Below are positions 1-64,000 of a stretch of DNA of 64,000 nt, piece after piece. The DNA is from Firmicutes bacterium UBA3738. GTDB taxonomy: Bacteria > Bacillota > Clostridia > Peptostreptococcales > Anaerovoracaceae. The notes below the pieces were generated by a model. That model was given only the letters and a program-made list of their open reading frames with translations, did not search any database and was not told where the DNA came from. Both the position numbers and the translations under genes were made by a program. The stretch lies in contig DFGY01000062.1 in assembly GCA_002372505.1 (NCBI GenBank), forward strand, positions 28,322-92,321, written 5' to 3'. Within the stretch, counting starts at the first letter, position 1. The number at the start of each line of letters is the position of its first letter.

Positions 1-39
1 TCTCGCAAATGCTTTTCTTTTTGCATACGGAATAATCAT
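1..39 (-). CDS. 5' end of a gene running off the left edge (partial)
   Basis: Minus-strand ATG at 37-39 with GGAGGG (complement of 47-52) 7 nt upstream. Only 13 codons are visible. Confidence 0.3.
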   Translation of the reverse strand, partial: MIIPYAKRKAFAR

Positions 40-446
40 TTTCTTTCCCTCCAAGATTACTCTAATGACTTTTATTTATTCGCTTTTTTATTCCCTAAAA
101 AGCTATATGCTTTTCTGTGGGTCACTCACATTTTTACTATTCTGTGAGTTGATATTCTATTTGCTTTCTTTATGAATGCTCGTCCATATAAAAACAAAGA
201 TACACATGCCTTATCTGCACATCGTATCCCTTCTATTTCCCCCTTGCAATATTGAAAACACTCGTTTCCTTTTATAATTCGTATTTAGTGTATCATATTT
301 GTCAAATAATTAAAAGAAGTATTATTTGACTTTTTTGTTTGGTACTATGCTTGATATCGGTATGTGTCATTACCTTTTACTAACTTTGGTATACCTCTGA
401 TCCTCAGATAAAAAATGCTTGCCCTCGCTTGTTATATTAAGCAACA

Positions 447-470
447 GGAGATCCAATGATTTGGATCTCC
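447..470 (-). terminator. Hairpin downstream of the giant surface-protein gene
   Basis: Perfect 10-bp stem GGAGATCCAA / TTGGATCTCC with a 4-nt loop, 43 nt past the stop at 513. The T-tract is weak. Confidence 0.45.
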
Positions 471-512
471 TGAACTTGATTTAAGAGTAAGTTTTAATAG
501 ATTACTTCTGCT

Positions 513-3500
513 CTATTTCACAGTTACTTTGACTGTCTTGGCTATGCCGTTCTGAGCTATTACGTAGATCATCGCGGTGCCCTTTGTCTTGGCTGTAAGC
601 TTACCCTTTGCGTTTACTGTCACTACCTTCGGGTTCGTTGATTCGAAGCGGATATTTACGTGCTTTCTAACTTTGGTCTTCTTAGCCTTCTTTATTGTCG
701 CCTTGAGCTTTGTGCTCTTAACGAGTGCCTTAGGTGTGCTTCCGGCTTTGAGAGTGACTTTCGAAGTCTTCTTCCACTTTTTGATCTTCTTGCCGGCTTT
801 GTTGACCTTAGCTTTTGCTATCACGCTCTTCGGATTTGCCTTCTTCTTGCTGCCCTTTGTTGCTACGTGAACCACTTTGGAAGTCGATACCACGGTATCG
901 TTCTTATCGAGAGCAACCATGATGAACTTGTAATAAGTCTTCTTCTTGAGTTTCTTTCCGGCTATCTTCTTGACATTCAATGTATTCTTTGAAGCACCGA
1001 GCGTCTTGATCTTCTTAAACTTGTTCTTCTTTCCACAGGCGTTCCCGTAAATGACGTATTTCTTTGTTCCTTTTACTTTCTTCCATGTGAGATTTACACT
1101 CTTCTTTGTCTGCTTTGTTGACTTAAGCTTGAGCGGTGCGTATTTTGATCCTGCAGGATCCTTATCGCTCTTTGCTTTCAGTATAGCATTTTCAGCCACA
1201 TCTGCTGAAGCACCCTTTCCAACAGCTGTTCCGTCTTCGCCCTTCTTGCGTGTCTTATCGTCCTTCTTACCAGATTCTTTCTTACCTGGCTTTTTGGCTG
1301 CATCGTATGTTTCCTTTGCCTTCTTTATAGCAGCAACTGCATCATCAACCTGCTGCTGTGTAGATTTCGGGCTGTCCAATACAGCCTGTGCTTTTTCAAT
1401 GGCGTCATCTAAAGCCTTCTTTTCTGCCGGTGTTGTGTACCTGTCAGCAGGGTCAACATCCTTTCCGTCAGCGGATGTCTTAACTCCGTTTTCTGCATCC
1501 TTCGCTGCTTTGATAGCATTGCTAAGCGGTGTTGGATCGACCTTACCTGTGGAGCGTGTCTCAGTGTGGTCTTTATTATTAGCGCACACGCGTGTCTCTT
1601 CTCCTTCTGCACCGATGGTGGCAGGAGTAGTTTCTTTCCAGTCGCCCCATTCATGGTCTTTCCATATTGCCTTTACGGTCGTGTTTGCTGTTATGGTGAC
1701 TTTGTCTCCGGGTTGCTTCTTTTCGGCATCATTGGTGCCAACCTGAACTTCCCAGGCCTCCAGATCGCACTTTCCTTCCGGTGCAGTGAATGTGCTTTCA
1801 GGAAGCTCGTAGTCTGTATTCTCCTCTACTTCTTTGGCATCCATGTTTCCTGAACCGCCATTGGCATCAAATGATACCTTGTACTGATTTACATTCCATT
1901 TGGCAATCAGCTTCATATCATCTGTAACGGGAGTGGATTCGATATCCCACGGAGCACCATCCTCTGTAGTCCATTCGAACTCATGGTCTTCCTTTACCGG
2001 TTTTCTGACGTCGTCAGCTATTTTGCCGATAGGCTTGTTGTATTCAACATTCTGGCTTCCCAGTTCTTCTTCACCGTTGTAATAGGTTACTTTATACTCA
2101 CGGGGAACTACCTTCGCGTACAGGTGGATATTCTCAGCTATAGGTGTTGAGAAATCAAATGGGGTTTCTAAACTTTCATCCGTGAACCAGCATGTATCCG
2201 CAGTTTCTTTACTGTAGAGCTTATATGCTTTCAGCAGATCCAGGCCTGCAAGTTCATACAGATCTTCCGTCGGATCGTAAGCTTTAGAACCATTCTCCGC
2301 CTTATAGCTATCCTCATACACGCCTTCATCTGTCGGATCATTCTCATCAGGATCCCATTTCAGCGTGTACGTTACAGTGTGTTTATTCTCATCTTCACTC
2401 CATTTCGCATAAAGTGTTGTGTCTTCCGTCAACGCTGATGATTTCAGATACGGCTTTGTGCAATCCTTGTCCGTGAACCAACCGCCAAAGAAATATCCAT
2501 CTATTGATGGCTCATTATCAAGCTTCGTAGGTGTGCCACCGTATGCTACCTTTTCCTCTTCCGGAACGCCGGTTGCTGTTTCGCCTTCCGGTGCATTGCC
2601 ATCGTATTTTACTGTTACCTGAGCAAAGTTTGCCAGAATCGCAACATCTGCATCCGGCATTGTGAAGGAATATTTATTGTCACCTATCTTGTTTGGTGTG
2701 AACGATTCGCCAACCGATGAATCCGATTTGACCGGAATCGCCATAATCTCTTTTAGACCATATCCGTTCGCCGGTGTAACAGTCAAGGTAACGAGTTTTC
2801 CGTATTCTACTTCCTTGTAGCTGTACTTGTAACCTTTTCCTTCTTCTGTAACTTCATCAACTTCATCGCCTTCTTCTATTTTTATGGAACCGTTCGCGGT
2901 GGGCGCAACCTTTACTTCCGTTTGCTCTACCCCGTCTTCATCTACAAAAGATTCTTCTCCTAGAGTAAAGTCAATAGCCATGGCGGCTGCCGTGTACTTG
3001 TTAGCAGTCCACTTAGCATACAGTACCAGATTATCATTAACGGTCGCACCGAAATCGTAGGCATTGTTGCAAGCCTTGTCGGTGAACCAACCTTCAAAGG
3101 TATAGCCAGTAGCTGTAGGAACTTGCGGAACCTTCACCGACGCACCAGCTGGAACGTTTTGCTTTTCAGGTGCGCCGCCATGGCCATTCACGTTGAACTG
3201 CACGGAATACAAGTCACGTTTGTCCACATGACTTTCATCTTTTTTGCATACGCGCTGTTGCTCGCCCTTCTCATTACCTGAAGGCTCCTTGGTGGTAGTC
3301 CAATCGCCCCAGTCATGACCGGTTGCATTGATGAGGACATCTTCCTCTTGGACCTCGCTTTTACCTTCGGCGTCAGAGAAGTACTTGCCGCAATCTGTGC
3401 ATCTGTAGTGCTCTTTCCATCCGTAATTGTCACAAGTCGGATCTTTCGCATCGTAATGCATAAGGTCGTGTTCCGTGGCTGTAACGGTAAGCCATTCCGC

Positions 3501-5870
3501 CTTATTTTGGTCATTTACAGGGTAAACCTTATTACCCTCGTTATTAATAACGTACGGCCGTACTTTGTATGTGCCCGGCTTGGTGAACGTCACATCACCT
3601 GTGCTGCCATTTACCCGGATGCCTGAGCTTTCCGGCTCACGACTATCCCAGTAAACCTGAGTTTCCAGTATCTTGTCGTCACCATCGGTCACTTCATATG
3701 TAAATTCGTTATGCAGATTGATCGGCTTTTTATAATAGCCGGTATAGCTTCCTTCAGCAGTGACCTTCGGATCGTCCAGCCCAATATTCACAACTTGTAT
3801 TTTCACAATCGGGGTTTCGATATCCGATCCAGCTTCAGCGAAAACCTGACCTTCGGGATGATCTTTCGTCTTTGCTGTTGCACCCGGTTTGAATTTCCAC
3901 GTCATGTAGATTGTGCCGCCGGTCGTATTTTCCTTAGGTTTAAGCTCCTCACCTTCGATTGTAACAGGATCGTCAGACAGCAGGCTTCCATCATCTTCGA
4001 TTACACCATTTTCATCGCAGCGGTTCCATTCACCCCAGTCCGGATTGAATCCATAGAAAGCTACATTGTACTTGTTGTAGCCTTCCAATGGGAAAGAATC
4101 ACGATTCAGCGTGTTGTTGGTGTACAAAACATAATTCGTCTTCGGAGTCCTTACGGAGGCGAGATCGTACAGAGGATAGAGCTCATCCACATTAGAGCTG
4201 GTCTTATCCTGCTCGACTGAAACCTTTCCCGGTGTCTCGTAGAAGTAATTGGTTGACGCAAGACTTTTGAGATCAAACTTGTATTTGTTTAAGTAATTCT
4301 CCACGTCATTCCAGTTGATGCCATTGCTCTTGGTAAACCCGCTTCCGGTGCTGTGAGATTCGAAGGTGCGTCCGTTTGAAGAGTCGTAATTTGCAACCGA
4401 TTTGTTGGTAACAATGCGGCTGTACAGATCGTCAGTTGCGGCACACCCGTAGGATGTGTCTGTCTCATCCTTGGTATCGAACTTTATGACGAGGGACTGC
4501 TTATCGTAAATCGATGGGTTTATGCCACCGTCACCAGCCATACTGACGTCGCCACTTATAGCAAAGAGTGCCACCTTATAGCTTAGGATGACCGGCTGCT
4601 GATAGTTATGAGTGAAAGTGGTAGTTGTTGTCGTCTGAGTGGTATTTGTAGCCGTATGAGGAGGAAGCGAGATAGTAGTCTCAACTGCCTTGCTTACCTC
4701 TTTAGATGTGCTGTGTCCCATTTCGGCACCCATTGCACCGCCCATTTCCCAGGCAGCGCCCCAGTCCATACCTAATGAAAGGGTTGTTGACTCACTATCG
4801 GTGGATGAGCCCATACCAAACGTGTCGTCATCCCAAAAACTCGAATACTCGCTTGTCTCGGTTGTGCTCATACCAATATTAGCACCTATGTTTTGCTGCA
4901 TATTAAAGGATGCCAGACCGGAAAGCGTTGTGCTGGTCGTCTCAGTAACGGAATCTCCCAGCAAAGCGGAATGCATTATATCCTGCTGCTGATTGTTGGT
5001 GATGTCGCTAGAATTGTTGCCTTTTTTAGTTGTTTCGGCATTAGCCCCACAACTAACATATTCAAGATTTTTTGCAGCTACCGGCACAGGTTCAAAGTCA
5101 TAGAATGCTATACCGAAAGACACGTAATCATATTCTTTAGATGCGCCTTTGCAGTTTATGGAAGTCAAGATATTGGTAAAACCTGTCGTCGCAGTGTCGT
5201 CATCCAAGCCGCTAAGTCTGTCTTCGCCATTTTCATCCACGCCCAGGATTTCATCGACTGTGACAGGGCTGCTCTTTTGGATATCATAAATCGCCTGTCC
5301 CATCATTTTGCGTGCATCGGACAGTTTTGAGATCTGCTTTACGCCGGAGACGACAAACTGATCCCAGTTCTGCTCTCCCGCACGGGACGGGTACGTTTGC
5401 TTGAACTTGTCAGCAAGGCTATAGCAGCTCCAATTCTCATCTATGTACTTGCCATTTTCGCCATTTTCGCTTCTGACTCTGTTATAATAGGCATCAAATC
5501 CATCCTTGCTCATGCAGTCGCCATTGTTTAGATGGCCGTAAAGGTCGACCAGCTGGCCCGCCTGATCGCGGAAGATGGAGGTCGCGACTTCACTCCATTG
5601 AGGCAACAGCTTGTTCTTCACGATATTTTGAATGCTGCTGGCGTTTAGTGTGAATGTCGGCTTGCCGGAATCGTTCCCCAAGCTTTTATAGTTGAATTTT
5701 CCATCAAGCTTGAAGGAATCGATTCGCCGACCTTCGTCAAAAATCTTATCTTTCTGTTCCGTGGCTGTCATCTCGCCCGACTCTGTGTCAGCATATGCTG
5801 TAGACATCGGAGCTAGCATGATTGCCACGGCAACCAACATGACTAAAATCAGTTTTTGTCGATTTATCAT
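513..5870 (-). CDS. Giant secreted cell-surface protein (1785 aa) with Listeria-Bacteroides-type (Flg_new) repeats and a C-terminal lysine-rich Fn3-like + Big_2 module
   Basis: N-terminal signal peptide (MINRQKLILVMLVAVAIMLAPMSTAYA). Repeated GYTFEGWFTDK...LYAKW / GYFFGGWFTDK...LYAKW units. C-terminal LTWKKVKGTKKYVIYG segment and VTVNAKGKLTAKTKGTAMIYV Big_2-like end. Confidence 0.85.
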   Translation of the reverse strand: MINRQKLILVMLVAVAIMLAPMSTAYADTESGEMTATEQKDKIFDEGRRIDSFKLDGKFNYKSLGNDSGKPTFTLNASSIQNIVKNKLLPQWSEVATSIFRDQAGQLVDLYGHLNNGDCMSKDGFDAYYNRVRSENGENGKYIDENWSCYSLADKFKQTYPSRAGEQNWDQFVVSGVKQISKLSDARKMMGQAIYDIQKSSPVTVDEILGVDENGEDRLSGLDDDTATTGFTNILTSINCKGASKEYDYVSFGIAFYDFEPVPVAAKNLEYVSCGANAETTKKGNNSSDITNNQQQDIMHSALLGDSVTETTSTTLSGLASFNMQQNIGANIGMSTTETSEYSSFWDDDTFGMGSSTDSESTTLSLGMDWGAAWEMGGAMGAEMGHSTSKEVSKAVETTISLPPHTATNTTQTTTTTTFTHNYQQPVILSYKVALFAISGDVSMAGDGGINPSIYDKQSLVIKFDTKDETDTSYGCAATDDLYSRIVTNKSVANYDSSNGRTFESHSTGSGFTKSNGINWNDVENYLNKYKFDLKSLASTNYFYETPGKVSVEQDKTSSNVDELYPLYDLASVRTPKTNYVLYTNNTLNRDSFPLEGYNKYNVAFYGFNPDWGEWNRCDENGVIEDDGSLLSDDPVTIEGEELKPKENTTGGTIYMTWKFKPGATAKTKDHPEGQVFAEAGSDIETPIVKIQVVNIGLDDPKVTAEGSYTGYYKKPINLHNEFTYEVTDGDDKILETQVYWDSREPESSGIRVNGSTGDVTFTKPGTYKVRPYVINNEGNKVYPVNDQNKAEWLTVTATEHDLMHYDAKDPTCDNYGWKEHYRCTDCGKYFSDAEGKSEVQEEDVLINATGHDWGDWTTTKEPSGNEKGEQQRVCKKDESHVDKRDLYSVQFNVNGHGGAPEKQNVPAGASVKVPQVPTATGYTFEGWFTDKACNNAYDFGATVNDNLVLYAKWTANKYTAAAMAIDFTLGEESFVDEDGVEQTEVKVAPTANGSIKIEEGDEVDEVTEEGKGYKYSYKEVEYGKLVTLTVTPANGYGLKEIMAIPVKSDSSVGESFTPNKIGDNKYSFTMPDADVAILANFAQVTVKYDGNAPEGETATGVPEEEKVAYGGTPTKLDNEPSIDGYFFGGWFTDKDCTKPYLKSSALTEDTTLYAKWSEDENKHTVTYTLKWDPDENDPTDEGVYEDSYKAENGSKAYDPTEDLYELAGLDLLKAYKLYSKETADTCWFTDESLETPFDFSTPIAENIHLYAKVVPREYKVTYYNGEEELGSQNVEYNKPIGKIADDVRKPVKEDHEFEWTTEDGAPWDIESTPVTDDMKLIAKWNVNQYKVSFDANGGSGNMDAKEVEENTDYELPESTFTAPEGKCDLEAWEVQVGTNDAEKKQPGDKVTITANTTVKAIWKDHEWGDWKETTPATIGAEGEETRVCANNKDHTETRSTGKVDPTPLSNAIKAAKDAENGVKTSADGKDVDPADRYTTPAEKKALDDAIEKAQAVLDSPKSTQQQVDDAVAAIKKAKETYDAAKKPGKKESGKKDDKTRKKGEDGTAVGKGASADVAENAILKAKSDKDPAGSKYAPLKLKSTKQTKKSVNLTWKKVKGTKKYVIYGNACGKKNKFKKIKTLGASKNTLNVKKIAGKKLKKKTYYKFIMVALDKNDTVVSTSKVVHVATKGSKKKANPKSVIAKAKVNKAGKKIKKWKKTSKVTLKAGSTPKALVKSTKLKATIKKAKKTKVRKHVNIRFESTNPKVVTVNAKGKLTAKTKGTAMIYVIAQNGIAKTVKVTVK

Positions 5871-6215
5871 TTTCTCCTCCTTAATTTAATAACTTTACAA
5901 TCTTCTAAAATGTTCCTCTTGATTAATACATCTTGACTTAACTTGTACTTATAATTGTATCACTTTTTTTCAGTTCAAACAAATGATAATGCGGGAGTTT
6001 GATACGGGAGCTTGACAGTCGAAAAGCGAAAAAATTTGTCGCACATAAGAAAGGCGGTTAGGTACACATAGCGTGCCCAACCGCCCATTCGCGTCGCACT
6101 TGCATCTGACTTGCTTAGGTCTAGAACTTAGATCAGCCATTTTAGATTATATGAGCCCTTTCTCTTTGGCCAGGTCGTACTTGGCCGCCGCCAGGGAATC
6201 GGCTATTGCCATGGT

Positions 6216-6242
6216 GCGTTTCACGGGGACAGGCTTTTTGTT
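6216..6242. repeat. Dispersed 27-nt element, copy 1 (GCGTTTCACGGGGACAGGCTTTTTGTT)
   Basis: Exact reverse complement of the copy at 12477-12504. Confidence 0.8.
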
Positions 6243-6285
6243 GCACCAGAAAATGTCAAAAGATGAAAAGGGGTCAGACCCCCTG

Positions 6286-7011
6286 TCACCTTTTTTTCGG
6301 TGCCGGGTCGGTGAGCTCCGGAATGGCTCCTCCGGCAACTGCCCAGAAATATAGGCTGGCTACGCTGCAGTACGGTGAAAGTCTGCGGCGGTACTTTTCG
6401 AATTTTTTCTTGTCCAACTCGCGATGGCGGTAGACCATTCTCATTCCTCGGCGGATAGCCAAGTCGCCGTAGCTTAGAATGTCCGGACGCTGCAGGCAGA
6501 AGAGAAGCAGCATCTCCGCAGTCCACACACCGATTCCTTTAAGAGCGGAAAGCGCCTCAATGGCTTCTTCATCACTCATGTCTTTCAGCGCTTTGATGTC
6601 GAACTCGCCGGAGTGAACCTTCCCGGCAAAATCCTTGATGTACTCTACCTTCCGGAAAGACAGGCCGACTGATTGTAGCTCCTCGTTAGTCAGCGCACAA
6701 ATCTGATCGGCTGTGACCAGCGCTCGGGAACCCTCGACTGCTGCTGTTTCTGATGTATTGGGCTCTATTCCTGACTGCCCTCGTTTATCGTCCGAAAGCA
6801 GGTTGAGAAACCTGTTCCAAATTGTGACCTGCGCTTTTGTCGAAATCTGCTGACCTACAATCTGGTGTACCACAGACGTAAAAAGATCAGGCTCCGTGCG
6901 CCTCTTAATCGGCCCGACCTTATCTATTATTTCCGCAAGCTTCTTGTCCTTGCTCTTCAGATATTCAATTTCATTTTCGCCATATTTGAAATACATAACT
7001 TTATTATACAC
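6286..7011 (-). CDS. DNA-3-methyladenine glycosylase II family protein (HhH-GPD, AlkA-like)
   Basis: HhH motif LKGIGVWTAEM followed by the YGDLAIRRG Asp region. Length and layout are typical of AlkA-type glycosylases. The stop TGA lies inside a GGTGACAGGGGG hairpin. Confidence 0.8.
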   Translation of the reverse strand: MYNKVMYFKYGENEIEYLKSKDKKLAEIIDKVGPIKRRTEPDLFTSVVHQIVGQQISTKAQVTIWNRFLNLLSDDKRGQSGIEPNTSETAAVEGSRALVTADQICALTNEELQSVGLSFRKVEYIKDFAGKVHSGEFDIKALKDMSDEEAIEALSALKGIGVWTAEMLLLFCLQRPDILSYGDLAIRRGMRMVYRHRELDKKKFEKYRRRLSPYCSVASLYFWAVAGGAIPELTDPAPKKR

Positions 7012-7015
7012 GACT

Positions 7016-7042
7016 GCGTTTCACAGGGACAGGCTTTTTGTT
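7016..7042. repeat. Dispersed 27-nt element, copy 2 (GCGTTTCACAGGGACAGGCTTTTTGTT)
   Basis: One mismatch to copy 1. Sits immediately left of the 84-bp tandem array. Confidence 0.8.
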
Positions 7043-7056
7043 CCGCCCAGGTGTCA

Positions 7057-7440
7057 GCGCGGCATGTTTGTAATGTTTTTTAGGAGAAACATGTCGCTGA
7101 GGTCCCGCTCTGGCTGCTGGTCGATTGGCAGTCCTGGTTTTGCGACATGTTTGCAGTGATTTCTTAGGTGAAACATGTCGCTGAGGCCCTGCTCTGGCTG
7201 TTGGTCGATTGTCAGTCCTGACTTTGCGACATGTTTGCAGTGATTTCTTAGGTGAAACATGTCGCTGATGTCCTGCTCTGGCTGTTGGTCGATTGTCAGT
7301 CCTGACTTTGCGACACGTTTGCAGTGATTTCTTAGGACAAACGTGTCGCTGAGGTTCTGCTCTGGCTGATCTCCGGTTGCCTGCCCTGTCTTAGCGACAT
7401 GTTTGTGCTCGTTTTTGATTGCAAACATGTCGGCACGCTC
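7057..7440. repeat. Tandem repeat, about 4.5 units of 84 bp, each holding an 11-bp-stem hairpin
   Basis: GCGAC unit starts at 7142, 7226, 7310 and 7394 (period 84 each), with a diverged first unit from 7057. Arms are GCGACATGTTT / AAACATGTCGC around an 18-nt loop. Confidence 0.9.
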
Positions 7441-7465
7441 TTGTCTTGGCTATCCGCCGCCCACT

Positions 7466-7509
7466 CAAAAGAGACAGGCTGTTTCAAAAGACCTGTCCCT
7501 GTGTAGCGC
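7466..7509. repeat. Dispersed element, inverted and extended copy (GAGACAGGCTGTTTCAAAAGACCTGTCCCTGTGTAGCGC)
   Basis: The right end CCTGTCCCTGTGTAGCGC is close to the reverse complement of copy 2. It also contains a GACAGG...CCTGTC inverted repeat. Confidence 0.7.
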
Positions 7510-7658
7510 TCTATGGAACGCTCCTTATTCCGCTCGGCGAAGCCCGCTGCTGCCCGCCGGCCCCAACCCCAGCCGGCGAAGGCAGCTATAGAGCGAGGCT
7601 GAGCCGTAAGCGGAATCCAAGAGCCCAGTTGAGGGCGATTGGATATGCATTGCCAAAC

Positions 7659-7702
7659 CAAAAGAGACAGGCTGTTTCAAAAAGCCTGTCCCTGTGTAAC
7701 GC
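7659..7702. repeat. Dispersed element, second inverted and extended copy
   Basis: CAAAAGAGACAGGCTGTTTCAAAAAGCCTGTCCCTGTGTAACGC, near-identical to 7466-7509. Confidence 0.7.
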
Positions 7703-7715
7703 TGTCAGATGTTGG

Positions 7716-7749
7716 CAAAAGGTGACAAGAGAACCGTCCCCCTGTCATC
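7716..7749 (-). terminator. Rho-independent terminator of tyrS
   Basis: Minus strand reads GATGACAGGGGGACGGTTCTCTTGTCACC followed by TTTTG. The hairpin starts at the stop codon. Confidence 0.7.
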
Positions 7750-9079
7750 AAATCTCGACGATGTGCTTTTTCTTTTTGCCTTTTTCGACGAGGAGTTTGC
7801 CGTCTTCGAACATGTCGGTTGTGACGGTGGCTTTGCGGTCGGTGATTTTCTGGCCGCCGATGGTGACGCCGCCCTGGTCGATGGTGCGGAAGGCTTCGCT
7901 GTTGGAGTCTGCCAGACCCAGCTTGTTCAGTAGGGCTGCGACGCCGTAGCCTTCGCCTTCAAATTCGGAAGCGTCCATCTTTGTGGTGGGCATGTTTGCG
8001 CTCATGCCACCGCCGCCAAATGCAGCGCGGGCGCCTTCCTGGGCTTTTGTTGCTTCTTCTTCGCCGTGTACCAGCTTGGTTACTTCAAAGGCCAGTACTT
8101 CCTTGGCGTGATTTATTTCCTGACCTTCCAGTGCGGAGAGGCGGTTAACCTCGTCCATGGGAAGGAATGTGAGCATTCTCAGGCACTTGTTTACGTCTGC
8201 GTCCTCTACGTTTCTCCAGTACTGGTAGAAGTCGTAGGGGGTAGTCCTGGAGCCGTCCAGCCACAGTGCACCGGCCTGGGTCTTGCCCATCTTCTGGCCT
8301 GTGCTGGTTGTGAGCAGAGCCATGGTCATGCCGTATACCTGCTTCTGGCAGGCCTTACGTGTCAGCTCGACGCCGGCGATAATGTTGGACCACTGGTCGT
8401 TGCCGCCGAACTGCATCTTTATGTCGATGTCGCGGGCCATTACCATGAAGTCGTAGCCCTGCATGAGCATGTAGTTGAATTCGAAGAATGAGAGACCGTT
8501 TTCTCTCGCCATTCTCTGCTTGAATGCCTCGGCCTGAAGCATTGTGTTTACGTTAAAGTGTGTGCCGATTTCGCGGACGAATTCGACGTAGTTGAGGGGT
8601 CTGAGCCACTCTGCGTTGTTTACGGAAATGGCCATGCCCGGCTCGGGAGTTTTGTTCTCTTTGCCCGGCTGGTATACGCCATTGTTGCCTTCATACTTCC
8701 ACTCGTCGTCGAAGTCCAGGAAGCGCTCGAAGAGCTTCTTGAACTGGGCGCAGTTGTCGTCGATTGTCTGTACGTCCATAACCTGGCGCATGTCGGTTCT
8801 GCCGGAAGGGTCGCCTACCATGCCGGTGCCGCCGCCCAGAAGAACTACAGGTGTGTGGCCGTACTTCTGCATGTACATCATGATGATGATCTGCATGAAG
8901 TGTCCTACGTGAAGGCAGTCCGCTGTCGGGTCGAAGCCTATGTAGAATTTGATTTTCTCTTTTCCGAGAAGGTCTCTGATTTCCTCTTCATGGGTGCACT
9001 GCTCAATGAAGCCGCGCTCCATGAGGACGTCGAAAACGTTTTCTTTATCGCTTACGCTATCGGGAATAAAGTTTTTCAT
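7748..9079 (-). CDS. tyrS: Tyrosine--tRNA ligase
   Basis: Class I motifs HVGH (..CLHVGHFMQ..) and KMGKT (KMSKS equivalent), plus a C-terminal S4-like domain. ATG confirmed at 9077-9079. Confidence 0.93.
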   Translation of the reverse strand: MKNFIPDSVSDKENVFDVLMERGFIEQCTHEEEIRDLLGKEKIKFYIGFDPTADCLHVGHFMQIIIMMYMQKYGHTPVVLLGGGTGMVGDPSGRTDMRQVMDVQTIDDNCAQFKKLFERFLDFDDEWKYEGNNGVYQPGKENKTPEPGMAISVNNAEWLRPLNYVEFVREIGTHFNVNTMLQAEAFKQRMARENGLSFFEFNYMLMQGYDFMVMARDIDIKMQFGGNDQWSNIIAGVELTRKACQKQVYGMTMALLTTSTGQKMGKTQAGALWLDGSRTTPYDFYQYWRNVEDADVNKCLRMLTFLPMDEVNRLSALEGQEINHAKEVLAFEVTKLVHGEEEATKAQEGARAAFGGGGMSANMPTTKMDASEFEGEGYGVAALLNKLGLADSNSEAFRTIDQGGVTIGGQKITDRKATVTTDMFEDGKLLVEKGKKKKHIVEI

Positions 9080-9140
9080 TTATCTGTTTTGCCCGGCGCT
9101 ATTGCCGGAGCAAATTCTCCTTTCTATTTTTTGCTATAAC

Positions 9141-9770
9141 TTACTTCGTGCCGTAGAGTCTGTCGCCTGCATCTCCCAGTCCGGGGACGATGTAAGCGTT
9201 CTCATTTAGGCGCTCGTCCTTGGCTGCTATGTAAATGTCGATGTCCGGGTGGGCTTCCTGCAGAGCCTGGATTCCTTCGGGAGCTGCAATGAGGCACATG
9301 AATGTAATGTTCTTGCCCCCCAGCTTCTTGATGAAGTCCACTGCTGCTACTGCACTGCCGCCGGTGGCCAGCATTGGGTCAACTACGAAGATTCTTCTGC
9401 TGGTCAGGTCCTCGGGCATCTTGCAGTAATAGTCGTGAGGCTCGTGAGTCACCGGGTCGCGGTAAAGGCCTACGTGGCCGACTTTCGCCGTGGGAATGAG
9501 CTCCAGCAGTCCTTCCACCAGTCCCAGGCCTGCTCTTAAGATCGGCACGATGGCGATGGATTTGCTGGGAAGCATCTTCACCGTAGTGGGACAAATGGGT
9601 GTCTCGATTTCCTTTTCTTCCAGATCCAGGTCTCGGAGGGCCTCATAGCCCATGAGGAGAGAAATCTCCTTAACGAGCTCGCGGAAATCCTTTGTGTTGG
9701 TTTCCTTCATTCTCAGCATTGCTGTCTTGTGCTGGATTAACGGGTGATCAGATACATATACTTTTCCCAT
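9141..9770 (-). CDS. upp: Uracil phosphoribosyltransferase
   Basis: [16 protein letters not shown]-terminus, PRPP-binding [12 protein letters not shown]-terminal [15 protein letters not shown]. Confidence 0.95.
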
Positions 9771-9791
9771 AAGTCTTCTCCTTCCTTGTGC

Positions 9792-10226
9792 CTACATTTC
9801 GTCGAGCATGTCAGTGCGGTTCTTGTGTCTTCCGCCTTCGAACTCAGTATTCAGCCAGGCTTCCAATATTTCAAGAGCCAGTGTGGTCTCTGTCAGGCGG
9901 CCGCCCAGAGCCAGCATGTTGGCGTTGTTGTGCTGCCGGGAAAGCTTGGCCATTTCCACGGAAGTGCACAGGGCGCACCTGATTCCTTTGACTTTGTTGG
10001 CGGCAATGGAAATGCCTATGCCGCTGCCGCAGACGACGATTCCCCGGTCAGCCTTGCCTGAGGCAACCATCTCCGCGCACTTTTTTCCAAAAAGGGGATA
10101 GTCAACGGACACGGGGGAATCCGTACCGCAGTCTATCACCTCCACATCTTTCGAAAACAAATAACCTATGATTATTTCCTTTAGTTCAAAGCCGCCATGA
10201 TCGCTGGCGACGGCTATTTTCTCCAT
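9792..10226 (-). CDS. rpiB: Ribose-5-phosphate isomerase B
   Basis: IAVASDHGGFELK and GIVVCGSGIGISIAANK motifs; 144 aa. Confidence 0.93.
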   Translation of the reverse strand: MEKIAVASDHGGFELKEIIIGYLFSKDVEVIDCGTDSPVSVDYPLFGKKCAEMVASGKADRGIVVCGSGIGISIAANKVKGIRCALCTSVEMAKLSRQHNNANMLALGGRLTETTLALEILEAWLNTEFEGGRHKNRTDMLDEM

Positions 10227-10272
10227 CTGTCGCTACTCTCTTTCGTTTACGGGGCACCTGCCGGCGCCCTAA

Positions 10273-11286
10273 TTATACCTTAGCAATATTGTATCCTGCG
10301 GACTTGAGCATGCGGTTCATTACCGCGAAGCCAACGCCGTTCACGTCGCTTAGGGCTCCTGCCAGAATGATGTCCACGCCCTGCTTGTCCATATCTCTTA
10401 ATTCCGCGAAGAAGCTGTGGGCCGCTTCGATGAAGTCCTGCTCTTCGAAGAATAGAATTCCTACTTTGTTGCCCAGCTTTTCGTTGAGGCCGCGGAGGCG
10501 GTTGATTTCCTTCTTTACTGCCTCGCGCTCACCTTCCACAATGAGCATCTCCGCCTTGGGGGCATAGTGCTTGTACTTCATTCCGGGGGACTTGGGCTTG
10601 AATTCGTCGCCACGCTCTTCCATGTCCCTCGGGTCCACGTTCAGTGTGGGGTCGTAGCCGACTTCCTTGCCGATGGCAGCTTCCACCTGCTCGGCTGTAA
10701 TGATTCCCGGTCTGAGAATCATGGGCTTTTCCGCGGACATGTCAAGAACCGTGGACTCGATGCCCACTCTGCAGTCGTCGCCTTTTAGAATGATGTCCAC
10801 CTTGCCGTTGAGGTCGTCGATTACGTCCTGAGCTCTCGTAGGGCTGGGCTTGCCGGAAAGGTTGGCGCTTGGGCCTGCCACGGGTACGCCGGATGCCTCT
10901 ATGAGGGCGCGGGCTACTTCGCTATCGGGAAGGCGCACGCCTACTGTGTCCAGGCCGCCTGTAGTCTCGTTGGGGACGCCTTCTTTGCGCTTCACGATTA
11001 TGGTAAGGGGGCCGGGCCAGAAGTTGTCGATTACGTTTACTATGTCGGCGCTGAGCATGGGGGTCAGCTGGCCGATGTCGGAAGCTCTGGCAATGTGGAC
11101 GATCATGGGATTGTCGCTGGGTCTGCCTTTGGCTTCGTAGACTTTCTTTACTGCCACGGGATCCAGTGCGTTGGCGCCCAGGCCGTAGACTGTCTCCGTG
11201 GGGAATGCAACGAGGCCGCCGTCAGCCAGGACCTTCGCCGCCAGTTCAATGTTTTCCTTGGTCGGTTCTAAAATTTTCGTTTCCAT
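10273..11286 (-). CDS. tsaC: L-threonylcarbamoyladenylate synthase (long Sua5/YwlC form)
   Basis: FPTETVYGLGANA motif and a C-terminal Sua5 domain. The ywlC-rpiB-upp neighbourhood is conserved in Firmicutes. Confidence 0.9.
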   Translation of the reverse strand: METKILEPTKENIELAAKVLADGGLVAFPTETVYGLGANALDPVAVKKVYEAKGRPSDNPMIVHIARASDIGQLTPMLSADIVNVIDNFWPGPLTIIVKRKEGVPNETTGGLDTVGVRLPDSEVARALIEASGVPVAGPSANLSGKPSPTRAQDVIDDLNGKVDIILKGDDCRVGIESTVLDMSAEKPMILRPGIITAEQVEAAIGKEVGYDPTLNVDPRDMEERGDEFKPKSPGMKYKHYAPKAEMLIVEGEREAVKKEINRLRGLNEKLGNKVGILFFEEQDFIEAAHSFFAELRDMDKQGVDIILAGALSDVNGVGFAVMNRMLKSAGYNIAKV

Positions 11287-11397
11287 TTTAAATCTTTCTC
11301 TTTGCTAAATAATTTTCCGATTGCGCTTCGTTCACGCATCGCTCCGAACATTATATCACAATTGGAACGCCATACAACTGCGAGAATAAAAAAGGGG

Positions 11398-12441
11398 TTA
11401 ATCCTTTGCCAGGTCATAGTACAGATCCGGGTCAGCGTACATTACGTGAGGCTCGAATCCTCTGGTGAGGTAGTGCTGGATTCGAGCGCGACGCAGGCTC
11501 AATTTAACTCTTTTATATTTATATTTAATTTCATCGATGGAGCCGCCTCGATATTTTTTTTCAATCTTCACCCTCCCCTTTGCGCTGCCGCTCTTATAGA
11601 ATTTATACTTGTATTTATCATCATAGTCTTTTACCGTCAGGTAAGGCATTTCAAAGGGATCCAGGTGGAGACTGTCCTTTACCTTGTATTTTCGATTGTA
11701 TTGCTGATTATATTTTTCATAACCGCCAAACTCGTAATCCTTATATTTCCCGTATCTATATATTTTGTTTTTCTTGACTTTGTATTTAAGCTTCACTGCT
11801 GCATACTTTAATGGCTTTTTGTTTTTTTCGCCGAAACGGTTCCTGTAACTTGTATTTGTAATTCTCGTAAGCCAGCCGCGCTTATTATACTTAGCCGTGC
11901 TTTTTAGCCACAACCTGCCTTTCCAATCGTAGTGACGCATTTCGGTCATTTTGCCTTTTTTGTACTTGAATGTATACCGCACGCCATCTACCAGATTTCG
12001 ATATTCCTTCAACCTGCCGGTCTTTGTGAATACATACCTTTCCTCAAGAATGTATTTCTTCTTGCTCTTGTTGTAGCTACCCTTTGTGACTGTTCTACCT
12101 TTGTTTGAGTAGGTAAATTTATCGGGGGATTTACCGGTTTCCTTCGCACGGGTAAGGCGTCTTTTCCCTCCGTAATAGTAATTAATTGTAATCTTGCCGA
12201 AAAAGTATTTAAACCGAATCAGTTCCCCGGTCTTCTTATATTTGAATTCACGTATTTTTTCAAACTTATCCTTCACGGAGCCCCTGTAGTACTCCTTTGT
12301 CATAACCACTCTGTACCCGGCGGACTTGGCCTGGGCCGTGTCCGCTATGCCGGGAATGCCCGCCGGCATGCCAAAAATCAGCGACATGGTAATCGCCGCC
12401 GCCATCACAATGGTGAGTAAACGTTTACTTGCTTTTCTCAT
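11398..12441 (-). CDS. Secreted, highly basic K/Y-rich beta-hairpin-repeat protein (paralog A)
   Basis: Signal peptide MRKASKRLLTIVMAAAITMSL. The ATG at 12441 with a GAGAGG RBS is preferred over the TTG at 12456. Recurrent xTGxL / YxKxG units (KKTGELIRF, TKTGRLKEY, NKRGWLTRI). Paralogous to 12506-13528. Confidence 0.75.
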   Translation of the reverse strand: MRKASKRLLTIVMAAAITMSLIFGMPAGIPGIADTAQAKSAGYRVVMTKEYYRGSVKDKFEKIREFKYKKTGELIRFKYFFGKITINYYYGGKRRLTRAKETGKSPDKFTYSNKGRTVTKGSYNKSKKKYILEERYVFTKTGRLKEYRNLVDGVRYTFKYKKGKMTEMRHYDWKGRLWLKSTAKYNKRGWLTRITNTSYRNRFGEKNKKPLKYAAVKLKYKVKKNKIYRYGKYKDYEFGGYEKYNQQYNRKYKVKDSLHLDPFEMPYLTVKDYDDKYKYKFYKSGSAKGRVKIEKKYRGGSIDEIKYKYKRVKLSLRRARIQHYLTRGFEPHVMYADPDLYYDLAKD

Positions 12442-12476
12442 ATCAATACCTCTCAACTATGTGCCTCTAACTAGTG

Positions 12477-12504
12477 AAACAAAAAGCCTGTCCCCGTGAA
12501 ACGC
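12477..12504. repeat. Dispersed 27-nt element, copy 5 (reverse orientation)
   Basis: AACAAAAAGCCTGTCCCCGTGAAACGC. Confidence 0.8.
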
Positions 12505-12505
12505 T

Positions 12506-13528
12506 TTACTCAGATGCCAGATGTTCGTACCACACCTCGTCGGTCATCATTATCGCTTCATCAAAGTAGCCTGTCAGGTAGTGCTGGATGCGGGCTCTGC
12601 GGTCGCTCATCTTCACTTTCTTGTATTTGTATTTAATCTCATTGTAAAAGCTTTTTCCATCGTAGCTTTTCACACTCTTTACAAGTCCGCGGAAAGCGCC
12701 ATGTTTGTAGAATTTGTATTTGTATCTCATATCGCCATCTTTCACCGGCAGGTATGGCATTTCAAACGGGTCGGTGTAGAGATTTCCTCTTACCTTGTAC
12801 TTCTTGCGATATTTTGTGGTTACTTTATAGGTGCCGCCCTCGCTATATTCCTTATACTTGCCGTATCGATACACATACTTTTTACCGATCTTGTATGTGA
12901 ATCTGGCCGACACTTCTTTCCTTGGCTTCTTGAACTTTGTTCCACCAAAGAACCTGTAATAGGTATTGCTAAGCTTTGTGAGCCAGCCGCGCTTGTTGTA
13001 TTTTGCTCTATTTTTCAGCCACAGCTTGCCTTTCCTATCATAATGGCGCATCTCCACCAATCTGCCTTTTTTGTATCTGAGCACATATCTCTCGCCACCT
13101 ACCACATCATGATATTCCTTCACCCTGCCGGTCTTTGTGAATTTATATTTTTCAACAATACGGAATTTTTTATCGTGCTTATAGTAATATCCGCACTTTA
13201 CAGTTCTGCCGCCACCTGAATAGAAGAATTTTGTATCGGGAATGCCTGCATCTTTCAGCCTGATGATACGTCTCTTTTCCCCATAATAGTATTTGATTAT
13301 TTCTTTCGACACATAGTCATAGTCACGAAACCAGGTCAGCTCGCCTGTCTTCTTGTACTTTCTCACATACTTTTTATAAAATTTTCCCCTTGGCGTATCC
13401 CTTTTATATTCGTGGGTAACCAGGAATCTGGTCTTCTCGGACTTGGCTGCCGCCTTTTCCCCGAAAACCCCGGGCACGGTTATTGCCAGAGCCATTGCCA
13501 GTATTACCAATATGATTCTTACTTTCAT
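12506..13528 (-). CDS. Secreted, highly basic K/Y-rich beta-hairpin-repeat protein (paralog B)
   Basis: Signal peptide MKVRIILVILAMALAITVPG. Colinear similarity to 11398-12441 (YKKTGEL, YYYGxKRR, FTKTGRxKEY, MRHYDxKGxLWLK, KYNKRGWLT, DPFEMPYL, RRARIQHYLT). Its ATG overlaps the upstream stop (ATGA at 13525-13528). Confidence 0.8.
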   Translation of the reverse strand: MKVRIILVILAMALAITVPGVFGEKAAAKSEKTRFLVTHEYKRDTPRGKFYKKYVRKYKKTGELTWFRDYDYVSKEIIKYYYGEKRRIIRLKDAGIPDTKFFYSGGGRTVKCGYYYKHDKKFRIVEKYKFTKTGRVKEYHDVVGGERYVLRYKKGRLVEMRHYDRKGKLWLKNRAKYNKRGWLTKLSNTYYRFFGGTKFKKPRKEVSARFTYKIGKKYVYRYGKYKEYSEGGTYKVTTKYRKKYKVRGNLYTDPFEMPYLPVKDGDMRYKYKFYKHGAFRGLVKSVKSYDGKSFYNEIKYKYKKVKMSDRRARIQHYLTGYFDEAIMMTDEVWYEHLASE

Positions 13529-14508
13529 TTTCTCACCACCACCTTACACCAGCCTATGAACATGGGCGTCTCATCTTCCACTTGGTCGAATACACCGATA
13601 TATCTTGTGCCCGTTGCAATAGCCTCTATTATACCGGTCCACTCGCCATCTTCTTCTTCGAATCTGAGAACTGTGTCATCATTTGAACCATCGCCAAGCA
13701 ATAGGCTCGGGTCATTTTTATATTCATCCAGCTCCGCCTTCGTTTCACATATGACTGTGTAGATATACGTTCCGCTAATAAGATAGTCAAATATATCCAG
13801 ATAATCATAATCCTCGTCACCTAACTTTAGCTTTTCCGTCTTGCCATTGGCCTCGAACTCCGGGGGGATCACTTTGATTCTGAGATAACCTAAGTGCCTG
13901 GTCTCTTTCTTGTATATTTCCTTTACGGCAACTTTGACTGTGCCGACTGTCCTGGCTACGATAATTGTGCCCCCGGCAGTGACTGTCAGGCGGCTTTTGT
14001 CCATGGAAGTGAATACGTACCTGGCCTTGGGTAGTTTGTTCTTAATGTAGAAATCGAGATTGTCGCTCTCAGGATTACGCGCTCTATATATTTCAATCGT
14101 GTCTTTATCCAGGGTGGCATTTAAAACTCTGATTGTGAGAATGGCCTTTCTGGTCTTGCCCTTGTAGCGCTCCTTTATTGTAATCTTCGCCCTGCCGGCT
14201 CTGACGCCGCGTATTACGCCCTTCTTGCTTACCGTCGCAACTTTTTTGTTGCCGGACCTGTAGGTGTATTTCGCTTTGGAATGGTAATATCTGATGGCGT
14301 ATATGGCGCTGGTCTTTTCATCCCGTAGAAGTGTGTCGACCTTGTAATCCAGCTTGAGGGTGCGGGTTTTTGACTTGGCCAGGGCCGTGTCCGCCTGGCC
14401 GGGAATGCCCGCTATGCCGGGAGTGCCCGCCGGCATGCCAAAAATCAGCGACATGGTAATCGCCGCCGCCATCAAAATGGTGAGTAAACGTTTACTTGCT
14501 TTTCTCAT
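13525..14508 (-). CDS. Secreted protein with Big_2-like domains
   Basis: Signal peptide almost identical to that of 11398-12441. ATVSKKGVIRGVRAGRAKITI-type Big_2 signature. The ATG at 14508 is preferred over the TTG at 14523. Confidence 0.75.
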   Translation of the reverse strand: MRKASKRLLTILMAAAITMSLIFGMPAGTPGIAGIPGQADTALAKSKTRTLKLDYKVDTLLRDEKTSAIYAIRYYHSKAKYTYRSGNKKVATVSKKGVIRGVRAGRAKITIKERYKGKTRKAILTIRVLNATLDKDTIEIYRARNPESDNLDFYIKNKLPKARYVFTSMDKSRLTVTAGGTIIVARTVGTVKVAVKEIYKKETRHLGYLRIKVIPPEFEANGKTEKLKLGDEDYDYLDIFDYLISGTYIYTVICETKAELDEYKNDPSLLLGDGSNDDTVLRFEEEDGEWTGIIEAIATGTRYIGVFDQVEDETPMFIGWCKVVVRK

Positions 14509-14544
14509 ATCAATACCTCTCAACTATGTGCCTCGAACTAGTGA

Positions 14545-14570
14545 AACAAAAAGCCTGTCCCCGTGAAACG
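14545..14570. repeat. Dispersed 27-nt element, copy 6
   Basis: AACAAAAAGCCTGTCCCCGTGAAACG, part of the duplicated leader. Confidence 0.8.
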
Positions 14571-14642
14571 GGTTATTCCGTTGCCAGGTGACAGGGGGGA
14601 CGGCTCTTGTCACCATTTGCTAATTTCTATCATCCCCATAAC

Positions 14643-15665
14643 TTATATCGCTGCAAAGTCCTGCACCCAGTAGCAAGCACCTTTATGCATGTATCCGGCT
14701 ATTCCCACGCAGTTGAATTCTTTGTTAAGCATGTTACGCCTGTGACCCTGACCGTCAAATGATTCATTGGTCTCTTTCCAGTCCTCCGTGGCTTCATTTA
14801 TATCAGTCTGCCAGGCCGCAATATTTTCACCCATGGCATAGCATCCACCCGGAAATGCGCTAAAGCAACTTCCGCCATCCGGTCTCGTGTGGCTGAATTT
14901 CGTTGCAATCTCTTTTGCGCGAATGCGCGCCGTTTTTTCAAGGGCCACATTTTTGGCGAGGGGCTGAAGAGTAACTTCCCCCGCTTTATTGAATGAAATT
15001 TTGTTTTTGTTATCTTTGGCCCAGAACCATACCCCGGGACTGGTTCTGAAATTATTAAGTGAATCGTAACCGGCCGATACATCTATAAATCCGTTTACAA
15101 ACAACTTGCATTGTACCGACTGTCCACGGTTTTTTGCTGTAATAGTCACAATGCCCGGTTTCTTTGCAGTGATTGTGCCGTTCGATACTGTCGCAACTTC
15201 GTTATCGCTTGACTTCCAGATAACCGTGCCAACAGCGTTTTTTATTCTAATAGCCTTCGGCTTGCCATTTTCCATGGTCAGTTCACTTTTCTCCAGCTTT
15301 ATTCTCTTAATGGTAATGGACTTTACAGCACTGAATTTACCTTTCTTTTTTCCGTTTACTGCACGAACCTTAAACTGCGTCTTTACATCGTATTCAACCG
15401 TTGAAGATAGAACCCTCTTTGACTTCGGCAGTGTTTTTATGAGCTTCCACTTTGCGCTTCCGGACTTTCTGTATACCTGATACTTCTTCACATTCTTCGA
15501 AAGCTTCTTCCATGTGACTTTAACCTTATTGGTGCTCACGCACTTGACCGTCTGGATCTTAACCTTGCCGGGCTTCTTTACCGCCGCTGACGCTTCTCCC
15601 GGAATGAGCAAGCCCGCGCACAGTACCATAGATAGCATTAGTGACACTATTATTCTTCTTTTCAT
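14643..15665 (-). CDS. Secreted CAP/SCP (YkwD-like) domain protein with N-terminal Fn3-like and Big_2 domains
   Basis: Signal peptide. KVKVTWKKLSKNVKKYQVYRK (Fn3-like). ATVSNGTITAKKPGIVTI (Big_2). C-terminal HTRPDG...GENIAAW...GHRRNMLN...VGIAGY (CAP). Confidence 0.8.
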   Translation of the reverse strand: MKRRIIVSLMLSMVLCAGLLIPGEASAAVKKPGKVKIQTVKCVSTNKVKVTWKKLSKNVKKYQVYRKSGSAKWKLIKTLPKSKRVLSSTVEYDVKTQFKVRAVNGKKKGKFSAVKSITIKRIKLEKSELTMENGKPKAIRIKNAVGTVIWKSSDNEVATVSNGTITAKKPGIVTITAKNRGQSVQCKLFVNGFIDVSAGYDSLNNFRTSPGVWFWAKDNKNKISFNKAGEVTLQPLAKNVALEKTARIRAKEIATKFSHTRPDGGSCFSAFPGGCYAMGENIAAWQTDINEATEDWKETNESFDGQGHRRNMLNKEFNCVGIAGYMHKGACYWVQDFAAI

Positions 15666-16175
15666 AGATGATCTCCTCCCGCTTCGCTATTTAGGAACTA
15701 CTATAACTAGCTTTTCAATTAATGTAATTATAACTTATAAACATCTCCTTGTCATTCAAATGGAATACTTATCCCTTTGACGAGGATGTGGGAGTATGTG
15801 ACTTCGATATACGGCATTTTTACGAAAAATTCTATTGGATAGCATGCCTGACGGCAATCCGTATTCAGCTTTCTTTGCTTCTTATTATTTTTTCACTTCT
15901 TTTATTGCTGAAGAAATTGTGAAAATTGTTTTAACGTTTTTGGGTTTCGCACCGCAAACCAGTCTGATTCCAAACATGGTTGTTCACTTCAATTCCCTGT
16001 GGTCGTTGAAAGTACTTTCACTCCTCATACCTTATTGTATTTGTTGAAAGTTTTTTCAGCAACAGCTGCCACTAAACTTTATTCTTGCAATATCGGACTG
16101 GTAAATTAGCTTCGCAGACTCAGTAAAATGTTGAAATCTTTTTTACACAATGCCTCATATCTCCATTTGTGAAAC

Positions 16176-16430
16176 CTAATTACAGAATCGCTTGTTTTGA
16201 TATGAATATAAAAAGATGACAGGGGGGCCTGTCATCTGGATTCCTTCGCCGTCTGTAGTTACTGTCTCAGTTGTTTTAACACCGAGTTTCAATTCTTTTG
16301 CCACATCCTTATCCACGGCACTGACCTTACAAGTACTAAACATCAATATCAGTACCAACAAACCAACAAGTGCCATTATTGGCATCATATTCTTCATCTT
16401 ATCTAACGTTATTGCTTTAATGTAATTCAT
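16176..16430 (-). CDS. Small hypothetical membrane/secreted protein (84 aa)
   Basis: Strong RBS GGAAGGAG before the ATG at 16430 and a hydrophobic N-terminal segment. A perfect terminator hairpin (16215-16236) lies inside the 3' end, so the real product may be shorter or the ORF may be untranslated past that point. Confidence 0.45.
   Translation of the reverse strand: MNYIKAITLDKMKNMMPIMALVGLLVLILMFSTCKVSAVDKDVAKELKLGVKTTETVTTDGEGIQMTGPPVIFLYSYQNKRFCN
16210..16236 (-). terminator. Rho-independent terminator ending the 16.9-16.2 kb transcription unit
   Basis: GATGACAGG-GGGG-CCTGTCATC, a perfect 9-bp stem, followed on the minus strand by TTTTT. Confidence 0.7.
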
Positions 16431-16491
16431 AGTAGGTCTCCTTCCATATTCAATTCTCCGTTATTTCTATCTTCTGGCAAACCCATAGCCG

Positions 16492-16914
16492 TCAGAGCTT
16501 TTTTATTTGTCTTGTCTCATTCTGAAAGTCGATCTCGGCCCCCTCTTCAGCTACTGCCAGTTTTATGAACAGCTTTTCTTTTTTGCCGATTTTAATATCG
16601 TGCACATGATGGTACAATTCCATCAGCGTCCTTTCCCACATAGCAAAGGAAGCATGCTCTAAATAGCTCTTGTTCCTTATTTTCATGATAATATTGCCAT
16701 TAGTCTCCATTTCAGCCTTTTCTCCGACCGCCATGATGCCCAGTGCTTTTTTCCCTTCACCCACCGATAATCCGGTATTCCCGGTTGCTTCATCCATGAG
16801 CCATCTGCCCGCTTCTTCAGAGTCGGTAAACTCTCTCCATTTTTCTTCATCTGCGCCATTCATTATTACCTTAAGAGTTTCGGTGACTTTTACTGTTCCT
16901 GTTTTTTCGCTCAT
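16492..16914 (-). CDS. Hypothetical protein (140 aa)
   Basis: ATG at 16914. Preceded by the shared operator plus an extended -10 (TGTATAAT). No recognisable motif. Confidence 0.65.
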   Translation of the reverse strand: MSEKTGTVKVTETLKVIMNGADEEKWREFTDSEEAGRWLMDEATGNTGLSVGEGKKALGIMAVGEKAEMETNGNIIMKIRNKSYLEHASFAMWERTLMELYHHVHDIKIGKKEKLFIKLAVAEEGAEIDFQNETRQIKKL

Positions 16915-16978
16915 ATTATTTTTCCTTTCTTGTTGCTATTGGATCATCTTTTCTATGATTGAATTATACAAATACAAA

Positions 16979-16995
16979 GCTCAATTTTTTGAGCA
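16979..16995. promoter_or_regulatory. Operator palindrome site 1 (GCTCAA-N4-TTGAGCA), 10 nt upstream of a TATAAT facing the 140-aa gene
   Basis: Minus strand reads TGCTCAAAAAATTGAGC-TTTGTATTTG-TATAAT. About 35 nt are shared with site 3. Confidence 0.7.
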
Positions 16996-16996
16996 T

Positions 16997-18526
16997 TTAC
17001 CGGTTATTCGTTTTTTCTTTCAGATATTTCCGCACGATTTCTACATCCTCCGGCAATGCAGGGCGATTGTATTTCTGCACCATCTGCCTGATGCAATATG
17101 CCCCTCTTTCGCGCCCGAATTCGATGGTATATTCACGCCCATCTATGTCCCAGTGAAAAATTGCTATTTTGTCATTACGCACTTTGCTCCTATAGTTAAA
17201 CACACAATTGTGTTGTCTTTCTCCTTCATCATATAGTGCAGGCGTACTGTCGATCATTTTGAAGTCGTCAGGCAGCAGCTCTTTCAGTTCAAGAAACTTG
17301 CTGTCTTCTGCCAGCAAGGGCTGTTTGAACTCTGCTTCATTTATCTGAGCATAGCGAACCATCTGATCCCTTGCAGCGTCATGGGCATTTTCCAGAGCAC
17401 GTGGCCTGGTTTTTCGGAGAGAGATGAGTTCTCCCGTATCTATACAAAGCTCTCCGTAGTCTCTTGCAATGAATTCGAACCTTTTGAATATTCTTTTCGG
17501 TATATCTTCAGCTGTCTCGAACAATCTGTTAGCATAATATCGTACTAAAAAATCTGACAAAGCCCACTTGATCATTACAGGGTCTGAAAAGTTCTTCACA
17601 CCGGCGCCAATCCATTCCATGAATTCATCCTTCGGAATCGATAGAAGCAATCCCCAGTCAGCCGGCTTTATGAATTCAGCAACCTTCGTCACATACCAGG
17701 AATAATTCATGTTTTTTCTGTTGTAGTTGATCATTAAAGGCTGTTCTGATTCGCCTCTGATCAGTTCATCCGGCGTTCTGTATTTACATGCGTCGTGAAT
17801 CTTGATGGGGTTTGCGAAGTAGTGGTCACTTCTTATTGTCCTTGCAACATCTTTAAGTATCTTCTTTTCTTCGCCCAACATCATAAAGATGTCGGCCAGC
17901 ACATTTCTGAAACTTTCATTGCGCATGAGCAACCTGTTGAGAAATGAAGTGAATCTGAAATAGTAAAAAGTGTTATTGAATCCACTCCAGTACAGTTCAC
18001 CATCCTCTCTTAAATGCATGTTCAATACTGGTCTGTACGTTGTCTTGACTTTCATGGCCGGCTTACCATATGTGCTGCGAAATTCAATCCCTGTTATGGG
18101 ATGGAATACAAGCGTTATGTAATCCATATAGCCGGAAGGCATCTTTTTCTTTTTCAGAGCTACAAGCATATCAAGTTCTAACATCTTCTTTTTTTCCACT
18201 GACTCATCGTAATAATTCATGTATATGTTGTGTGGTGCTCCGGCTTTTTTGAAAAAATCACTTTCCAGACTTGTCCAATAGTCATAATACCAGTCCCATC
18301 TTTCAGTATTGTAAAAGTAGTCGACATTGCTTTTGCGACCGCCGAATACATATTTCGAATCATGATGGTCATAGTATCTTGACACTATTTCTTTTACTGT
18401 ATTTATATCCATTTCAGCGCTCACTTTCTCTTTGATCTTTACTATCGGATTCTTTCTTGTTCTTACTGTCTGTCTCTTTGTCCTGATCCAATATGTCCAG
18501 GATGTCGCCACATGGGGTTTCTCCAT
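16997..18526 (-). CDS. PcfJ-like domain protein (509 aa)
   Basis: The C-terminal DEGERQHNCVFNYRSKVRNDKIAIFHWDIDGREYTIEF resembles the PcfJ-family C-terminal motif (EG..xHCV..Y...G...I). This is a recognition-level call. Starts 3 nt after the upstream stop. Confidence 0.55.
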   Translation of the reverse strand: MEKPHVATSWTYWIRTKRQTVRTRKNPIVKIKEKVSAEMDINTVKEIVSRYYDHHDSKYVFGGRKSNVDYFYNTERWDWYYDYWTSLESDFFKKAGAPHNIYMNYYDESVEKKKMLELDMLVALKKKKMPSGYMDYITLVFHPITGIEFRSTYGKPAMKVKTTYRPVLNMHLREDGELYWSGFNNTFYYFRFTSFLNRLLMRNESFRNVLADIFMMLGEEKKILKDVARTIRSDHYFANPIKIHDACKYRTPDELIRGESEQPLMINYNRKNMNYSWYVTKVAEFIKPADWGLLLSIPKDEFMEWIGAGVKNFSDPVMIKWALSDFLVRYYANRLFETAEDIPKRIFKRFEFIARDYGELCIDTGELISLRKTRPRALENAHDAARDQMVRYAQINEAEFKQPLLAEDSKFLELKELLPDDFKMIDSTPALYDEGERQHNCVFNYRSKVRNDKIAIFHWDIDGREYTIEFGRERGAYCIRQMVQKYNRPALPEDVEIVRKYLKEKTNNR

Positions 18527-18529
18527 ATA

Positions 18530-19456
18530 TCAATTCAAAGCCACCTTTGCGATGCTGTTTACGATGTGCTCGCTGCGTTCTCTTATAAGCCGCGCCGCGG
18601 TACTGAAAAATGTTTTCCAGTCTTCATCATTATCGGGATATGGTATTTCCAGCGAATGCCCCGGGAAGAACGGTATTGGCAGATAGTTTTCATCGACCAT
18701 AGACAGCAGCATATTCTTCTCAACAAATGTTCTCCAGCATCCGAAGTGATCCAGCCATGCTTTGGCATACGATATCTCTCTTTTGCCTTCATCCCGGCTC
18801 TTTATACAAAACAGTTTCCTGAGCGGATCGGTATCCGGTATCGTCTGATCCCTATTCGGATCGTGACTGGTGTGGATATCATAATACTCTTTGATTGCCA
18901 TGAGGCAAAGATCCGTCTGGTCATAAGCCGCAAGATAATCAGGTGCTCCGGTGTAGCCTGTCCTTGCGCAGTTGAATCCTCTGGGCACCGGCATGAAGTT
19001 GCCGATAGTATGGCTTACTGCGAGGAAATCCATCGCACCGGCTTTTTCAAGTCTGGCACGACACTCTTTCGAGAATTCTCCCTCTGCTGACAGCAGCTGA
19101 TAAGTGCCTGTCTTTTTTCCGCAAGACAGCCCGAGAAATTTCTTTAACGGTGACCATGCAGATGTAAGCGTATCGCTGAATTCCGCGAGATTCTCAGCTT
19201 CTCTTCTTACCGGGAATTCATCGAGGATCTGCTTTGAATAATCAGAGCTGTCACAGTCAAACAGCCTTATCTCACTGGATGCGCAGATATTGCCCATGAG
19301 CCAGTACAGACATATCTTCTGCAGCGGATCCAGTGCATCCCAGTCACTGCCGATGCTATCCTTTATATCACAGACATGATCGAGCCATCTCATCATCTCG
19401 CCACCTATCTCGTTTTTCACATCGTATTGTGCATTAATTTTTTTGTTGTTTTTCAT
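18530..19456 (-). CDS. Hypothetical protein (308 aa)
   Basis: ATG at 19456 with an AAAGGAAAA RBS. Tightly packed within the operon. No recognisable motif. Confidence 0.65.
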   Translation of the reverse strand: MKNNKKINAQYDVKNEIGGEMMRWLDHVCDIKDSIGSDWDALDPLQKICLYWLMGNICASSEIRLFDCDSSDYSKQILDEFPVRREAENLAEFSDTLTSAWSPLKKFLGLSCGKKTGTYQLLSAEGEFSKECRARLEKAGAMDFLAVSHTIGNFMPVPRGFNCARTGYTGAPDYLAAYDQTDLCLMAIKEYYDIHTSHDPNRDQTIPDTDPLRKLFCIKSRDEGKREISYAKAWLDHFGCWRTFVEKNMLLSMVDENYLPIPFFPGHSLEIPYPDNDEDWKTFFSTAARLIRERSEHIVNSIAKVALN

Positions 19457-19502
19457 TGTTTTTTCCTTTCTATTCTATCTCTTACGAACCACAATAACTT
19501 GT

Positions 19503-20048
19503 CTATCTGGAACCCCTTATTTCTTGCATTACCCCTATCGACTCTTTTGCCTTGTCAAAATCCAGGGTTCCACAGATATATCCGACTATGGAGTAGCACA
19601 GATCGCCCATCATATGCGGGCAAAAGTTTAGAATGTACCACATCGTATCAGTGAAATATTTCTCTAGCATTTCATATCTGATAAGCGTTCCGCTGTATAC
19701 GTCTTTGTTTTCTTCATCGTATATAATCGTGCGGTCATACAGCGTATCCATCTGATATGTTACATTGCCATTTATATAATTCATGATGCGCGCCGCTCTC
19801 TCATCGCCATGCCCGTCTTCAGCCTCTATTGGCTGGCAATAGTATGTCTGGCAATACATGTGTTCATCTTTGAACCTGATGCTTGTCTCGACCACTTTGC
19901 TGATCACATTGTCATCTTCAGTGGCAAAATACAGAGTATCAATATCCTCCATATCTTTCAGACAGCCGTCTTCATTCAGCGGTCTGTACCCTATATTTGC
20001 TTTTTTGAAGTAATCTTTTACAAGCGACAGTGCTTCTTTCTTGTTCAT
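19503..20048 (-). CDS. Hypothetical protein (181 aa)
   Basis: The ATG at 20048 directly abuts the stop of the small upstream ORF (TAAATG). No confident family assignment. Confidence 0.65.
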   Translation of the reverse strand: MNKKEALSLVKDYFKKANIGYRPLNEDGCLKDMEDIDTLYFATEDDNVISKVVETSIRFKDEHMYCQTYYCQPIEAEDGHGDERAARIMNYINGNVTYQMDTLYDRTIIYDEENKDVYSGTLIRYEMLEKYFTDTMWYILNFCPHMMGDLCYSIVGYICGTLDFDKAKESIGVMQEIRGSR

Positions 20049-20192
20049 TTACATCTCCCCTCTCATCACTTTGTTCAGATTATTTATGGCGATTTTCCTT
20101 ATTTCTTTTTTTATTACTTTTTCGTATTCTGCGTTGCCTTTCTGTGTTTTGACATGATTAAGTTCGAATAACAAGCTTTTCATTTTGCTCAT
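20049..20192 (-). CDS. Small basic ORF (47 aa; MSKMKSLLFELNHVKTQKGNAEYEKVIKKEIRKIAINNLNKVMRGEM), not in the supplied ORF track
   Basis: Translated by hand. Strong RBS AAAGGAGG 7 nt before the ATG at 20192. The stop TAA is immediately followed by the ATG of the next gene. Confidence 0.5.
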   Translation of the reverse strand: MSKMKSLLFELNHVKTQKGNAEYEKVIKKEIRKIAINNLNKVMRGEM

Positions 20193-20239
20193 ATGAGATA
20201 CCTCCTTTCGTAATTTCTGATTCAATTATATCTATGCGA

Positions 20240-20257
20240 TGCTCAAAAAATTGAGCA
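20240..20257. promoter_or_regulatory. Operator palindrome site 2 (TGCTCAAAAAATTGAGCA), 10 nt upstream of a TATAAT facing the minus-strand four-gene operon
   Basis: Minus strand reads TGCTCAATTTTTTGAGC-ATCGCATAGA-TATAAT, then the RBS and the ATG at 20192. Confidence 0.7.
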
Positions 20258-20361
20258 TTGATATCTTTTTTGGGAGATTATTATTAAATTTTTTGAAACG
20301 GCGGCATCAAAGCACATATTTCGCATATCGCTTAATAAAAGTGCAGGAACTGCTGGATTTA

Positions 20362-20370
20362 TGCTATAAT
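20362..20370 (+). promoter_or_regulatory. Extended -10 (TGCTATAAT) for the HipA-like gene
   Basis: TGnTATAAT lies 30 nt upstream of the ATG at 20400 and is followed by RBS AAAGGAGGAG. Confidence 0.5.
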
Positions 20371-20399
20371 ACTGAGAACATCGGAAAGGAGGAGCGCGA

Positions 20400-21419
20400 A
20401 TGAAACTGCACATAATGTCCGCAGATAATGAAGTGGCGGTGTTGACTGATTCAGGTCTCACCATTATTGATCCTGCGCTCTGTCCTATGTTCATCAAGAG
20501 AACAAACGATGTCCACACATGGATCAGTAGCAGAGCTATAGAGGGCGTCCGTTCGAATTCCCGCATACTGAAAAAAGTCCATGGGCTGTCTCGTTTCGCT
20601 TCTGACTACGATACTGCTATGGCTTACAATGCGGCCTGCGTCACGGATAACTTCTGGGTCCGCACAGGATCCGAGACATGGGACGATATCCGGTTCACTA
20701 ATGATATCTACTTTCGCATGGCTCTGGACAGTGACAACGAAATGATAGGCAAAGCTCCTTCAAGAACGCCGGAGCTTACCAATATCGGCACACAGGAAAA
20801 AGGCTGGCGCCTCATCGGTGATGAATGGTGGCTATACAAAAGAGAGCCGGACTTTCAGCAAAAGGCAGAAATCCTGACATACCGCATTGGCCGGTTGCTG
20901 GGTTTTGATATGGCGCACTACGAGATGGATGGCGACTATATCCGCACTCTCGATTTCACAAAAGGCGAATATAATCTCCAGCATGCTGACGCTGTAATGC
21001 ACGGCAAGCTGGAAGATGATTATGAATATAATTACGATAAGCTGATGGCAATGGGTCCGGCACTTGCCTCACAGTATCTGGACATCATTTACCTTGACTC
21101 ACTGATGAACAACGTTGATCGCCATCTGAAGAATTACGGCTTTCTCACTTCGCAGGAGGATGGCAGCATTATCAAAATGGCGCCAAACTACGATAACAAC
21201 ATGAGTCTGTACGGATACCCCGGATGTCTTGGCAGTGACCGGTGCGGCGGATTGATGAAGTTCTTTACAGATTTCCTGACAAACAAAGGCATCAAATACG
21301 AGACACCCGAACTGAAAAAAAATGATCTGCTGGATCTTTGCAAAGGATTTGACAGGCCGGAAGAACTGGTCCGCTACATAATGGCCGGACAGGAAGTCGT
21401 GCAGCAATGTTGTGTGTAA
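20400..21419 (+). CDS. HipA-family serine/threonine kinase-like protein (short, 339 aa)
   Basis: GTQEKGW (HipA P-loop-like GxQxK motif), catalytic-loop NNVDRHLKNYGFL (compare HipA DxHxKN), and APNYDNN. Confidence 0.7.
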   Translation: MKLHIMSADNEVAVLTDSGLTIIDPALCPMFIKRTNDVHTWISSRAIEGVRSNSRILKKVHGLSRFASDYDTAMAYNAACVTDNFWVRTGSETWDDIRFTNDIYFRMALDSDNEMIGKAPSRTPELTNIGTQEKGWRLIGDEWWLYKREPDFQQKAEILTYRIGRLLGFDMAHYEMDGDYIRTLDFTKGEYNLQHADAVMHGKLEDDYEYNYDKLMAMGPALASQYLDIIYLDSLMNNVDRHLKNYGFLTSQEDGSIIKMAPNYDNNMSLYGYPGCLGSDRCGGLMKFFTDFLTNKGIKYETPELKKNDLLDLCKGFDRPEELVRYIMAGQEVVQQCCV

Positions 21420-21540
21420 AATCAAAACACACTCCAACTGTTGCAGGTAATTGTACTCTTTTCACATTATCCATTTTAGGTTAAGAGTGCTTTGCCAAAT
21501 AAGTTTGATCTCCGACATATAACGGAACGAAAGGGATAAT

Positions 21541-22776
21541 ATGAAAATGAAAGATAAATGGTTCGAACGAGGTGGATTTCTTTATGATATAACGAAGGAG
21601 TATGGGCGGTTAAGGAAAAAGGACATCAAGGACATCATAGATAATCCAAATAATAATAAATCTGATCTTGATTTTTATGAAATCCTTTTTCTTAATAACC
21701 TTGATAATGTCGCCAAAAATTTTATTACTCGTAGAATCCCCAAAAATGTTAACTCTGTGTCTATTTTTCATACGTGCTTTAATTGGAAGAGTCAAAATAA
21801 TAATGAAAAGAAATTACCTATTATTGATGAATTAAAATCATTTGCAAACACAAACTTTATATATAAACTTCCGGGTGATTGGGATACGGATAGATTGTTG
21901 AGATATTCTTTTCGATGGGATGCTGCACCTAATTATTGGCCACATGTTGAACAACTGCGTTATTCAATTTGTGAAATTAAGAAAAACTATCCACAATATA
22001 ATTATAATAATTGGAATGCAGTTGCAACAAAATCAAGCAGCGCAGAAAAATGGATTCTAAAGGGCAATAATAAAGACACTAGTATGGAAATAGAACTCTC
22101 CTCAGATATATGTACCGGCAAATCTATTGTGGCCGATATTAGTATTATCCCTAGCATGACAAAAAATATTGGACCGAAAAAATTAAAGGAATACATATCT
22201 GATAATGTCAACAAGTTTTATTATCTTGAACCTTTTCTTAATGTGATGTACACATGTGGAAATATGACAACAATACCAAATATAAAAGGATCTAATAAAG
22301 GCGGAGGCAATGATCGCTGGGACGCAAAACTACAAAATATTAAAGACTTTATTGTGGAAGGCAAAGGGAAAAAAATAGGAATAACTTTATACGAAATCTA
22401 CAATAAGAAAAACGAACCCTGGAAACAATACGTCATCGAGCATTATATGAACGACTATGTAAACAAAGACTGGAATGTAAAAAATATTCAATCACCAGAG
22501 GTTGTGTTACAGAAAGATGAAGAACCATCAGCTCGCGGAAACGAAGAAACCTTTTATATAAACGCTGCTAAACTCATCATCCAGCGTGGTTACCGTATAT
22601 ACTATCAATACGAACGAGATAACGAGGGAAAAATCAAATATAAAGATGACAAGCCAGTCAGAAACAAAGACCTCTTCAATGAGGATCTATCTTTCATATG
22701 CAAAGCCAAAGATGAATTGCAAGAAGCATTTAAAGCAGTCGGGATTCCGGAAAACAAACTAGATATAATAGAATAA
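21541..22776 (+). CDS. Hypothetical protein (411 aa), markedly AT-rich gene
   Basis: The ORF has an AAAGGGA RBS. The first 60 nt hold 20/60 G+C by hand count. N/K/I/Y-rich with no recognisable motif. Confidence 0.65.
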   Translation: MKMKDKWFERGGFLYDITKEYGRLRKKDIKDIIDNPNNNKSDLDFYEILFLNNLDNVAKNFITRRIPKNVNSVSIFHTCFNWKSQNNNEKKLPIIDELKSFANTNFIYKLPGDWDTDRLLRYSFRWDAAPNYWPHVEQLRYSICEIKKNYPQYNYNNWNAVATKSSSAEKWILKGNNKDTSMEIELSSDICTGKSIVADISIIPSMTKNIGPKKLKEYISDNVNKFYYLEPFLNVMYTCGNMTTIPNIKGSNKGGGNDRWDAKLQNIKDFIVEGKGKKIGITLYEIYNKKNEPWKQYVIEHYMNDYVNKDWNVKNIQSPEVVLQKDEEPSARGNEETFYINAAKLIIQRGYRIYYQYERDNEGKIKYKDDKPVRNKDLFNEDLSFICKAKDELQEAFKAVGIPENKLDIIE

Positions 22777-22777
22777 C

Positions 22778-22806
22778 CGGTGGTCACGTAGCTTGCATGA
22801 CCACCG
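22778..22806. terminator. Bidirectional terminator hairpin between convergent genes
   Basis: CGGTGGTCA-11 nt-TGACCACCG, a perfect 9-bp stem, between the stop at 22776 (+) and the stop at 22839 (-). Confidence 0.6.
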
Positions 22807-22838
22807 ATTAGAGAGCACAGAGTATCCTTTGAAAACTC

Positions 22839-23993
22839 TTACTTTTTCCCCTCTTTCATAACCCCATACATCTCAGCCATCTGTTTGATCCTGTTTTGTA
22901 TTTCTTCCCTGACTTCCTCAGGTTCCAGGACTTCCATCTTTTCTGCATGCTGAAGAGCGAAGTTTATCATTCCGTAAGGAGAACACAACACTTGGACCAG
23001 ATCGTAGTTCTTGTCGTTCTTATCAGGTCCGAGATATTCGTACTTGTCACCAAAAGCGGCGAACAAAAAATTGTATTCAGGCTCGATGGATTTCCCGTAC
23101 TGATCTTTTTTACTTAGTACTCTTAGCGTCATGTACTGCGGCTTATCGTAAGACATACCAAGATGTGTAAGTGTATATTCCGAATCCCAATGCTGAGGCA
23201 TATTTTCGACTTCTCTCTTAGGTATCCGTTTCGATTCTGTTTTGCTTACATCCGACATAAGATCCACGCGCAGTATATATGTGTTCTTGTATTTTTCGTT
23301 TGCTGCCAGCAGATAGTATTTCCCATCATTGGCCACAATATAGTACGGACTGGCAATCCTTTCATAATTACCCGCAGGAGCCAGTTTTCTTTCACGTGTG
23401 TACCCGTTGAATCTATATTTGATCTGGACATTTTCATCTATAGCCTGTTGTATCGTCCTGAGGTTGTCTCTCAGCTGCTGTATGTCATATTTCGGGGTCT
23501 CATATATCTTGCAGACATTACTGGCGCTTGCTTTGTAGTGTTTAGAAGCGAATTTTTCTTCAAGTGTCTTTATCAGTTTATCCGCTCTTTCCGGTTCCAT
23601 GGTACGAGAGAAGTTTATGGCTTCTACCATACTGCTGATATCTTCATGAGAAAACTCGGGATTATAATACAGATTACTCACTTGAAGATAATCTTTTTCA
23701 AATTCTTCTGTATCACCAGCTTCCCCGTACACAGCTTTGTAATCATCAAAAACGATTCGCCAGTCATCGTCCGGAAGAGGTATATCATTCTCATCCAGAT
23801 TCATTGCATCTGCAAGATTAACAAGAAATGTATGCACCGTAGTCCGGTTGCCCAGGTTAATATTCTTTCCTTCGAAATACTCTCTTATATCCTTTAGATT
23901 GATTTTGTGATCCGGATCCGGATCCGTATTTTTCTTAAGATACTCCAGAAACATAATAGTGCGTCTGGTCTGATTTATCTTTTCCCCTTTCAT
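22839..23993 (-). CDS. HTH + WYL-domain transcriptional regulator (BrxR/CapW/PafBC-like architecture)
   Basis: N-terminal winged-helix-like region (RRTIMFLEYLKKNT...LKDIREYF). Central WYL-like core (ASPYYIVANDGKYYLLAANEKYKNTYILRVDLMSDV). Strong RBS GGGAGGA. Divergent from the AAA+ gene and shares operator site 3. Confidence 0.6.
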   Translation of the reverse strand: MKGEKINQTRRTIMFLEYLKKNTDPDPDHKINLKDIREYFEGKNINLGNRTTVHTFLVNLADAMNLDENDIPLPDDDWRIVFDDYKAVYGEAGDTEEFEKDYLQVSNLYYNPEFSHEDISSMVEAINFSRTMEPERADKLIKTLEEKFASKHYKASASNVCKIYETPKYDIQQLRDNLRTIQQAIDENVQIKYRFNGYTRERKLAPAGNYERIASPYYIVANDGKYYLLAANEKYKNTYILRVDLMSDVSKTESKRIPKREVENMPQHWDSEYTLTHLGMSYDKPQYMTLRVLSKKDQYGKSIEPEYNFLFAAFGDKYEYLGPDKNDKNYDLVQVLCSPYGMINFALQHAEKMEVLEPEEVREEIQNRIKQMAEMYGVMKEGKK

Positions 23994-24054
23994 AATGATC
24001 CTCCCTGAAACAAAGGCTTGTGGATTTTTCGCCTCTTTATATTATATCATGTAC

Positions 24055-24071
24055 GCTCAAAAAATTGAGCA
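24055..24071. promoter_or_regulatory. Operator palindrome site 3 (GCTCAAAAAATTGAGCA) in the divergent WYL / AAA+ promoter region
   Basis: Plus direction reads TTGAGC-ATTGTATTTG-TATCAT. Minus direction reads TTGAGC-GTACATGA-TATAAT. Confidence 0.7.
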
Positions 24072-24127
24072 TTGTATTTGTATCATTATAGCATAATCTA
24101 CATTTCAAACAATCAGCGGAGGGAAAA

Positions 24128-26179
24128 ATGATATTAAAAAAAATTGAATTTGAAATAGCCAGCAAGGAAATATCACAAGCTGTATCCGGCAGATTCGATA
24201 ACGACTATTCAAAGCGTGTAGAATACATCCGTTTGCTGGGAAGTCTGAATGAGCAGCTGATGAAATCATTCAAAGGATCCGGTAATACTTTTTTTGCGGC
24301 GCTGACTAAAGGAGTGGATAACAGGATGTCTGCCATTTTAGCTTATGACATCAAAACCCACACTGAACAGGAATGCATATCGATCATTTCAAAAGTTATA
24401 GGCAAAGCCAAGATACTTTCCTGCCGTGAAATCACGATCACGGACTTTTCAGCGAAGCTGGGAGAGGTAGAAGGTATTCCAACAAACTCCATTATTCACA
24501 CACTTGGTCTGGACATATATGCCACTGCTTCCCTTTTTCATAGTCCTGCGTATGAAATATCTGAAGACATCAAGGACAAGAAAAGATACCCTAAAGAAAA
24601 GTGTCTTATGGAAGCGAAAAAAATCATGGCATCAAAAAGTTTTTTGGATGAAATAAGCCGGATCTATTCAAGGAAAAACACAAGGAAATACTACGGCCAC
24701 CCTGTGCACTATTACATTTCTGCCGGCTCCTGCGGAGCTGCAAAAGATATCACTGATATTCTAATTACAGCACTTCTGCACAACAACAGACTTCCCGGGG
24801 GCCGAGTCACAACAGTCAGCAACATTACTGATAAAGCATCGAAAGAAGTCAACTTCAAAAACATATTTCCGTCATGCCGTGGCGGCACCGTGATCGTAGA
24901 TCTTTCAGCGGAATACGAGATAAACAACTACGCAACAGGATATTTATCAATTGCAAAGGAACTGGGTAATCAGCTCGGCAAATACGGAAATGATACCCTG
25001 TTCATTTTCGTCGACATATCCGGCAGCTCAGTGATACGCGGCGAGACTCTGACAGGGATCCTGGCAAACGGAGATATAATTGAGATCGAAGAGGGCTACG
25101 GCGACTACCGGCAGGCAGTTTCATATCTCCGTGATCTGGCGCAAAGAAGCGAATTCAGTCAGTACGCCGACGATGATCTGCAAACTTATCTTCCCGAAAA
25201 AGAATCATATAATGTTTCTGATATTTTTTTCGCTTACGAGAGATGGTACGGCAAGGGGCTCAAAACTCATATTTATCCTGCTTATGCCGAAATAGATACA
25301 TATCATATCGAGGCCGAAAAACCGAAGAGCAGACCCTATGACAAACTGATGGAAATGATCGGGCTCGATGATATAAAAAAGACCATTGACCGGGTCATAG
25401 ATTCATCAAAGATCCAGACTATACGGCATGACATGGGATTATCGTCCGTCGTTACCCTTCCCCATATGATGTTCTACGGCAATCCCGGCTCTGCGAAAAC
25501 CAGCGTTGCCAGGCTGATGGCTCAGATTCTCAAAGAAGAAGGGGTTCTAAAAAGCGGCCATCTCGTCGAATGTTCCCGAAGCGACTTGGTCGGAAAGTAT
25601 GTGGGATGGACCGCTCAAATAGTAGAAGACAAATTCAAATCTGCCAAAGGTGGTATACTGTTCATAGACGAGGCTTATTCCCTTGCCGATGGCAGCAATA
25701 CTTACGGACAGGAAGCAATCAATATGATAGTTCAGCTGATGGAGAACTACAGAAACGATGTTCTGGTCGTCTTTGCAGGATATCCGGAGAAAATGAAAGA
25801 CTTCATCCGCACCAACGAAGGTCTGAAGAGCAGGATCGCCTTTCATCTGCATTTTAAAGATTATGACCCTGAGGAGATGGTCAGCATACTCAAGCTGATG
25901 GCCAAAGAAAAGGAATTGAATCTCACTGCAGGAGCACTAAATAAATGCAGATCCGTTTTCGAAGAAGTCTGCTGTCTCTCTGATTTTGGCAATGGAAGAT
26001 ACGCCCGGAATCTCCTAGAACAGGCTCAGATGAATCAAGCGGAAAGGCTCTTTCGGATCGGCGAACCAAAAGAGATTACAAAAGAAGATATCAAGTTGAT
26101 AAAAGCATGCGACATAGAATCCGTGAAGCAGATGGGCAATGAACCTGAAAAAATCAAAAAAATTGGATTCAGTATATAA
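24128..26179 (+). CDS. AAA+ ATPase (SpoVK/CbbX-type C-terminal module) with a long N-terminal region holding a degenerate second NTPase-like module
   Basis: Walker A GNPGSAKTS and Walker B GGILFIDEAYSL in the C-terminal module. The N-terminal YYISAGSCGAAKD...GGTVIVDL looks like a decayed P-loop/Walker B pair. Confidence 0.8.
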   Translation: MILKKIEFEIASKEISQAVSGRFDNDYSKRVEYIRLLGSLNEQLMKSFKGSGNTFFAALTKGVDNRMSAILAYDIKTHTEQECISIISKVIGKAKILSCREITITDFSAKLGEVEGIPTNSIIHTLGLDIYATASLFHSPAYEISEDIKDKKRYPKEKCLMEAKKIMASKSFLDEISRIYSRKNTRKYYGHPVHYYISAGSCGAAKDITDILITALLHNNRLPGGRVTTVSNITDKASKEVNFKNIFPSCRGGTVIVDLSAEYEINNYATGYLSIAKELGNQLGKYGNDTLFIFVDISGSSVIRGETLTGILANGDIIEIEEGYGDYRQAVSYLRDLAQRSEFSQYADDDLQTYLPEKESYNVSDIFFAYERWYGKGLKTHIYPAYAEIDTYHIEAEKPKSRPYDKLMEMIGLDDIKKTIDRVIDSSKIQTIRHDMGLSSVVTLPHMMFYGNPGSAKTSVARLMAQILKEEGVLKSGHLVECSRSDLVGKYVGWTAQIVEDKFKSAKGGILFIDEAYSLADGSNTYGQEAINMIVQLMENYRNDVLVVFAGYPEKMKDFIRTNEGLKSRIAFHLHFKDYDPEEMVSILKLMAKEKELNLTAGALNKCRSVFEEVCCLSDFGNGRYARNLLEQAQMNQAERLFRIGEPKEITKEDIKLIKACDIESVKQMGNEPEKIKKIGFSI

Positions 26180-26181
26180 AA

Positions 26182-26199
26182 TGCTCAATTTTTTGGGCA
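26182..26199. promoter_or_regulatory. Operator palindrome site 4 (TGCTCAATTTTTTGGGCA, one arm mismatch), 10 nt upstream of a TATAAT
   Basis: TTGGGC-ATACGGTCGC-TATAAT, then RBS AAAGGAG and the ATG at 26265. Confidence 0.6.
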
Positions 26200-26264
26200 T
26201 ACGGTCGCTATAATTAACATTGAAAGTTGATTTCATAGCATTCTTAAATAAAGGAGCATTCGAA

Positions 26265-26642
26265 ATGAGTAACAAAAGAAAATACGAACCTATCGAGACT
26301 TATCGCTACAATAATGTTTGTAAGAATTGCAAAAACATCTATTATTATTTTAAAGACGAAGAATATGCTATAATTAAATGCGAGCATAATGTGGCGACCT
26401 GCCTGCTCAACGGAGCCATGCAATTTGTTTATCGGAAACCCGGAGAAGAACTAATCAAATCTGAAGTGCCCCTGCATATTTGTAAGAATTGCAAAAACAC
26501 ATATTATGATTTAGAAGACGACGGATATGTTCTTAAATGCAGGCATAATATGGCAGGCTGCCTGTCCAACGATGCCACGCATTTTGTTTACCGGAAACCC
26601 GGAGAGGAAATCGCCAAATCCGATGTGATTCTATCCGAATAA
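26265..26642 (+). CDS. Small Cys-rich protein with two tandem zinc-ribbon-like repeats (125 aa)
   Basis: Internal duplication: CKNCKNIYYYFKDEEYAIIKCEHNVATCL..FVYRKPGEE versus CKNCKNTYYDLEDDGYVLKCRHNMAGCL..FVYRKPGEE. The ATG at 26265 with RBS is preferred over the TTG at 26220. Confidence 0.7.
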   Translation: MSNKRKYEPIETYRYNNVCKNCKNIYYYFKDEEYAIIKCEHNVATCLLNGAMQFVYRKPGEELIKSEVPLHICKNCKNTYYDLEDDGYVLKCRHNMAGCLSNDATHFVYRKPGEEIAKSDVILSE

Positions 26643-26681
26643 TTCGTATATTGTTATAAATGATAAGGACAGGGAATTGAA

Positions 26682-26960
26682 ATGTTTGATAATAAAGTAA
26701 TCAAGAAAATAATAGCTTCAGGATGTGATGAGTCTTTTATAGAGGATGTGCATTCTTTATTCGATATTGTTCGATGTGATGACTGCCATACCCAAAAAGA
26801 AAAAGAACTCATCGTTTACAATTGTAAAAGCACTGTGGAAAGAATCAATGCTGTGGCAGAAGAGAAAGGCTTTGAAAGGTTTTATACAAAAGATGAACAC
26901 ATCGATTTTGAGAAAGATTTAAGAGATTATGTATTGGGCGTAGTCAAGCAAATGATGTAA
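26682..26960 (+). CDS. Hypothetical small protein (92 aa)
   Basis: ORF in the same operon; contains CDDCH and further Cys residues. No family recognised. Confidence 0.55.
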   Translation: MFDNKVIKKIIASGCDESFIEDVHSLFDIVRCDDCHTQKEKELIVYNCKSTVERINAVAEEKGFERFYTKDEHIDFEKDLRDYVLGVVKQMM

Positions 26961-26981
26961 TAATTCAGGAGATCAAATGAT

Positions 26982-27614
26982 ATGGAGAAAAAGATTCTGG
27001 CTTTGACAAAAGACGGAAAGTTAGCATTTTGCTCAGCAAAACCAGATGGTAGATGCAAAGACAGGTGCGATCACGCAGACCACCAAAAGTTTTATCAGAC
27101 AGCTCAGGATTTTATAACGCAATTAGGCATGAACGGGATCAAGCTTGAGAAAGATGATGAAATAAAGAGAGCTGTGTATTTAAAACGGAATATTGAAAAT
27201 CTGCACTTTCCAACAGATTATCATAAGAAATTGAAAGAAGATATCAGTTGGATAAAATATATCATTACTAACAATCCGGCACAGGAAAAGAACTCGAGAA
27301 TAATAAAAAACTATTATGAGTTCATTTACAAGTCTGATGCACTATTTGCAGTAATAGGCTATAGCGCATCAGGTATTAAAGATAAGCAAGAACAATATAA
27401 GCAGATAGATAGCAAGCGAAGAGATTTTCATAATGCCACACTTGGAGCTTTTGCTTCTATGGTTGCAGATTGCAAGCAAAAAATCGGTATAGATATTTAT
27501 GACAAAGATTATAAAGAGATATTAAAAGCACAGAGTGAATACGGAGGGGAACGAACCAGGGTCGCCAACTATCTGTATGATGTCATCAAATATTATAATG
27601 ATGTTGACGATTAG
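26982..27614 (+). CDS. Hypothetical protein (210 aa) with an N-terminal Cys/His cluster
   Basis: CSAKPDGRCKDRCDHADH cluster near the N-terminus. RBS AGGAGA upstream. Confidence 0.6.
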   Translation: MEKKILALTKDGKLAFCSAKPDGRCKDRCDHADHQKFYQTAQDFITQLGMNGIKLEKDDEIKRAVYLKRNIENLHFPTDYHKKLKEDISWIKYIITNNPAQEKNSRIIKNYYEFIYKSDALFAVIGYSASGIKDKQEQYKQIDSKRRDFHNATLGAFASMVADCKQKIGIDIYDKDYKEILKAQSEYGGERTRVANYLYDVIKYYNDVDD

Positions 27615-27647
27615 CTTTATTCAATCTTTTTTTAATCCATCTTGAAT

Positions 27648-27785
27648 GAAAAACAGGGGTAATTAGGGGGTATATTATGGATTTCCGCCAAAATGAAAAA
27701 TCCTCGGAACGCTTGAATTTCCAAGGATTTTTTTATGGTCGGAGAGACAGGATTTGAACCTGCGGCCACCTGACCCCCAGTCAGG
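27648..27785 (-). repeat. att-like copy C: the 3' 50 nt of tRNA-Pro (27736-27785, identical) plus a copy of its terminator/flank
   Basis: 27736-27785 is identical to 44395-44444. 27648-27735 is near-identical to 44307-44394. Confidence 0.9.
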
Positions 27786-27821
27786 GTGAGACCGTCGTGA
27801 TTTCAATGCTTTCAGCGATTG

Positions 27822-27856
27822 TTTCCACCACGATTTCCACCACAGTTTCCACCACT
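27822..27856. repeat. Three direct repeats TTTCCACCAC (period 12-13), arm-type-site-like
   Basis: Copies at 27822-27831, 27834-27843 and 27847-27856, 36 nt right of core copy C. Confidence 0.8.
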
Positions 27857-28014
27857 AAATTTTTCCAAATGTATAAATATGCGCGATTCCGGATAGTGCA
27901 AAGCGATCTCTACATTAGCGATTTTAATAATATGCAGTAAACATCAGCTTACCAATTACACTAAGCATTCCATTTCTATTTCAAATACATATGAGTCGCT
28001 CATCAATATCTATA

Positions 28015-29640
28015 TTAAAATCTAAAGGGCTCTTTTTTACGACCAGCCGCAAAATCGATTTCTTCGAAAAGAGCGCGACATTTTTCATATTGCGATAGCT
28101 TCAGTTGTTCTATAACATCATCGACATATTTTTCACCATGTTCGAGTTTTATCAATCCCTTAATATACTCTGCTGCCTCATGATAGATTTTTCTGCTTTT
28201 TTCTCCAGTAAGCGAAGAAAAGAAACTATTTGTAAAAAACTTTTTCAATTCAGGCTCATACTTCTCTGCAAGAAAATCTACATTTCTTATTATTTCAAAT
28301 CGACTCCCTTTCTCATTAAGCAAATTGAACAGCTTTTCTTTTTCGTCAGTGAATCTATACAACGTTACCAGATGGCCAAGATTTTTCGTGAGCTTTTCTA
28401 TTCTTTTTTCACATTCTGATAACCAGCCTGCATCCTTTAAATGTTGCAGCGGAACTGTATCATTATTGTTCAGATAATCATATAAATAGTACTCTTTCAA
28501 GATTTCTTTATCACCACATTTTTCATACAACTTATTTAACAAGAATGGAATGTACTGTTTGTTGTATAGTGGTTTTTTATTTATTTCTTTCGATATGGCA
28601 CAATAAAGCCCTTTGACATCAGGTGCACTCTCTATGCAAAAGCAGATATACTCTTTGTACTTTGCATTTTTGATCATAGTACTTACCATGTCATCCATTT
28701 CGGGCTTTTCAATAATGCAAATTGCAATAAGCACATTTGATTTTGGGCACGTATTTCGAATCCCCATTGATTTCAAACGAGCGAACCGATCATTCAAACC
28801 GGTTACATATTGTTTCTTCTGTTCTTTGGATAAATGCTTTGATAAATGCTCTGCGATCCATCGATAATCATCATACACCGCCAGATCATCTTTCATGAAA
28901 AGTTCATTCAAATCGCTTCTATATTCTTTATTTCTCCATAGAGATGATATTTTTCTCTTTTCCACATCGCTTAGCATAGGCTGAGAATAGTCTTTCCATT
29001 CACTGTCATTATCTCTCTGTAGAAGGATCAAGCGAGAATTCAGTTTGTCTAATAGAACACTGGCTCCATTTTTATTGCCGATAAATTCTGAATACCTATG
29101 CTTCAGATATTTGTTGAAAGTCTCTTTTTTGTCTTTCATCAATTCAACACGAAGAATCATCCTTAATTCTTCCGGTGTCATATTGTCTAGAAAATCATCC
29201 AGTAGCTCATCATAATACAAAATGCCAAATCCTTCATTCAACAATTTTGTCAGAGAACTATTACAAATCCTGCTCTTATCCAGTGAATATTCCATTTCTC
29301 TTTCTTCTTCATAATAGTCATGGTTGGTCTCCCTGCAATCATCATAGTCTTCATAATAGTCAGCCTTTTCCGGAAAGGCGGCCATCCATAATGCTGCCAT
29401 ATGCTTGCACATATTTCCGCTTTCCGCATACGGACAATCACAACTGGATTTAAGTGGTTCATTTATTTTAATTGTCACTGAATAGGGCTTGTCTTCGCTT
29501 CCCTCAACCAGTCCTTTGTATTCATAAGTATCTGTTTGCTCTATTTCCAGCACAAAATCGCGAGAATAATAATCATATCCTCTGGCTACGATTCTTTCAT
29601 CAAAGTAACTCATATAGCTATTGACTTTTTCTTTGGTCAT
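28015..29640 (-). CDS. SWIM zinc-finger domain protein (541 aa)
   Basis: N-terminal CDCPYAESGNMCKHMAALW (CxCxnCxH SWIM signature). The rest is helical and K/E/Y-rich. RBS GGAGAG. Confidence 0.75.
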   Translation of the reverse strand: MTKEKVNSYMSYFDERIVARGYDYYSRDFVLEIEQTDTYEYKGLVEGSEDKPYSVTIKINEPLKSSCDCPYAESGNMCKHMAALWMAAFPEKADYYEDYDDCRETNHDYYEEEREMEYSLDKSRICNSSLTKLLNEGFGILYYDELLDDFLDNMTPEELRMILRVELMKDKKETFNKYLKHRYSEFIGNKNGASVLLDKLNSRLILLQRDNDSEWKDYSQPMLSDVEKRKISSLWRNKEYRSDLNELFMKDDLAVYDDYRWIAEHLSKHLSKEQKKQYVTGLNDRFARLKSMGIRNTCPKSNVLIAICIIEKPEMDDMVSTMIKNAKYKEYICFCIESAPDVKGLYCAISKEINKKPLYNKQYIPFLLNKLYEKCGDKEILKEYYLYDYLNNNDTVPLQHLKDAGWLSECEKRIEKLTKNLGHLVTLYRFTDEKEKLFNLLNEKGSRFEIIRNVDFLAEKYEPELKKFFTNSFFSSLTGEKSRKIYHEAAEYIKGLIKLEHGEKYVDDVIEQLKLSQYEKCRALFEEIDFAAGRKKEPFRF

Positions 29641-29664
29641 TTTTTCTCTCCAGAAGATTTGTTT

Positions 29665-30972
29665 TCAATCTTTCAAGCATCCTACAGGAATCACTTTTAC
29701 TCCATTTTCTGTTGTATAAGCCATTGGAGCATTCCCACATATTATGATAAGGAGCGATGGCTCTCGATATTCTATCCCCGGATGCGCTTCATTCAACCTG
29801 GCCTTTTCATTATGTTCACGTATAACCTTAGTAAATTTTATCAAGTTCTCTTCCGCTGCCGGCACAGCATTTGATCCTGTTTTTATTTCAATCAAGGCAT
29901 AACGCCCATCGTTTAACTGCAGTACTGCATCTGCCTCAAGCCCATTGCTGTCGCTATAATGCATCAGTCTGGCATCGTGTGCTTGTGCAAAAACAAGAAG
30001 GTCCCTAAGCACCATATTTTCGAAGGCATGACCAAACAAATCAAGATCATTATTAAAATAGTCCGGAGATACACCCAACGAAGCCAGCGCGATAGACGGA
30101 TCAATGAATATATGCTTCTTTGCAGCTCTAATCGATGTCTTTGAACGTATTTGTGGTGTCCATGCATCGATATCCTTTAATACGAATAATTTTTCAAGAG
30201 CTGTAATGTATGACGAAATTGTGACATCCGACATGTCATGATTTGACCGAACATCCGAATATATATTCTTTCTCTTCGCAAGTGTTGCCATATTTCTGGC
30301 ATAAGACCAAATAATCGTCCTAGCCCATTCCTGATTTCGTTTCACATCATCGATCGTACTAATATCCTTTAGATATATTTGTTTAAAATAATCTCTTGCA
30401 ATTTCAAGCTTTGACGCATCCGAAGAGAGCGCCAGGCATCTTGGCCAGCCACCCCTGCAGACCGCAAAAAACAACTCCTCTAACTTTGTATTACACTTCT
30501 GCCCATCAATAATAAAGTCTTCATCGTCAAACAGTTTCTTCAACGAAATCGAGCCATTCGATTCTCCTGTCTCATACAAGGTCATTGGATACATCATAAT
30601 ACTTGTAATCCTTCCGGTGCCTGTATGCGGTGTATCCACATCTTTGCTGGTTGAACCTGTAAGATAGTATTCCCCAACAGACTCCGGCTCATCATCACAA
30701 GCTTTTCTTATCGCGCCCCATATTTTAGGAGCATCTTGCCATTCATCAAAAAGAATTGGCTTTTCATTATTCAAAAATAGTTTGGGCGAGGTGTTTGCAA
30801 CAGCCAGATAGCCTTCTCTCCTTTCTTCGTCCTGAAACTCTATAATTGTCTTGCAGCGTTCCTGTGAAGTACGCGTCTTGCCGCATCCTTTTGGCCCAAT
30901 TATATTTATCGCATTAAACGCTTCTTTTTTCTTATCGATCTCTGAATCTACGATTCTTCGTATATAGTCCAT
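29665..30972 (-). CDS. AAA_14-type ATPase with a C-terminal DUF4143 (PD-(D/E)xK-like) domain
   Basis: Walker A GPKGCGKTR, Walker B ILFDEWQD, C-terminal DGRYALIEIKTGSN (D..ExK-like). Confidence 0.8.
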   Translation of the reverse strand: MDYIRRIVDSEIDKKKEAFNAINIIGPKGCGKTRTSQERCKTIIEFQDEERREGYLAVANTSPKLFLNNEKPILFDEWQDAPKIWGAIRKACDDEPESVGEYYLTGSTSKDVDTPHTGTGRITSIMMYPMTLYETGESNGSISLKKLFDDEDFIIDGQKCNTKLEELFFAVCRGGWPRCLALSSDASKLEIARDYFKQIYLKDISTIDDVKRNQEWARTIIWSYARNMATLAKRKNIYSDVRSNHDMSDVTISSYITALEKLFVLKDIDAWTPQIRSKTSIRAAKKHIFIDPSIALASLGVSPDYFNNDLDLFGHAFENMVLRDLLVFAQAHDARLMHYSDSNGLEADAVLQLNDGRYALIEIKTGSNAVPAAEENLIKFTKVIREHNEKARLNEAHPGIEYREPSLLIIICGNAPMAYTTENGVKVIPVGCLKD

Positions 30973-31035
30973 GCACTTTCATTCTCCCTTTCATATGTCT
31001 ATTATTCCACAGACAAGGCGAAACATCAAGTTGTG

Positions 31036-31106
31036 TTTTGTGTTTTTCGACTATTTTGTTTTGTGTTTTTCGACTATTTTGTTTTGCGTTTTTCGACTAT
31101 TTTATT
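31036..31106. repeat. Three tandem 23-bp direct repeats (TGTGTTTTTCGACTATTTTGTTT) upstream of the ATPase gene
   Basis: CGACTATTTT occurs at 31048, 31071 and 31094 (period 23). Confidence 0.85.
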
Positions 31107-31150
31107 TTGCAAGTTGTCAAAGTAGGTTTTCCAAGGATTATTGATGGCCT

Positions 31151-31252
31151 AAGAGACAGGATTGGCAGCCTGCGGCCACCTGACCCCCAGTCAGTACTTA
31201 GTTGCTTATTTTTCAATGGCTATACGGTTTATGGCAACCTATATGGCAACCT
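31151..31252 (-). repeat. att-like copy E: degenerate tRNA-Pro 3' fragment plus type-2 arm (TATGGCAACC x2)
   Basis: AAGAGACAGGATTGGCAGCCTGCGGCCACCTGACCCCCAGTCAG, followed by TACTTAGTTGCTTATTTTTCAATGGCTATACGGTTTATGGCAACCTATATGGCAACC. Confidence 0.8.
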
Positions 31253-31428
31253 AATAATTGACGGAATTATCAAATGCTTATTATGTTGATTATTATTGAA
31301 TTGACAGCATCCAAAATCAAATGATTCAAATTCAACCTATGCAAAATACACAAAGAGAACAAAAGGACATGGTACAAACAGTATTTCTATAAAGTGCGTT
31401 TACAAAAAAGTAAAATAGCATGACAGAA

Positions 31429-31464
31429 AAATGAGGCGGAAGTTTTTTCGGATCCGCCTCATTT
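31429..31464 (-). terminator. Rho-independent terminator of the membrane-protein gene
   Basis: AAATGAGGCGGA / TCCGCCTCATTT, a 12-bp stem, followed on the minus strand by a TTTTTCTG tract. Confidence 0.7.
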
Positions 31465-31524
31465 GCTTTTAAACTTAATAGTCGTTAATATGTCTCGCTG
31501 CAATGCGTCCTGTGCGGGTGCTGC

Positions 31525-32166
31525 TTACAGCATATTCTTTGTCTGACTCAGCACCTTAAGGAAAAGGATGTAAGCGATCACAGATACAACTGCGATAACG
31601 ATGGCGATTATACCTGCTATTACCACCATTTCTTTTGCACTTATGAATGCCAGTACGACTCCCAGCAGAATGGATACGACATACAGCGCCGTGATTAATT
31701 TTACCGTGCTGGAAGCCAGTTTTTCAACATGTTCATCTCCTACTCTCTTTGCCAGAAAACCGCAGCCCTGGATGATATATATGGTTACCATAAGGTTGCA
31801 GAAATTGCTAAGTACGCCGGTTATATCTTTTGCCATCTCGTTATTTCCAAAGAATCCGGCTACAAACGCAACTACCAGTCCGCCTATCAGAAAAGCCATT
31901 GCTTTTTTGAACTCGGGTTCTTCCTTGGATGCTCTGCTTATACCGACGACCTGGAATATGAAAGCTAAAACCACAGCAGCCAAGCCTAGTATCGCTACCA
32001 ATCCTATTCCGGCCATTCCGCCTTCTGTAATATTCGTTGCACCTCCGTTAGTAGCGGATATTACAATGATCACGCTTGAAACTGCTGCCAGAATAATCGC
32101 ACATATACTCAGGATCTCACCGATGTAGATCAATCCGACGCCTTTTTTTGCACTATTCAATTCCAT
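31525..32166 (-). CDS. Polytopic membrane protein (about 6 TM), unknown function
   Basis: Hydrophobic throughout. The ATG at 32166 with RBS AAGGAAG is preferred over the GTG at 32175. Confidence 0.7.
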   Translation of the reverse strand: MELNSAKKGVGLIYIGEILSICAIILAAVSSVIIVISATNGGATNITEGGMAGIGLVAILGLAAVVLAFIFQVVGISRASKEEPEFKKAMAFLIGGLVVAFVAGFFGNNEMAKDITGVLSNFCNLMVTIYIIQGCGFLAKRVGDEHVEKLASSTVKLITALYVVSILLGVVLAFISAKEMVVIAGIIAIVIAVVSVIAYILFLKVLSQTKNML

Positions 32167-32611
32167 TTTTACCACTTCCTTTTTTTTTCGTTATTTTCGA
32201 ATCCTTGATGCAGGCATTTAACGATGCCTTCAAACTCGTTTGATAGTTATATTTTATAATTCCACTAGTATTTTAACACATATTCTCTTCATTAGCCACT
32301 TCTTGTTGTTAGACGCTGCGGGAAAAAGGGAAATTTATCAAGTTAACACCAAAAGAAAAAAATGAAAAGAGCATTGACGGAATGAAGATATACACTGAAG
32401 AACAGGAGGTGCGTATGAATCGGTTGCACAACTTGCAGCTGCTTTTTCTTCGGTGGGGATCAAATGCCGGGATATCCACCATCCCAAACCACTCTTTTCG
32501 TCAAGAAACAGTAAAAAGTCAATTGCCCGAGTCATTTGACAATAAGAGAATTGCATTGATACAATATATTTTATATATGAATTAACAACAGCAGCGGAGG
32601 AGTTTTACGAT

Positions 32612-35600
32612 ATGAATGACACGAAAAATATAAGATGGCACTTGATACTGGTCGCCTTTGGTATTTTGCTGGGAGTGATGATCACGCTTCTTGGCGGTAT
32701 CACAGGATCTGTTGCTCATGCCGAAGATGGTGACAAAGCTGACCGCACGATCATCTATTATAATGATGGCGCTTCTTCCGAAGAAACCAATATGGCGTGC
32801 AGTGACATGCTGATGGAGGCGATGGCTGCCAAATTTGACAGCAAAAAGATCCGCTTTATTGTGATGACAGGAGGCTCCTTGAAATGGCATCTGGATCCCA
32901 GATATCTACGCGACAAGAATGGCGAAGCGGATAAGATCGATGCGATCAGCACCGAATACAATCAGGTCTGGGAGCTGTTCGGTGCCACTGATACCAGCGA
33001 AGGTTACATGAAATTGATCGATGGTGACGGCGTAACGGGCGTTGAAGTCAAGTCCGAAGATGAGCTGATGAATAATCCGAACACGTTAAAAACCTTCATC
33101 AATTTTGCGAAAAATTATGCTCCGGCTGAAAAATATGATCTTATCATGCTCGACCACGGCAGCGGTCCGGGACATGGTTATGGTTTGGATGACCATGATA
33201 CGGTAAATCCGAATAAAAAATTGCATGTCTATGAAATGCGTCAGGCTATTTCCGAGTGTGATGTGATTCAGCAAGGCGGGAAATTCGATATGATCTTTCT
33301 TGAGTGCTGCATGAACGGAAATTTTGAGACACTTCTTGCTCTGCAGGATTATGCGGACTATTTTATAGGCTCTCCTGATGTTGACCCCATAAATTCTGTG
33401 GAATATACGGACGTACTGAACTATCTGAATGAAAATCCTGCCATGGACGCGAAGTTACTTGGCAAAAAAATGGTGGATGTCTTCCATGATTATTTTGAAA
33501 GTCATATGGAGGAGAGATCCCTTGGCAAAGCTGTCCAATTATCCTTGGTTGACACGGCAAAGTTTAAGGATAGCGGGATCCTGAATCGAATGCAGCAAAT
33601 CGCCGAGACGCTGAGATCGGAGGCCGCCGGTAAAAGATTTTATGATGAGATCCGTTCCTCACAGGATGATTACAGAACATATTATAGTTATTTGCAGGAT
33701 ATGAGTACCCTGGCAGAGCAGCTGGGGATCAATATAAAGGAGTCTGATTTTCAGAATCCAGAAATGAAAAACAGTTATACGGATGATGCGATCCAGGTTC
33801 AAAACATATTAGGAGATACGGATGTCATCTATTCTAAATATACTAGCGATTCCAGGAAAGATGATGTGATATTCGGAAGAGACGAACAGGGAAAGATAAC
33901 AGTAAAAGTCGAAAAAAACCCGGCAGGCGGATTGAATATCTTTTTCCCAAACATGCACATGAGCAATATCCCCGCTGAAATAGTGCACTATATTGATGCA
34001 ATGAAGAAACTTGCAGACAAGTTGGCGGAGGATCCTAATGATGATCCTAAGGTCGAGGCTTTTATCACGACCTACAGGCAGGCAGTCATAGATTACGCGC
34101 TGATCTACGAGATCGGTACAGCTGTTTCCAATATCGTGGACAGCGAAGGTTATGACGGAACCGTTGATTTGAACAAAATCAGGGAATACTTCGAAGCAGA
34201 GGATCAAAAATTAGTGGACCAGGGATTAGAAAGCGAAAATCAATGGGGTTCGATCTCACATATCATCGATGAAAGTGATAGAAAAGATTCAGGGTGGCTT
34301 AACGAGATCATCGAGATCCAGAAGAAAGAAGTAATAAACCCAAAGAACGTTGCGATCCGGAAGACAGACAAGGATTATCTCATCGATATTACGAACACAC
34401 CTCAGAAGATCATCGGCGTTCCTGAGCTTCGTTTAAGCGCAAAGATATCGCATCAGTCTTCTGAAGAAGGATTTGATTTCTTGTATCCAGATCCACTGAT
34501 CGTATATACAGGCGAGCTGGCAGCGGATGCTATGCAGGACGTCAGCTCTTTTGAAGAATTTATTGGCGGAAATCATTCTGCTTACAGGGTCCCGCTGCAT
34601 GACGGGCAGTGGTATGCGGTAAAAGATTCTAATGGAAAAATACACCCTGCGAGCATCGCGTCAGATCGGTCGGTTTATGCAGCGTTTAAGTTTAAAGACG
34701 GCACAAATAAAGGTGGAGAGCTGCATTTTGACGCACAGGGGAAGGCAAAACATATTTATCTCGATGGTGATACAAAGCCCATCGACCTTGAGATCTACAA
34801 AGATCCCGTGAAAGTGACGCTGATGAATCACTCCAGTAATGCGGGAATGGTTTCCGGGGAATTTGAGATCAGCGGGACAAATTCCAGATTGGTAAGAGCA
34901 CCTTATAAAGATCTGAATATCAAATCTGTTGATGCCAAGCTGTATATCTGTGATATTTACGGAGTGGGACACGAGATCGCGCTTCCGGATTTCAGAACAA
35001 AGGCAACCATAACGACCGCGCCAGTCGGTAAGACCGGGCTGACTTACACAGGTAAGGCTCAGGCACTTGTCAAAGCAGGAAAAGCCAAAGGCGGCACGAT
35101 GCAGTACGCGCTTGGTAAAAATGCGAAGGACGCGCCGACTTCCGGATGGAGCGCATCCATACCGAAAGGAACAAAGGCCGGAACATATTACGTCTGGTAC
35201 AAGGTCGCAGGCGATAAGAACCATATCGATACTGTACCGAAATGTATCATAGTAAAGATCTCAAAAGCCATCACTAAAGTAACAGTCAATGCAAAGGCTG
35301 TCACTGCAAATACAGTAGCCAAGATGGTGGCAAAGGGCAAAAATGCCATGACCATTTCCTGGTCGGTGGTAAAGAATGCCGACGGATACGATGTGTTCTT
35401 CGCACGCTGCAACCACCACGGCAAGAAAATAAAAATGAAAAAGGTAAAGACCTTTAACAGCAACACGAAAACGAGCTACACAAAGAAAGGTCTTAAGAAA
35501 GGCGCATCTTACAAGGCTAAAGTCAGAGCCTTTGTCAAGGTAAAGGGCAAGAAAAAGTACATCATGACCAGCCCGGCAATGCACGCATTCGCAGGTAACG

Positions 35601-35887
35601 GAACAAAGAGATACACCAACGCTAAGAGCGTCAGTGTGAAGAAAAACAGCATCACACTGAAAAAGGGCAAGACCTACAAAATCAAAGCCACAGTGAAAAA
35701 AGCAAATAAAAACAAGAAACTCATGCCCGCGAAGCATATGAAGAAACTGCGCTACAGTAGCATGAACAAGAAAATAGCAACAGTTTCCAAGACCGGCATA
35801 ATAAAAGCCAAAGCCAAAGGCAAATGCATCATCTACGTTTACGCCCACAACGGCATCGGCAAACTGGTTAACGTAACAGTCAAGTAA
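32612..35887 (+). CDS. Secreted clostripain-like (peptidase C11) protein with a C-terminal lysine-rich Fn3-like + Big_2 module (1091 aa)
   Basis: Signal/TM segment. LDHGSGPGHGYGLDD (catalytic His region) and FLECCMNGN (catalytic Cys region). C-terminal MTISWSVVKNADGYDVFF and ATVSKTGIIKAKAKGKCIIYV. Confidence 0.8.
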   Translation: MNDTKNIRWHLILVAFGILLGVMITLLGGITGSVAHAEDGDKADRTIIYYNDGASSEETNMACSDMLMEAMAAKFDSKKIRFIVMTGGSLKWHLDPRYLRDKNGEADKIDAISTEYNQVWELFGATDTSEGYMKLIDGDGVTGVEVKSEDELMNNPNTLKTFINFAKNYAPAEKYDLIMLDHGSGPGHGYGLDDHDTVNPNKKLHVYEMRQAISECDVIQQGGKFDMIFLECCMNGNFETLLALQDYADYFIGSPDVDPINSVEYTDVLNYLNENPAMDAKLLGKKMVDVFHDYFESHMEERSLGKAVQLSLVDTAKFKDSGILNRMQQIAETLRSEAAGKRFYDEIRSSQDDYRTYYSYLQDMSTLAEQLGINIKESDFQNPEMKNSYTDDAIQVQNILGDTDVIYSKYTSDSRKDDVIFGRDEQGKITVKVEKNPAGGLNIFFPNMHMSNIPAEIVHYIDAMKKLADKLAEDPNDDPKVEAFITTYRQAVIDYALIYEIGTAVSNIVDSEGYDGTVDLNKIREYFEAEDQKLVDQGLESENQWGSISHIIDESDRKDSGWLNEIIEIQKKEVINPKNVAIRKTDKDYLIDITNTPQKIIGVPELRLSAKISHQSSEEGFDFLYPDPLIVYTGELAADAMQDVSSFEEFIGGNHSAYRVPLHDGQWYAVKDSNGKIHPASIASDRSVYAAFKFKDGTNKGGELHFDAQGKAKHIYLDGDTKPIDLEIYKDPVKVTLMNHSSNAGMVSGEFEISGTNSRLVRAPYKDLNIKSVDAKLYICDIYGVGHEIALPDFRTKATITTAPVGKTGLTYTGKAQALVKAGKAKGGTMQYALGKNAKDAPTSGWSASIPKGTKAGTYYVWYKVAGDKNHIDTVPKCIIVKISKAITKVTVNAKAVTANTVAKMVAKGKNAMTISWSVVKNADGYDVFFARCNHHGKKIKMKKVKTFNSNTKTSYTKKGLKKGASYKAKVRAFVKVKGKKKYIMTSPAMHAFAGNGTKRYTNAKSVSVKKNSITLKKGKTYKIKATVKKANKNKKLMPAKHMKKLRYSSMNKKIATVSKTGIIKAKAKGKCIIYVYAHNGIGKLVNVTVK

Positions 35888-35936
35888 TCAAAGGATGTAA
35901 TCAGTTGATTCAGAAATTAAAACTCAAAATCTAAAA

Positions 35937-35956
35937 CAGGACGCTTTCGCGTCCTG
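35937..35956 (+). terminator. Terminator of the clostripain-like gene
   Basis: CAGGACGC-TTTC-GCGTCCTG followed by CTTT. Confidence 0.65.
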
Positions 35957-35966
35957 CTTTAGATAT

Positions 35967-36145
35967 AGGGGGGTATATTATGGATTTCCGTCAAAAAGAA
36001 AAAACCTCGGAATGCTTGAAATTCCAAGGATTTTTTGATTGTCGGAGAGACAGGATTTGAACCTGCGGCCACCTGACCCCCAGTCAGTACTTGGCTGCTT
36101 ATTTTTCAATGGCTGCACGGTTTATGGCAACCTATATGGCAACCC
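35967..36145 (-). repeat. att-like copy B: terminator-flank copy + tRNA-Pro 3' 47 nt (36041-36087) + type-2 arm (TATGGCAACC at 36123 and 36135)
   Basis: Direct alignment to 44320-44441 and to the arms of copies D and E. Confidence 0.9.
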
Positions 36146-36187
36146 GTGTTTTCAGTCGAACAATACTCAAAACCTTGTCATATATAT

Positions 36188-36772
36188 TTATAAATTAATT
36201 CCGGTCAAGTCAGATATTTCGCTCTTATCCCAGTTTTCATTTTCCCAAAAGAAAAATTCTTCTTTTCTCTTCTTAAATATCCTGAACGGTTCATCTGTAT
36301 TATCATAAATATGCAGTACATCGCAAACCTTTATTAACTCTGGAATAAGCGCAAGTGACTTTTGATACCTGCTGCGAATCTTGTCTTCGGGAACACCATG
36401 ACCTCCGGATTGCTCTCTTGATTCCACACGGAAAACATTAATGCTGGGATCTGCAGTCAACACAAATATACAACGTACAAAATATCCTTGTTCCTTTGCT
36501 CTTTTGATAAGTTCTAAATTCCGTTCTGTAGACAAGACAGTTTCAAATGTAAAATCGATTCCCTGCTTTAGGGAATCCTCTCTTAATGATTCAGCAATCT
36601 TAGCAGCCTCAATATCGCTGCAATGTGTTGTTTTCTTTATTTCATCAGCATTAATATATGGCTCAATTATCTTTGCTAATTTAGTGATTGTAGTTTTTCC
36701 GCTTCCGTTGGGTCCGGCAAAAACAATCAACTCTGGACACTTCTGATTATTCGGCATATTTTCTGCTCCCAT
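36188..36772 (-). CDS. Zeta-toxin/PezT-family P-loop kinase
   Basis: Walker A GPNGSGKTT near the N-terminus; about 190 aa; overlaps a small upstream ORF. An alternative ATG lies at 36757. Confidence 0.7.
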   Translation of the reverse strand: MGAENMPNNQKCPELIVFAGPNGSGKTTITKLAKIIEPYINADEIKKTTHCSDIEAAKIAESLREDSLKQGIDFTFETVLSTERNLELIKRAKEQGYFVRCIFVLTADPSINVFRVESREQSGGHGVPEDKIRSRYQKSLALIPELIKVCDVLHIYDNTDEPFRIFKKRKEEFFFWENENWDKSEISDLTGINL

Positions 36773-36938
36773 CCGGGTATTCTAAATACGCCTTCTTTTT
36801 TTCCTTATCGTATCCGGCAATTGGTGCGCCTATGGCTCTTTTAATTTCGTTATCTATCTGAATCGCTTTTTTAAATCTTTCTGTTAGCTCATCATCTGAT
36901 ATTCCACACATGGAATCAAGTTCATTAGATTCATTCAT
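36747..36938 (-). CDS. Small acidic protein, putative cognate antitoxin (63 aa from the ATG at 36938)
   Basis: Overlaps the toxin start. GGAGGG RBS 7 nt before the ATG at 36938; the longest ORF extends to 36971. No family recognised; the call rests on position. Confidence 0.5.
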   Translation of the reverse strand: MNESNELDSMCGISDDELTERFKKAIQIDNEIKRAIGAPIAGYDKEKKKAYLEYPDGSRKYAE

Positions 36939-37051
36939 CTCGTTTCCCTCCATTACTTGATTATATAGCATTTATTTACCCTGCACAATTACTATGATTT
37001 AGAAACAAGCAAAAACCCTTGGAAAAAGTACATTTTTCAACGGTTTTATTC

Positions 37052-37158
37052 TGGTCGGAGAGACAGGATTTGAACCTGCGGCCACCTGACCTCCAGTCAG
37101 GTCTTGGCTGCTTATTTTTCAATGGCTGCACGGTTTATGGCAACCTATGTGGCAACCC
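37052..37158 (-). repeat. att-like copy D: tRNA-Pro 3' 50 nt (one mismatch) + type-2 arm
   Basis: 37052-37101 matches 44395-44444 except for the T at 37092. The arm TCTTGGCTGCTTATTTTTCAATGGCTGCACGGTTTATGGCAACCTATGTGGCAACCC follows. Confidence 0.9.
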
Positions 37159-37200
37159 GCCATGTTTGTGCAGATTGGAATATCCTTATATCAGGAATTG

Positions 37201-38934
37201 TCAACCGGCCAGCTGATTCTTGATTAGGCTCCTGTATACTTCATTACCTTTATACAGTTCGTCATGGGTGCCCATTCCAACTAGCCTTCCGTCATCCATA
37301 ACGATTATTCTGTCCGCCGACATGATGGTGGAAAGTCTATGGGCTATCATTACAACAGTCTTATCCTTTAGCTGCACTGCCAGTATCCTTTGCATGTACA
37401 GTTCATTTTCCGCATCGAGATTCGACACCGACTCATCCAGTATCACTATCGGTGCATCCCGAAGTAGCGTCCGTGCTATTGCAACTCTTTGCTTTTGGCC
37501 ACCTGACAGCTTGAATCCCCGCTCTCCGGTTACGGTGTCATAACCTTCCGGAAGTTCCATGATGAAGGTGTCTGCGTTAGCCTTCGCCGCAGCCTCTCTC
37601 ACTTCTTCCTCACTGGCCTCCGGGCGACCCAACCTGATGTTCTCGGCAATGCTGGTATGGAAGAGATATGTCTCCTGAGAAGCGGCGCTGACCATGTGTC
37701 TCAGCTCCGCAACACTGTACTCTCTTATGTCACTTCCGCCTATTGTTATGGCTCCCTCTACAGGATCCCAGTATCTCAGTATGAGATTTGCGCAGGTGCT
37801 CTTTCCCGCTCCGGAATGGCCTACCAGCACAACGGTTTCCCCGGGGACTATGTCAAAGGTCACATCGTGCAGAACGTCGGGGGAGCCGGCCTCGTAACAA
37901 AAGCGGACATTTTCAAATCCGATTCCCACGCTGCCTATATCCGCCTTCTTGCTACCTTCGTCCTTAATTGCAGGCTCTTCCTCCAGCAGATTTCTAACCC
38001 TGTTTGATGCCGCGAAAACCACTCCCAGTTCCTGAGCCACGGTGGTCAGTTCCAACACCGGTCCCAGTATTACCGTTGACAGCATTACCGCAACAGGATA
38101 CATCACCGTTTCCATTCTTCCGTTAACAACCAGCCAGGCAGACAGGATCATCACTGCAACGGTGAACAGTCCGCAGATTATCTGAGTCGCCATGGACTGG
38201 CCGCCCTTTAATCTGCCATATTTATACTGCTCTTTATATAGTCCATCCATGGAATCATTTATTTCTTTCATTCTGCGGCCTTCAGCCCCCAGCATCACCA
38301 GTTCTCTTATGCCCTGTATGCTCTCAACCATGATCACATTGGATTCAGCCAGGGACTCTCTTACACCGGCGCCCTGTTCCTCCGCTCTTTTTCCCATCTT
38401 GTACGGGACAGCCATCAGGCAAAGAGCGGCAGCAGCAACGAGAAGAGACAGCAGAGGATTAACAAACAACAGCGCTCCCATTATCAGAACCGTCAGCAAT
38501 ATGGCGATGAGGAAACTGCTGAAAGTATGGGCAAGAAATATTTCCAATATCTCCACATCCGCCACAAAGGCCTGGCCGATTTGACCGGTCTGTTTTCGCA
38601 GCGTGTATGCCGGGGCAATTTCCCCCAGTTTGTTATATATGTCAAGCCTGAAATTTCGGATTACTCTAAAAGCCACATCATGGGCAAAATACATTTCGCC
38701 AAAATGACCTGCCGCCCGCAGGAGAATGCAAAGAACCAGACCTCCCACCAGCAGACCGATGTTTTCCGGCTGTCCTTTCCCCACTACCATTCCGGCAATA
38801 TAGGAAGTAAGGCCGGCAATCCCAATTACGGATCCCTGCTTTAAAAAGGCGCTTATCATAGCCAGTGTCATCTCCCCGCTGTATGGCTTTATATTCCTGC
38901 AGAGATTTACTATGTTCTTTTTTCTATCGGACAT
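37201..38934 (-). CDS. ABC transporter, fused permease/ATP-binding (exporter-type half transporter)
   Basis: N-terminal 6-TM domain. Walker A GHSGAGKST, signature LSGGQKQR, Walker B IVILDE. Confidence 0.9.
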   Translation of the reverse strand: MSDRKKNIVNLCRNIKPYSGEMTLAMISAFLKQGSVIGIAGLTSYIAGMVVGKGQPENIGLLVGGLVLCILLRAAGHFGEMYFAHDVAFRVIRNFRLDIYNKLGEIAPAYTLRKQTGQIGQAFVADVEILEIFLAHTFSSFLIAILLTVLIMGALLFVNPLLSLLVAAAALCLMAVPYKMGKRAEEQGAGVRESLAESNVIMVESIQGIRELVMLGAEGRRMKEINDSMDGLYKEQYKYGRLKGGQSMATQIICGLFTVAVMILSAWLVVNGRMETVMYPVAVMLSTVILGPVLELTTVAQELGVVFAASNRVRNLLEEEPAIKDEGSKKADIGSVGIGFENVRFCYEAGSPDVLHDVTFDIVPGETVVLVGHSGAGKSTCANLILRYWDPVEGAITIGGSDIREYSVAELRHMVSAASQETYLFHTSIAENIRLGRPEASEEEVREAAAKANADTFIMELPEGYDTVTGERGFKLSGGQKQRVAIARTLLRDAPIVILDESVSNLDAENELYMQRILAVQLKDKTVVMIAHRLSTIMSADRIIVMDDGRLVGMGTHDELYKGNEVYRSLIKNQLAG

Positions 38935-40660
38935 TTTTAATCTCCTCCTGGGCTTTTACGAGTTCATGATATATGCCATCCGCGGCAATCAGCTCTTCGT
39001 GGGTTCCCTGCTCTGCCACCCTTCCGCCATCCATTACGATTATGTTGTCCGCATTTCGGATGGTGGATAATCTATGCGCAACGATTACAGCAGTCTTTCT
39101 TCCCGACAGCTCGTCGATGGCCGTCTGGATCAGCTTTTCGCTTTCAGCATCCACACTGGCTGTGGCTTCGTCAAAAATGAGAATCGGTGAATCTTTCAGT
39201 ATGGCTCTGGCTATGGATATTCTCTGGCGTTCGCCTCCGGAAATAGTGAGACCACGCTCACCCACTTCCGTGTTGTATCCCTCCGGAAGCTTTTGTATAA
39301 AATCATGAGCTCCGGCCATCACCGCCGCTTCTCTCACCTCTCTGTCCGTGGCCTCGGGGCGAGACATTCTGATGTTTTCAGCGATAGTTCCGTGGAACAA
39401 AAAAGTGTCCTGAAACACTGCGCCGATGCACCCTTGCATATATCCAAGACTATAGTCTCTCATGTCCATTCCGTTGATGGTTATTTTGCCTTCATCGGGA
39501 TCGTAGAATCTCATGATCAGACTTACAAGGGTGGATTTACCGCAGCCGGATCTGCCGACTATTGCTGTTTTGCTGCCGGCAGGTATTTTCAAAGAGACGT
39601 TTTTAAGAACATCCTCATTTCCCGTATATGAAAAAGAGACATTTTCAAGTTCAATTTCGGGCCTGTCTCCAATCCCAGATAAGGCCGCATCTGTCTTATC
39701 CTGGATTTCAGGTTCCGTGTCCATTAAGGCAAACAACCCTTCTGCAGTTGACAACCCCAAAAATGAGGAGTGCCAGTATCTGTTCAGATCAAACAGCGGG
39801 CGGGCACACTCAATGGTCAAAAAGAGGAATACGGTTATAGCCTGAGGCTCCATCATTCCCGCGTTCGCTCGCAGCGCCGCCACAACCACAGTCATGGAAG
39901 AAGTGACCGATGTCAGCACCAGCATTATGGATGCGTTTGACAGAGAAATCCCGGTGTTCTTTATGGATCTCTTCCAAAAAGAAGTCGCTTCCTTTGTCAG
40001 ATTCTCCCCCATGGTCTTTTCCGCATCAAGGGTTTTAAGTGTGGTTATTCCCTGCACTGCATCGATATACTGGGCCGTAAGCCTTGAATAGTCCGTCCAG
40101 TAATCGCCGATGTTTTTCTCAACTACAGGTATCGTCACAATAGGCACCAGAACGCATAGCACCATTGCAGCTATCAGAATCCATGATGTAACCCCATCAT
40201 ATCGAATCAAATAAAAGAATGAAAAAATTCCAACAGAAAGGACGGTAAAGACCTGGGGCACAAAGCTTACATAAAAGTGTTCCAAAGCCTCAACCCCGTC
40301 CAGCACCAGGGAAGTGAGTTCGCCGCTGCGGCGCTGATTCATCTGCCCCGGCCCAAGTCTGAACATGTGCTCAAGGACCTTCTTCCTTATTATCCCTTTT
40401 ATCTTCTGAGCCATGGTCTTTGTGTATGTCTCGCTCTTCATCATAAGAAGGCTCCTTATGATAATAGCCAGCACAACAACCACAAGGGAAGTTCCTATTT
40501 GTCTCATGTCCATCGAAGTGAACATGAGATTTACAACCCTTGCCATAAATACCGCTTGAGCAAGATAGGTAGCAGCAATTGCTATCCCCATCAAACTCTT
40601 TCCCGCTATTTCTCTTTTGATGTCGCTGAGAAAAGTCAGCAGTCTTACATACACATTCAT
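38924..40660 (-). CDS. ABC transporter, fused permease/ATP-binding (heterodimer partner)
   Basis: Walker A GRSGCGKST, signature ISGGERQR, Walker B ILIFDE. Overlaps the downstream partner by 11 nt. Confidence 0.9.
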   Translation of the reverse strand: MNVYVRLLTFLSDIKREIAGKSLMGIAIAATYLAQAVFMARVVNLMFTSMDMRQIGTSLVVVVLAIIIRSLLMMKSETYTKTMAQKIKGIIRKKVLEHMFRLGPGQMNQRRSGELTSLVLDGVEALEHFYVSFVPQVFTVLSVGIFSFFYLIRYDGVTSWILIAAMVLCVLVPIVTIPVVEKNIGDYWTDYSRLTAQYIDAVQGITTLKTLDAEKTMGENLTKEATSFWKRSIKNTGISLSNASIMLVLTSVTSSMTVVVAALRANAGMMEPQAITVFLFLTIECARPLFDLNRYWHSSFLGLSTAEGLFALMDTEPEIQDKTDAALSGIGDRPEIELENVSFSYTGNEDVLKNVSLKIPAGSKTAIVGRSGCGKSTLVSLIMRFYDPDEGKITINGMDMRDYSLGYMQGCIGAVFQDTFLFHGTIAENIRMSRPEATDREVREAAVMAGAHDFIQKLPEGYNTEVGERGLTISGGERQRISIARAILKDSPILIFDEATASVDAESEKLIQTAIDELSGRKTAVIVAHRLSTIRNADNIIVMDGGRVAEQGTHEELIAADGIYHELVKAQEEIKNVR

Positions 40661-40749
40661 TTAACCAAAATACCACAAACACAGAGACAACGGATGCCGT
40701 GAAGGCAGCATCCGTCATCATTAATAATGAACACTAATATTTGTTTACT

Positions 40750-41748
40750 CTATTCAAACAGGTCAGGATAGAATGCCTTTGCCAGTTTTTCAACAGTGTA
40801 TGCCATTCTGTCTCCCGGCAGAACGCTTTCCAGTTCTATTGTGGCAAACTTGTCCTTCTTTACGCAGTCAAGCTTTGACAAAACCGGGTTTGTTTTTATT
40901 TCCTTTTTCTTTTCTTCAACTGACGGTGAATCGTAGTCGTGGATGAGAATTACATCAGGCTCTCTCTTGATGGCTTCTTCATAGCTGACTGTGATCCAAT
41001 CCTTTTCAGTCTGATCTTCAAAGACATTCTTTCCGCCGGCAAGGCCGATAAGAAGTGTTTCAAAGTTTGTTCCGGAACATGTGAATACTCCATCGTTACC
41101 GCTGTCATATACCAGAACCTTAACGGGCTCCTGATCCTTAACCTTGTCTTCTACTGCCTTTATTCTGTCCTGCTGGCCCTTTATGAATTCTTCAGCCTTA
41201 TCTTCGATCTGGAAGATCTTGCCGATTGCGCGAATCTCTTCATACTGGTCTTCAAGACTCTTTGCCTGGTTAACCAGCACGTTCATTCCCTTCTTTTCAA
41301 CTTCTTCGATTACCAGGCCTTCTTCACCGATTTCCCAGTCAAGGGTATAGATAAAGTCCGCACCGGATGAGAGAATTGCCTCTCTTGTTGCTGATGAATG
41401 ATTCAGTTCTTTGATCTTATCAACTTCTTCTTTATATTCATCAAGAGGTCCTCTTGAGTGGTTAACAAGGGATCTGCCTATTACCTTGTCACCAAGGCCG
41501 AGAGCAACAAACAGTTCTGTACAGTTTGGTCCCAGTGTAAGAACCTTTTCAGGCATCTTTTCAACCACTACGTCTCTGTCGTAGTTCTTGACCTTTACAG
41601 GATATCCTGCCGCATCCCCTGCCGCAGAAGTGCTGGCTGAGCCGGCATCGGAGCTTGCCTTGTCTGCATCGCTGCCGCCACAGCCTGCAAATGTCATCAT
41701 GGCCATTGCAAGGCACATTATCAGTGCAATCAGTTTTCTTTTCTTCAT
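40750..41748 (-). CDS. ABC importer substrate-binding lipoprotein (Fe-siderophore/cobalamin type)
   Basis: Lipobox TFAGCGG. Size and neighbourhood (FecCD permease, FecE-like ATPase). Confidence 0.8.
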   Translation of the reverse strand: MKKRKLIALIMCLAMAMMTFAGCGGSDADKASSDAGSASTSAAGDAAGYPVKVKNYDRDVVVEKMPEKVLTLGPNCTELFVALGLGDKVIGRSLVNHSRGPLDEYKEEVDKIKELNHSSATREAILSSGADFIYTLDWEIGEEGLVIEEVEKKGMNVLVNQAKSLEDQYEEIRAIGKIFQIEDKAEEFIKGQQDRIKAVEDKVKDQEPVKVLVYDSGNDGVFTCSGTNFETLLIGLAGGKNVFEDQTEKDWITVSYEEAIKREPDVILIHDYDSPSVEEKKKEIKTNPVLSKLDCVKKDKFATIELESVLPGDRMAYTVEKLAKAFYPDLFE

Positions 41749-41815
41749 TCTTGTTACCTCTTTTTTGTCCTTTCTTCTTTAAAAATAATTGACTCTTATT
41801 TATAATTCAGCACAC

Positions 41816-42679
41816 TTAATGTGAATGTTCGTGCGCATCACCATCATGTTCATGCTCTATAGGCTGAGCCCAGTCATGTGCATGTTCTTCGGTATGACCC
41901 ATTCCACCTCTTTCTTTGTCCGGAATGAATGTGATGTTCAGCCGTCCGGTCTTTGAATTCATCTCTGTGGCACATTCAACTCCGTAGACTTCTTTAATTA
42001 TTTCCGGGGTGAGCACTTCCTCCGGCTTGCCCTCATAGCGCACCTGACCCTCGTCAAGGATATACAGTCTGTCGCAGTAAAGAGCCGCCATATTAAGATC
42101 GTGGATGGCTGCCAGCACCGTGGCATTTATGTGTCTGACGAAGTCGAATATCTGCATCTGGTAGCTGATGTCCAGATGATTCGTGGGCTCGTCCAGCACC
42201 AGAAAATCGCATTCCTGAGCCGTTGCTCTGGCGATTATCACTCGCTGCTTTTCACCGCCGGAAAGGTGCAGATAGTTTCTCTTTGCCATGTGCTCCATTC
42301 CAACATGAGCAAGGGCGTGTTTAATTATTTCCTTGTCTTCTTTTGTGTCGATGTCGAACATCCTTTTGTGAGGTGTTCTGCCCATGGCCACGATTTCCTC
42401 CACCTTGAAGTTAAAAGGAACATCGTTTTCCTGACCCACAACAGCCATTCTCAGCGCCGACTCTTTGTGGGTCATAGTCAGCAGATTCTCCCCGTCTATG
42501 ATTATCTCGCCTTTATCCGGCGTCAGGGCTCTGTAGACATTCTTGAGAAGTGTGGACTTGCCGCTGCCGTTTGGTCCGATGAGCCCAACGAACTCCCCTT
42601 CTCTGACCTGTATGGAGACATTGCTGATCGCATCCTTTTCCCCGTAGGAATAATCAAGATTTTTTACTTCCAATTTCAT
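41816..42679 (-). CDS. ABC importer ATP-binding protein (FecE/BtuD-like) with a His-rich C-terminal tail
   Basis: Walker A GPNGSGKST, signature LSGGEKQR, tail HTEEHAHDWAQPIEHEHDGDAHEHSH. Confidence 0.9.
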   Translation of the reverse strand: MKLEVKNLDYSYGEKDAISNVSIQVREGEFVGLIGPNGSGKSTLLKNVYRALTPDKGEIIIDGENLLTMTHKESALRMAVVGQENDVPFNFKVEEIVAMGRTPHKRMFDIDTKEDKEIIKHALAHVGMEHMAKRNYLHLSGGEKQRVIIARATAQECDFLVLDEPTNHLDISYQMQIFDFVRHINATVLAAIHDLNMAALYCDRLYILDEGQVRYEGKPEEVLTPEIIKEVYGVECATEMNSKTGRLNITFIPDKERGGMGHTEEHAHDWAQPIEHEHDGDAHEHSH

Positions 42680-42691
42680 GACTATCCCTCC

Positions 42692-43717
42692 TTACACAAG
42701 ACCCTTGTTACTGCGTCTTAACATATATATGAATATCGGGCCGCCGATGATGGCAGTGAGTATACCCACGGGAAGTTCCTCCGGCGCTATGATTATCCTG
42801 GCCACCGCATCAACCCAGATAACCAGGATCCCGCCGAGAAGCGCCGCTATGGGCAGCACTTTTCTATGATCCCCTCCTACAAGAAGCCGGGTGAAGTGCG
42901 GCACCATAAGACCTACAAAGCCAATGGTTCCGCTGACTGAAATGGTAACGCCGGCGATGAGAGAAGCCACCAAAACCAGTTCCTTTTGCATGCGCCTTAC
43001 ATTTACGCCCAGTGCTCCGGCACTTTCATCTCCCAAAAGCAGAAGATTGAGCCCTCTGTAATTCAGCATCAGCCATGTGATGCAAAGTGCAAGAATTATC
43101 AGTGGAAGTTTAAGGTATGCCCACTTGGCACCGGCCAGTGATCCGGACATCCAAAACTCCGCATTGTGCAGTCCCAGTGCATTTGGCGCCCCCAGTTTTA
43201 TGACGCTGGTTACGCCATCCATTATCATGGAGATAGCCACACCGGAAAGCAGCAGATACGTTACATTTATACGACCTCTGACTCTCGATAGAATATAGAC
43301 AAGTGTGATTGTAATGGCCGCGCCTATGAATGCGCTGATGGCCAGTCTGTATGTTCCAAAGAATGCGAATGCCCCAAAGAGCATGCACAGAGTTGCAAAG
43401 GCCGCAGCTCCTGATGATACGCCCAGAATAAATGGATCCGCCAGATTGTTTCTCACAAGTGCCTGCATGGTAACGCCGCAGACAGCGAGAGATGCGCCAA
43501 CAACCATTCCAAGACAGACTCTTGGCATTCTAAGGGTCCAGACCACATCCTCCGCCACCGGTTCCCAGTCATGAACAACACTGTCTGAAAGTCCGGGTAT
43601 GTGACTGATGAGTATCTTTGCAGTGGTTGCCGGATCCACGGAAACAGGCCCAATGCCCGTTGCCGTTAATATGGTAATAACACTCAAAATCATCAATAGG
43701 ATGACCACGAGTTTCAT
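42692..43717 (-). CDS. FecCD-family ABC importer permease
   Basis: Polytopic, with a typical FecCD C-terminus (GILTAIIGGPIFIYMLR). The start at MKLVVILL (43717) is preferred; the longest ORF reaches 43795. Confidence 0.85.
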   Translation of the reverse strand: MKLVVILLMILSVITILTATGIGPVSVDPATTAKILISHIPGLSDSVVHDWEPVAEDVVWTLRMPRVCLGMVVGASLAVCGVTMQALVRNNLADPFILGVSSGAAAFATLCMLFGAFAFFGTYRLAISAFIGAAITITLVYILSRVRGRINVTYLLLSGVAISMIMDGVTSVIKLGAPNALGLHNAEFWMSGSLAGAKWAYLKLPLIILALCITWLMLNYRGLNLLLLGDESAGALGVNVRRMQKELVLVASLIAGVTISVSGTIGFVGLMVPHFTRLLVGGDHRKVLPIAALLGGILVIWVDAVARIIIAPEELPVGILTAIIGGPIFIYMLRRSNKGLV

Positions 43718-44276
43718 CTTGACTTCACCGAATTCGTTTTTAAAAAAATTACTTTTCAAAGTTTGCCCCCTTATGCTTATCTCTCTTTGTACCATGCTAT
43801 TTTACACGGCTCTTCCGGATGAACAAGCCCCCCGGGGGGGTTATTGAAAGCAAAAACTCAATAGTTCAGATCTAATCTCTTCTTCCGTATCCCTTATTAT
43901 GTTCAACAGTTCCCCGGCGGAGATTCGCATGGCGCCTCTCATCCATGCATCCTGCTGTACCAGGCGGTCAGAGAAGACAACATATATTCGTCTATCTTTC
44001 TCGGCTTTCGCCATCTGCCCGATTTTCACATCAGCGAGTTCTCCTGCTGCAGTGTATATTGCATCCACGCCGGTATAGCTTTCCCTGCTGCCTTCTCCCG
44101 GCACCTTCTATCCCTTGTGATGTTATTCTAAAATTGCGATGCTTTTGAGCATATCTTCCCTTTGGCATAATCCTGTCATGAATAGCATCGAAAAATGGTA
44201 ATAGCGTGATATGAGCCGCCCGAGAAAACAGCATTCATGCAAAAAATGAATATATATTCATTACGGATTTCTGGAT

Positions 44277-44299
44277 TTTGCCACCTTATTTGCCACCAC
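44277..44299. repeat. Two direct repeats TTTGCCACC(AC), period 12, arm-type-site-like
   Basis: Copies at 44277-44285 and 44289-44299. The motif is nearly the same as TTTCCACCAC at 27822-27856. Confidence 0.75.
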
Positions 44300-44354
44300 G
44301 GTTAGGGAAAAACAGGGGTAATTAGGGGGTATATTATTGATTTCCGTCAAAAAG

Positions 44355-44391
44355 AAAAATCCTCGGAATGCTTGAACTTCCAAGGATTTTT
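44355..44391 (-). terminator. Terminator of tRNA-Pro
   Basis: Minus strand reads AAAAATCCTTGGAA-9 nt-TTCCGAGGATTTTT followed by CTTTTT. Confidence 0.75.
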
Positions 44392-44394
44392 TGC

Positions 44395-44471
44395 TGGTCG
44401 GAGAGACAGGATTTGAACCTGCGGCCACCTGACCCCCAGTCAGGTGCGCTACCAAACTGCGCCACTCCCCG
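44395..44471 (-). tRNA. tRNA-Pro (anticodon GGG), CCA encoded
   Basis: Folded by hand as a 77-nt cloverleaf. Acceptor CGGGGAG/CTCTCCG, D arm GCGC-AGTTTGGTA-GCGC, anticodon arm CCTGA-CTGGGGG-TCAGG, variable TGGCC, T arm GCAGG-TTCAAAT-CCTGT, then A-CCA. Confidence 0.92.
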
Positions 44472-44594
44472 GCAATTTTGGTTATTCATGTTTGCTGCGC
44501 TGATGCGTAGTCTTTTATTCGCATGTAATAGTTTAATGTATGTTCGCCCTAAAATCAATGTTTTTTTGTCTTTGTGTTGTAACCTGGTAGTCTA

Positions 44595-44984
44595 TATGGT
44601 CAAAAAAGCACAAAAAATGATAATACCGACTGCTTCTGCTTAGTTCACCTGCTTCCGTACGCTTCCATCTTCTGCTACCTTGTACATGTGGGAGTTCTTA
44701 CTGTCCTGCACCTAATGCTTTGTCGACAATTATTACTTCTTACTTCCCACGACTGCTCCGGCACCTTGAAGTTTTCACTGTACCAATACCGTTCGTCTTC
44801 GCGACGAGGGCGTGACTTTAAACTCTTCAGTCGGCACTATATTTGTGATGTTGAGCTATTCACCTGGTGGCTCCACCTCCCTTCATTCCGGAACTCCATC
44901 CTCCGGTGAATCTTCTTTTCTCTTTTCTCTATTGCTTCTTCTATATCATCGAGGGCTTGCGCCCTACGTTTAATCCTTCCTTGT
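44595..44984 (-). ncRNA. Candidate structured non-coding RNA upstream of tRNA-Pro; class undetermined and 3' end uncertain, possibly co-transcribed with the tRNA
   Basis: No minus-strand ORF of 60 aa or more between 44472 and 45090. Purine-rich on the minus strand. GNRA-capped hairpin GGGC-GCAA-GCCC (44952-44965), CGUC-GCGAA-GACG (44794-44806) and CCGGA-9 nt-UCCGG. Long-range complementarity CCGACTG/CAGTCGG. Confidence 0.35.
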
Positions 44985-44990
44985 GTGATT

Positions 44991-45019
44991 ATATTAACAC
45001 ACCAATTTGGCTATTGCAA
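44991..45019 (-). promoter_or_regulatory. Sigma-70-like promoter for the candidate ncRNA
   Basis: -35 TTGCAA (45019-45014), 17-nt spacer, -10 TAATAT (44996-44991, overlapping TATAAT at 44993-44988). Confidence 0.45.
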
Positions 45020-45090
45020 GAATTATCTGAAATTTCTTTATGTTTATTTATGTTCGAATTCTACTGTAGTGGTAGGTGATATTCTCGCGC

Positions 45091-45124
45091 AAAAAGATGA
45101 CAGGAGAACCGTCCCCTTGTCATC
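45091..45124 (-). terminator. Rho-independent terminator of the acyl-CoA synthetase gene
   Basis: Minus strand reads GATGACAAGGGGACGGTTCTCCTGTCATC followed by TTTTT. The stop TGA is the first part of the stem. Confidence 0.75.
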
Positions 45125-46889
45125 TTTTTTGTTTGGCGATTTCTTCTTTTTCCAGGACGGTGTAGGCGACTTTGCCGACGAGGGTCTGGGGGAGTTCTTT
45201 GCGGTATTCGAATTCGTAGGGCATGGCGTAGCGAGCGATGTTCTTGCGGCAGTGTTCTTCGATGTCTTTCTGTACTGCGGCTGTGGGCTCGATGCCGTCT
45301 TTAAGCACTACGAAGGCTTTGACCTTTTGCATTTTGTATTCGTCGGGGACGCCGATGACTGTGCTCATGAGGACGTTTTCGTTGGCGTCGATGACGTTCT
45401 CCAGCTGGGATGGGTAAATGGAATAGCCGGAGGATACGATCATTCTCTTCAGGCGCTGCTTGAAGTAGATGAATCCTTCCTCGTCCATGACTCCCAAGTC
45501 GCCGGTGTGTAGCCAGGTAAGGCCGTCCGGGTGCTTCTGCAGTGTGGAGGCTGTCTCCTCCGGTGCGTCCAGGTATCCCTTCATGACGGAAGGGCCGCTG
45601 ATGCAGATCTCACCTTCCTCGCCGAAGTCCACTTCCACCTTGGTACTGGGCTTGACAATTTTGTAGTATGTGTCCGGGAATGGAATCCCGATGCTGCCTA
45701 CTTTATGGTAGTCCTTGGGCGTCAGGCAGCTGGCTGTTACGCATTCCGTAAGGCCGTAGCCTTCTCTGACCTGGACGTTGGCGCCGTGAGCGTGAAGGAA
45801 GTCGTCGACTTTCTTTTTGAGTTCCACGGACAGAGAGTCGCCGCCGGAGAATACGCCCTTCAGGCAGGAAAGATCCAGGCCCTCGACTTTCTTACTACGC
45901 AGCAGAGCTTCATATAATGTAGGAACTCCTGCGATATAGTTTGGTTTCACCTGTCCCAGCAGCTTGGCGTAGGTTTCTACGCTGAACTGAGGCACCAGGT
46001 GGCACACACAGCCTGCAATGAGCATGGTGTGAATGCCGACCCCAAGGCCGAAGCCATGGAATACAGGCATAATAGAAAGCATTTTCTCACCGGCTGTAAT
46101 GATACGGCTGGCTGCCCCGGTCTGCATTCCCAGAGCGTTAAAGTTTAGGTTTGTAAGAAGGATGCCCTTCATGGTACCTGTGGTGCCGCCGCTGTAGAGA
46201 ATTGCGGCAGCCTCGCTGGCGTGCTTTGCCACGTGGTACTCCCCATGGTAAGAGCGACCCATCTCAATAAATTTTTTATACTTAACAGTCCCTGCCTCAT
46301 TGGGGACCTTCTTGATTTTACGTCCTTTTGTGAGTTTGAAGCCTAGCTTCAGAGCTCCGGTTATTTCATCGCCTATTGACGCTGCGATAATAGTTTCAAG
46401 GGCCGGAGCCGCCTCCTTAGCCTTTCTGACCTTGGGATAGAAGGCATCCAGAGTGAGGATGGCCTTGCTCTTGGAAAGGTTCAGGAAGTACTCAATTTCC
46501 TTCTCCGCAGACAGAGGGTGCACCATGTTCGAAATGGCCCCTACCATATTGATTGCGTAGAACATAATGATGGCCTGGGGAGTATTGGGCATGCAAATGG
46601 TCACCTTGTCCCCTTCATTTATGCCGATGGCCTTGAGAGCTCTGGCGCACTCTTCGATGCGGACGATGAACTCTGCGTAGGTGGCACTGGTGTTCATAAA
46701 TTCATAGGCCGTGTAATCGGAATAGTTCTCCGCGTTGCGAATGATGAGGTCTACCATAGAGCAGTCAGGATACTCCAGATGAGCCGGCACCTTTTCGTCG
46801 GCGCCGTACCAGGGAGTCCTGACCTCTGTCTGTGGTTGCTCAAGCTTTGTATTGTCTATGTGTGCAATTTTCTTCTTCTTAGTAGTCAT
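45120..46889 (-). CDS. AMP-dependent acyl-CoA synthetase/ligase (long-chain-fatty-acid--CoA ligase-like)
   Basis: AMP-binding motifs YSGGTTGTMKG and REGYGLTEC; 589 aa. Confidence 0.9.
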   Translation of the reverse strand: MTTKKKKIAHIDNTKLEQPQTEVRTPWYGADEKVPAHLEYPDCSMVDLIIRNAENYSDYTAYEFMNTSATYAEFIVRIEECARALKAIGINEGDKVTICMPNTPQAIIMFYAINMVGAISNMVHPLSAEKEIEYFLNLSKSKAILTLDAFYPKVRKAKEAAPALETIIAASIGDEITGALKLGFKLTKGRKIKKVPNEAGTVKYKKFIEMGRSYHGEYHVAKHASEAAAILYSGGTTGTMKGILLTNLNFNALGMQTGAASRIITAGEKMLSIMPVFHGFGLGVGIHTMLIAGCVCHLVPQFSVETYAKLLGQVKPNYIAGVPTLYEALLRSKKVEGLDLSCLKGVFSGGDSLSVELKKKVDDFLHAHGANVQVREGYGLTECVTASCLTPKDYHKVGSIGIPFPDTYYKIVKPSTKVEVDFGEEGEICISGPSVMKGYLDAPEETASTLQKHPDGLTWLHTGDLGVMDEEGFIYFKQRLKRMIVSSGYSIYPSQLENVIDANENVLMSTVIGVPDEYKMQKVKAFVVLKDGIEPTAAVQKDIEEHCRKNIARYAMPYEFEYRKELPQTLVGKVAYTVLEKEEIAKQKR

Positions 46890-47754
46890 ATCCCGGATCC
46901 TCCTTCACCGGAAGCTCCAGGCATTCCGGATGTTCAATATATTCCTTTAGCAATTTGACGCATCTGGCAAAGTAAAAGCCGTCAGCGATTCTTTCGTCCA
47001 GCGTAATTCCAAAGTTTACGACATCTCTGATTTCAGTCTCGCCGTCCTTGTTCAGCACCGGCGCTTTATGAATCTCACCGATAGTCACCATAATGGAAGT
47101 GGTGCCGTAGTTGTTCAGATGATGATAAGGTGCGTCGCACTTTACGCTGCCCAGGTTGGACAACATAAGGGTGGCGTAGTTGGAATCGTCCTTGGTAATG
47201 GACTCAGGCACCCAGCCGTGAAAGTCCATGATTCTGAAGGCCTGCATGAAGAGCCTCTGGCCGAAGCGTGGCAGCTTCATGTAGAAGTCAAAGGCGGAAT
47301 CAATTCCTACAGGCTTGCCGTCTCTGAGATCGCTGGCGTCGCCGATAATGGTCTTGCATGTGTCATTCAAAGTCTGATTTTCATCTATGGGCATGACCAG
47401 GAGCAGCTCCTCGGACTTGTCCTCGAACTTGCGCCTTACCACGAAGGCCATGGTGATTTCGTTTCTGTCGTAAATCCTCCGTCCCTGAATGAATCTGTTG
47501 AGCAGCGGTCTGTGGTAGATCAGCTTGCCCAGGGCGTGGACAAAAAGATGGAAGGGGGTCATCTTAAACTCAGCACCCTCTCCATTGTGTTCTTCTACGT
47601 ATTTCAACACATTGGTAACATCGAACTGTTCCTGGATATATACCTCTGCGTCGCATCTGTTGGGGAATAGATTAGTCATTATGGCATGGAGTCCGTCTAT
47701 GTCACGGACACGCGTACCGTCCTTTCGGTCACCCCACCTTTTCTTCTTCTTCAT
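46879..47754 (-). CDS. 2-oxoacid dehydrogenase E2-type acyltransferase catalytic-domain-like protein
   Basis: The C-terminal ITLDERIADG aligns to the E2/CAT DHRxxDG motif, with Glu in place of His. The ATG at 47754 with RBS AGGAAGGAAAG is preferred over the TTG at 47799. Overlaps the downstream ligase gene by 11 nt. Confidence 0.7.
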   Translation of the reverse strand: MKKKKRWGDRKDGTRVRDIDGLHAIMTNLFPNRCDAEVYIQEQFDVTNVLKYVEEHNGEGAEFKMTPFHLFVHALGKLIYHRPLLNRFIQGRRIYDRNEITMAFVVRRKFEDKSEELLLVMPIDENQTLNDTCKTIIGDASDLRDGKPVGIDSAFDFYMKLPRFGQRLFMQAFRIMDFHGWVPESITKDDSNYATLMLSNLGSVKCDAPYHHLNNYGTTSIMVTIGEIHKAPVLNKDGETEIRDVVNFGITLDERIADGFYFARCVKLLKEYIEHPECLELPVKEDPGYDY

Positions 47755-47883
47755 TTTGATTGTTCTTTCCTTCCTAAAAGCTGTCGAAAATCTTTCCAAG
47801 ATATATTATCAATGAACACAAGGAAATACAAGTGTAGTTTTTTTCCTTTGTACATACTGCCCTCCCCGTGATATAATGTCTGC

Positions 47884-49878
47884 ATGTTAGAATCACTTGA
47901 TAAATCCGGGCAGGGAATAATGGAGGCGCTGGCCACACTGTTTGACTCATACCCGGCACTGGCTACATACTATACGACTGCCGCAAGGTGGATCTTTGTG
48001 GGACTGGCTGTTTTTATTCTTGGAAAGACGGCTCTGTCTCTTTTGGCGAGAAGAAATCCATCGGAAATCTGGGCCTATCTCCGCCTGCCTGATGGCAGCG
48101 TAAGGCCTCTCACCCACTGGGAAAACGTTATCGGGCGCGCACGGAGCTCCGATATTGTAATAGATGTAATGACCGTGTCCAGGAATCACGGCACCTTGAG
48201 CCGTGACCAGTACGGCAACTGGCGGTATAACGACCTGGGCTCCAAAGGGGGATCCCTCATTAATGGAAGGTCCGTGTACCAGTCCACTCCCGTGGAAATG
48301 GGCGACACCATTACCCTTGGAGGCGCAGACTGCATTCTCGTACCGCCCAGCCTCAAAGAAAAACAAGAAAACATCAAGCAAAGATTAAGGAGCACAAGGG
48401 GCGTCCTCCCCTGGTCTCCCATCATTGCCATTACCATATTTCAGATAATGACAGTCATGCAACTCTTCGCATCAAAAGGCAGCAAGCTGCCCTTTACGGT
48501 GCTGCTGTCATTCCTGCTGCTCACCATAGTAATGTGGGCATACTGCATATTCCTACGAATAATGAGTAACCGGGCCTTTGAAATGGAGGCCATCGCCTTT
48601 TTCCTATGTACTCTCAGTCTGGCTGTGGTATCCACATCGGAGCCGGAGTCGACATTTAAGCAGTTCATTGCAATAGTAATAGGAATAATTATCTATACCG
48701 TCATGATGTTCTTCATAAGGAACCTGGAGAGAGGCGTGAAAATCAGGAACCTGCTCATGATTATCAGCGTGGCTCTGCTGCTCTTTAACGTGGTCTTCGG
48801 GGAAGAGCGAAACGGCGCCACAGCATGGGTCAGCATCGGCGGCTACAACATGCAGCCATCGGAGCTTGTAAAAATCGCATTCATATTCATCGGCTCCGCC
48901 ACCTTGGATGAACTATACGAAAAGCGGAACCTGACTGTATTCATGATATTCTCTATATTCTGCCTGGGATGCCTGGCTCTCATGAACGACTTCGGTACTG
49001 CTCTCATATTCTTCGTAACCTTCCTGATTATTTCATTCCTCAGGAGCGGAGAATTCACAAAGCTCATACTTGTCCTTGGAGTCTGCGCCGTCGGCGGCCT
49101 AATGGCCATACGATTCGTAGGGCACATTGCCAACAGATTCGCCACCTGGGGACATGTGTGGGATTATCCTGATGCAGGAGGCTTCCAGCAGGTAAGGGCT
49201 ATGTCAGCCGGCGCCAGCGGCGGCCTGGCGGGAGTAGGCGCGGGAAATGGCTGGTTCAAAAGCATTTTCGCATCTAACGCCGACCTAGTATTCTGCTACA
49301 TCCAAGAGGAATGGGGTCTCATCATCGCCATACTGGCGGTGCTGGCAATTATAATTCTCGGACTATACGCGGTACGCTCAATTAAATCCGGGCGTTCCAC
49401 TTTCTATACAATTGCGGCTTGCTCCGCTACGTCACTGCTCATATTCCAGTCCACACTCAACGTACTGGGTACTGTGGACGTACTTCCCTTTACGGGAGTC
49501 ACACTGCCCTTCGTATCCAACGGCGGAACCAGTATGATGTCCAGCTGGGGACTGCTGGCCTTCCTTAAGGCGGCTGACACGAGACAGGGCGCCAGCATAG
49601 CCGTAAAAGACGATTCAGAAGATAACGATGAACTCTTCATCGAAGACTATATCGCCATGGCAGACGAAGAGGCCTCGGAGCAGAGACTGGCTCAGGCCCA
49701 AAAGACACAGAGGACTCGCAGTCCTCATGGACAGTCTCAGCCCGGCCCGCAGACCCGCAGCACCAGACCTGCACCCAAGCAGCGTCAGCCGGAGCAGGGC
49801 AGGCCGAGGAATCCAAACCTGCGTCAGGGCGATGTTGAAATTACTGATTTTTCACAGCTGGAGGACGATGATCTATGA
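47884..49878 (+). CDS. FHA domain fused to a SEDS-family (FtsW/RodA) peptidoglycan polymerase
   Basis: FHA core NVIGRARSSDIVIDVMTVSRNHGTLS...GSKGGSLINGRSV. Ten-TM SEDS body. Disordered Q/P/R-rich tail. An alternative start lies at 47920. Confidence 0.85.
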   Translation: MLESLDKSGQGIMEALATLFDSYPALATYYTTAARWIFVGLAVFILGKTALSLLARRNPSEIWAYLRLPDGSVRPLTHWENVIGRARSSDIVIDVMTVSRNHGTLSRDQYGNWRYNDLGSKGGSLINGRSVYQSTPVEMGDTITLGGADCILVPPSLKEKQENIKQRLRSTRGVLPWSPIIAITIFQIMTVMQLFASKGSKLPFTVLLSFLLLTIVMWAYCIFLRIMSNRAFEMEAIAFFLCTLSLAVVSTSEPESTFKQFIAIVIGIIIYTVMMFFIRNLERGVKIRNLLMIISVALLLFNVVFGEERNGATAWVSIGGYNMQPSELVKIAFIFIGSATLDELYEKRNLTVFMIFSIFCLGCLALMNDFGTALIFFVTFLIISFLRSGEFTKLILVLGVCAVGGLMAIRFVGHIANRFATWGHVWDYPDAGGFQQVRAMSAGASGGLAGVGAGNGWFKSIFASNADLVFCYIQEEWGLIIAILAVLAIIILGLYAVRSIKSGRSTFYTIAACSATSLLIFQSTLNVLGTVDVLPFTGVTLPFVSNGGTSMMSSWGLLAFLKAADTRQGASIAVKDDSEDNDELFIEDYIAMADEEASEQRLAQAQKTQRTRSPHGQSQPGPQTRSTRPAPKQRQPEQGRPRNPNLRQGDVEITDFSQLEDDDL

Positions 49879-51245
49879 AGAAACTAGAGAGAAGAGCAAT
49901 ACTGTGCCTGGCCCTCGTCCTCGTGCTCCTCGGAGGTATCGGCTACTACGTGACCAGACTCGTAGAGTATGGCGGCGACTGGGTCAGCTACCCGGCCAAC
50001 AAGCACATTTACAATAACGGCTACATTGCCAAGGGAGTAATCTACGATCGCAACGGCAAGCTCCTGGTGAAGAACAATTCCGAGGGCAAGAAGGTATATA
50101 ACGACACGGAGGGAATACGCCGCGCCACAGTTCATGTGGTGGGAGATAAGGTCGGAAACATTGCCACCGGTGCCAACATTGTCTTTGCCGACAAGCTGGT
50201 AGGCTATAACTTTATCGACGGCACCTACACCACCAACGACAAGAGCCGTGAGCTTTACCTTACCATTGATGCAGACGTGTGCCGCACAGCCAACCAGGCT
50301 CTGGATGGAAGGGACGGCACTGTTGGCGTATACAATTACAAGACCGGCGAGATCATCTGCATGGTCAGCTCGCCTAATTACGATCCCAACAATCCGCCGG
50401 AGGTCAGCTCCGACGACGACTCGGGGATCTACATAAACAAATTCATCAGCAACCGCACGGTGCCCGGCTCCACATTCAAGCTCATTACCGCCACGGCGGC
50501 CATTGACACCATGGATGATTACGAAGACTTCACCTACACCTGCAAGGGCTTCGAGCAGTACGGCAAGGCCAAGGTTGACCGGGTTAAGTGCGCTTATCCT
50601 CACGGAACTGTGGATATACAGAAGGCACTGGAGGTGTCCTGCAACTGCGCCTTCGGCAAGCTGGCCTCGGAAGTAGGCCAGAAAAAGATGGAGGAATACA
50701 CACAGAGAGCAGGTCTTCTGGGCAGGTATTCCATTGACGGAATAATGACTCTGCCCAGCTCCATAGAATTTACCAGCGGCGGCGTCAGCCTGGCATGGGC
50801 AGGCATCGGTCAGTACCACGACCTGGTGAACCCCTGCTCCATGATGGTCTACATGGGAGCTATCGCAAATCACGGTGAGGCGCCCATTCCGAGAATTCTG
50901 TCCAAGATGAAGCTGCCTAGCGGCCTTCCCGGCAGCGTAGGCGACACTCAGATGACGGATGAGCTTATTAACGCCGACACGGCGAAGACTCTGGCCCGCT
51001 ACATGCGTCTTAACGTTGAGAACAACTACGGGTCATACAACTTCCCGGATCTAAAACTCTACGCCAAGTCCGGTACAGCCGAGCTGGGGGACGACAAGTC
51101 TCCTCACGCCTGGTTCGTAGGCTTCATCAAGAATGAAGACTATCCCTACGCCTTCGTCTGCCTGGTTGAGAACGGCGGACGCGGTGCGGAAGTAGCCGGC
51201 AACGTTGCCAATCAGGTGCTTCAGAAAATTATAGGCAACGATTAA
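49875..51245 (+). CDS. Class B penicillin-binding protein (transpeptidase)
   Basis: STFK (PGSTFKLITA), SCN (VSCNCAF) and KSG (AKSGTAE) motifs. ATGA overlap with the SEDS gene. Confidence 0.9.
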   Translation: MKKLERRAILCLALVLVLLGGIGYYVTRLVEYGGDWVSYPANKHIYNNGYIAKGVIYDRNGKLLVKNNSEGKKVYNDTEGIRRATVHVVGDKVGNIATGANIVFADKLVGYNFIDGTYTTNDKSRELYLTIDADVCRTANQALDGRDGTVGVYNYKTGEIICMVSSPNYDPNNPPEVSSDDDSGIYINKFISNRTVPGSTFKLITATAAIDTMDDYEDFTYTCKGFEQYGKAKVDRVKCAYPHGTVDIQKALEVSCNCAFGKLASEVGQKKMEEYTQRAGLLGRYSIDGIMTLPSSIEFTSGGVSLAWAGIGQYHDLVNPCSMMVYMGAIANHGEAPIPRILSKMKLPSGLPGSVGDTQMTDELINADTAKTLARYMRLNVENNYGSYNFPDLKLYAKSGTAELGDDKSPHAWFVGFIKNEDYPYAFVCLVENGGRGAEVAGNVANQVLQKIIGND

Positions 51246-51301
51246 TAATTGTGATACAATGTCCGAGGAAAAATACTTTATAATTTTCACCGGAGGTATC
51301 A

Positions 51302-52339
51302 ATGAAACGCAAATCTAGCAAATCCAATGTAGCAGTCATAGTTTTAGTTATAGCTATAATAATAGCCGCAGGTGTACTTGTTTATGTCCTGGCATCAAAT
51401 TCCGGCGACAAAAAAGAGGAACCTGCAAAGAAAGTAGAAAAGGAAGTGGTCAAGAGCGACATCAATCCCCTGACAGGCCTCAAGCTCACAGGAGACGAGC
51501 TCACAAGACCCTTCATAGTATCCACGGGTAACGATAACGCAGCTGCCCGTCCACAGTCGGGACTGTCCCAGGCTGACATTATGTACGAAGTACCCATAGA
51601 AGGCGGCGGCAGCAGATACGAGCCCATCTACTACTCACAGCAGCCCGGACTGGTTGGTGAAATAAGGAGCATCAGACCTTACATCATCAACATCGCCAGA
51701 GAGTACAAGGCAGTCCTGGTTCACAACGGCAAGAGCCCTCAGGCCAAGAAACTGTTCCACACAATCGACAGACTTTCCACAGCCGGACACTTCGATATAT
51801 TCCACCACGAGGACAGACCACCGGAAGGCAACTTCTTCTCCAGTGGCGACCTCATTGTAAAGAGAATGAAGAAGAGAGGATTCTACAAGCCTCAGGAGCT
51901 GAGAACATTCCAGTGGCTGGAAAAGGATGCGGCTCCCGAAGGCAAGGACATGAAGGACGCAACCAACATCACAGTTAACTACGCAGACTTTACATACAAC
52001 ACATTCAAGTACGACCCGGAGACAAAGCTCTACACCAAGTATGTAAACGACGAGACCATGATAGACTACAACAACCAGAAGGCCATTACCTGCGCCAACA
52101 TCCTGGTTCAGGAAGTCCCCTTCAAGACCTACGACGAGCAGCGTCTCAACATCGACATGACCAAGGGCGGCAAGGCCACCATGTTCACACAGGGTAAGGT
52201 TGTAAAGGGCAAGTGGTCCCGCAAGGATCTTGACTCACCGACTATATTCTCCGACGGAGACGGAAAGGAATTCAAGATGACGCCGGGTAACACCTGGGTA
52301 CAGTTAATCGATAGCACGGTAAAATTCGAATACAAATAG
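51302..52339 (+). CDS. DUF3048 (YerB-like) domain protein
   Basis: N-terminal anchor, then RPFIVSTGNDNAAARPQSGLSQADIMYEVPIEGGGSRYEPIY, typical of DUF3048. Confidence 0.75.
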   Translation: MKRKSSKSNVAVIVLVIAIIIAAGVLVYVLASNSGDKKEEPAKKVEKEVVKSDINPLTGLKLTGDELTRPFIVSTGNDNAAARPQSGLSQADIMYEVPIEGGGSRYEPIYYSQQPGLVGEIRSIRPYIINIAREYKAVLVHNGKSPQAKKLFHTIDRLSTAGHFDIFHHEDRPPEGNFFSSGDLIVKRMKKRGFYKPQELRTFQWLEKDAAPEGKDMKDATNITVNYADFTYNTFKYDPETKLYTKYVNDETMIDYNNQKAITCANILVQEVPFKTYDEQRLNIDMTKGGKATMFTQGKVVKGKWSRKDLDSPTIFSDGDGKEFKMTPGNTWVQLIDSTVKFEYK

Positions 52340-52362
52340 AGCTTACAAACAGAGAGCAAATT

Positions 52363-52611
52363 ATGAAACATACATTTATTCCATCTGGCGTTTGTTCCAG
52401 AAAGATTGACTTCGAAATTGAGGACGGAGCAGTCAAAAATATAGAATTCACAGGAGGCTGCGACGGAAATCTGAAGGCCATCAGCATTCTTGCAGAGGGA
52501 ATGCAGGTTGATGAAGTAATAGAAAAACTGGCCGGCAACACCTGCGGTCACAAGGACACATCGTGCGCAGACCAGTTTACTATGGCTCTCCGTCAGGCTC
52601 TCGCCGAGTAA
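52363..52611 (+). CDS. TSCPD-domain small protein (TIGR03905-like, 4-Cys)
   Basis: GVCSRKIDFEIEDG..I..IEFTGGCDGN......NTCG.K.TSCADQ pattern. Confidence 0.8.
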   Translation: MKHTFIPSGVCSRKIDFEIEDGAVKNIEFTGGCDGNLKAISILAEGMQVDEVIEKLAGNTCGHKDTSCADQFTMALRQALAE

Positions 52612-52613
52612 AT

Positions 52614-54227
52614 TTATTTACCGAATACAACTCTTACAGTATGTCTTTTAGTAACCTTCTTAAAGACATACTTATTTTTTAGCTTCTTTTTCTTGCCGTC
52701 GATTTTCACGCTCTTGATTTTGTATCCGGCCTTGGGAGTGATATTTACAACGAACTTCTTGCCGTACTTGACTTTGGTTGACTTTGTAATAGAGCCCTTT
52801 CCTCTTTGCTTTGTCTTAACCAGGAATTTCTTTATGCATCTATCTGCCTTGGCGATGTAGCTTTCCGCCGTTAGCTGGAGTTCTTCCACATCGTACTTTT
52901 CAACCTTGTTCATTGCGGCGACGCCTTTTTTAATTACGGTCTTTACCTTGCCCTGGGAATATTTTTTCTTGTTTTTCTTTTTTGTGTAGGACTTCAGCTT
53001 CTTCGTCGTGCTCTTCTTAAGGTCGTTAAATTCCTTCTTGGCCTTGGGCACGGTTTTAAGATTTTTCTTGAGCTCGGCAATGACGCCGTACACTTCGTAC
53101 TTCTTGGTGGCACTTTGTATTATGCTCTTTGCCGTCTGGAAATATGATTCCACCAGAGTCCATTTAGCTGCGGAATAATTGTACTGGCTGTAGCCACTGG
53201 TAAGGGCATTGTACTCCTTCGCAACCTTGAGGAAGTCGTCCATGGTCATATCCGGGCAGCTGACGCCTGTCTTCTTTATGAGGGCGGCCAGCTGCTTGTC
53301 TCCCGCCCTGTATATTGCATCCACATCTTCTATCTTATCAAGAGTGACTGTCTTGAATTTTTGGATATTCTTTTTCAGCTTATCCTTGTTAGCCTTGCTC
53401 CCCACCATATCCAGCTGCTTGTCCACGTAGATATTGAGTCTATCAATTACCTCTAGGCGTGCCATTTCGACCTGGTCTTTATTGTAAATGGGCTCACCTT
53501 CTGCTTCCACCAATATCCAGCCCTCTTCATCTTCTTCGGGAATGAGAGGAATGAGAATGCTTTCTTCATCTTCGCCGAAGGAAAATTTTATTTCCTCGAA
53601 CCAATCCGGGACGGTTGCGGATACAGCCTGAGCCAGCTTGGAATAAATCTCCTCAGCCAGAATCATGTAGTCTCTGAATGTCTTTATTTCCTTGAGAGCC
53701 TTGTTGGCCTCGTAAATTAAATTCTGAATTTTACCCCAGTAAAAATCGTTAAAGTCCTTTCTGTTAAGCAGTGATTTGTAAGTCTTAATCTCCTTGCCCA
53801 GATCCCTCTTCATTACTTTAAGGTCGCTTTTGCTCTTAGCGTAATGCTTTATCAAGGAGCCCAGTCTGGCCATGAGGTTGATTTCCTCTTCGATTTTCGG
53901 AGACAGATTTACGAAGATTCCATCGGTGGTAAACAGCTCCTGAGGAGTCTTCGCCGACTCTATCATTTTTTGGGATCTATTATATGAATCCTGAATTTCC
54001 TTCCACACATCAGCGCAGTAGAAAGACTTGTCCTTCACATATTCCTCGTAGGCTTCGTCCAGGAATTCCATCACGAACCCCTTGTCCTCCTTCAGGGAGT
54101 CATTTGTAGGCATAGCCTTGGTATTGGCTATTCTCATTCCCCCGGAGGCATGAGCCTCAGCTCCGAAAGCGGGAGTGAGGGAACAAACAAGACATGCCGC
54201 AAGTACAATTGAAATTATCTTTTTCAT
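52614..54227 (-). CDS. Secreted hypothetical protein with a lysine-rich C-terminal Ig-like domain (537 aa)
   Basis: Signal peptide MKKIISIVLAACLVCSLTPAFGAEAHA. Helical K/E-rich body. Lies 16 nt downstream of the S8 protease gene. Confidence 0.7.
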   Translation of the reverse strand: MKKIISIVLAACLVCSLTPAFGAEAHASGGMRIANTKAMPTNDSLKEDKGFVMEFLDEAYEEYVKDKSFYCADVWKEIQDSYNRSQKMIESAKTPQELFTTDGIFVNLSPKIEEEINLMARLGSLIKHYAKSKSDLKVMKRDLGKEIKTYKSLLNRKDFNDFYWGKIQNLIYEANKALKEIKTFRDYMILAEEIYSKLAQAVSATVPDWFEEIKFSFGEDEESILIPLIPEEDEEGWILVEAEGEPIYNKDQVEMARLEVIDRLNIYVDKQLDMVGSKANKDKLKKNIQKFKTVTLDKIEDVDAIYRAGDKQLAALIKKTGVSCPDMTMDDFLKVAKEYNALTSGYSQYNYSAAKWTLVESYFQTAKSIIQSATKKYEVYGVIAELKKNLKTVPKAKKEFNDLKKSTTKKLKSYTKKKNKKKYSQGKVKTVIKKGVAAMNKVEKYDVEELQLTAESYIAKADRCIKKFLVKTKQRGKGSITKSTKVKYGKKFVVNITPKAGYKIKSVKIDGKKKKLKNKYVFKKVTKRHTVRVVFGK

Positions 54228-54242
54228 TTTATCCCTCCTCTC

Positions 54243-56669
54243 CTATTTCTTCTTTGCCTTTGGGACCTTTACTTTAACTACGTTGGAGAAGCCGTACTTG
54301 CCCGCCTTTCCATTGCGCACGTATCTGGCTCTGACCTTGTAGTAATAAGTCTTGCCCTTCTTTACTTTCTTGTCTTTGTAAAGGGCCTTGTTAGCCTTTA
54401 CCGTTTTGACTACTTTGTATTTTCCCTTTTTCTTTGTGGCTCTTAGTATGTCGTAGCCTTTGGTCTTGGGAATCTTCTTCCACTTAAGGGTCACAGTCTT
54501 CCTGGTCTTTTTCTTGACCTTGAGTCCGTAGTCACCTTTGCCTTTGTAATTCTTCTTGGTGATAACCAGCTTTTTCTTGTAGGTGGTAATGCTGCCGCCT
54601 TCTTCAGAATCCCAGCTGACCATTGCGAAGATGTATACGCCGCCGGCCTTCTTGGCTTTGACCTTTCCGTTCTTGTCCACGCTTGCCAGCTCCCGGTTGC
54701 CTGACTCCCACTTCACCTTGTAGTCCGGCATAACCTTTCCTGTGGAATCTTTGACACTGGCTGCATAGTTATATGTCTCTCCCACGCGCAGCCATGTGCT
54801 CCACTTGGTGATCTCAATTTTTGCAGGGGGCCTAATTACAGTGATCTGCACCTTCGCTTCTTTGCCGTTGTATGTGCGGGCGGAAACTGTAGCCGTGCCG
54901 ATACCTCTGGCTGTCATGAATCCCTGGTCGTCTACGGTTACAACGTTCCAGTCTGAGCTGCTCCAGTACACCTCCGTGTTGGTTACGGTCCTGTTAGGCT
55001 CCAGCCTTACTGCGCTCATGAGCTTGGATGAGGTCTCTCCCAAGAATATGGTTCTGTCCTTTTCATCAAGGTCTATTGTGATGCTCTGGGGGTCCACGCT
55101 CTGTCTTACCTGGACCTCACAGGAATCGGTCTTGCCTCCGGCTGTGACTCTGATAGTCGTACTGCCTGGCTTTCTGCCCTGGACGATGCCTTTGTCGGAG
55201 ACTGTTGCTATGGAAGGGTCGTCGCTGGTCCATGTTACCTTGGCGTTGCTGTTGGCGGGAAGAATAAGGGTCTCAAGACCTACGCCTTCGTCGTAGTATT
55301 TAACGTCTCCGCCGTAAAGGGTGTTGTCCGTATTCTCTACTTCGACTTCTACTATGGGCTTTGCCTTATCCTTCTTTATTTCAATTCTGTCCACTGCACT
55401 CGTAGGCGCCATCTTTGCTGCCTTGACGGCCGCCAGAGCATCAATCATGCCGTAGCCCAGTTCGTTGTTTTCGTAATAATTTGCACTGGCGCCTTTAGGG
55501 GTCTTTACCGCTGTGGCGCAGATTATATTCCTCACCTGAGCAGGTGTAAGATCCGGATTTACATCAAGCATAAGGGCGCATACTCCGGCAACGACGGGTG
55601 ACGCCATGGACGTACCTGTCATTTTGGCGTAAAAGTTATTGGGGATTGTGCTTGTAATATTTGTCCCCGGTGCGGAAATATCTTTGGCCCAACCGTAGTT
55701 TGTATATCCTTCTCTGTAGCCTTCCTGGTTGATATTGCAGACGCTTATTACCTCTTTTATATCCGATGGGTCTGAGTACTCGTCCCAGTCATCGTTACCT
55801 GAGGCTGCTACGAATACGACGCCCTTGTCGTAATATGCCTGCTTGATAATGGAATTGTTGATGCGGTCCCTTACGTCGGCACCGTAGCTCATGTTTATTA
55901 CCTTGGCTCCGTTCTTAACGGCGTAGTTCATGGCTGTAATGAGATTGTAGGTGGTCATGGTGTATCCATCTTCACTGTTGGCCACAACCATAATGTCGCA
56001 CAGATCGTTCTTGGTGCCGCTGGCAACGCCGGCTCCACCTTTACCGTTGCCGTAGGTGGCTCCGATTATTCCCGTAACGTGGGTGCCGTGACTGCCTGTA
56101 TCTTCATCTCCATCTGTTATCTTGCCGGCCACGGAGCGCTTGTAATGGCTCACGTTAGCCTGCAGATCCTCGTGATGGGTGTCTACGCCGGTGTCCAGGA
56201 CGGCAACCTTGGTCGTCTGCTTCTTTGCAGACTCAACCTCCGCCCAGGCCTGACGTACATTAATCATATCCATGTGGTACTGATATCTTTTCGCCGTCTT
56301 ATCCGAAAGATAAGGATCGTTGGCCTTCACTTTATATACGAAGTTGGGCTGGGCATAGAGTACCTTCTTCTCTCCTTCTACCTTGCTCATTGCCTGATCA
56401 AGAGACTCGCCCCCTTCTACTGTGGCCAGGGCAATCTTTTCGTCTCCCACTTTGGCCACATCATCTAAGGATGCGTCATTGCGATCCAGTATTTTGTCAA
56501 TTTTCTTGTTGGAAACGCCTTCATCAAAGACTACCAGCATTTCCCTCTCATCAAAATTAATCCCTGTGGCATTTTCCTCGGCTGCGAGGGATGAAACCGG
56601 CGCAGACCATGTGGCTACAATTACCGCCAGGGACAGGGCAAGGGTTCTTTTTAATATGCTACTTTTCAT
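54243..56669 (-). CDS. Secreted S8 (subtilisin-family) serine peptidase with Big_2 repeats and a C-terminal lysine-rich Fn3-like domain
   Basis: Catalytic triad motifs VAVLDTGVDTHHEDL, HGTHVTGIIGA and GTSMASPVVAG. Big_2 (ATVSDKGIVQGRKPGSTTIRV). TVTLKWKKIPKTKGYDILR. Confidence 0.92.
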   Translation of the reverse strand: MKSSILKRTLALSLAVIVATWSAPVSSLAAEENATGINFDEREMLVVFDEGVSNKKIDKILDRNDASLDDVAKVGDEKIALATVEGGESLDQAMSKVEGEKKVLYAQPNFVYKVKANDPYLSDKTAKRYQYHMDMINVRQAWAEVESAKKQTTKVAVLDTGVDTHHEDLQANVSHYKRSVAGKITDGDEDTGSHGTHVTGIIGATYGNGKGGAGVASGTKNDLCDIMVVANSEDGYTMTTYNLITAMNYAVKNGAKVINMSYGADVRDRINNSIIKQAYYDKGVVFVAASGNDDWDEYSDPSDIKEVISVCNINQEGYREGYTNYGWAKDISAPGTNITSTIPNNFYAKMTGTSMASPVVAGVCALMLDVNPDLTPAQVRNIICATAVKTPKGASANYYENNELGYGMIDALAAVKAAKMAPTSAVDRIEIKKDKAKPIVEVEVENTDNTLYGGDVKYYDEGVGLETLILPANSNAKVTWTSDDPSIATVSDKGIVQGRKPGSTTIRVTAGGKTDSCEVQVRQSVDPQSITIDLDEKDRTIFLGETSSKLMSAVRLEPNRTVTNTEVYWSSSDWNVVTVDDQGFMTARGIGTATVSARTYNGKEAKVQITVIRPPAKIEITKWSTWLRVGETYNYAASVKDSTGKVMPDYKVKWESGNRELASVDKNGKVKAKKAGGVYIFAMVSWDSEEGGSITTYKKKLVITKKNYKGKGDYGLKVKKKTRKTVTLKWKKIPKTKGYDILRATKKKGKYKVVKTVKANKALYKDKKVKKGKTYYYKVRARYVRNGKAGKYGFSNVVKVKVPKAKKK

Positions 56670-56820
56670 TCTGTCCTCCCCAACTCATAATCTAACTTAC
56701 TATTATTACATCTACTTTATCATACAGACTGCATATTGACAACAAATTCACAGGTTGATTTTTGGACATTTTACGCTATTATTGTAGATATAAGGATGGA
56801 TGAATATAAGGACGGTAATT

Positions 56821-58044
56821 ATGAAACGCGCACTTGTGCTCAGCGGCGGCGGCAGCCGGGGCGCCTATCAGATCGGCGTCTGGCAGGCCATGCGAGAGCT
56901 GGGAATGGATATAGATATAGTGACAGGAACCTCCGTAGGCGCCATAAATGCGTCTATGGTTGTTACCGATGCCTTCGACACGGTGCGTGAGCTGTGGAAG
57001 GACGTTGAGACAAACATGATCTTCGACCTGGATAACGAAAGCCGCTATAACGAGGCGAAGACGGAGATTGTGAGAAACACCCGGGGCTTCATGGGAATGC
57101 CTGTTGCCGAGGCCTTAAGCTACGCAAAATACACAGTTACCCAGGGCGGAGCCGGCTCAGATGGTCTCCTGGGAATAATAGAAAAGTATCTGGATCTGGA
57201 TGTCTTCTACTCTTCCCCTGTGGAGTTCGGACTGGTGACGGCACAGCTGCCTAAGTTCAAGGGACACTATCTGTTCAAGGAAGATATCCCGAGGGAAAAG
57301 CTTCATCGCTACATTCTGTCCAGTGCATCCTGCTTTCCCGCCGCCCGGTACATGAAGATAGACGGCATGCGCCTGGTGGACGGAGGCTACGCCGATAACC
57401 TGCCAATAGATATGGCCATGGAAAAAGGCGCAACGGACATGGTAGCCGTAAACATGGAGGCCATAGGAATCGTAAAGGAAGAAAGCCTTGAGCGGGCAAA
57501 GAGTAAGCTTAATAGTTTCACCTACATAACCAGCCCCTGGGAGCTGGGGAATTTCCTGTGCTTTGACCCGGACACCAACAAGCGCAACATTATACTGGGC
57601 CACTTTGACGCCATGAAGGCCTTCGGAAAGCTGGATGGCCATTACTATACCTTCGAGAAAGGCGCCATACCCAAAAGACTGCTAGGCAGAGCCGATGCTG
57701 CGGCTAGAATATTCCAGCTGGATTATCTAAAGACCTACACTGCAGACGCACTGAACGATGCCCTTGCAGCCAAGGTGAAGACCGCCGTCGCCGCCAGGGA
57801 GCGCCAGGTGGAAAAGCTGCTGCCCATCGGCCGCATGATGCCCAAGTCCTCTGCCAACCAGCTGGTGGCAGCCATGAGGAATCGCTTCTCCCAGGACATT
57901 CTCACCTGCGTCATTGCAGCGGATCTAAAAGAAAAGGAGGCACGCAGTGCCTTCCTCGGTAAATACTTATTCCATAGACTTAAGACTGAAGTTCTCGCAG
58001 CGGCCTATCTTTTGAGCGACTACGACCTGCGCAGACTAGTCTGA
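56821..58044 (+). CDS. Patatin-like phospholipase
   Basis: GGGSRGAYQIGV (oxyanion hole), GTSVGA (GxSxG), LVDGGYADN (Asp of the dyad). The ATG at 56821 with an AAGGA RBS is preferred over 56800. Confidence 0.88.
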   Translation: MKRALVLSGGGSRGAYQIGVWQAMRELGMDIDIVTGTSVGAINASMVVTDAFDTVRELWKDVETNMIFDLDNESRYNEAKTEIVRNTRGFMGMPVAEALSYAKYTVTQGGAGSDGLLGIIEKYLDLDVFYSSPVEFGLVTAQLPKFKGHYLFKEDIPREKLHRYILSSASCFPAARYMKIDGMRLVDGGYADNLPIDMAMEKGATDMVAVNMEAIGIVKEESLERAKSKLNSFTYITSPWELGNFLCFDPDTNKRNIILGHFDAMKAFGKLDGHYYTFEKGAIPKRLLGRADAAARIFQLDYLKTYTADALNDALAAKVKTAVAARERQVEKLLPIGRMMPKSSANQLVAAMRNRFSQDILTCVIAADLKEKEARSAFLGKYLFHRLKTEVLAAAYLLSDYDLRRLV

Positions 58045-58585
58045 GATTGTACTCGCAAACCTTTGCCACGGGAGTCTTTTCCAATGCGTGAGCTATGGCC
58101 ACGGCAATGGCTATTCCCACTGTGAACTGTAAAATGTTCATGGGCACTCCTGCAAGAGGCACTATGAAGCTGCCGTACATAAGGCTCTCTGCAAAGTAGT
58201 AACCGGCTACCATTAGTACGCCGCCTATTACCATGCCTACAGCCTCCATAGCCGCAAAGCCGGCTCCTTTAAATTCCTTCTTCATGGCCCACTCTATGAA
58301 GAGTCCAACCGACGCCGCCATAAGGCCCTTGGCCAGGAATGTGACGGGAGCGTATATGGCATATCCGCCCATTAGGTCTGCTAAAGCCGAGCCGATAGCT
58401 GCAGCCAGGGCGCCGTATCTCCAACCAAGCACCAGTACCGCCAGGAATATCATGCAGTCTCCCAGGTGAATGTAACCTTGGGTGGCCGGCACGGGGATTC
58501 TTATGATGAAGGTCATGAGCATTATCAAGCTGCTCATGAGGGCCGTTATTACAAGTTTGTTTATTCTCTTATCTGCTTTTCTCAT
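57980..58585 (-). CDS. ECF-transporter S component-like membrane protein
   Basis: About 6 TM; RIPVPATQGYIHLGDCMIF...ALADLMGGYAIYAP is typical of ECF S components. Divergent from a MocR-type regulator, so a vitamin B6-related substrate is only an inference. Confidence 0.7.
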   Translation of the reverse strand: MRKADKRINKLVITALMSSLIMLMTFIIRIPVPATQGYIHLGDCMIFLAVLVLGWRYGALAAAIGSALADLMGGYAIYAPVTFLAKGLMAASVGLFIEWAMKKEFKGAGFAAMEAVGMVIGGVLMVAGYYFAESLMYGSFIVPLAGVPMNILQFTVGIAIAVAIAHALEKTPVAKVCEYNLRLVCAGRSRSKDRPLRELQS

Positions 58586-58711
58586 TGTCTGTACCTTTGT
58601 ACCTTTCTTTATTCACCGCCCTTTCCCGGGCTGTGTACATTCTACGCCTCATGTGTTATTATTAAAATACACAATTTATATTATTTTTATATATACAGAT
58701 GGAGAACAGCA

Positions 58712-60088
58712 ATGAAAGCAATAATGCCTGATTTCGATAAAGAAAGTGGCGCACCGCTGTATTTACAGCTCTTTGAATATATCAAGGACGCCATACTGTC
58801 CGGAGAGACTGTATACGGAGAAAAACTCCCTTCTTTAAGAAATCTGTCAGAGTCCCTATCCATTAGCATTACCACGGCGGAGCAGGCCTACGCCCAGCTG
58901 GAGGTTGAGGGCTACATAGCCAGCAGGCCCCGCTCCGGATATTTCGTCAGGGACATATACCAGCCCCGGTCCCGGGAGGATGGTCGGGGAGCCGATGTGG
59001 ACACCATTCCCGCAAGCCTTGAGGCGCCTGCCATTGAGGAACCGGATATGGTCTTTGACCTTTCCACCTTCGACTTTGCCAAGTGGAAGAAGTGCGTCTC
59101 CCGGGTGCTGACGGACTACCAGAGCAATCTGCTCTTCGAGGGGGATCCTCAAGGGGAAGAGCTGCTGCGCTACGAGGTGTCCAGATACCTTTACTCCTCC
59201 CGCGGAGTCAGATGCAACCCGGACAGCGTCCTCATTGCCGCCGGTACTCAGCAGATTACATCTATTCTTGCCACCATGCTCAGGCAGCTTAAAATCGATC
59301 ACGTATCCGTGGAGGAGCCGGGCTACCAGCCGGTAATTACCAGCTTTGCAAACCGGGGCTTTGCTCTTTCCCACATTCCCGTACGGGCTGACGGCATAGA
59401 CATTGAGCGCCTGCCGGGGAACATCAGAAGCGCCGTCTACACCAGCCCTTCCAATCAATTCCCCACCGGCGCCGTCATGCCTATACGCCGCAGATACGAG
59501 CTGTTGGAATGGGCAACGAAGAACGACAGCTACATAATCGAAGACGACTACGACAGCGAGCTGAGATACATAGGCAAGCCTATTCCCGCTCTTCAGGGGC
59601 TGGACGCAAAAGACAGAGTCATATACCTGGGCTCCTTTTCTTCCACCCTCTTCTCGGCGATTAAGATCAGCTACATGGTCATGCCGGCAGCACTGCAGGG
59701 CACATTCCGCACCATAGCCGGCCAGTACACCCAGACCTGTTCCAAGACGGAGCAGCTGGCTCTGGGTCTCTTCATGGAGCAGGGCTCCTACCAGACGGGC
59801 ATAAAGAAGCTGCGTCGCTTAAACGGGCAGAAGCTGCAGGCGGTCATCGCCGCCTTTTCCGGGGCGCAGAGAGTAGAGACCGTAAACACTCACTCCGGCA
59901 TAAACATTATCCTGAAGGTTAAAACCCGCAAAAGCGGGGTAACATTACAAAAGGAGGCGGAAGAGCTGGGACTTCTGGCCGTGCCTCTGAGGGAGGAAAA
60001 AGGCGTGCAGCATATGAATTTTTATTTCAGCCAGCTCCCCCTTTTGGAAATACCAAAGCTCATTGAAGCCTTGCTGGAAAAATGGTAA
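58712..60088 (+). CDS. MocR/GabR/PdxR-type regulator (GntR HTH + aminotransferase-like domain)
   Basis: N-terminal APLYLQLFEYIKDAILSGE..LPSLRNLSE (GntR wHTH) plus a class I/II aminotransferase-fold domain. The ATG at 58712 with a GGAGA RBS; the upstream ORF extension is rejected. Confidence 0.85.
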   Translation: MKAIMPDFDKESGAPLYLQLFEYIKDAILSGETVYGEKLPSLRNLSESLSISITTAEQAYAQLEVEGYIASRPRSGYFVRDIYQPRSREDGRGADVDTIPASLEAPAIEEPDMVFDLSTFDFAKWKKCVSRVLTDYQSNLLFEGDPQGEELLRYEVSRYLYSSRGVRCNPDSVLIAAGTQQITSILATMLRQLKIDHVSVEEPGYQPVITSFANRGFALSHIPVRADGIDIERLPGNIRSAVYTSPSNQFPTGAVMPIRRRYELLEWATKNDSYIIEDDYDSELRYIGKPIPALQGLDAKDRVIYLGSFSSTLFSAIKISYMVMPAALQGTFRTIAGQYTQTCSKTEQLALGLFMEQGSYQTGIKKLRRLNGQKLQAVIAAFSGAQRVETVNTHSGINIILKVKTRKSGVTLQKEAEELGLLAVPLREEKGVQHMNFYFSQLPLLEIPKLIEALLEKW

Positions 60089-60125
60089 ACTATTTTCAGA
60101 TGTAGATATTGGGAAGGAAAAAGCC

Positions 60126-60890
60126 ATGGCAAGCAACAAAACCACTACTCTCACACCGAAGCTGGTGAAGAGTGCACAAAAGGATAATCCTTTTGCGAAG
60201 CTGACGGATATTGTCTACCAGATTCTCGAATCACAAATATTGTCTATGCAGCTCCCACCGGGGACCAAGCTGCGTATTAATTCCATAGCCGAAGGCCTGG
60301 ACGTATCGGCAACGCCTGTCCGCGAGGCCATTGAAGAGCTGGAGGAAATGGGACTTGTAATCAGTTCAAAGTCCGGCACCAAGTACAAGACCTACGCAGT
60401 CTTCGACATTGACGACAAGGAAGTGGCCGATCTTTTCACCGTGCGCAAATCCATTGAAAGCACGGCGGCTTACCTATGCGCTCAGCGAAACTGGGAGGTG
60501 GACATCCAGTCACTGGAGAATCACCTTGAGGACTTTCACAATCTGTCCCAGAAATATATAGACGGCGGAGCCACCATTGAGCTCAGCGAGACGGACATTT
60601 CATTCCACAGAGCCATCGTAAGGTTCACGGACAACAGGCATCTTTACGAGATTTACGATTCACTGAGCAAGCAGCTCCAGTACCTGTCCATCAGAACCTG
60701 CGAATTTATGAAGGGTGCACCCAGAAGGGAAGACCTGCATATGCTCTACGTCCAGCACAAGGCCGTAGTCAACGCAATAAAAATGGGCTTCCCCGAACTA
60801 GCCAGGGAAGCCATGGTGTCTCATGTGGATTTCTGCGCGGAAAACTGTATTAAGAACCGCTATATTTTGGAGAAACAGTTGTCCGTTTAG
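60126..60890 (+). CDS. GntR-family regulator, FadR subfamily (FCD domain)
   Basis: VYQILESQILSMQLPPGTKLRINSIAEGLDVSATPVREAIEELEEMGLV followed by a helical FCD-like C-terminus. ATG at 60126. Confidence 0.85.
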   Translation: MASNKTTTLTPKLVKSAQKDNPFAKLTDIVYQILESQILSMQLPPGTKLRINSIAEGLDVSATPVREAIEELEEMGLVISSKSGTKYKTYAVFDIDDKEVADLFTVRKSIESTAAYLCAQRNWEVDIQSLENHLEDFHNLSQKYIDGGATIELSETDISFHRAIVRFTDNRHLYEIYDSLSKQLQYLSIRTCEFMKGAPRREDLHMLYVQHKAVVNAIKMGFPELAREAMVSHVDFCAENCIKNRYILEKQLSV

Positions 60891-62272
60891 TTGTCGGAAC
60901 TGTTTTGATCGGGCTCGTTATCGCTCGTTTGGCTGTCGCCCGATTGATTGCTGTCCGAGCCGGAGTCCGAATTTAAATATTTAGAAATGAACTCGTCTGT
61001 CATAGTTTCGTACTTAAGCTCGGCGAGTTTTTCTTTTGCGATTTCTTCGGCGCCTTCGTTATATTCTTCTTTAAAGAGCTCGTCGAAGGTCTCCTGAGTC
61101 ACGTTATCTTCGTCGGTGAAGATCCTTCTGATGCAGAGAACCTTGCGGTATCTGCAGTCGTCGGTGATTTTGACGAAGTTGTCTGTGGCATGAATCATCT
61201 TGTTGTCGCCCATATAAATTCCCACGTGGCCCGGATAAAGGACCAGGTCGCCGGGCTGCGCATCTTCGTATTCCACTTCCTCGCCTATGTTTTCCTGGGA
61301 GTAGGATGTGCGGGGAATGGTGATGCCTACCTTTTCGTAAAGGCGCATGGTGTAGCCTGAGCAGTCAGTGCCTTCTCTAAGGTCTGTGCCGCCCCAGACG
61401 TACTTCGTGCCGAGGAATCTTGTTGCGTACTGCACAAGGAGCTCGCCCTTGTCACGGGTGCTCAGCTTTGTGCCTTCATATATGACCTTGGTTACGGCCT
61501 CGTCGGTTACTTCCTGATCCAGGACCTTGCTGCCAGCGTACTCGCCGTTCTCCATGACCACGTCTTTTACTACGTGCTTGGTGCCGTCCCTTCCTGCTTC
61601 GGTGACCTTCTGCTCGCCTCTTACCAGCTCGTCGGTCTCGATAATTTTAACCTTGCGCTTTACGGTCTTGTCTTCTTCGACTACCTGATTAATCGAAACA
61701 GTAATCGGTGCCTCCTCGGCAGGACTGACCGCGTCTGCCGTATCGCTGCTCGGCGAGGATTCGTTTTCAGCTGCAGTCTGAGCTTCCTCCGATGCCGTTT
61801 CTTCTTCCACTGCTTCTTCTGCCGCTCTATCCGCCGCCTGATTCATCTTGTCGATTTTCTCTACGGCTTGCGGTGCCGTCAGGACTTCGGACTGTCTGTA
61901 GGCTGCCATTGGTGCTCTTTCAACGGTGACAATGTTCTTTACAGTGGCGTCCTGCTGCATTTTGATTGAGTCGCAGTATTTGATTCTAAGGCCCAACTCC
62001 ACCAGATCACCAGTTTCCTTGTCTTTGACGATGGCCAAAGCCCGGCCGTCGGATTTAACCAGCCATGGCTGCTGATTTATCCTCGTGATGCTTGCCGTTG
62101 CCTTGTGAGCTCCGGCATATTTAGCCTTGGCGTAGGCTGCGTCAAACTCCATGTTGCCTATCGCAACATATGCGCCCATGATTACGGCCGCCAGAAAGAA
62201 TGCCGATAGCAGTATATTCAGTTTTCCATCTTTGCCCTTTACAAAATCGGCAAATAGACATTTCTTTTCCAT
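60887..62272 (-). CDS. Cell-wall hydrolase with G5 and NlpC/P60 domains
   Basis: N-terminal TM anchor. G5-like segment (KVKIIETDELVRGEQKVTEAGRDGTKHV...KVIYEGTK). NlpC/P60 TDCSGYTMRLY...PGHVGIYMG. The ATG at 62272 with RBS GAGAGGAA. Confidence 0.85.
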   Translation of the reverse strand: MEKKCLFADFVKGKDGKLNILLSAFFLAAVIMGAYVAIGNMEFDAAYAKAKYAGAHKATASITRINQQPWLVKSDGRALAIVKDKETGDLVELGLRIKYCDSIKMQQDATVKNIVTVERAPMAAYRQSEVLTAPQAVEKIDKMNQAADRAAEEAVEEETASEEAQTAAENESSPSSDTADAVSPAEEAPITVSINQVVEEDKTVKRKVKIIETDELVRGEQKVTEAGRDGTKHVVKDVVMENGEYAGSKVLDQEVTDEAVTKVIYEGTKLSTRDKGELLVQYATRFLGTKYVWGGTDLREGTDCSGYTMRLYEKVGITIPRTSYSQENIGEEVEYEDAQPGDLVLYPGHVGIYMGDNKMIHATDNFVKITDDCRYRKVLCIRRIFTDEDNVTQETFDELFKEEYNEGAEEIAKEKLAELKYETMTDEFISKYLNSDSGSDSNQSGDSQTSDNEPDQNSSDN

Positions 62273-62427
62273 ATTATAATAATTCCTCTCTGCTAATAAC
62301 ATCCCGAAGCAAGTCGATGCGCATCCATGTTTCAGGACTTTTATTTTACTCCAACACATCCGGAAAAGTCAATGAAGCAGATTTGATATTAGATATCGAA
62401 TTTCCTCGTTTATGCTATAATATTCAC

Positions 62428-62715
62428 ATGGCTAACGATTCAGAAAAAACTTTTCATTATGTATATATTCTCGAGTGTAGCGACGGCTCTCTCTACACCG
62501 GATGGACTACGGATCTTAATGCGCGGATTGCAACGCATAACAGTGGCAAGGGCGCCAAGTATACTCGCTCACGCCTTCCTGTGCGCCTGGTTTACCATGA
62601 GACCTTCACGGATAAAATCGCCGCACAACAAAGGGAGCGCGAGATAAAGAAATTATCCCGCGCCAGAAAGCTTGAACTCATTTCGCGAAACAGTAAACCT
62701 GTCCCCGTGAATTAG
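62428..62715 (+). CDS. GIY-YIG nuclease-family small protein (UPF0213/YazA-like)
   Basis: FHYVYILECSDGSLYTGWTTDLNARIATHNSGKGAKYT. ATG at 62428. The last codons run into the dispersed CCTGTCCCCGTGAA element. Confidence 0.85.
   Translation: MANDSEKTFHYVYILECSDGSLYTGWTTDLNARIATHNSGKGAKYTRSRLPVRLVYHETFTDKIAAQQREREIKKLSRARKLELISRNSKPVPVN
62695..62711. repeat. Dispersed element, partial copy 7 (AAACCTGTCCCCGTGAA)
   Basis: Matches the core of the 27-nt element. Confidence 0.6.
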
Positions 62716-63914
62716 TAAGACACGTACCTCCCTTCTATTGGGCCTGTGTACACTTCACTTCGGAAGCCCCAGAGCGGAGCTATAGTGCTATCCATCCCCA
62801 TGCCTCCTCCATATGTGAGTTCAATATATTCGTTCTTTATTATCTGAACTTCAACCTCGACATACGTATCATAAGCTATCCGTCTGTTTATTTTTTCCGT
62901 TCCGTAATCCTCTCTTATTATTCCATAAGTAATGTGTACGTTCCCTCTCTCTCCACTTATTATCAATTCATATGGCATTTTTGCCAATGCTTCTATGCTT
63001 TTCTTGACGTCTTCAGGTATATACCTTTCAACAAACATTTTATAGTTGCCATCGTAGTCCATACTAATAGAATAGTACTCTTGTTGCTTTGCGATAAAGG
63101 ATACGACCTTGCACAGGTGCTCCCTGTTTTGTTCCATAAGTATGACTGCCATCGTCTCTATCGTTGGATTTTGCAATTCCTTCTCCGGTGGTCTTGCAAA
63201 TTCATCCACCAATGCATAGTCGTCTACCTGTACTTCGATTTTCTTGCTGTTCACTCCGTTCTGAGCTTTGGCATATACGTAACATTTGCCTGAATCTATC
63301 GGTATTACTGTTCCGTCCTTCTTTACAACTGCAATTTTCTTGTTGGTAGTGAACCATCGTACTTTTTTGTTGAATGGTCTCTTCCCCTTCTTTTCGGGAT
63401 ATACCTTCGCGTATATTTGATTATCCGCCTCTACACGAAAACTACTTGGTCTATACTTTGGATTGCAGAACAAGTCCACTTGCACCTCATCTTGATCCAC
63501 ATACACTCTTTTGGGATTTGTTATTTTCCTGTTATTGTTCTTCCAGTTTATACAGCAAACCGAATAGCTCAGCTCACTTCTTCCATACTTTCCTTCGCTT
63601 CTGACTACATAATGGTGAACCTTATGCTTCTTTAGCTTTTTATCTAGATAGTAGTTCTTCTTTGTTGTAGCTATCTTTACTGCTTTCTTCTTTGTATGAC
63701 TATACCTATATACTATGTATCTCATCGCAGTCTTGTCTTTTTTCCACGAGACTTTGATACAGCTCTCGCTTATACGCTTCGCATGCAGACCACTAGGTGC
63801 CTTTTGCATACCAGCTTTGGGCGCATCTACAGCATAGCCGTTTGGCGCAAATATTGCTACGAATGATATGAATAAAATGATAAAAAAAGGTTTGATAATA
63901 ACTTGTTTTTTCAT
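62712..63914 (-). CDS. Secreted protein with Fn3-like and Big_2-like domains
   Basis: Signal peptide from MKKQVIIKPFFIILFISFVAIFA (ATG at 63914, RBS AAGGGGG). CIKVSWKKDKTAMRYIVYRY (Fn3-like). IAVVKKDGTVIPIDSGKCYVYA (Big_2-like). Confidence 0.75.
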   Translation of the reverse strand: MKKQVIIKPFFIILFISFVAIFAPNGYAVDAPKAGMQKAPSGLHAKRISESCIKVSWKKDKTAMRYIVYRYSHTKKKAVKIATTKKNYYLDKKLKKHKVHHYVVRSEGKYGRSELSYSVCCINWKNNNRKITNPKRVYVDQDEVQVDLFCNPKYRPSSFRVEADNQIYAKVYPEKKGKRPFNKKVRWFTTNKKIAVVKKDGTVIPIDSGKCYVYAKAQNGVNSKKIEVQVDDYALVDEFARPPEKELQNPTIETMAVILMEQNREHLCKVVSFIAKQQEYYSISMDYDGNYKMFVERYIPEDVKKSIEALAKMPYELIISGERGNVHITYGIIREDYGTEKINRRIAYDTYVEVEVQIIKNEYIELTYGGGMGMDSTIAPLWGFRSEVYTGPIEGRYVSY

Positions 63915-64000
63915 TCTACTCACCCCCTTTTTAATACTTATATTCCCTATTGTAGAAATATAACAAACTCTGTCACTTGAAATCATTTCGCGAAACAGTA

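Follow-up and report, generated by a model that had tools for sequence, protein, structure and literature searches.

A row of long hairpins, repeated head to tail, fills part of the space between two genes in the genome of a rumen anaerobe, and the question that this locus raises is whether the hairpins serve the neighboring genes, as an RNA or as an operator, or belong to some other kind of element. The window, that is, the whole stretch of DNA that was analysed, comprises 64,000 nucleotides from Firmicutes bacterium UBA3738; the genome (G000 below) is a 2.03 Mb assembly in 129 contigs, and the array lies on contig C75. Its neighbors are a gene for an HhH-GPD glycosylase (6286-7011, - strand) and the TyrRS gene (tyrS; 7748-9079, - strand).

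Architecture of the array

The tandem array occupies 7059-7433 on the + strand and consists of five stem-loops and four 44-nt linkers with a period of 84, as established by Tandem Repeats Finder (7059-7405, period 84, 4.1 copies, 88% matches, score 498), by folding and by a pattern search with GCGACATGTTT-N17/18-AAACATGTCGC. The stem-loops are located at 7059-7097, 7142-7181, 7226-7265, 7310-7349 and 7394-7433, and a unit is made up of 11 + 18 + 11 + 44 = 84 bp, with the arms GCGACATGTTT and AAACATGTCGC on either side of the loop; the loop of unit 1 is 17 nt long, which gives a spacing of 83. The original prediction of about 4.5 such 84-bp hairpin units between an alkA-like gene and tyrS is in this respect accurate, the glycosylase and TyrRS genes being the flanking pair, and the two finer details that it reported are also present. 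Unit 4 (7310-7349, + strand) has the arms GCGACACGTTT...AAACGTGTCGC, in which pair 7 has changed from T-A to C-G and pairing is preserved, and the base preceding its right arm has changed from G to C, adding a twelfth pair (G-C) at the loop end and extending the arms to 12 nt. Unit 1 carries the arm GCGGCATGTTT, in which pair 4 is G.T, on the + strand only.

Each unit folds as a stand-alone hairpin, with z scores against shuffles of -5.2 and -5.05 for the two strands, and the hairpin pattern has 17 matches in G000 versus 0 for the reversed control. Unit identities across the window array are 100, 98, 87 and 82%, with the center at 98-100% and the outer units at 87 and 82%. Unit 1 is not an assembly artefact, since the Logan assembly of SRR5322791 independently reproduces the left bracket (see below) and unit 1, continues into unit 2 as far as position 7168 and breaks off within that unit. 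Exact-protein look-ups matched only the same scaffold and this Logan assembly, broken within the repeats.

Sister arrays and the REP-A bracket

Three further arrays of the same hairpin, with 3-5 units, are present in G000: one on C36 (82246-82621, opposite orientation, five units of period 84), one on C103 (20125-20416, four units of period 84) and one on C109 (2068-2280, three units at spacings of 89 and 84). Unit number therefore varies across the four elements (3, 4, 5 and 5). In the window element, the left junction (TTCCGCCCAGGTGTCAGC, 7041-7058, + strand), otherwise unique by BLAST, is homologous to the junction on C36 (reverse complement TTCCGCCCGGAGTTGGCAG), and the right junction resembles that on C109; because these junctions are shared, the arrays are taken to be related as whole elements and not formed independently. 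The gene contexts of the four loci differ and none is consistent, and the orientation of the array relative to neighboring genes is co-directional at C75 and C103 and divergent at C36 and C109.

What adjoins every array in G000 is a 25-nt sequence, GCGTTTCACGGGGACAGGCTTTTTG, designated REP-A, which flanks the C36 array on each side, forms the right bracket of the C103 array and brackets the array on C109. REP-A is found in 249-255 copies in G000 (with up to 3-4 mismatches), and at no more than one mismatch the count is 221 versus 0 for the reversed control. Copies in the window lie at 6216-6234, 7016-7040, 7485-7509, 7678-7706, 12486-12504 and 14553-14571. The left bracket of the window array is the copy GCGTTTCACAGGGACAGGCTTTTTG, containing GGGACAG (7016-7040, + strand), and the right bracket is an inverted copy (7485-7509), which together with a preceding partial complement (7470-7484) forms a terminator-like hairpin (7470-7509, - strand). 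The two bracketing copies, 7016-7040 and 7485-7509, are 84% complementary, and complementarity between 7012-7040 and 7678-7706 is 93%.

Adjacent inverted pairs of REP-A number 75, in size classes of 79, ~117, ~145, ~190 and ~300-320 bp, and 4 of the 75 enclose a hairpin array. The 79-bp class comprises 17 long palindromes in which the central 10-15 nt vary between copies while self-complementarity is kept, a REPIN-like behavior in a Clostridia genome. Beside the ends of REP-A copies A/T is preferred (70% T outward) and there is no clear target-site duplication; neither a transposition event nor an empty site was seen in the flanks of the G000 copies. The congeners yielded no glycosylase gene and hence no empty site at this locus for inspection. 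None of 120 other family genomes, one congener among them, contains REP-A, a lineage specificity that is usual for repeat families of this sort (PMC3116915, PMC5581495).

The segment 7016-7509 combines traits of MITEs (terminal inverted repeats, small size and no coding capacity) with traits of BOX elements (mutually complementary ends and 3-5 independently folding inner units). It has a bracket, it is one of four related arrays with some shared junctions, its arms are conserved relative to drifting loops and linkers, and it carries no coding signal. The explanation we favor, with a probability of roughly 0.6, is that the array is the tandemly amplified inner stem-loop module of a selfish, non-coding composite repeat, 7016-7509, enclosed by a bracket pair of the TIRtron type.

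A candidate mobilizing transposase

A single-copy gene on C15 (~8697-9449, - strand) encodes a protein of 251 aa and is itself bracketed by REP-A, at 8658 (+) and 9568 (-). The protein scores 80.3 bits against the NCBIfam model REP_Tyr_transpos (REP-associated tyrosine transposase, NF047646), which is at threshold only given the cut-off of 80, and 61 bits against Pfam Y1_Tnp (PF01797); a sequence search of the PDB gave no match. Residues H60, H62, Y119 and N123-P124 are invariant in an alignment across 7 homologues, in which the HUH histidines and the tyrosine motif Y-I-x-x-N-P are retained, as is a C-terminal HTH-like tail. This RAYT/TIRYT-like HUH tyrosine transposase is the probable candidate for the enzyme that mobilizes REP-A. 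Homologues with 35-44% identity occur, in 1-3 copies, in 21 of 201 family genomes, and in two of them, from other genera (L103 and L104), the gene is flanked by inverted repeats of the GGGGACGGTTC type, also given as GGGGACGG, so the arrangement of gene plus repeat is conserved across this bacterial family. A RAYT/TIRYT-like paralogue in G000, on C59 (10822-11700), is flanked by a second repeat, REP-B (GGTGACAGGGGGACGGTTCTCCTGTCATC), with at least 107 copies. Most REP-A copies carry GGGGACAG, and because this fits GGGGWSAS and the GTAG tag is absent, the system would be classified as a TIRtron type and not as a classical REP.

A second carrier genome

The original prediction had suggested that the unit be sought throughout the genome and its relatives. 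The first part of this search was productive, yielding the four arrays of 3-5 units in G000, and the second much less so. Other genomes were screened with the pattern (201 family genomes), with a covariance model derived from 49 hairpins (401 family and 401 order genomes, ~800) and by an exact-pattern scan of one genome for each of 185,579 species. Together these searches revealed only one other carrier, the MAG "Eubacteriaceae bacterium SUG1884" (G138), a member of another genus. The hairpin is absent from all sampled congeners and, SUG1884 excepted, from the ~800 sampled genomes of the family and order; a congener of SUG1884, G024, is likewise without it by the covariance model. Besides SUG1884, the scan of 185,579 species returned single matches only, in about the number estimated from pattern length and database size. 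The plasmid and phage collections held no match to the hairpin, JGI metagenome contigs gave 0 matches, and viral contigs gave 2 single matches that were judged to be chance. An unrelated Oscillospiraceae MAG (CAKTJC010000007) has one hairpin, GCGCCATGTTTGG...CCAAACATGGC, immediately beyond the end of a gene (2637-2671), which may be either an isolated member of the family or a terminator-like hairpin that matches by chance.

The arms in SUG1884 are GCGCCATGTTT and AAACATGGCGC, with C-G at pair 4 as against A-U (A-T) in G000; the loop, GATGCTATTTCAGAGG, is related, and a motif ATTTC..AGG is partly common to both genomes. SUG1884 has many arrays, with a period of 52-53 bp (mean ~52.4) and intervals of 13-14 nt, which reach 13 or more units and are often at contig ends. 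A REP-A-like motif with 18 copies adjoins several of them, and no gene recurs beside them. There is no RAYT-like gene in SUG1884, only ordinary IS200/IS605 transposases, and the ends of these IS200/IS605 elements have no similarity to the hairpin; a RAYT-like transposase is therefore not required for the hairpin module to spread or persist. At one SUG1884 locus (JAQYNQ010000037, ~4680-4730; also at the end of locus L084) half a hairpin, consisting of loop and right arm, directly adjoins the right end of an IS200/IS605-family element, which would appear to have landed in the loop of an array unit.

Constraint on the arms

The arms of the palindrome are constrained beyond what recent duplication would give, because between the arrays of G000 they are 94% identical whereas loops are 60% and linkers 51% identical. 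This differential is much stronger evidence of constraint than the single paired change in unit 4 from which the original prediction had argued for selection on the hairpin or palindrome, and not duplication alone; that argument is upheld, both by the conservation of the arms and by three independent double changes that keep pairing, namely those in window unit 4, in one SUG1884 unit, and between the two genomes (A-U versus C-G). A structure alignment of 49 hairpins from both carrier genomes has 89.3% of cells paired and double changes at three pairs, and its covariation score of 0.126 (0.074 in shuffles) was attained by 0 of 500 shuffles. Gene conversion from elsewhere, which the prediction had named as a competing source of the paired change, does not account for unit 4, since the ACACGT/ACGTGT variant was found at no other locus in the pattern search. 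Template switching can nevertheless yield paired changes in one step and without selection, and such a change is to be expected from replication template switching in quasi-palindromes, where it can create and maintain hairpins, again without selection (PMC8794818). A single event of this sort, with the left arm as template, could account for both the right-arm change in unit 4 and the adjacent G to C. A paired arm substitution is by itself no proof of an RNA gene.

One alternative is that the array is transcribed as a structured RNA with selected pairing, be it a multi-hairpin small RNA, a protein sponge, or a stabilizer or insulator of a tyrS-glycosylase mRNA. The paired changes at three stem positions with their covariation score, the fold z of -5.2 and the loop motif partly conserved in G000 and SUG1884 are all consistent with this. 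So is a strand bias in wobble pairs, as all 5 of the single-arm changes internal to G000 give G.U on the window + strand and 0 do so on the - strand, an excess with a one-sided chance of ~0.03 (our own arithmetic) that would also fit one defined DNA strand. In SUG1884, however, wobble pairs are divided 27:27 between the two strands, and 32 mismatches occur, 12 of which are A.A at pair 9, with only one of these compensated. It follows that pairing is favored but not strictly enforced and that neither strand is consistently marked; no strand-consistent wobble pattern was found among the hairpins of G000 and SUG1884. An Rfam 15 search of 6500-9600 gave no match (0 at E up to 1), a simple promoter scan detected no promoter-like site, and both flanking genes are on the - strand, so that read-through would carry the other strand. 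The differing orientation of the arrays relative to neighboring genes and the absence of the element from congeners point in the same direction, and we consider an RNA role possible but doubtful.

The array might instead provide helically phased duplex or cruciform sites for a DNA-binding protein, in the manner of an iteron or centromere. The sopC region of the F plasmid has 43-bp repeats with an inverted repeat in each. Near-invariance of the arm sequence within each genome, beyond what pairing demands, would fit such a role, as would the exact 84-bp unit length, without indels, of three arrays whose linkers are only 51% identical, and the correspondence of 84 bp and ~52.4 bp, in the window array and the SUG1884 arrays, to 8.0 and 5.0 turns of B-DNA (our own arithmetic). 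The arms of a unit, on the other hand, are 29 bp apart center to center (2.8 turns), a poor arrangement for a dimer on one face, and the C109 array includes one spacing of 89 bp. The symmetric change in unit 4 would weaken binding at both half-sites and not preserve it, and that such a change arose inside a single genome speaks against a protein site of symmetric duplex type. The arrays are moreover chromosomal and dispersed, without plasmid or phage matches, and have no recurring gene beside them. This explanation appears improbable. A related proposal retains the stem-loop as the functional unit, horizontally shared or retained in two rumen species of one family and acting as a helically phased array that a protein would recognize in hairpin or cruciform form, or as a multi-hairpin + strand RNA, with REP-A as a mere vehicle; we regard it as tentative and rather unlikely.

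An RNA or operator that acts by way of the alkA-like gene, as the original prediction envisaged, is unsupported by these data: the array lies within an inverted pair of a repeat with ~250 copies and recurs at three unrelated loci, and the absence from congeners, the mismatches in SUG1884 and the lack of a wobble strand bias there further count against that framing. The composite repeat with an amplified inner module remains the favored explanation.

Reading frames and the resemblance to CRISPR

The - strand of the array holds an open frame of 124 aa (7054-7428), composed of 28-aa repeats, which is annotated as a gene in an ENA record (ERZ28612969, scaffold_593; 4652-5026 at locus L108, 2069-2443 at L110). 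The frame is open only because 84 = 28 x 3. As a gene it is almost certainly false, since it has no Pfam match and no homologue among 5.8 billion proteins and is incompatible with the periods elsewhere, those of 52/53 and 89 bp breaking any long frame. A row of small genes on the + strand is the other form that a coding explanation could take, units 1-3 of both the window array and the C103 array each having exactly 22 codons (MSL..GCW..ATCLQ/R). An open run of 22 codons nevertheless has a chance of ~0.35, and in C36, C109, unit 4 and SUG1884 the small frames are unrelated and of 8-14 codons. That the array codes for protein, on either strand, is very improbable. The 22-codon frames, MSLRPCSGCWSIVSPDFATCLQ, contain Cys and occur in six units of two arrays, and they are not conserved in the other arrays; an AGGAG/AGGTG box precedes the right-arm ATG by 4-5 nt on the + strand at 7082-7160 and in the following units. 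The practical effect of the array is a spurious gene call of 124 aa and the breakage of short-read assemblies.

A palindromic 40-nt repeat at regular 44-nt intervals, with intervals that differ between arrays, also recalls a degenerate CRISPR array. It was dismissed as such in the original prediction for its want of unique spacers, and rightly so, because the intervals of any one array share 75% identity and are evidently copies of one another; a CRISPR array is rejected on this spacer identity. The intervals of only 13-14 nt in SUG1884 and the bracketing by REP-A are further points against it, and the chance that a CRISPR origin is correct is negligible.

How the element may spread and change

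For a composite repeat with the array as its inner module, a mode of spread and change can be proposed. The transposase would act on the bracket ends, and whole elements would be spread in trans. Unit number, 3-5 in G000 and at least 13 in SUG1884, would shift by replication slippage or unequal recombination, which fits the greater similarity of the central units (98%) than of the edge units (82-87%), a distribution usual in arrays that change in this way. The arms may stay paired because a single-stranded hairpin is needed for spread, or because template switching perfects quasi-palindromes.

Relation to known repeat systems

Two things are new here, the sequence family and the joint occurrence, in the genome of a rumen Clostridia lineage, of a transposase-linked bracket and a BOX-like inner array. 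Elements of this general kind are known. TIRYT/TIRtron systems (Di Nocera et al. 2013, PMC3733652; Quentin et al. 2018, PMC6006769, TnpA-Y1 subclass 2.1) have a RAYT-like protein with a C-terminal HTH and flanking inverted repeats that share GGGGWSAS. The likeness is threefold: here too a RAYT-like HUH tyrosine transposase of ~250 aa has a C-terminal HTH-like tail, its gene is flanked by inverted GGGGWSAS repeats (GGGGACAG), and the flanking sequence is dispersed as singles, dimers and clusters. The differences lie in the host, a rumen Clostridia lineage, in a copy number that appears high (~250 plus at least 107 in 2.0 Mb, as against TIRtron families described as only moderately abundant in PMC3733652), and in the four dimers that enclose a tandem array of unrelated stem-loops, an arrangement not described in the available text of PMC3733652 or PMC6006769.

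In architecture the closest counterparts are the pneumococcal BOX elements and the REPIN/BIME systems. BOX elements have the form boxA - boxB(n) - boxC (Croucher et al. 2011, PMC3049150), and share with the present element two mutually pairing end modules around variable tandem copies of a self-folding short module, spurious open reading frames in large copies, and a species-restricted, non-coding character (PMC3049150). The likeness is one of architecture only. The end modules here are linked to a transposase, whereas BOX has no known transposase, and the unit here is 84 bp (52/53 bp in SUG1884). With REPINs and their RAYTs (Bertels and Rainey 2011, PMC3116915; Bertels et al. 2017, PMC5581495) the system has in common inverted doublets that form long hairpins, represented here by the 17 copies of the 79-bp class with varying palindromic centers, a single-copy flanked transposase gene, and a vertical, lineage-specific distribution. 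It differs in that a single REP-A copy is not a GTAG-tagged palindrome and in that the hairpin array is cargo and not a REP; RAYT groups 2 and 3 are, in addition, mainly proteobacterial (PMC3116915, PMC5581495).

The BIMEs of Escherichia coli, studied by Gilson, Bachellier and colleagues, are intergenic clusters of palindromic units with conserved linkers, often beside terminators, all features that are shared with the present array. BIME units, however, alternate in orientation and are REPs, while the units here run head to tail and are distinct from the bracket. Systems of the REP/TIRtron type have been studied mostly in Proteobacteria, and the present genome provides a Gram-positive rumen anaerobe with a dense, transposase-linked repeat system of this type, amounting to ~360 copies of two families in 2 Mb. 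It also indicates that a tandem stem-loop module can be surrounded and transported by bracket repeats, much as in pneumococcal BOX elements.

The remaining spacer and the glycosylase promoter

The remainder of the tyrS-glycosylase spacer is derived from repeats, as judged from a three-copy module, a self-pairing REP-A and a copy of REP-B. The module, at 7511-7638, is GC-rich, 128 nt long and unrelated to the array, and has its other genomic copies on C112 and C26. It lies between two REP-A copies, as the C26 copy lies inside another REP-A pair, and would on this evidence be another cargo of the REP-A bracket family. A second inverted REP-A in the self-pairing form GGGACAGGC-loop-GCCTGTCTC, followed by a T run (7663-7706, - strand), is by eye the likely terminator of tyrS; a simple terminator scan missed it, its loop being longer than 8 nt. 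The REP-B copy, GGTGACAAGAGAACCGTCCCCCTGTCATC, is at 7715-7750.

On the other side, the left bracket directly abuts TGTATAAT (7003-7010, - strand), a box that from its sequence resembles an extended -10 element and lies 6 nt before the ATG of the glycosylase gene (6996). The promoter scan, which requires a -35 element, did not confirm it. The 6-nt distance suggests a leaderless transcript whose -35 region would be occupied by the repeat. With the tyrS terminator on one side and the -10-like box of the DNA-repair glycosylase gene on the other, the element may alter expression of the glycosylase gene, and any effect on the host is probably incidental. TATAAT-like boxes accompany ~11% of REP-A copies (that in the window and 27 others), mostly 7-11 nt outside the end, and <2% of random 20-mers.

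What the first reader, a model, noticed from the sequence alone, without database searches (positions are those of the whole stretch)
16176..27614. Operator-linked low-GC island: WYL regulator, orphan HipA-like kinase, two-module AAA+ ATPase, Zn-ribbon proteins and a PcfJ-like operon form one candidate undescribed system
Thirteen genes in about 11.5 kb are mostly without recognisable function and sit in DNA visibly more AT-rich than the flanks. One 17-18-nt palindrome ties the transcription units together, and I found it nowhere else in the 64 kb. The few recognisable parts are a WYL-domain regulator, a HipA-family kinase lacking any HipB-type partner, a SpoVK/CbbX-type AAA+ with a decayed second NTPase module, and a PcfJ-like protein. 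These are the kinds of parts found in anti-phage or mobile-element islands, where WYL regulators such as BrxR/CapW control defence operons. The combination does not match any named system I can recognise. No capsid, portal, terminase, integrase or conjugation genes are present, so it does not read as an ordinary prophage or ICE.
Basis: partly seen in the sequence, partly recalled or inferred. Interest (0 to 1): 0.85.

Follow-up and report, generated by a model that had tools for sequence, protein, structure and literature searches.

The report
WYL-factor regulon with swappable cargo genes
This gut-bacterium island is the local gene set of one sensor-type regulator (WYL family): its 16-bp binding site replaces the usual -35 promoter element in front of five transcription units. 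Relatives in other genomes keep the regulator and the site but swap most of the cargo, so it is a stress- or attack-inducible gene set rather than one fixed 13-gene machine.

Summary
Thirteen genes lie in 16176-27614 at 40% GC. WYL, HipA_C, PcfJ and CbbX/SpoVK-type AAA+ domains are present, and the AAA+ protein has a degenerate N-terminal AAA-like half. The palindrome GCTCAA-N4-TTGAGC occurs four times here and nowhere else in the window (0.02 expected).

New findings:
- Every copy sits exactly 10 nt upstream of a TATAAT-like -10 box, where a -35 element would be. One copy is bidirectional and also serves the WYL gene.
- The same box, spacing and -10 recur beside WYL orthologues of at least 45% identity in 10 other Clostridia loci. 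The 35-41% clade uses a different box (GGTGGAAAAAACCG-N13-TATAAT, 31 sites).
- The modelled WYL protein resembles the activators PafBC and DriD more closely than the repressors BrxR and CapW. Those activators use this -35-less promoter design.
- Cargo is not syntenic. Only DUF6994-like genes (g4 and the 411-aa g7 are both members) and the AAA+ recur. The PcfJ/DUF6994 pair recurs once. The HipA-like kinase lacks the box, and the Zn-ribbon operon is lineage-specific.

Verdict: this is a WYL-controlled, probably activator-driven, variable accessory regulon. It is a new variant of a known kind, not a single novel 13-gene system.

The parts
22839..23993 (-). g8: wHTH-3-helix-bundle-WYL-WCX transcription factor (384 aa), the proposed master regulator
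   Evidence: Pfam WYL and WCX. The AF2 model has pLDDT 86. Foldseek matches over the full length: PafBC 2.3e-11, DriD 7e-10, BrxR 4e-7, CapW 1e-5. There are 192 homologues at E<=1e-10 and 228 50%-identity clusters at E<=1e-30.
24055..24070 (.). Box A copy 3 (GCTCAAAAAATTGAGC). It is bidirectional: TATCAT lies 10 nt downstream on the + strand (g9), and TATAAT lies 8 nt (TAATAT 10 nt) downstream on the - strand (g8, autoregulation).
20241..20256 (-). Box A copy 2, 10 nt upstream of TATAAT on the - strand. It is the promoter of the 47aa-g5-g4-g3 operon.
16979..16994 (-). Box A copy 1, 10 nt upstream of TATAAT on the - strand. It is the promoter of g2-g1 and lies directly after the PcfJ stop codon.
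26183..26198 (+). Box A copy 4 (1 mismatch), 10 nt upstream of TATAAT. It is the promoter of g10-g11-g12.
24128..26179 (+). g9: 683-aa two-module AAA+. Residues about 196-365 form a degenerate AAA-like module. Residues 406-663 form an intact CbbX/SpoVK/EccA-type AAA+ with lid.
   Evidence: Orthologues directly follow Box A in L015, L016 and L020.
26265..26642 (+). g10: 125-aa protein with two CxxC...CxH Zn-ribbon-like units, made by an internal tandem duplication
   Evidence: (D1/D3). No homologue in about 75 related loci.
26682..26960 (+). g11: 92-aa protein with no detectable family
26982..27614 (+). g12: 210-aa protein with an N-terminal Cys/His cluster and no detectable family
20049..20192 (-). 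47-aa ORF, the first gene of the Box-A-driven operon
19503..20048 (-). g5: 181-aa protein of unknown family. One relative lies inside the WYL regulon of L020.
18530..19456 (-). g4: 308-aa DUF6994-like protein (motif HTIGNFxPVP...N...R...DxxD). Pfam curators describe DUF6994 as having a beta-beta-alpha-metal, HNH-like fold.
   Evidence: PMC11701544. Adjacent to a PcfJ-like gene also in L055.
16997..18526 (-). g3: 509-aa protein with a C-terminal PcfJ domain
   Evidence: Pfam 39 bits against a cut-off of 25. Of the plasmid records with tblastn matches, 165 of 170 are typed as conjugative, and no phage record matches.
16492..16914 (-). g2: 140-aa acidic protein with no family
16176..16430 (-). 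g1: 84-aa protein with an N-terminal hydrophobic anchor. A terminator-like hairpin lies at 16214-16237.
20400..21419 (+). g6: 339-aa HipA_C-type kinase with intact catalytic motifs. It has its own extended -10 promoter (TGCTATAAT, about 20362-20370) and is not Box-A linked.
   Evidence: (PDC-M03A 1.2e-10)
21541..22776 (+). g7: 411-aa divergent DUF6994-like paralogue of g4, probably co-transcribed with g6
   Evidence: hhalign against the family profile gives 96.4%, E 1.3e-9. Relatives in L082 and L044.
22774..22810 (.). Hairpin of 15 pairs between the convergent genes g7 and g8, a likely terminator. The scan calls it on the - strand.

Best explanation
The segment is the local regulon of one transcription factor, g8. 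g8 belongs to a Clostridia-wide clade of wHTH-WYL-WCX proteins.

Shown here:
- A dimer-type 16-bp palindrome (Box A, GCTCAA-N4-TTGAGC) occupies the place of the -35 element, exactly 10 nt upstream of a near-consensus -10 hexamer.
- It does so at five promoters, from four sites, one of which is bidirectional.
- These promoters drive g8 itself, the two-module AAA+ g9, the Zn-ribbon/92-aa/210-aa operon, the 47aa-g5-DUF6994(g4)-PcfJ(g3) operon, and g2-g1.
- The box type changes with the WYL clade.

Inferred:
- g8 works like the WYL activators DriD and PafBC. When its WYL domain binds a nucleic-acid damage signal, most likely single-stranded DNA made during DNA damage, phage attack or DNA entry, the dimer on Box A recruits or adapts the housekeeping RNA polymerase to promoters that are otherwise too weak. 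All units, and g8 itself, then switch on together.
- The cargo is modular and exchangeable. The recurrent partners are DUF6994-like putative nucleases and the AAA+ remodeller.
- In relatives the same promoter cassette drives metallophosphoesterases, HAD_SAK phosphatase, Macro-domain and P-loop kinase genes. This points to a response to nucleic-acid or ADP-ribose-type damage, or to invading DNA.
- The HipA-like kinase with the second DUF6994-like gene is a neighbouring, separately transcribed module.
For: 1. Box A occurs 4 times in the window against 0.02 expected, and nowhere else in the window.
2. All four copies lie 10 nt upstream of TATAAT or TATCAT. Copy 3 also has a -10 box on the other strand facing g8.
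3. The consensus promoter scan finds no -35/-10 pair at these sites. The hexamers at 16-18 nt spacing read CAAAAA or TCAAAA, at most 3 of 6 matches to TTGACA.
4. Box A followed by 10 nt and TATAAT recurs in every locus but one (L018) holding a WYL orthologue of at least 45% identity: L012-L017, L019, L020, L082 and L083. That makes 20 sites at d=10, with different spacer sequences. The sites lie upstream of the WYL operon and upstream of the AAA+.
5. The 35-41% identity clade instead has GGTGGAAAAAACCG at 31 sites. Thirty of them lie exactly 13 nt from a -10 box, and all are on the coding strand. A third WYL island (L007) has six copies of GATGTGCA-N6-TGCACATC. So the box co-varies with the regulator.
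6. The g8 model (pLDDT 86) aligns over its full length to PafBC (2.3e-11) and DriD (7e-10), ahead of BrxR (4e-7) and CapW (1e-5).
7. DriD and PafBC promoters lack a -35, keep a canonical -10, and carry the regulator site over the -35 position at a fixed distance. Both proteins are switched on by ssDNA (PMC13004042; PMC8635444; abstracts).
8. Cargo in relatives: Metallophos in 27 loci, DUF6994-like in at least 23 of 44, HAD_SAK_2 in 11, the AAA+ in 10, AAA_33 kinase in 8, and Macro in 3.
Against: - No experiment exists. Binding of g8 to Box A rests only on co-occurrence and co-variation.
- A repressor that occludes RNA polymerase would also sit over the -35 region. CapW and BrxR, the WYL factors of defence islands, are repressors.
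- Some Box A promoters have TG near the -10 and might fire without a -35.
- Within the window, copies 1 and 3 share 41 nt at 88% identity. Part of the fixed spacing there could therefore reflect cassette duplication. The cross-genome spacers, however, differ.
- The Foldseek ranking of activators over repressors is modest (TM 0.4-0.6).
- The ligand is unknown. One Firmicutes WYL factor senses c-di-GMP (PMC11880434).
- The functions of PcfJ, g2, g5 and g10-g12 remain unknown, so the output of the regulon is inferred only from relatives.
Confidence: 0.6

Rival explanations
1. g8 is a BrxR/CapW-type repressor of a defence island. It sits on Box A, blocks RNA polymerase, and is released by ssDNA during infection or DNA damage. 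The cargo is one or several abortive-infection or restriction-like defence modules.
For: - g8 has the wHTH-WYL-WCX architecture.
- The box overlaps the core promoter at every unit and at the regulator's own gene.
- The neighbourhood carries PADLOC candidate hits: g6 PDC-M03A at 1.2e-10, the DUF4143 ATPase PDC-S01 at 1.9e-57, and the SWIM protein PDC-S62 at 7e-10.
- DUF6994 is described as type-IV-restriction/HNH-like (PMC11701544).
- CapW senses ssDNA and de-represses (PMC11662680).
Against: - Spacing to the -10 is invariant to the nucleotide at about 50 promoters in many genomes, with no -35. A repressor does not need this. It is the hallmark of DriD and PafBC promoters.
- The BrxR operator lies downstream of the -10.
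- The model is closer to PafBC and DriD.
- No validated defence system is present.
Confidence: 0.28
2. The thirteen genes are a single, new multi-protein anti-phage or anti-plasmid system. Kinase, AAA+, PcfJ-like, nuclease-like and Zn-ribbon parts would work together.
For: Four of the five or six transcription units share one operator. The arrangement is kept in variants whose proteins are 91-96% identical (L002, L054).
Against: - The set is not syntenic beyond near-identical strains. In 44 WYL-anchored loci, about 10 AAA+-anchored loci and 23 g4-anchored loci, no locus combines more than WYL, DUF6994-like and AAA+.
- PcfJ co-occurs only with g4 (L055).
- The kinase, g10-g12, g1 and g2 are never found.
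- The kinase unit lacks the operator.
Confidence: 0.07
3. The island is an accessory or establishment (anti-defence) module left by, or belonging to, a conjugative or mobilisable element. An ssDNA-sensing WYL factor would fire the genes when the element enters a cell.
For: - PcfJ relatives lie almost only on conjugative plasmids (165 of 170 records).
- WYL+DUF6994 modules sit next to MobL relaxase and integrase-like genes in L033, L041, L043 and L086.
- A DUF6994 protein is cargo of an integrase+FtsK element.
- The island has low GC.
- Its proteins occur in 65-80 sequence variants, against 8 for the host's TyrRS.
Against: - No integrase, relaxase, T4SS or replication gene is present in the 64 kb.
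- Most WYL loci are flanked by ordinary chromosomal genes.
- Only 3 of 2.9 million viral contigs carry a relative.
Confidence: 0.15
4. The palindromes are intrinsic terminators or RNA hairpins between operons, not protein-binding sites.
For: The terminator scan flags three of the four sites as short hairpins followed by T-rich sequence. Copy 1 lies directly after the PcfJ stop codon.
Against: - Copy 3 lies between two divergent start codons, where nothing needs terminating.
- The stems have only 3-4 G-C pairs.
- The sequence, not just the pairing, is conserved across genomes, and it keeps a fixed distance to a -10 box.
Confidence: 0.03

Closest known systems
DriD (Caulobacter crescentus), the WYL activator of the SOS-independent DNA-damage response
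   Same: It has the wHTH-3HB-WYL-WCX architecture (Foldseek 7e-10 to 2e-9 over the full length). It binds a palindromic site over the -35 position at a fixed distance from a -10 box, at promoters lacking a -35. It controls several promoters, including a divergent one at its own gene (PMC13004042).
   Different: There is no detectable sequence similarity (a profile against PDB sequences gives no hit). The phylum and the box sequence differ. The cargo is an adjacent variable island rather than dispersed repair and division genes. The ligand and the direction of regulation are untested.
PafBC (Actinobacteria), the WYL activator that works by sigma adaptation
   Same: It is the best structural match (2.3e-11). 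Its hybrid promoters have a canonical -10 plus a regulator-specific upstream element and no -35 (PMC8635444). It is triggered by ssDNA (PMC11804915).
   Different: PafBC is a heterodimer, or a fused tandem protein, that reads an asymmetric -26 element and controls about 150 genes. g8 is a single chain with a symmetric box and a local regulon.
BrxR and CapW, WYL repressors of BREX, CBASS and other defence islands
   Same: They share the domain architecture and an inverted-repeat operator. They co-localise with mosaic accessory or defence islands and are autoregulated (PMC9122601; PMC11662680).
   Different: BrxR homologues are 97% proteobacterial. The BrxR operator lies downstream of the -10. 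These are repressors. No BREX, CBASS, R-M or other named system is present here. The structural match is weaker (4e-7 and 1e-5).
HipA, HipT and CtkA kinases (HipA_C) and PADLOC candidate PDC-M03A
   Same: g6 keeps the GxQxK loop, the DRHxKN catalytic loop and the APxYD motif. It matches PDC-M03A at 1.2e-10.
   Different: There is no HipB or HipS partner and no HipA N-terminal domain hit. Its neighbour is a DUF6994-like protein. It is not operator-linked.
CbbX, SpoVK and EccA AAA+ ATPases
   Same: The C-terminal module (406-663) matches CbbX structures at 2e-51 and SpoVK at 4e-75.
   Different: The scores are far below the equivalog cut-offs. There is an extra 400-residue N-terminal region with a degenerate AAA-like module. 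The family is found next to WYL regulators, or next to ClpP-like peptidase and sigma-factor genes.
'Swiss-army-knife' RNA-repair and nucleic-acid end-healing gene neighbourhoods of Firmicutes (Pfam HAD_SAK_2)
   Same: Relatives' regulons hold HAD_SAK_2, several calcineurin-like phosphoesterases, a P-loop kinase, Macro, NUDIX, Tpt1 and NAD-ligase genes.
   Different: None of these enzymes is in this window. The link rests on orthologous regulators only. The defining paper could not be read here.

Membership tests
wHTH-WYL-WCX transcription factors | WYL domain followed by a WCX dimerisation domain | tested here: met
   Pfam WYL 33.8 bits (cut-off 21.8) and WCX 26.1 bits (cut-off 23.9).
wHTH-WYL-WCX transcription factors | N-terminal winged HTH joined to the WYL domain by a helical bundle | tested here: met
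   Pfam finds no HTH. The AF2 model (pLDDT 86) aligns over 384-401 columns with DriD, PafBC and BrxR chains.
wHTH-WYL-WCX transcription factors | Binds an inverted repeat near its own gene | tested here: inconclusive
   A bidirectional Box A lies 62 nt upstream of g8, and the box co-varies with the WYL clade.
DriD/PafBC-type WYL activators | Target promoters lack a -35, keep a canonical -10, and carry the regulator site over the -35 position at a fixed distance | tested here: met
   Twenty Box A sites lie at exactly 10 nt and 30 of 31 Box B sites at exactly 13 nt. No -35 is present.
DriD/PafBC-type WYL activators | ssDNA binding to the WYL domain switches on transcription | not testable with these tools
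   This needs biochemistry or reporter assays.
BrxR/CapW-type repressors of defence systems | Adjacent to a recognised defence system (BREX, CBASS, R-M and others) | tested here: not met
   The PADLOC scan of the island proteins found no named system, only the candidate PDC-M03A and weak IetA-like AAA hits.
HipBA / HipBST toxin-antitoxin | HipA_C kinase core with catalytic Asp and Mg-binding Asp | tested here: met
   HipA_C 32.3 bits (cut-off 30.5). DRHLKN and APNYD align with the CtkA catalytic core.
HipBA / HipBST toxin-antitoxin | Adjacent HipB (Xre-HTH) antitoxin, or HipS | tested here: not met
   The neighbours are a 47-aa ORF on the other strand and the 411-aa DUF6994-like g7. There is no HTH hit.
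PADLOC candidate PDC-M03 | Component A together with component B | tested here: inconclusive
   g6 hits six PDC-M03A models (best 1.2e-10). No island protein hits a PDC-M03B model.
PcfJ (PF14284) | Pfam domain above the gathering score | tested here: met
   39 bits against 25, residues 356-496.
DUF6994 (PF22507) | Pfam domain above the gathering score, with the conserved Asp pair | tested here: inconclusive
   g4 scores 21.4 bits, below the cut-off of 27. However, 13 of 17 members of its family hit DUF6994 (best 1.3e-10). g7 joins the family by hhalign at 96.4%. D179 and D182 are invariant. The fold was not verified: the AF2 model had pLDDT 51.
SpoVK / CbbX / EccA equivalogs | NCBIfam equivalog score | tested here: not met
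   252, 220 and 201 bits against cut-offs of 423, 459 and 467. g9 is a related AAA+ but not one of these proteins.
Prophage / ICE | Integrase, capsid/terminase, or relaxase/T4SS genes | tested here: not met
   Pfam scans of the ORFs of about 190 aa or more across the 64 kb. PHROGs gives only unknown-function or generic ATPase hits.

The most novel reading that the evidence does not exclude
Clostridia carry a previously undescribed clade of WYL activators. Each defines a portable 'box + fixed spacer + -10' promoter cassette, so that any newly acquired gene can be plugged into one damage- or invasion-triggered regulon. In this genome the cassette has captured a new effector set that acts as a novel inducible defence against phages or incoming plasmids. 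The set comprises DUF6994-type nucleases paired with PcfJ, a pseudo-AAA/AAA+ remodeller and Zn-ribbon proteins, with a HipA-like kinase next door.
Probability: 0.2. Interest if true: 0.8.

Novelty: new variant of a known kind. Interest (0 to 1): 0.5.

Why it matters
WYL factors are emerging as the main switches of bacterial defence and DNA-damage programmes. The studied cases are proteobacterial repressors (BrxR, CapW) and two activators (DriD, PafBC).

This locus, with the roughly 50 related promoters found here, offers four things:
- A Firmicutes/gut-microbiome clade (228 clusters at 50% identity at E<=1e-30) with a readable regulatory code: two box types, each at an invariant distance from the -10.
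- An apparently activator-type promoter design outside Actinobacteria and Caulobacter.
- A way to predict regulon membership from sequence alone.
- A short list of uncharacterised cargo families (DUF6994-like, PcfJ, the two-module AAA+, C2 and C6) whose induction signal could now be tested.

It does not by itself reveal a new defence mechanism.

Tried and rejected
- AF2 model of g4 from the only 8 homologues available gave pLDDT 51, with the conserved motif region below 50. It was not used for a fold search.
- Profiles of the WYL clade and of the DUF6994-like family gave no hits against PDB sequences.
- Viral-contig scans with g6, g7, g3 and the g4 alignment found nothing. The WYL alignment found only 3 contigs, which are copies of Lachnospira/Eubacterium chromosomal loci next to prophage-like genes.
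- g3 has no match in 50,697 phage records.
- g4 and g7 show no direct BLASTP similarity. The link needed a profile.
- A literature search for 'PcfJ' returned only C. elegans pCFJ plasmids. The Burroughs & Aravind RNA-repair paper is not held. 'PDC-M03' appears in one unrelated phage paper.
- A k-mer search for fixed-offset boxes in the most distant WYL loci (L003, L018, L021, L025, L032, L039, L040, L044) gave nothing convincing.
- Reading Box A's TTGAGC arm as a -35 element was rejected, because it lies only 10 nt from the -10.
- I considered whether the island is a prophage or ICE and rejected this for lack of any hallmark gene.

Full report
**1. What is in the sequence**

The stretch 16176-27614 holds thirteen ORFs. 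They coincide with the genes called on the source record, a human-gut metagenome scaffold of an uncultured Bacillota bacterium.

On the minus strand:
- g1 (84 aa, N-terminal membrane anchor)
- g2 (140 aa)
- g3 (509 aa, PcfJ domain, 8.9e-10)
- g4 (308 aa)
- g5 (181 aa)
- a 47-aa ORF at 20049-20192

On the plus strand:
- g6 (339 aa, HipA_C, 1e-7)
- g7 (411 aa)

Then g8 on the minus strand (384 aa, WYL + WCX), followed on the plus strand by:
- g9 (683 aa, AAA + AAA_lid_6)
- g10 (125 aa, two Zn-ribbon-like units from an internal duplication)
- g11 (92 aa)
- g12 (210 aa)

The island is 40.4% GC against 47.5-49% in the housekeeping flanks. The low-GC tract really runs from about 15.7 to 37.2 kb. It also holds a SWIM protein, a DUF4143 ATPase (PADLOC candidate PDC-S01, 1.9e-57), a C11 peptidase and a zeta-toxin-like P-loop protein. 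Pfam scans of the ORFs of about 190 aa or more across the window found no integrase, phage structural or conjugation domain.

**2. The palindrome is real and is part of a promoter cassette**

GCTCAAWWWWTTGAGC with at most one mismatch occurs four times, at 16979, 20241, 24055 and 26183. The expected number is 0.02, and there is no other copy in the window.

Reading the flanks and scanning systematically shows that each copy is followed, after exactly 10 nt, by TATAAT (three copies) or TATCAT (one copy) on the strand of the downstream genes.
- Copy 3 lies between the divergent start codons of g8 and g9. It also has TATAAT 8 nt away (TAATAT 10 nt away) on the other strand, so one site serves both g9 and the regulator gene.
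- The hexamers 16-18 nt upstream of these -10 boxes fall inside the palindrome and read CAAAAA or TCAAAA, at most 3 of 6 matches to TTGACA.
- The consensus scan finds no -35/-10 pair at any of the sites.

Five transcription units are linked in this way: g8; g9; g10-g12; 47aa-g5-g4-g3; and g2-g1. The g6-g7 unit is not linked. It has its own extended -10 (TGCTATAAT, about 20362), and the nearest box is about 110 nt upstream, facing away.

**3. The box belongs to the WYL protein**

g8 has 192 homologues at E<=1e-10. A profile search counts 228 50%-identity clusters at E<=1e-30 and 1,966 at 1e-10. I fetched 42 genomic loci and two metagenomic loci.

Loci with an orthologue of at least 45% identity:
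- L012-L017, L019, L020, L082 and L083 contain Box A or a one- to two-base variant. L018, also in this identity range, has no site with two or fewer mismatches.
- In these loci the box is always followed by 10 nt of unrelated sequence and then TATAAT. Together with the window, that makes 20 sites at d=10.
- The sites lie upstream of the operon that ends in, or starts with, the WYL gene, and upstream of the g9-type AAA+.

Loci with orthologues of 35-41% identity:
- They carry a different element, GGTGGAAAAAACCG, at 31 sites.
- All 31 are on the coding strand, and 30 lie exactly 13 nt from a -10 box.

A third island with other WYL genes (L007) has six copies of GATGTGCA-N6-TGCACATC, each in front of a transcription unit.

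Box type thus changes with regulator clade while the architecture stays the same. This is the pattern expected of a cognate binding site. It also argues against mere terminators. In addition, copy 3 sits where nothing needs terminating.

**4. Activator or repressor**

A profile of the clade finds no solved structure by sequence. The AF2 model of g8 (119-sequence alignment, pLDDT 86) aligns over its full length to WYL factors. The order is PafBC (2.3e-11), DriD (7e-10 to 2e-9), BrxR (4e-7), the Cas13d-associated WYL1 (1e-6) and CapW (1e-5). The model has the helices between the HTH and the WYL domain that form the three-helix bundle in DriD.

The literature held here gives the relevant comparisons:
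- DriD-regulated promoters lack an identifiable -35. They have a clear -10 and a DriD site overlapping the -35 position at an identical distance from the -10 in all targets (PMC13004042).
- PafBC promoters lack the -35 but have a canonical -10 plus a PafBC-specific upstream element (PMC8635444).
- Both proteins are activated by ssDNA.
- BrxR is a repressor whose operator lies downstream of the -10. Its homologues are 97% proteobacterial (PMC9122601).
- CapW is a repressor released by ssDNA (PMC11662680).

Nucleotide-exact spacing at about 50 promoters with unrelated spacers, no -35, and the structural ranking make the activator model the better one. I put it at about 0.6, against about 0.3 for a repressor. 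This step is inferred, not shown.

**5. The cargo is modular, not a fixed system**

I clustered ORFs from all the loci and ran tblastn, phmmer and hmmsearch.

Frequent neighbours of the regulator:
- calcineurin-like phosphoesterases (three families, in 27, 14 and 6 loci)
- an unknown 273-aa family (20 loci)
- DUF6994-like proteins (at least 23 of 44 loci)
- HAD_SAK_2 phosphatase (11 loci)
- an unknown 193-aa family (11 loci)
- the g9-type AAA+ (10 loci)
- an AAA_33 kinase-like protein (8 loci)
- a Macro-domain protein (3 loci)
- NUDIX, Tpt1 and NAD-ligase in some islands

Of the window's genes:
- Only g4, g7 and g9 belong to recurrent families.
- g5 has one relative (L020).
- g3 recurs once, directly downstream of a g4-like gene (L055; 45% and 37% identity).
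- g6 has one weak hit, 9 kb from a WYL gene.
- g1, g2, g10, g11, g12 and the 47-aa ORF have none.

The full 13-gene arrangement is seen only in contigs whose proteins are 91-96% identical (L002, L054).

**6. What the parts are**

- **g9.** It has an intact CbbX/SpoVK/EccA-type AAA+ module (CbbX structures at 2e-51; below every equivalog cut-off). It also has a degenerate AAA-like module at about residues 196-365, with a non-conserved Walker-A lysine. Elsewhere this family sits next to ClpP-like peptidase and sigma-factor genes. That fits a protein-remodelling role.
- **g4 and g7.** Both belong to a DUF6994-like family. Thirteen of 17 members hit PF22507. g7 joins at hhalign 96.4%, E 1.3e-9. 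The conserved motif is HTxGNFxPVP...N..R...DxxD. Pfam's curators describe DUF6994 as sharing the beta-beta-alpha-metal fold of HNH and type IV restriction enzymes, with two invariant aspartates (PMC11701544). I could not verify the fold.
- **g6.** It keeps the HipA/CtkA catalytic motifs and matches the PADLOC candidate PDC-M03A. It has no HipB-like partner.
- **g3.** Its relatives lie on conjugative plasmids (165 of 170 records) and in no phage record.
- **Mobile-element contexts.** DUF6994 and WYL modules also occur beside MobL relaxase and integrase-like genes, and as cargo of an integrase+FtsK element. A mobile-element origin or role for part of the cargo therefore stays open.

**7. Verdict**

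It should be restated as follows. The segment is the local regulon of a Clostridial WYL factor that most likely acts as a DriD/PafBC-like activator through a 'box-10 nt-TATAAT' cassette. Its cargo is exchangeable, and the recurrent core is a DUF6994-like putative nuclease plus a two-module AAA+.

This is a new variant of a known kind. What deserves follow-up is the regulatory code and the list of co-induced unknown families, not a single new 13-gene machine.

Noticed in passing
L016, L022-L024, L027-L031, L034-L038, L041-L043, L046-L050, L053 (for example L034:11214, L049:11605): A second promoter element, GGTGGAAAAAACCG, occurs at 31 sites. Thirty of them lie exactly 13 nt upstream of a TATAAT-like -10 box. 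They precede HAD_SAK_2, 273-aa, 193-aa and WYL genes in Lachnospiraceae and Oscillospiraceae loci. Many copies are embedded in a G+C-rich hairpin followed by a T-run, so they may double as terminators.
   Followed up: partly
L007:4055, 6799, 9926, 14610, 16684, 18605 (GCA_000702085.1): Six copies of GATGTGCA-N6-TGCACATC punctuate a 20-kb island. The island holds two WYL genes, Tpt1, YpsA, HAD_SAK_2, DUF2779, cREC_REC and a g9-type AAA+. This is the same multi-operator design with a third box.
   Followed up: partly
L006:9379-12043; L008:9391-12070; L010:1421-3932 and 10001-12627: In genomes without the WYL neighbour, the g9-type two-module AAA+ is immediately adjacent to a ClpP-like peptidase gene and close to sigma-70-family genes. 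This suggests an AAA+/peptidase pair.
   Followed up: no
window 28015-30972: Directly downstream of the finding lie a 541-aa SWIM-finger protein (PADLOC PDC-S62 N-terminus, 7e-10) and a 435-aa AAA_14/DUF4143 ATPase (PDC-S01, 1.9e-57). Neither has Box A. They extend the defence-candidate character of the low-GC tract.
   Followed up: partly
window 36188-36772: A 194-aa zeta-toxin-like P-loop protein (Pfam Zeta_toxin 9.6e-12) lies at the far end of the low-GC tract. No obvious epsilon-type partner was examined.
   Followed up: no
window 26314-26627: g10 contains a recent internal tandem duplication of about 160 nt: 26314-26468 against 26476-26627, at 79-85% nucleotide identity. It duplicates a CxxC...CxH unit.
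   Followed up: partly
window 27810-27855: Three tandem 12-nt units (TTTCCACCAC-like) lie in the intergenic region between g12 and the SWIM gene.
   Followed up: no
window 11398-12456 and 13525-14523: Two paralogous secreted proteins have near-identical signal peptides (MRGIDMRKASKRLLTI...). They lie in a run of four secreted proteins with Big_2, CAP or no recognised domains, just upstream of the island.
   Followed up: no
L077:4729-12222 (also L078, L079): A 478-aa DUF6994 protein represents 1,147 member sequences in human-gut data. It is cargo of a small element with a tyrosine integrase, an HTH_17 excisionase-like gene and an FtsK/SpoIIIE gene.
   Followed up: no
window-wide; At 90% identity, the island proteins fall in clusters of 65-80 member sequences. 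The host's TyrRS and Sua5 clusters have 8. This hints that the island, or parts of it, circulates more widely than this host lineage.
   Followed up: no

Follow-up and report, generated by a model that had tools for sequence, protein, structure and literature searches.

Genes of the island

The window analysed here is a 64,000-nt (64-kb) stretch of DNA from Firmicutes bacterium UBA3738, and the island within it comprises a WYL regulator gene and the following neighbouring genes:

16492-16914, minus strand: 140-aa gene, function unassigned, target of palindrome site 1
16997-20192, minus strand: operon of site 2, with four genes (47 aa, 181 aa, 308 aa and PcfJ-like)
16997-18526, minus strand: 509-aa PcfJ-like protein, site 2 operon
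18530-19456, minus strand: 308-aa gene, site 2 operon
19503-20048, minus strand: 181-aa gene, site 2 operon
20049-20192, minus strand: 47-aa gene, site 2 operon
20400-21419, plus strand: HipA-like gene
21541-22776, plus strand: 411-aa gene, next after the HipA-like gene
22839-23993, minus strand: 384-aa WYL-WCX transcription factor with a putative wHTH, candidate binder of the palindromes
24128-26179, plus strand: 683-aa AAA+ ATPase with a C-terminal module of the SpoVK/CbbX/EccA type
26265-27614, plus strand: three genes downstream of site 4, probably one operon
26265-26642, plus strand: 125-aa Zn-ribbon-like protein
26682-26960, plus strand: 92-aa gene, downstream of the Zn-ribbon-like gene
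26982-27614, plus strand: 210-aa gene, downstream of the 92-aa gene

Annotation of the cargo with Pfam, NCBIfam, PADLOC and PHROGs returned only PcfJ, DUF6994 (308-aa gene; weak, sub-threshold), HipA_C, AAA/AAA_lid_6 and SWIM. The Zn-ribbon-like protein has a weak, sub-threshold match to a YgiT finger, and the N-terminal 400 aa of the AAA+ ATPase received no assignment. PADLOC detected no complete known defence system in the island, its single-protein matches being weak (the HipA-like protein to the candidate PDC-M03A and the AAA+ protein to IetA), and PHROGs and NCBIfam gave nothing further on a defence role of the cargo. Literature on DUF6994, PcfJ, or WYL in combination with Lachnospiraceae yielded nothing useful.

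Palindromes and promoters in the window

Four copies of the palindrome TGCTCAA-N4-TTGAGCA, each with at most one mismatch, are located at 16.9-26.2 kb, all less than 10 kb from the WYL gene, and the other 54 kb of the window contain none:

16978-16995, no strand: palindrome site 1, AGCTCAATTTTTTGAGCA, one mismatch, directly past the stop codon of the PcfJ-like gene
20240-20257, no strand: palindrome site 2, perfect TGCTCAAAAAATTGAGCA
24054-24071, no strand: palindrome site 3, CGCTCAAAAAATTGAGCA, one mismatch, common to two divergent promoters
26182-26199, no strand: palindrome site 4, TGCTCAATTTTTTGGGCA, one mismatch, directly past the AAA+ stop codon

A search of the 64 kb with TGCTCAANNNNTTGAGCA, allowing up to two mismatches, gave these four matches against 0.44 expected by chance, a number reached in 0/100 shuffled sequences. 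Because weaker copies in the window (12-nt core, up to three mismatches) show no excess (26 found vs. 32 expected), the palindromes form a clean four-site set. The original prediction had placed sites 2 and 4 correctly, while the 18-mers of sites 1 and 3 begin one base earlier than it gave. Its observations that sites 1 and 4 adjoin stop codons (16997-16999 and 26177-26179) and that sites 1 and 3 share a long stretch (about 33 nt, with three differences) were confirmed. The association of the palindrome with promoters also holds, although the five promoters are to be counted as four sites serving five promoter faces.

The core promoter elements, read directly from the sequence, are the following:

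16963-16968, minus strand: -10 box TATAAT of the 140-aa gene, 10 nt after TTGAGC of site 1, without TGn and without a -35
20225-20230, minus strand: -10 box TATAAT of the 47-aa/181/308/PcfJ operon, 10 nt after TTGAGC of site 2
20362-20370, plus strand: extended -10 TGcTATAAT of the HipA-like gene, palindrome-free
24041-24049, minus strand: extended -10 TGaTATAAT of the WYL gene, 8 nt from the half-site of site 3 (TATAAT at 24041-24046)
24081-24086, plus strand: -10 box TATCAT of the AAA+ gene, 10 nt after TTGAGC of site 3, without TGn and without a -35
26209-26214, plus strand: -10 box TATAAT of the Zn-ribbon gene, 10 nt after TTGGGC of site 4

The fixed phasing claimed for these promoters is thus borne out, with 10 nt between half-site and TATAAT or TATCAT at four faces and 8 nt at the face of the WYL gene. 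With the -10 box taken as -12 to -7, the in-phase palindromes occupy the slot of the -35 element (about -38 to -23, dyad at about -30.5), and no -10 box is overlapped. The TATCAT of the AAA+ gene is the weakest -10 in the set. Both window promoters that are out of phase or palindrome-free (n = 2) carry TGnTATAAT. One of them is the promoter of the HipA-like gene, correctly predicted to be its own and free of the palindrome; it lies outside the regulon and serves as an internal contrast.

Two other accounts of this layout were rejected. The half-site cannot act as the -35 for sigma-A or another sigma factor, since a 10-nt spacer is far too short, nor do two overlapping promoters explain the palindrome, because at most sites just one face has a -10. 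A MerR-like arrangement would need a -35 upstream of the palindrome, where none is within reach.

The WYL transcription factor

The 384-aa protein contains a WYL domain (Pfam PF13280, E = 3.4e-8, 33.8 bits with a cut-off of 21.8, residues 177-249; PADLOC WYL model, 1.4e-21) and a C-terminal WCX dimerisation domain (PF25583, E = 1.1e-5, 26.1 bits with a cut-off of 23.9, residues 341-373). Pfam matched no HTH in it, and a sequence profile search of solved structures returned nothing relevant. The AF2 model (pLDDT 76) has N-terminal helices at residues 8-22, 33-41 and 50-65, followed by short strands, and in Foldseek its full-length matches are exclusively wHTH-WYL-WCX factors, which assigns the modelled protein to the fold class of WYL transcription factors. 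PafBC (9fnd, 2e-10) and DriD (2e-9) rank first, and BrxR and CapW lower (~1e-6); the alignments to all four span 385-405 columns including the N-terminus, with TM-scores of just 0.2-0.3. That activators rank above repressors is a weak clue to the sign of regulation.

Related loci and two palindrome classes

Homologues of the WYL protein led us to 65 loci, a way of collecting them that partly builds co-occurrence with WYL into the set. Among them, the core CTCAA-N4-TTGAG with a -10 box at a fixed distance is confined to loci of the closest WYL clade (twice each in L001, L004, L008 and L009, once each in L002, L003, L005 and L030), and L006 carries the variant ATCCAA-N4-TTAGAT twice, each copy 10 nt before TATAAT. 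In a second, more distant WYL clade (36-39% identity), GGCGGA-N4-TCCGCC or a variant of it precedes TATAAT by 11 nt. The palindrome/-10 scan went through six versions that differed in their thresholds, and the later counts are descriptive and not tests. The gap was 10 nt in 19/19 class A promoters, whose spacer sequences are unrelated, and 11 nt in 15/15 class B promoters (dyad at -31.5), several of the latter being homologous copies rather than independent cases. The least tuned version, which looked for perfect 6-N4-6 palindromes before TATAAT, gave eight cases at gap 10, six at gap 11, and 0-1 at each other gap within 4-19. The association between clade and motif has a p of 3e-10, with classes and test defined after the data had been seen. 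Contig L030 encodes two WYL paralogues and has two palindrome types, and the putative recognition helix differs between the WYL clades and again in L006.

Core elements of the 34 promoters resemble those in the window. Perfect TATAAT boxes are present in 31/34, the best TTGACA match at 16-18 nt reaches at most 3/6 in all 34, and a sigma-70 scan picked up none. TGn is found in 3/19 class A and 10/15 class B promoters, many sites have A-rich tracts upstream, and ORFs with a Shine-Dalgarno sequence begin 36-80 nt past most of the class A and B -10 boxes. The operon driven by the palindromic promoter has the WYL gene as its distal member in most class A loci, and such a promoter precedes the WYL gene in L001, L025, L030:658 and L057. 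Under the criteria used, many class B-type loci (e.g. L013, L014, L023, L024, L028, L041 and L042) have no palindromic promoter.

The nine stretches that a scan of viral contigs gave for a palindrome, a gap and TATAAT bear no relation to WYL genes, and none has gap 10. The element is not evidently phage-borne. In a metagenome scan, the matches listed are mostly due to chance, with a modest bulge at gaps 9-11 that is no unbiased test of spacing; it also contained near-identical island copies (L121, L153) as well as contigs resembling L005, none of them distant enough for footprinting.

Since the palindrome type tracks the WYL clade, and both types occur with both paralogues on one contig, the WYL protein very probably binds the palindrome. 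A different binder, with WYL as a mere neighbour, is improbable, whether it is encoded in the island or is a global regulator of the host. It could draw on the WYL-based collection of loci, in which the association is partly built in, and on the several small island proteins without annotation as candidate binders. However, WYL is the sole gene common to all palindrome-bearing loci, the other neighbours varying; a host factor would not explain why the palindrome type changes with the WYL clade, even within L030; and all four window sites (4/4) cluster around the WYL gene.

Sequence comparison likewise supports a protein operator tied to promoters rather than a generic terminator. It seems very improbable that the palindromes act as weak intrinsic terminators or gene-end RNA hairpins and are close to promoters by coincidence, even though sites 1 and 4 come right after stop codons, sites 1, 2 and 3 were weak candidates in a terminator scan, folding energies of the hairpins are -6.8 to -12.9 kcal/mol, the mismatch of site 4 preserves a G-U pair, and the same palindrome is a bidirectional terminator on the unrelated Flavobacteria contig L178. 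No gene reads into sites 2 and 3, which are in regions of divergent promoters; site 4 lacks a U-tract; and the stems contain 3-4 G-C pairs, not the G+C-rich stem with a U-tract at the end of a unit that marks an intrinsic terminator. The constant 10 nt to the -10 and the symmetric two-faced palindromic promoter of L039 are features of the DNA level, and Rfam gave no match at the sites. Sites 1 and 4 may have a minor additional insulating role. L175/L178 had been considered as another symmetric two-faced promoter; this was rejected, as it is a terminator between convergent genes on the Flavobacteria contig.

Comparison with known regulators

An activator site in place of the -35 is familiar from the pho box of PhoB, which ends ~10 bp upstream of the -10, although PhoB belongs to an unrelated protein family and its site consists of direct repeats, not a palindrome.

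Among WYL proteins, the closest parallel is DriD of Caulobacter crescentus, a homodimeric wHTH-WYL-WCX activator gated by ssDNA (PMC13004042, PMC9186387), which shares the domain class and is one of the leading Foldseek matches. Its palindromic sites keep the same distance to the -10 in every target and cover the -35 slot of promoters without a -35 (PMC13004042), all of which is also found here. Judged by the -35 engineered into that study's oligos, the DriD dyad falls on position 5 of the -35 slot, at about -31 if a 17-bp spacer is assumed (16 or 18 bp would shift it by 1 bp), compared with -30.5 for class A and -31.5 for class B. In both systems the regulator gene is divergent on a shared site. 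DriD differs in its 11-16% identity in structural alignments, in lacking ~60 residues that the island protein has between wHTH and WYL domain, and in its 7-N7-7 site (21 bp) vs. 7-N4-7 (18 bp) here. The host here is low-GC and Clostridium-type with consensus TATAAT boxes, and the targets are uncharacterised island genes, for which activation is a proposal, instead of DNA-damage genes.

SiwR of Mycobacterium smegmatis, also a homodimeric WYL activator, recognises a ~19-bp imperfect palindrome placed between the -35 and -10 regions and immediately 5' of the -10 (PMC10693628), and its gene is divergent from the target operon. It differs in having this single operon as target, with fixed phasing across many promoters not documented, and in its actinobacterial origin and DinB-like targets. 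The mycobacterial activator PafBC, which works by 'sigma adaptation', is the best Foldseek match, and, as PMC13004042 summarises, its promoters are without a -35 and carry the regulator's element (the -26 element) a short, constant number of bases 5' of the -10. PafBC differs in being a heterodimer or a fusion whose element is no palindrome; it touches DNA with one wHTH only and needs RNA polymerase to bind DNA at all.

BrxR and CapW, repressors of BREX, CBASS and defence islands (PMC9122589, PMC9122601, PMC9122588, PMC11662680), share the domain architecture and act as homodimers on palindromic operators; they control neighbouring accessory or defence genes from a gene beside or inside the unit. 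However, CapW sites overlap the -10 (PMC9122588), and the BrxR site spans -51 to -27 across a canonical -35, with its centre at about -39 (PMC9122589). In the island, the operator lies over neither a functional -10 nor a canonical -35, the -35 slot being covered but without a hexamer. This lowers membership in the CapW/BrxR group, while repression by occlusion may apply all the same. Fixed phasing over many promoters is not reported for these repressors, and PADLOC recognised no adjacent anti-phage system here that the regulator could control.

Activation or repression

We prefer ligand-gated activation of the DriD kind over repression, because the geometry fits DriD better than CapW or BrxR, and by this analogy give it an even chance. 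A dimer of the WYL protein would bind the 7-N4-7 palindrome, which would stand in for the missing -35 at a base-pair-exact distance from the -10. Binding of a signal to the WYL domain, in characterised relatives single-stranded DNA, would then enable the DNA-bound dimer to help sigma-A RNA polymerase at promoters that have a consensus -10 and no -35, and, in class A, usually no extended -10 either. The 140-aa gene, the 47/181/308/PcfJ operon, the AAA+ gene and the Zn-ribbon operon would be switched on jointly, with the regulator supplied from the WYL gene's own out-of-phase promoter.

In the original prediction the palindrome was a repressor operator of the WYL protein. The 65 loci support an operator and, as its best candidate binder, the WYL protein, but the repressor role was not established. 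As a repressor of the BrxR/CapW kind, the unliganded dimer would keep RNA polymerase off until a signal derepresses all units, with WYL negatively autoregulated; this is possible, if somewhat less probable. The evidence for binding is identical under either model. The near-perfect -10 boxes, with TGn common in class B, should fire unaided in Firmicutes, and the A-rich tracts could serve as UP elements. Co-transcription of WYL from a palindromic promoter is the usual layout of negative feedback, BrxR likewise overlaps the -35 region, and characterised WYL regulators beside defence or mobile genes are mostly repressors. Yet steric repression does not need base-pair-exact spacing across unrelated spacers, and the in-phase promoters of the window, with neither -35 nor TGn and, for AAA+, an imperfect -10, would be weak even if derepressed. 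Autoregulation of WYL, also predicted, is plausible in the window but not in the form proposed: with an out-of-phase palindrome and a true extended -10, the WYL promoter looks self-sufficient, and the regulator could occlude it or, as with driD, leave it untouched.

Implications for WYL regulators of gut Clostridia

The island provides a concrete, testable regulon for an uncharacterised WYL regulator, in which a single 18-bp operator and a strict spacing are common to four transcription units. Related gut Clostridia use this promoter design too, and there the operator varies together with the regulator. If repression is true, this would be a further BrxR/CapW-like case whose unusually strict geometry would itself need explaining. 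If activation is true, the DriD mechanism, whose structural description so far covers a single alphaproteobacterial protein, would also apply in Firmicutes and to accessory genes that are mobile, and the co-regulated unassigned genes would become candidates for a damage- or phage-induced response.

Genes under such a family would include SpoVK-like AAA+ ATPases, PcfJ-like and DUF6994-like proteins and metallophosphatases, and these sets may be new stress-response or anti-phage modules. L030 has candidate natural regulator/operator pairs without cross-reaction in one genome, and clade-specific pairs could, if activation is true, serve as orthogonal inducible promoters for gut anaerobes. More broadly, and with slightly less than an even chance, the gut Clostridia may harbour a large uncharacterised family of ~400-aa WYL proteins that are signal-gated activators of the DriD kind, acting through clade-specific operators in the -35 slot on sets of new genes, in pairs that do not cross-react.

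Palindromic promoters in the window

Four matches to TGCTCAA-N4-TTGAGCA with up to two mismatches occur in the 64-kb window, all within a lower-GC stretch at approximately 16-31 kb, compared to 0.44 expected by chance and with none of 100 shuffles reaching four. Weaker copies of the core with up to three mismatches show no excess in the window (26 found vs. 32 expected).

Palindromic sites of the window
16978-16995, site 1, before the 140-aa gene
20240-20257, site 2, perfect match, before the 47/181/308/PcfJ operon
24054-24071, site 3, between the AAA+ and WYL genes
26182-26199, site 4, before the putative Zn-ribbon operon

Genes with domain matches in the island
16997-18526, minus strand, PcfJ-like protein (Pfam)
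18530-19456, 308-aa protein with a weak, sub-threshold DUF6994 match (Pfam)
20400-21419, HipA_C kinase-like protein (Pfam)
22839-23993, minus strand, WYL+WCX protein (Pfam)
24128-26179, AAA+ ATPase with AAA_lid_6 (Pfam), of the SpoVK/CbbX/EccA type by NCBIfam

The original prediction of four palindromes at a fixed distance from the -10 box was confirmed by reading the sequence directly. Exactly 10 nt separate the gene-proximal half-site from TATAAT at sites 1, 2, and 4, and from TATCAT on the plus face of site 3; on the opposite face of site 3, 8 nt precede a TATAAT directed toward the WYL gene. Within 38-56 nt downstream of each in-phase -10 box lies a start codon that has a Shine-Dalgarno sequence. 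The palindromes might alternatively be read as terminators, but their hairpins are weak (-6.8 to -12.9 kcal/mol), no gene reads into sites 2 and 3, and site 4 lacks a U-tract; sites 1 and 4 may have some minor insulating function. No Rfam match was found at the palindrome sites.

Palindrome classes and the WYL protein

The WYL protein has 193 homologues (E ≤ 0.001), mostly of about 400 aa and originating from Clostridia metagenomes. Among 65 loci obtained by an alignment-based scan of species-representative genomes, the core GCTCAA-N4-TTGAGC is found only in those with a WYL protein 44-51% identical to that of the window (class A). It is followed in every case by 10 nt and TATAAT, while the 10-nt spacer sequences are unrelated. 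A scan independent of the window's motif, directed at perfect 6-N4-6 palindromes preceding TATAAT, yielded eight cases with a gap of 10 nt, six with a gap of 11 nt, and no more than one for any other gap between 4 and 19 nt. The gap-11 palindrome is GGCGGA-N4-TCCGCC, with the variants GGTGGA and CTCGGA, and belongs to loci with a WYL protein 36-39% identical to that of the window (class B). Clade and motif are associated (9/10 vs. 0/55, Fisher p = 3e-10), a value that is descriptive only, since all loci were gathered through the WYL protein, the classes were defined post hoc from the output of a scan run in six versions, and the class B promoters include several homologous copies.

One locus (L030) carries both kinds of WYL genes and both kinds of palindromes, and L006, a diverged representative of the first clade, has two copies of ATCCAA-N4-TTAGAT, each 10 nt before TATAAT. 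In a further locus (L039), a symmetric site is flanked by a TATAAT on each face, at a distance of 11 nt. By the criteria used, no promoter with a GGCGGA-type palindrome was detected in the flanks of 13 loci (L013, L014, L023, L024, L028, L032, L036, L041, L042, L047, L048, L051, and L053), whose WYL proteins are of the class B type and have the same recognition-helix signature as those of the GGCGGA-palindrome loci. The WYL gene is the sole gene common to all palindrome-bearing loci.

Over its full length, the AF2 model of the WYL protein (pLDDT 76) matches only wHTH-WYL-WCX transcription factors, namely PafBC (2e-10), DriD (2e-9), BrxR (1e-6), and CapW (6e-6); the low TM-scores (0.2-0.3) are in line with multi-domain proteins that differ in domain orientation. 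The putative recognition helix (model residues 50-65) has clade-specific residues, which differ again in L006. The proposal that the palindrome is the WYL operator is well supported by comparative evidence, and the WYL protein is predicted, with high probability, to bind these sites.

Neighboring genes and tRNA-Pro repeats

PADLOC and PHROGs recognized no complete defense system or phage module in the window. The middle of the putative regulon (20400-22776) is occupied by the HipA_C kinase-like gene, weakly matching the PADLOC candidate PDC-M03A, and by a gene for a 411-aa protein, both under an extended -10 promoter that lacks the palindrome. In the gap separating the convergent 411-aa and WYL genes, a strong hairpin of 15 pairs (7 G-C) at 22774-22810 represents the region's best candidate for a terminator. 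A homologue of the 308-aa protein directly adjoins the WYL gene in 12 related loci (L010, L012, L014, L021, L041, L042, L047, L048, L051, L054, L056, and L061), and both could be members of a conserved pair. In L002, the WYL gene is directly preceded by, and overlaps or nearly overlaps, a gene for a calcineurin-like metallophosphatase (9208-9945; Pfam Metallophos, 2e-15). Similar-sized ORFs with related-looking upstream sequences occupy this position in L004 (9215-9928), L005 (9143-9856), and L009 (9211-9924); of these ORFs, the Pfam scan covered that of L002. The window has no such gene, but a HipA-like kinase is encoded nearby. Several related loci encode an AAA+ protein of about 945 aa (L004 6321-9167, L030 3953-6796, L015 11531-14185, and L029 4919-7567); with two separate matches to the single-module ATPase of the window, it appears to comprise two ATPase modules, or a fusion or adjacent pair.

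Downstream, direct repeats at 27648-27785, 31129-31194, 35969-36087, 37035-37102, and 44307-44444 (87-98% identity) consist of the 3' part of a tRNA-Pro (gene at 44395-44471, minus strand) and about 88 nt following it. They divide 27.8-44.3 kb into four segments: one with SWIM and DUF4143 ATPase genes, one with a clostripain-like protease, one with a Zeta toxin, and one with ABC/FecCD transport genes. The DNA between the repeats contains no integrase, and the arrangement is suggestive of successive insertions at the tRNA. In L121, a related contig from the metagenome scan, the WYL locus is directly joined to the tRNA-Pro region.

Promoter anatomy and mode of regulation

Placing the -10 box at positions -12 to -7 puts the class A palindrome at approximately -38 to -23 and its dyad at -30.5; the class B dyad lies at -31.5. 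The -10 box is a perfect TATAAT in 31 of the 34 class A and B promoters, and in all 34 the best match to TTGACA at 16-18 nt is at most 3/6; a two-hexamer promoter scan finds none of the palindromic promoters in the window. TGn is present in 3/19 class A and 10/15 class B promoters. The two promoters of the window that are out of phase or palindrome-free have a true extended -10 (WYL, TGaTATAAT; HipA-like, TGcTATAAT), which the four in-phase promoters lack. In many promoters of both classes, a TG is found 7 nt past the 7-nt arm of the palindrome, abutting TATAAT in class A and one base apart in class B (a true extended -10), indicating that the TG-palindrome distance is kept while the -10 box shifts by one base.

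Published WYL activators have a similar promoter anatomy. DriD sites keep an identical distance to the -10 box throughout their targets, occupying the -35 slot of promoters without a -35, and driD, divergent on a shared site, is itself not activated (PMC13004042). Based on the engineered -35 in the authors' oligos, the DriD dyad falls on position 5 of the -35 slot, corresponding to about -31 if a 17-bp spacer is assumed (PMC13004042). The activator SiwR recognizes a palindrome of 19 bp located just before the -10 (PMC10693628). In contrast, the site of the repressor CapW overlaps the -10 (PMC9122588), and that of the repressor BrxR covers a canonical -35 from -51 to -27 (PMC9122589). Together with the base-pair-exact phasing, these similarities and differences suggest that the WYL protein may well activate the palindromic promoters. 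Repression, as originally assigned, is somewhat less likely, and the geometry, closest to DriD, points the other way. It is nonetheless a possible, if tentative, reading, as the consensus -10 boxes with TGn of class B should fire without help and most WYL regulators beside accessory genes are repressors. Moreover, WYL is the distal gene of a palindrome-promoter operon in most class A loci, and in class B an in-phase, sometimes degenerate site frequently accompanies the WYL promoter itself, both usual layouts for negative feedback.

WYL regulators with palindromic operators are already known, and the architecture described here is closest to that of DriD. Judged by sequence comparison, the design of a palindrome at a fixed spacing from the -10 box extends beyond the window to a family of regulators.
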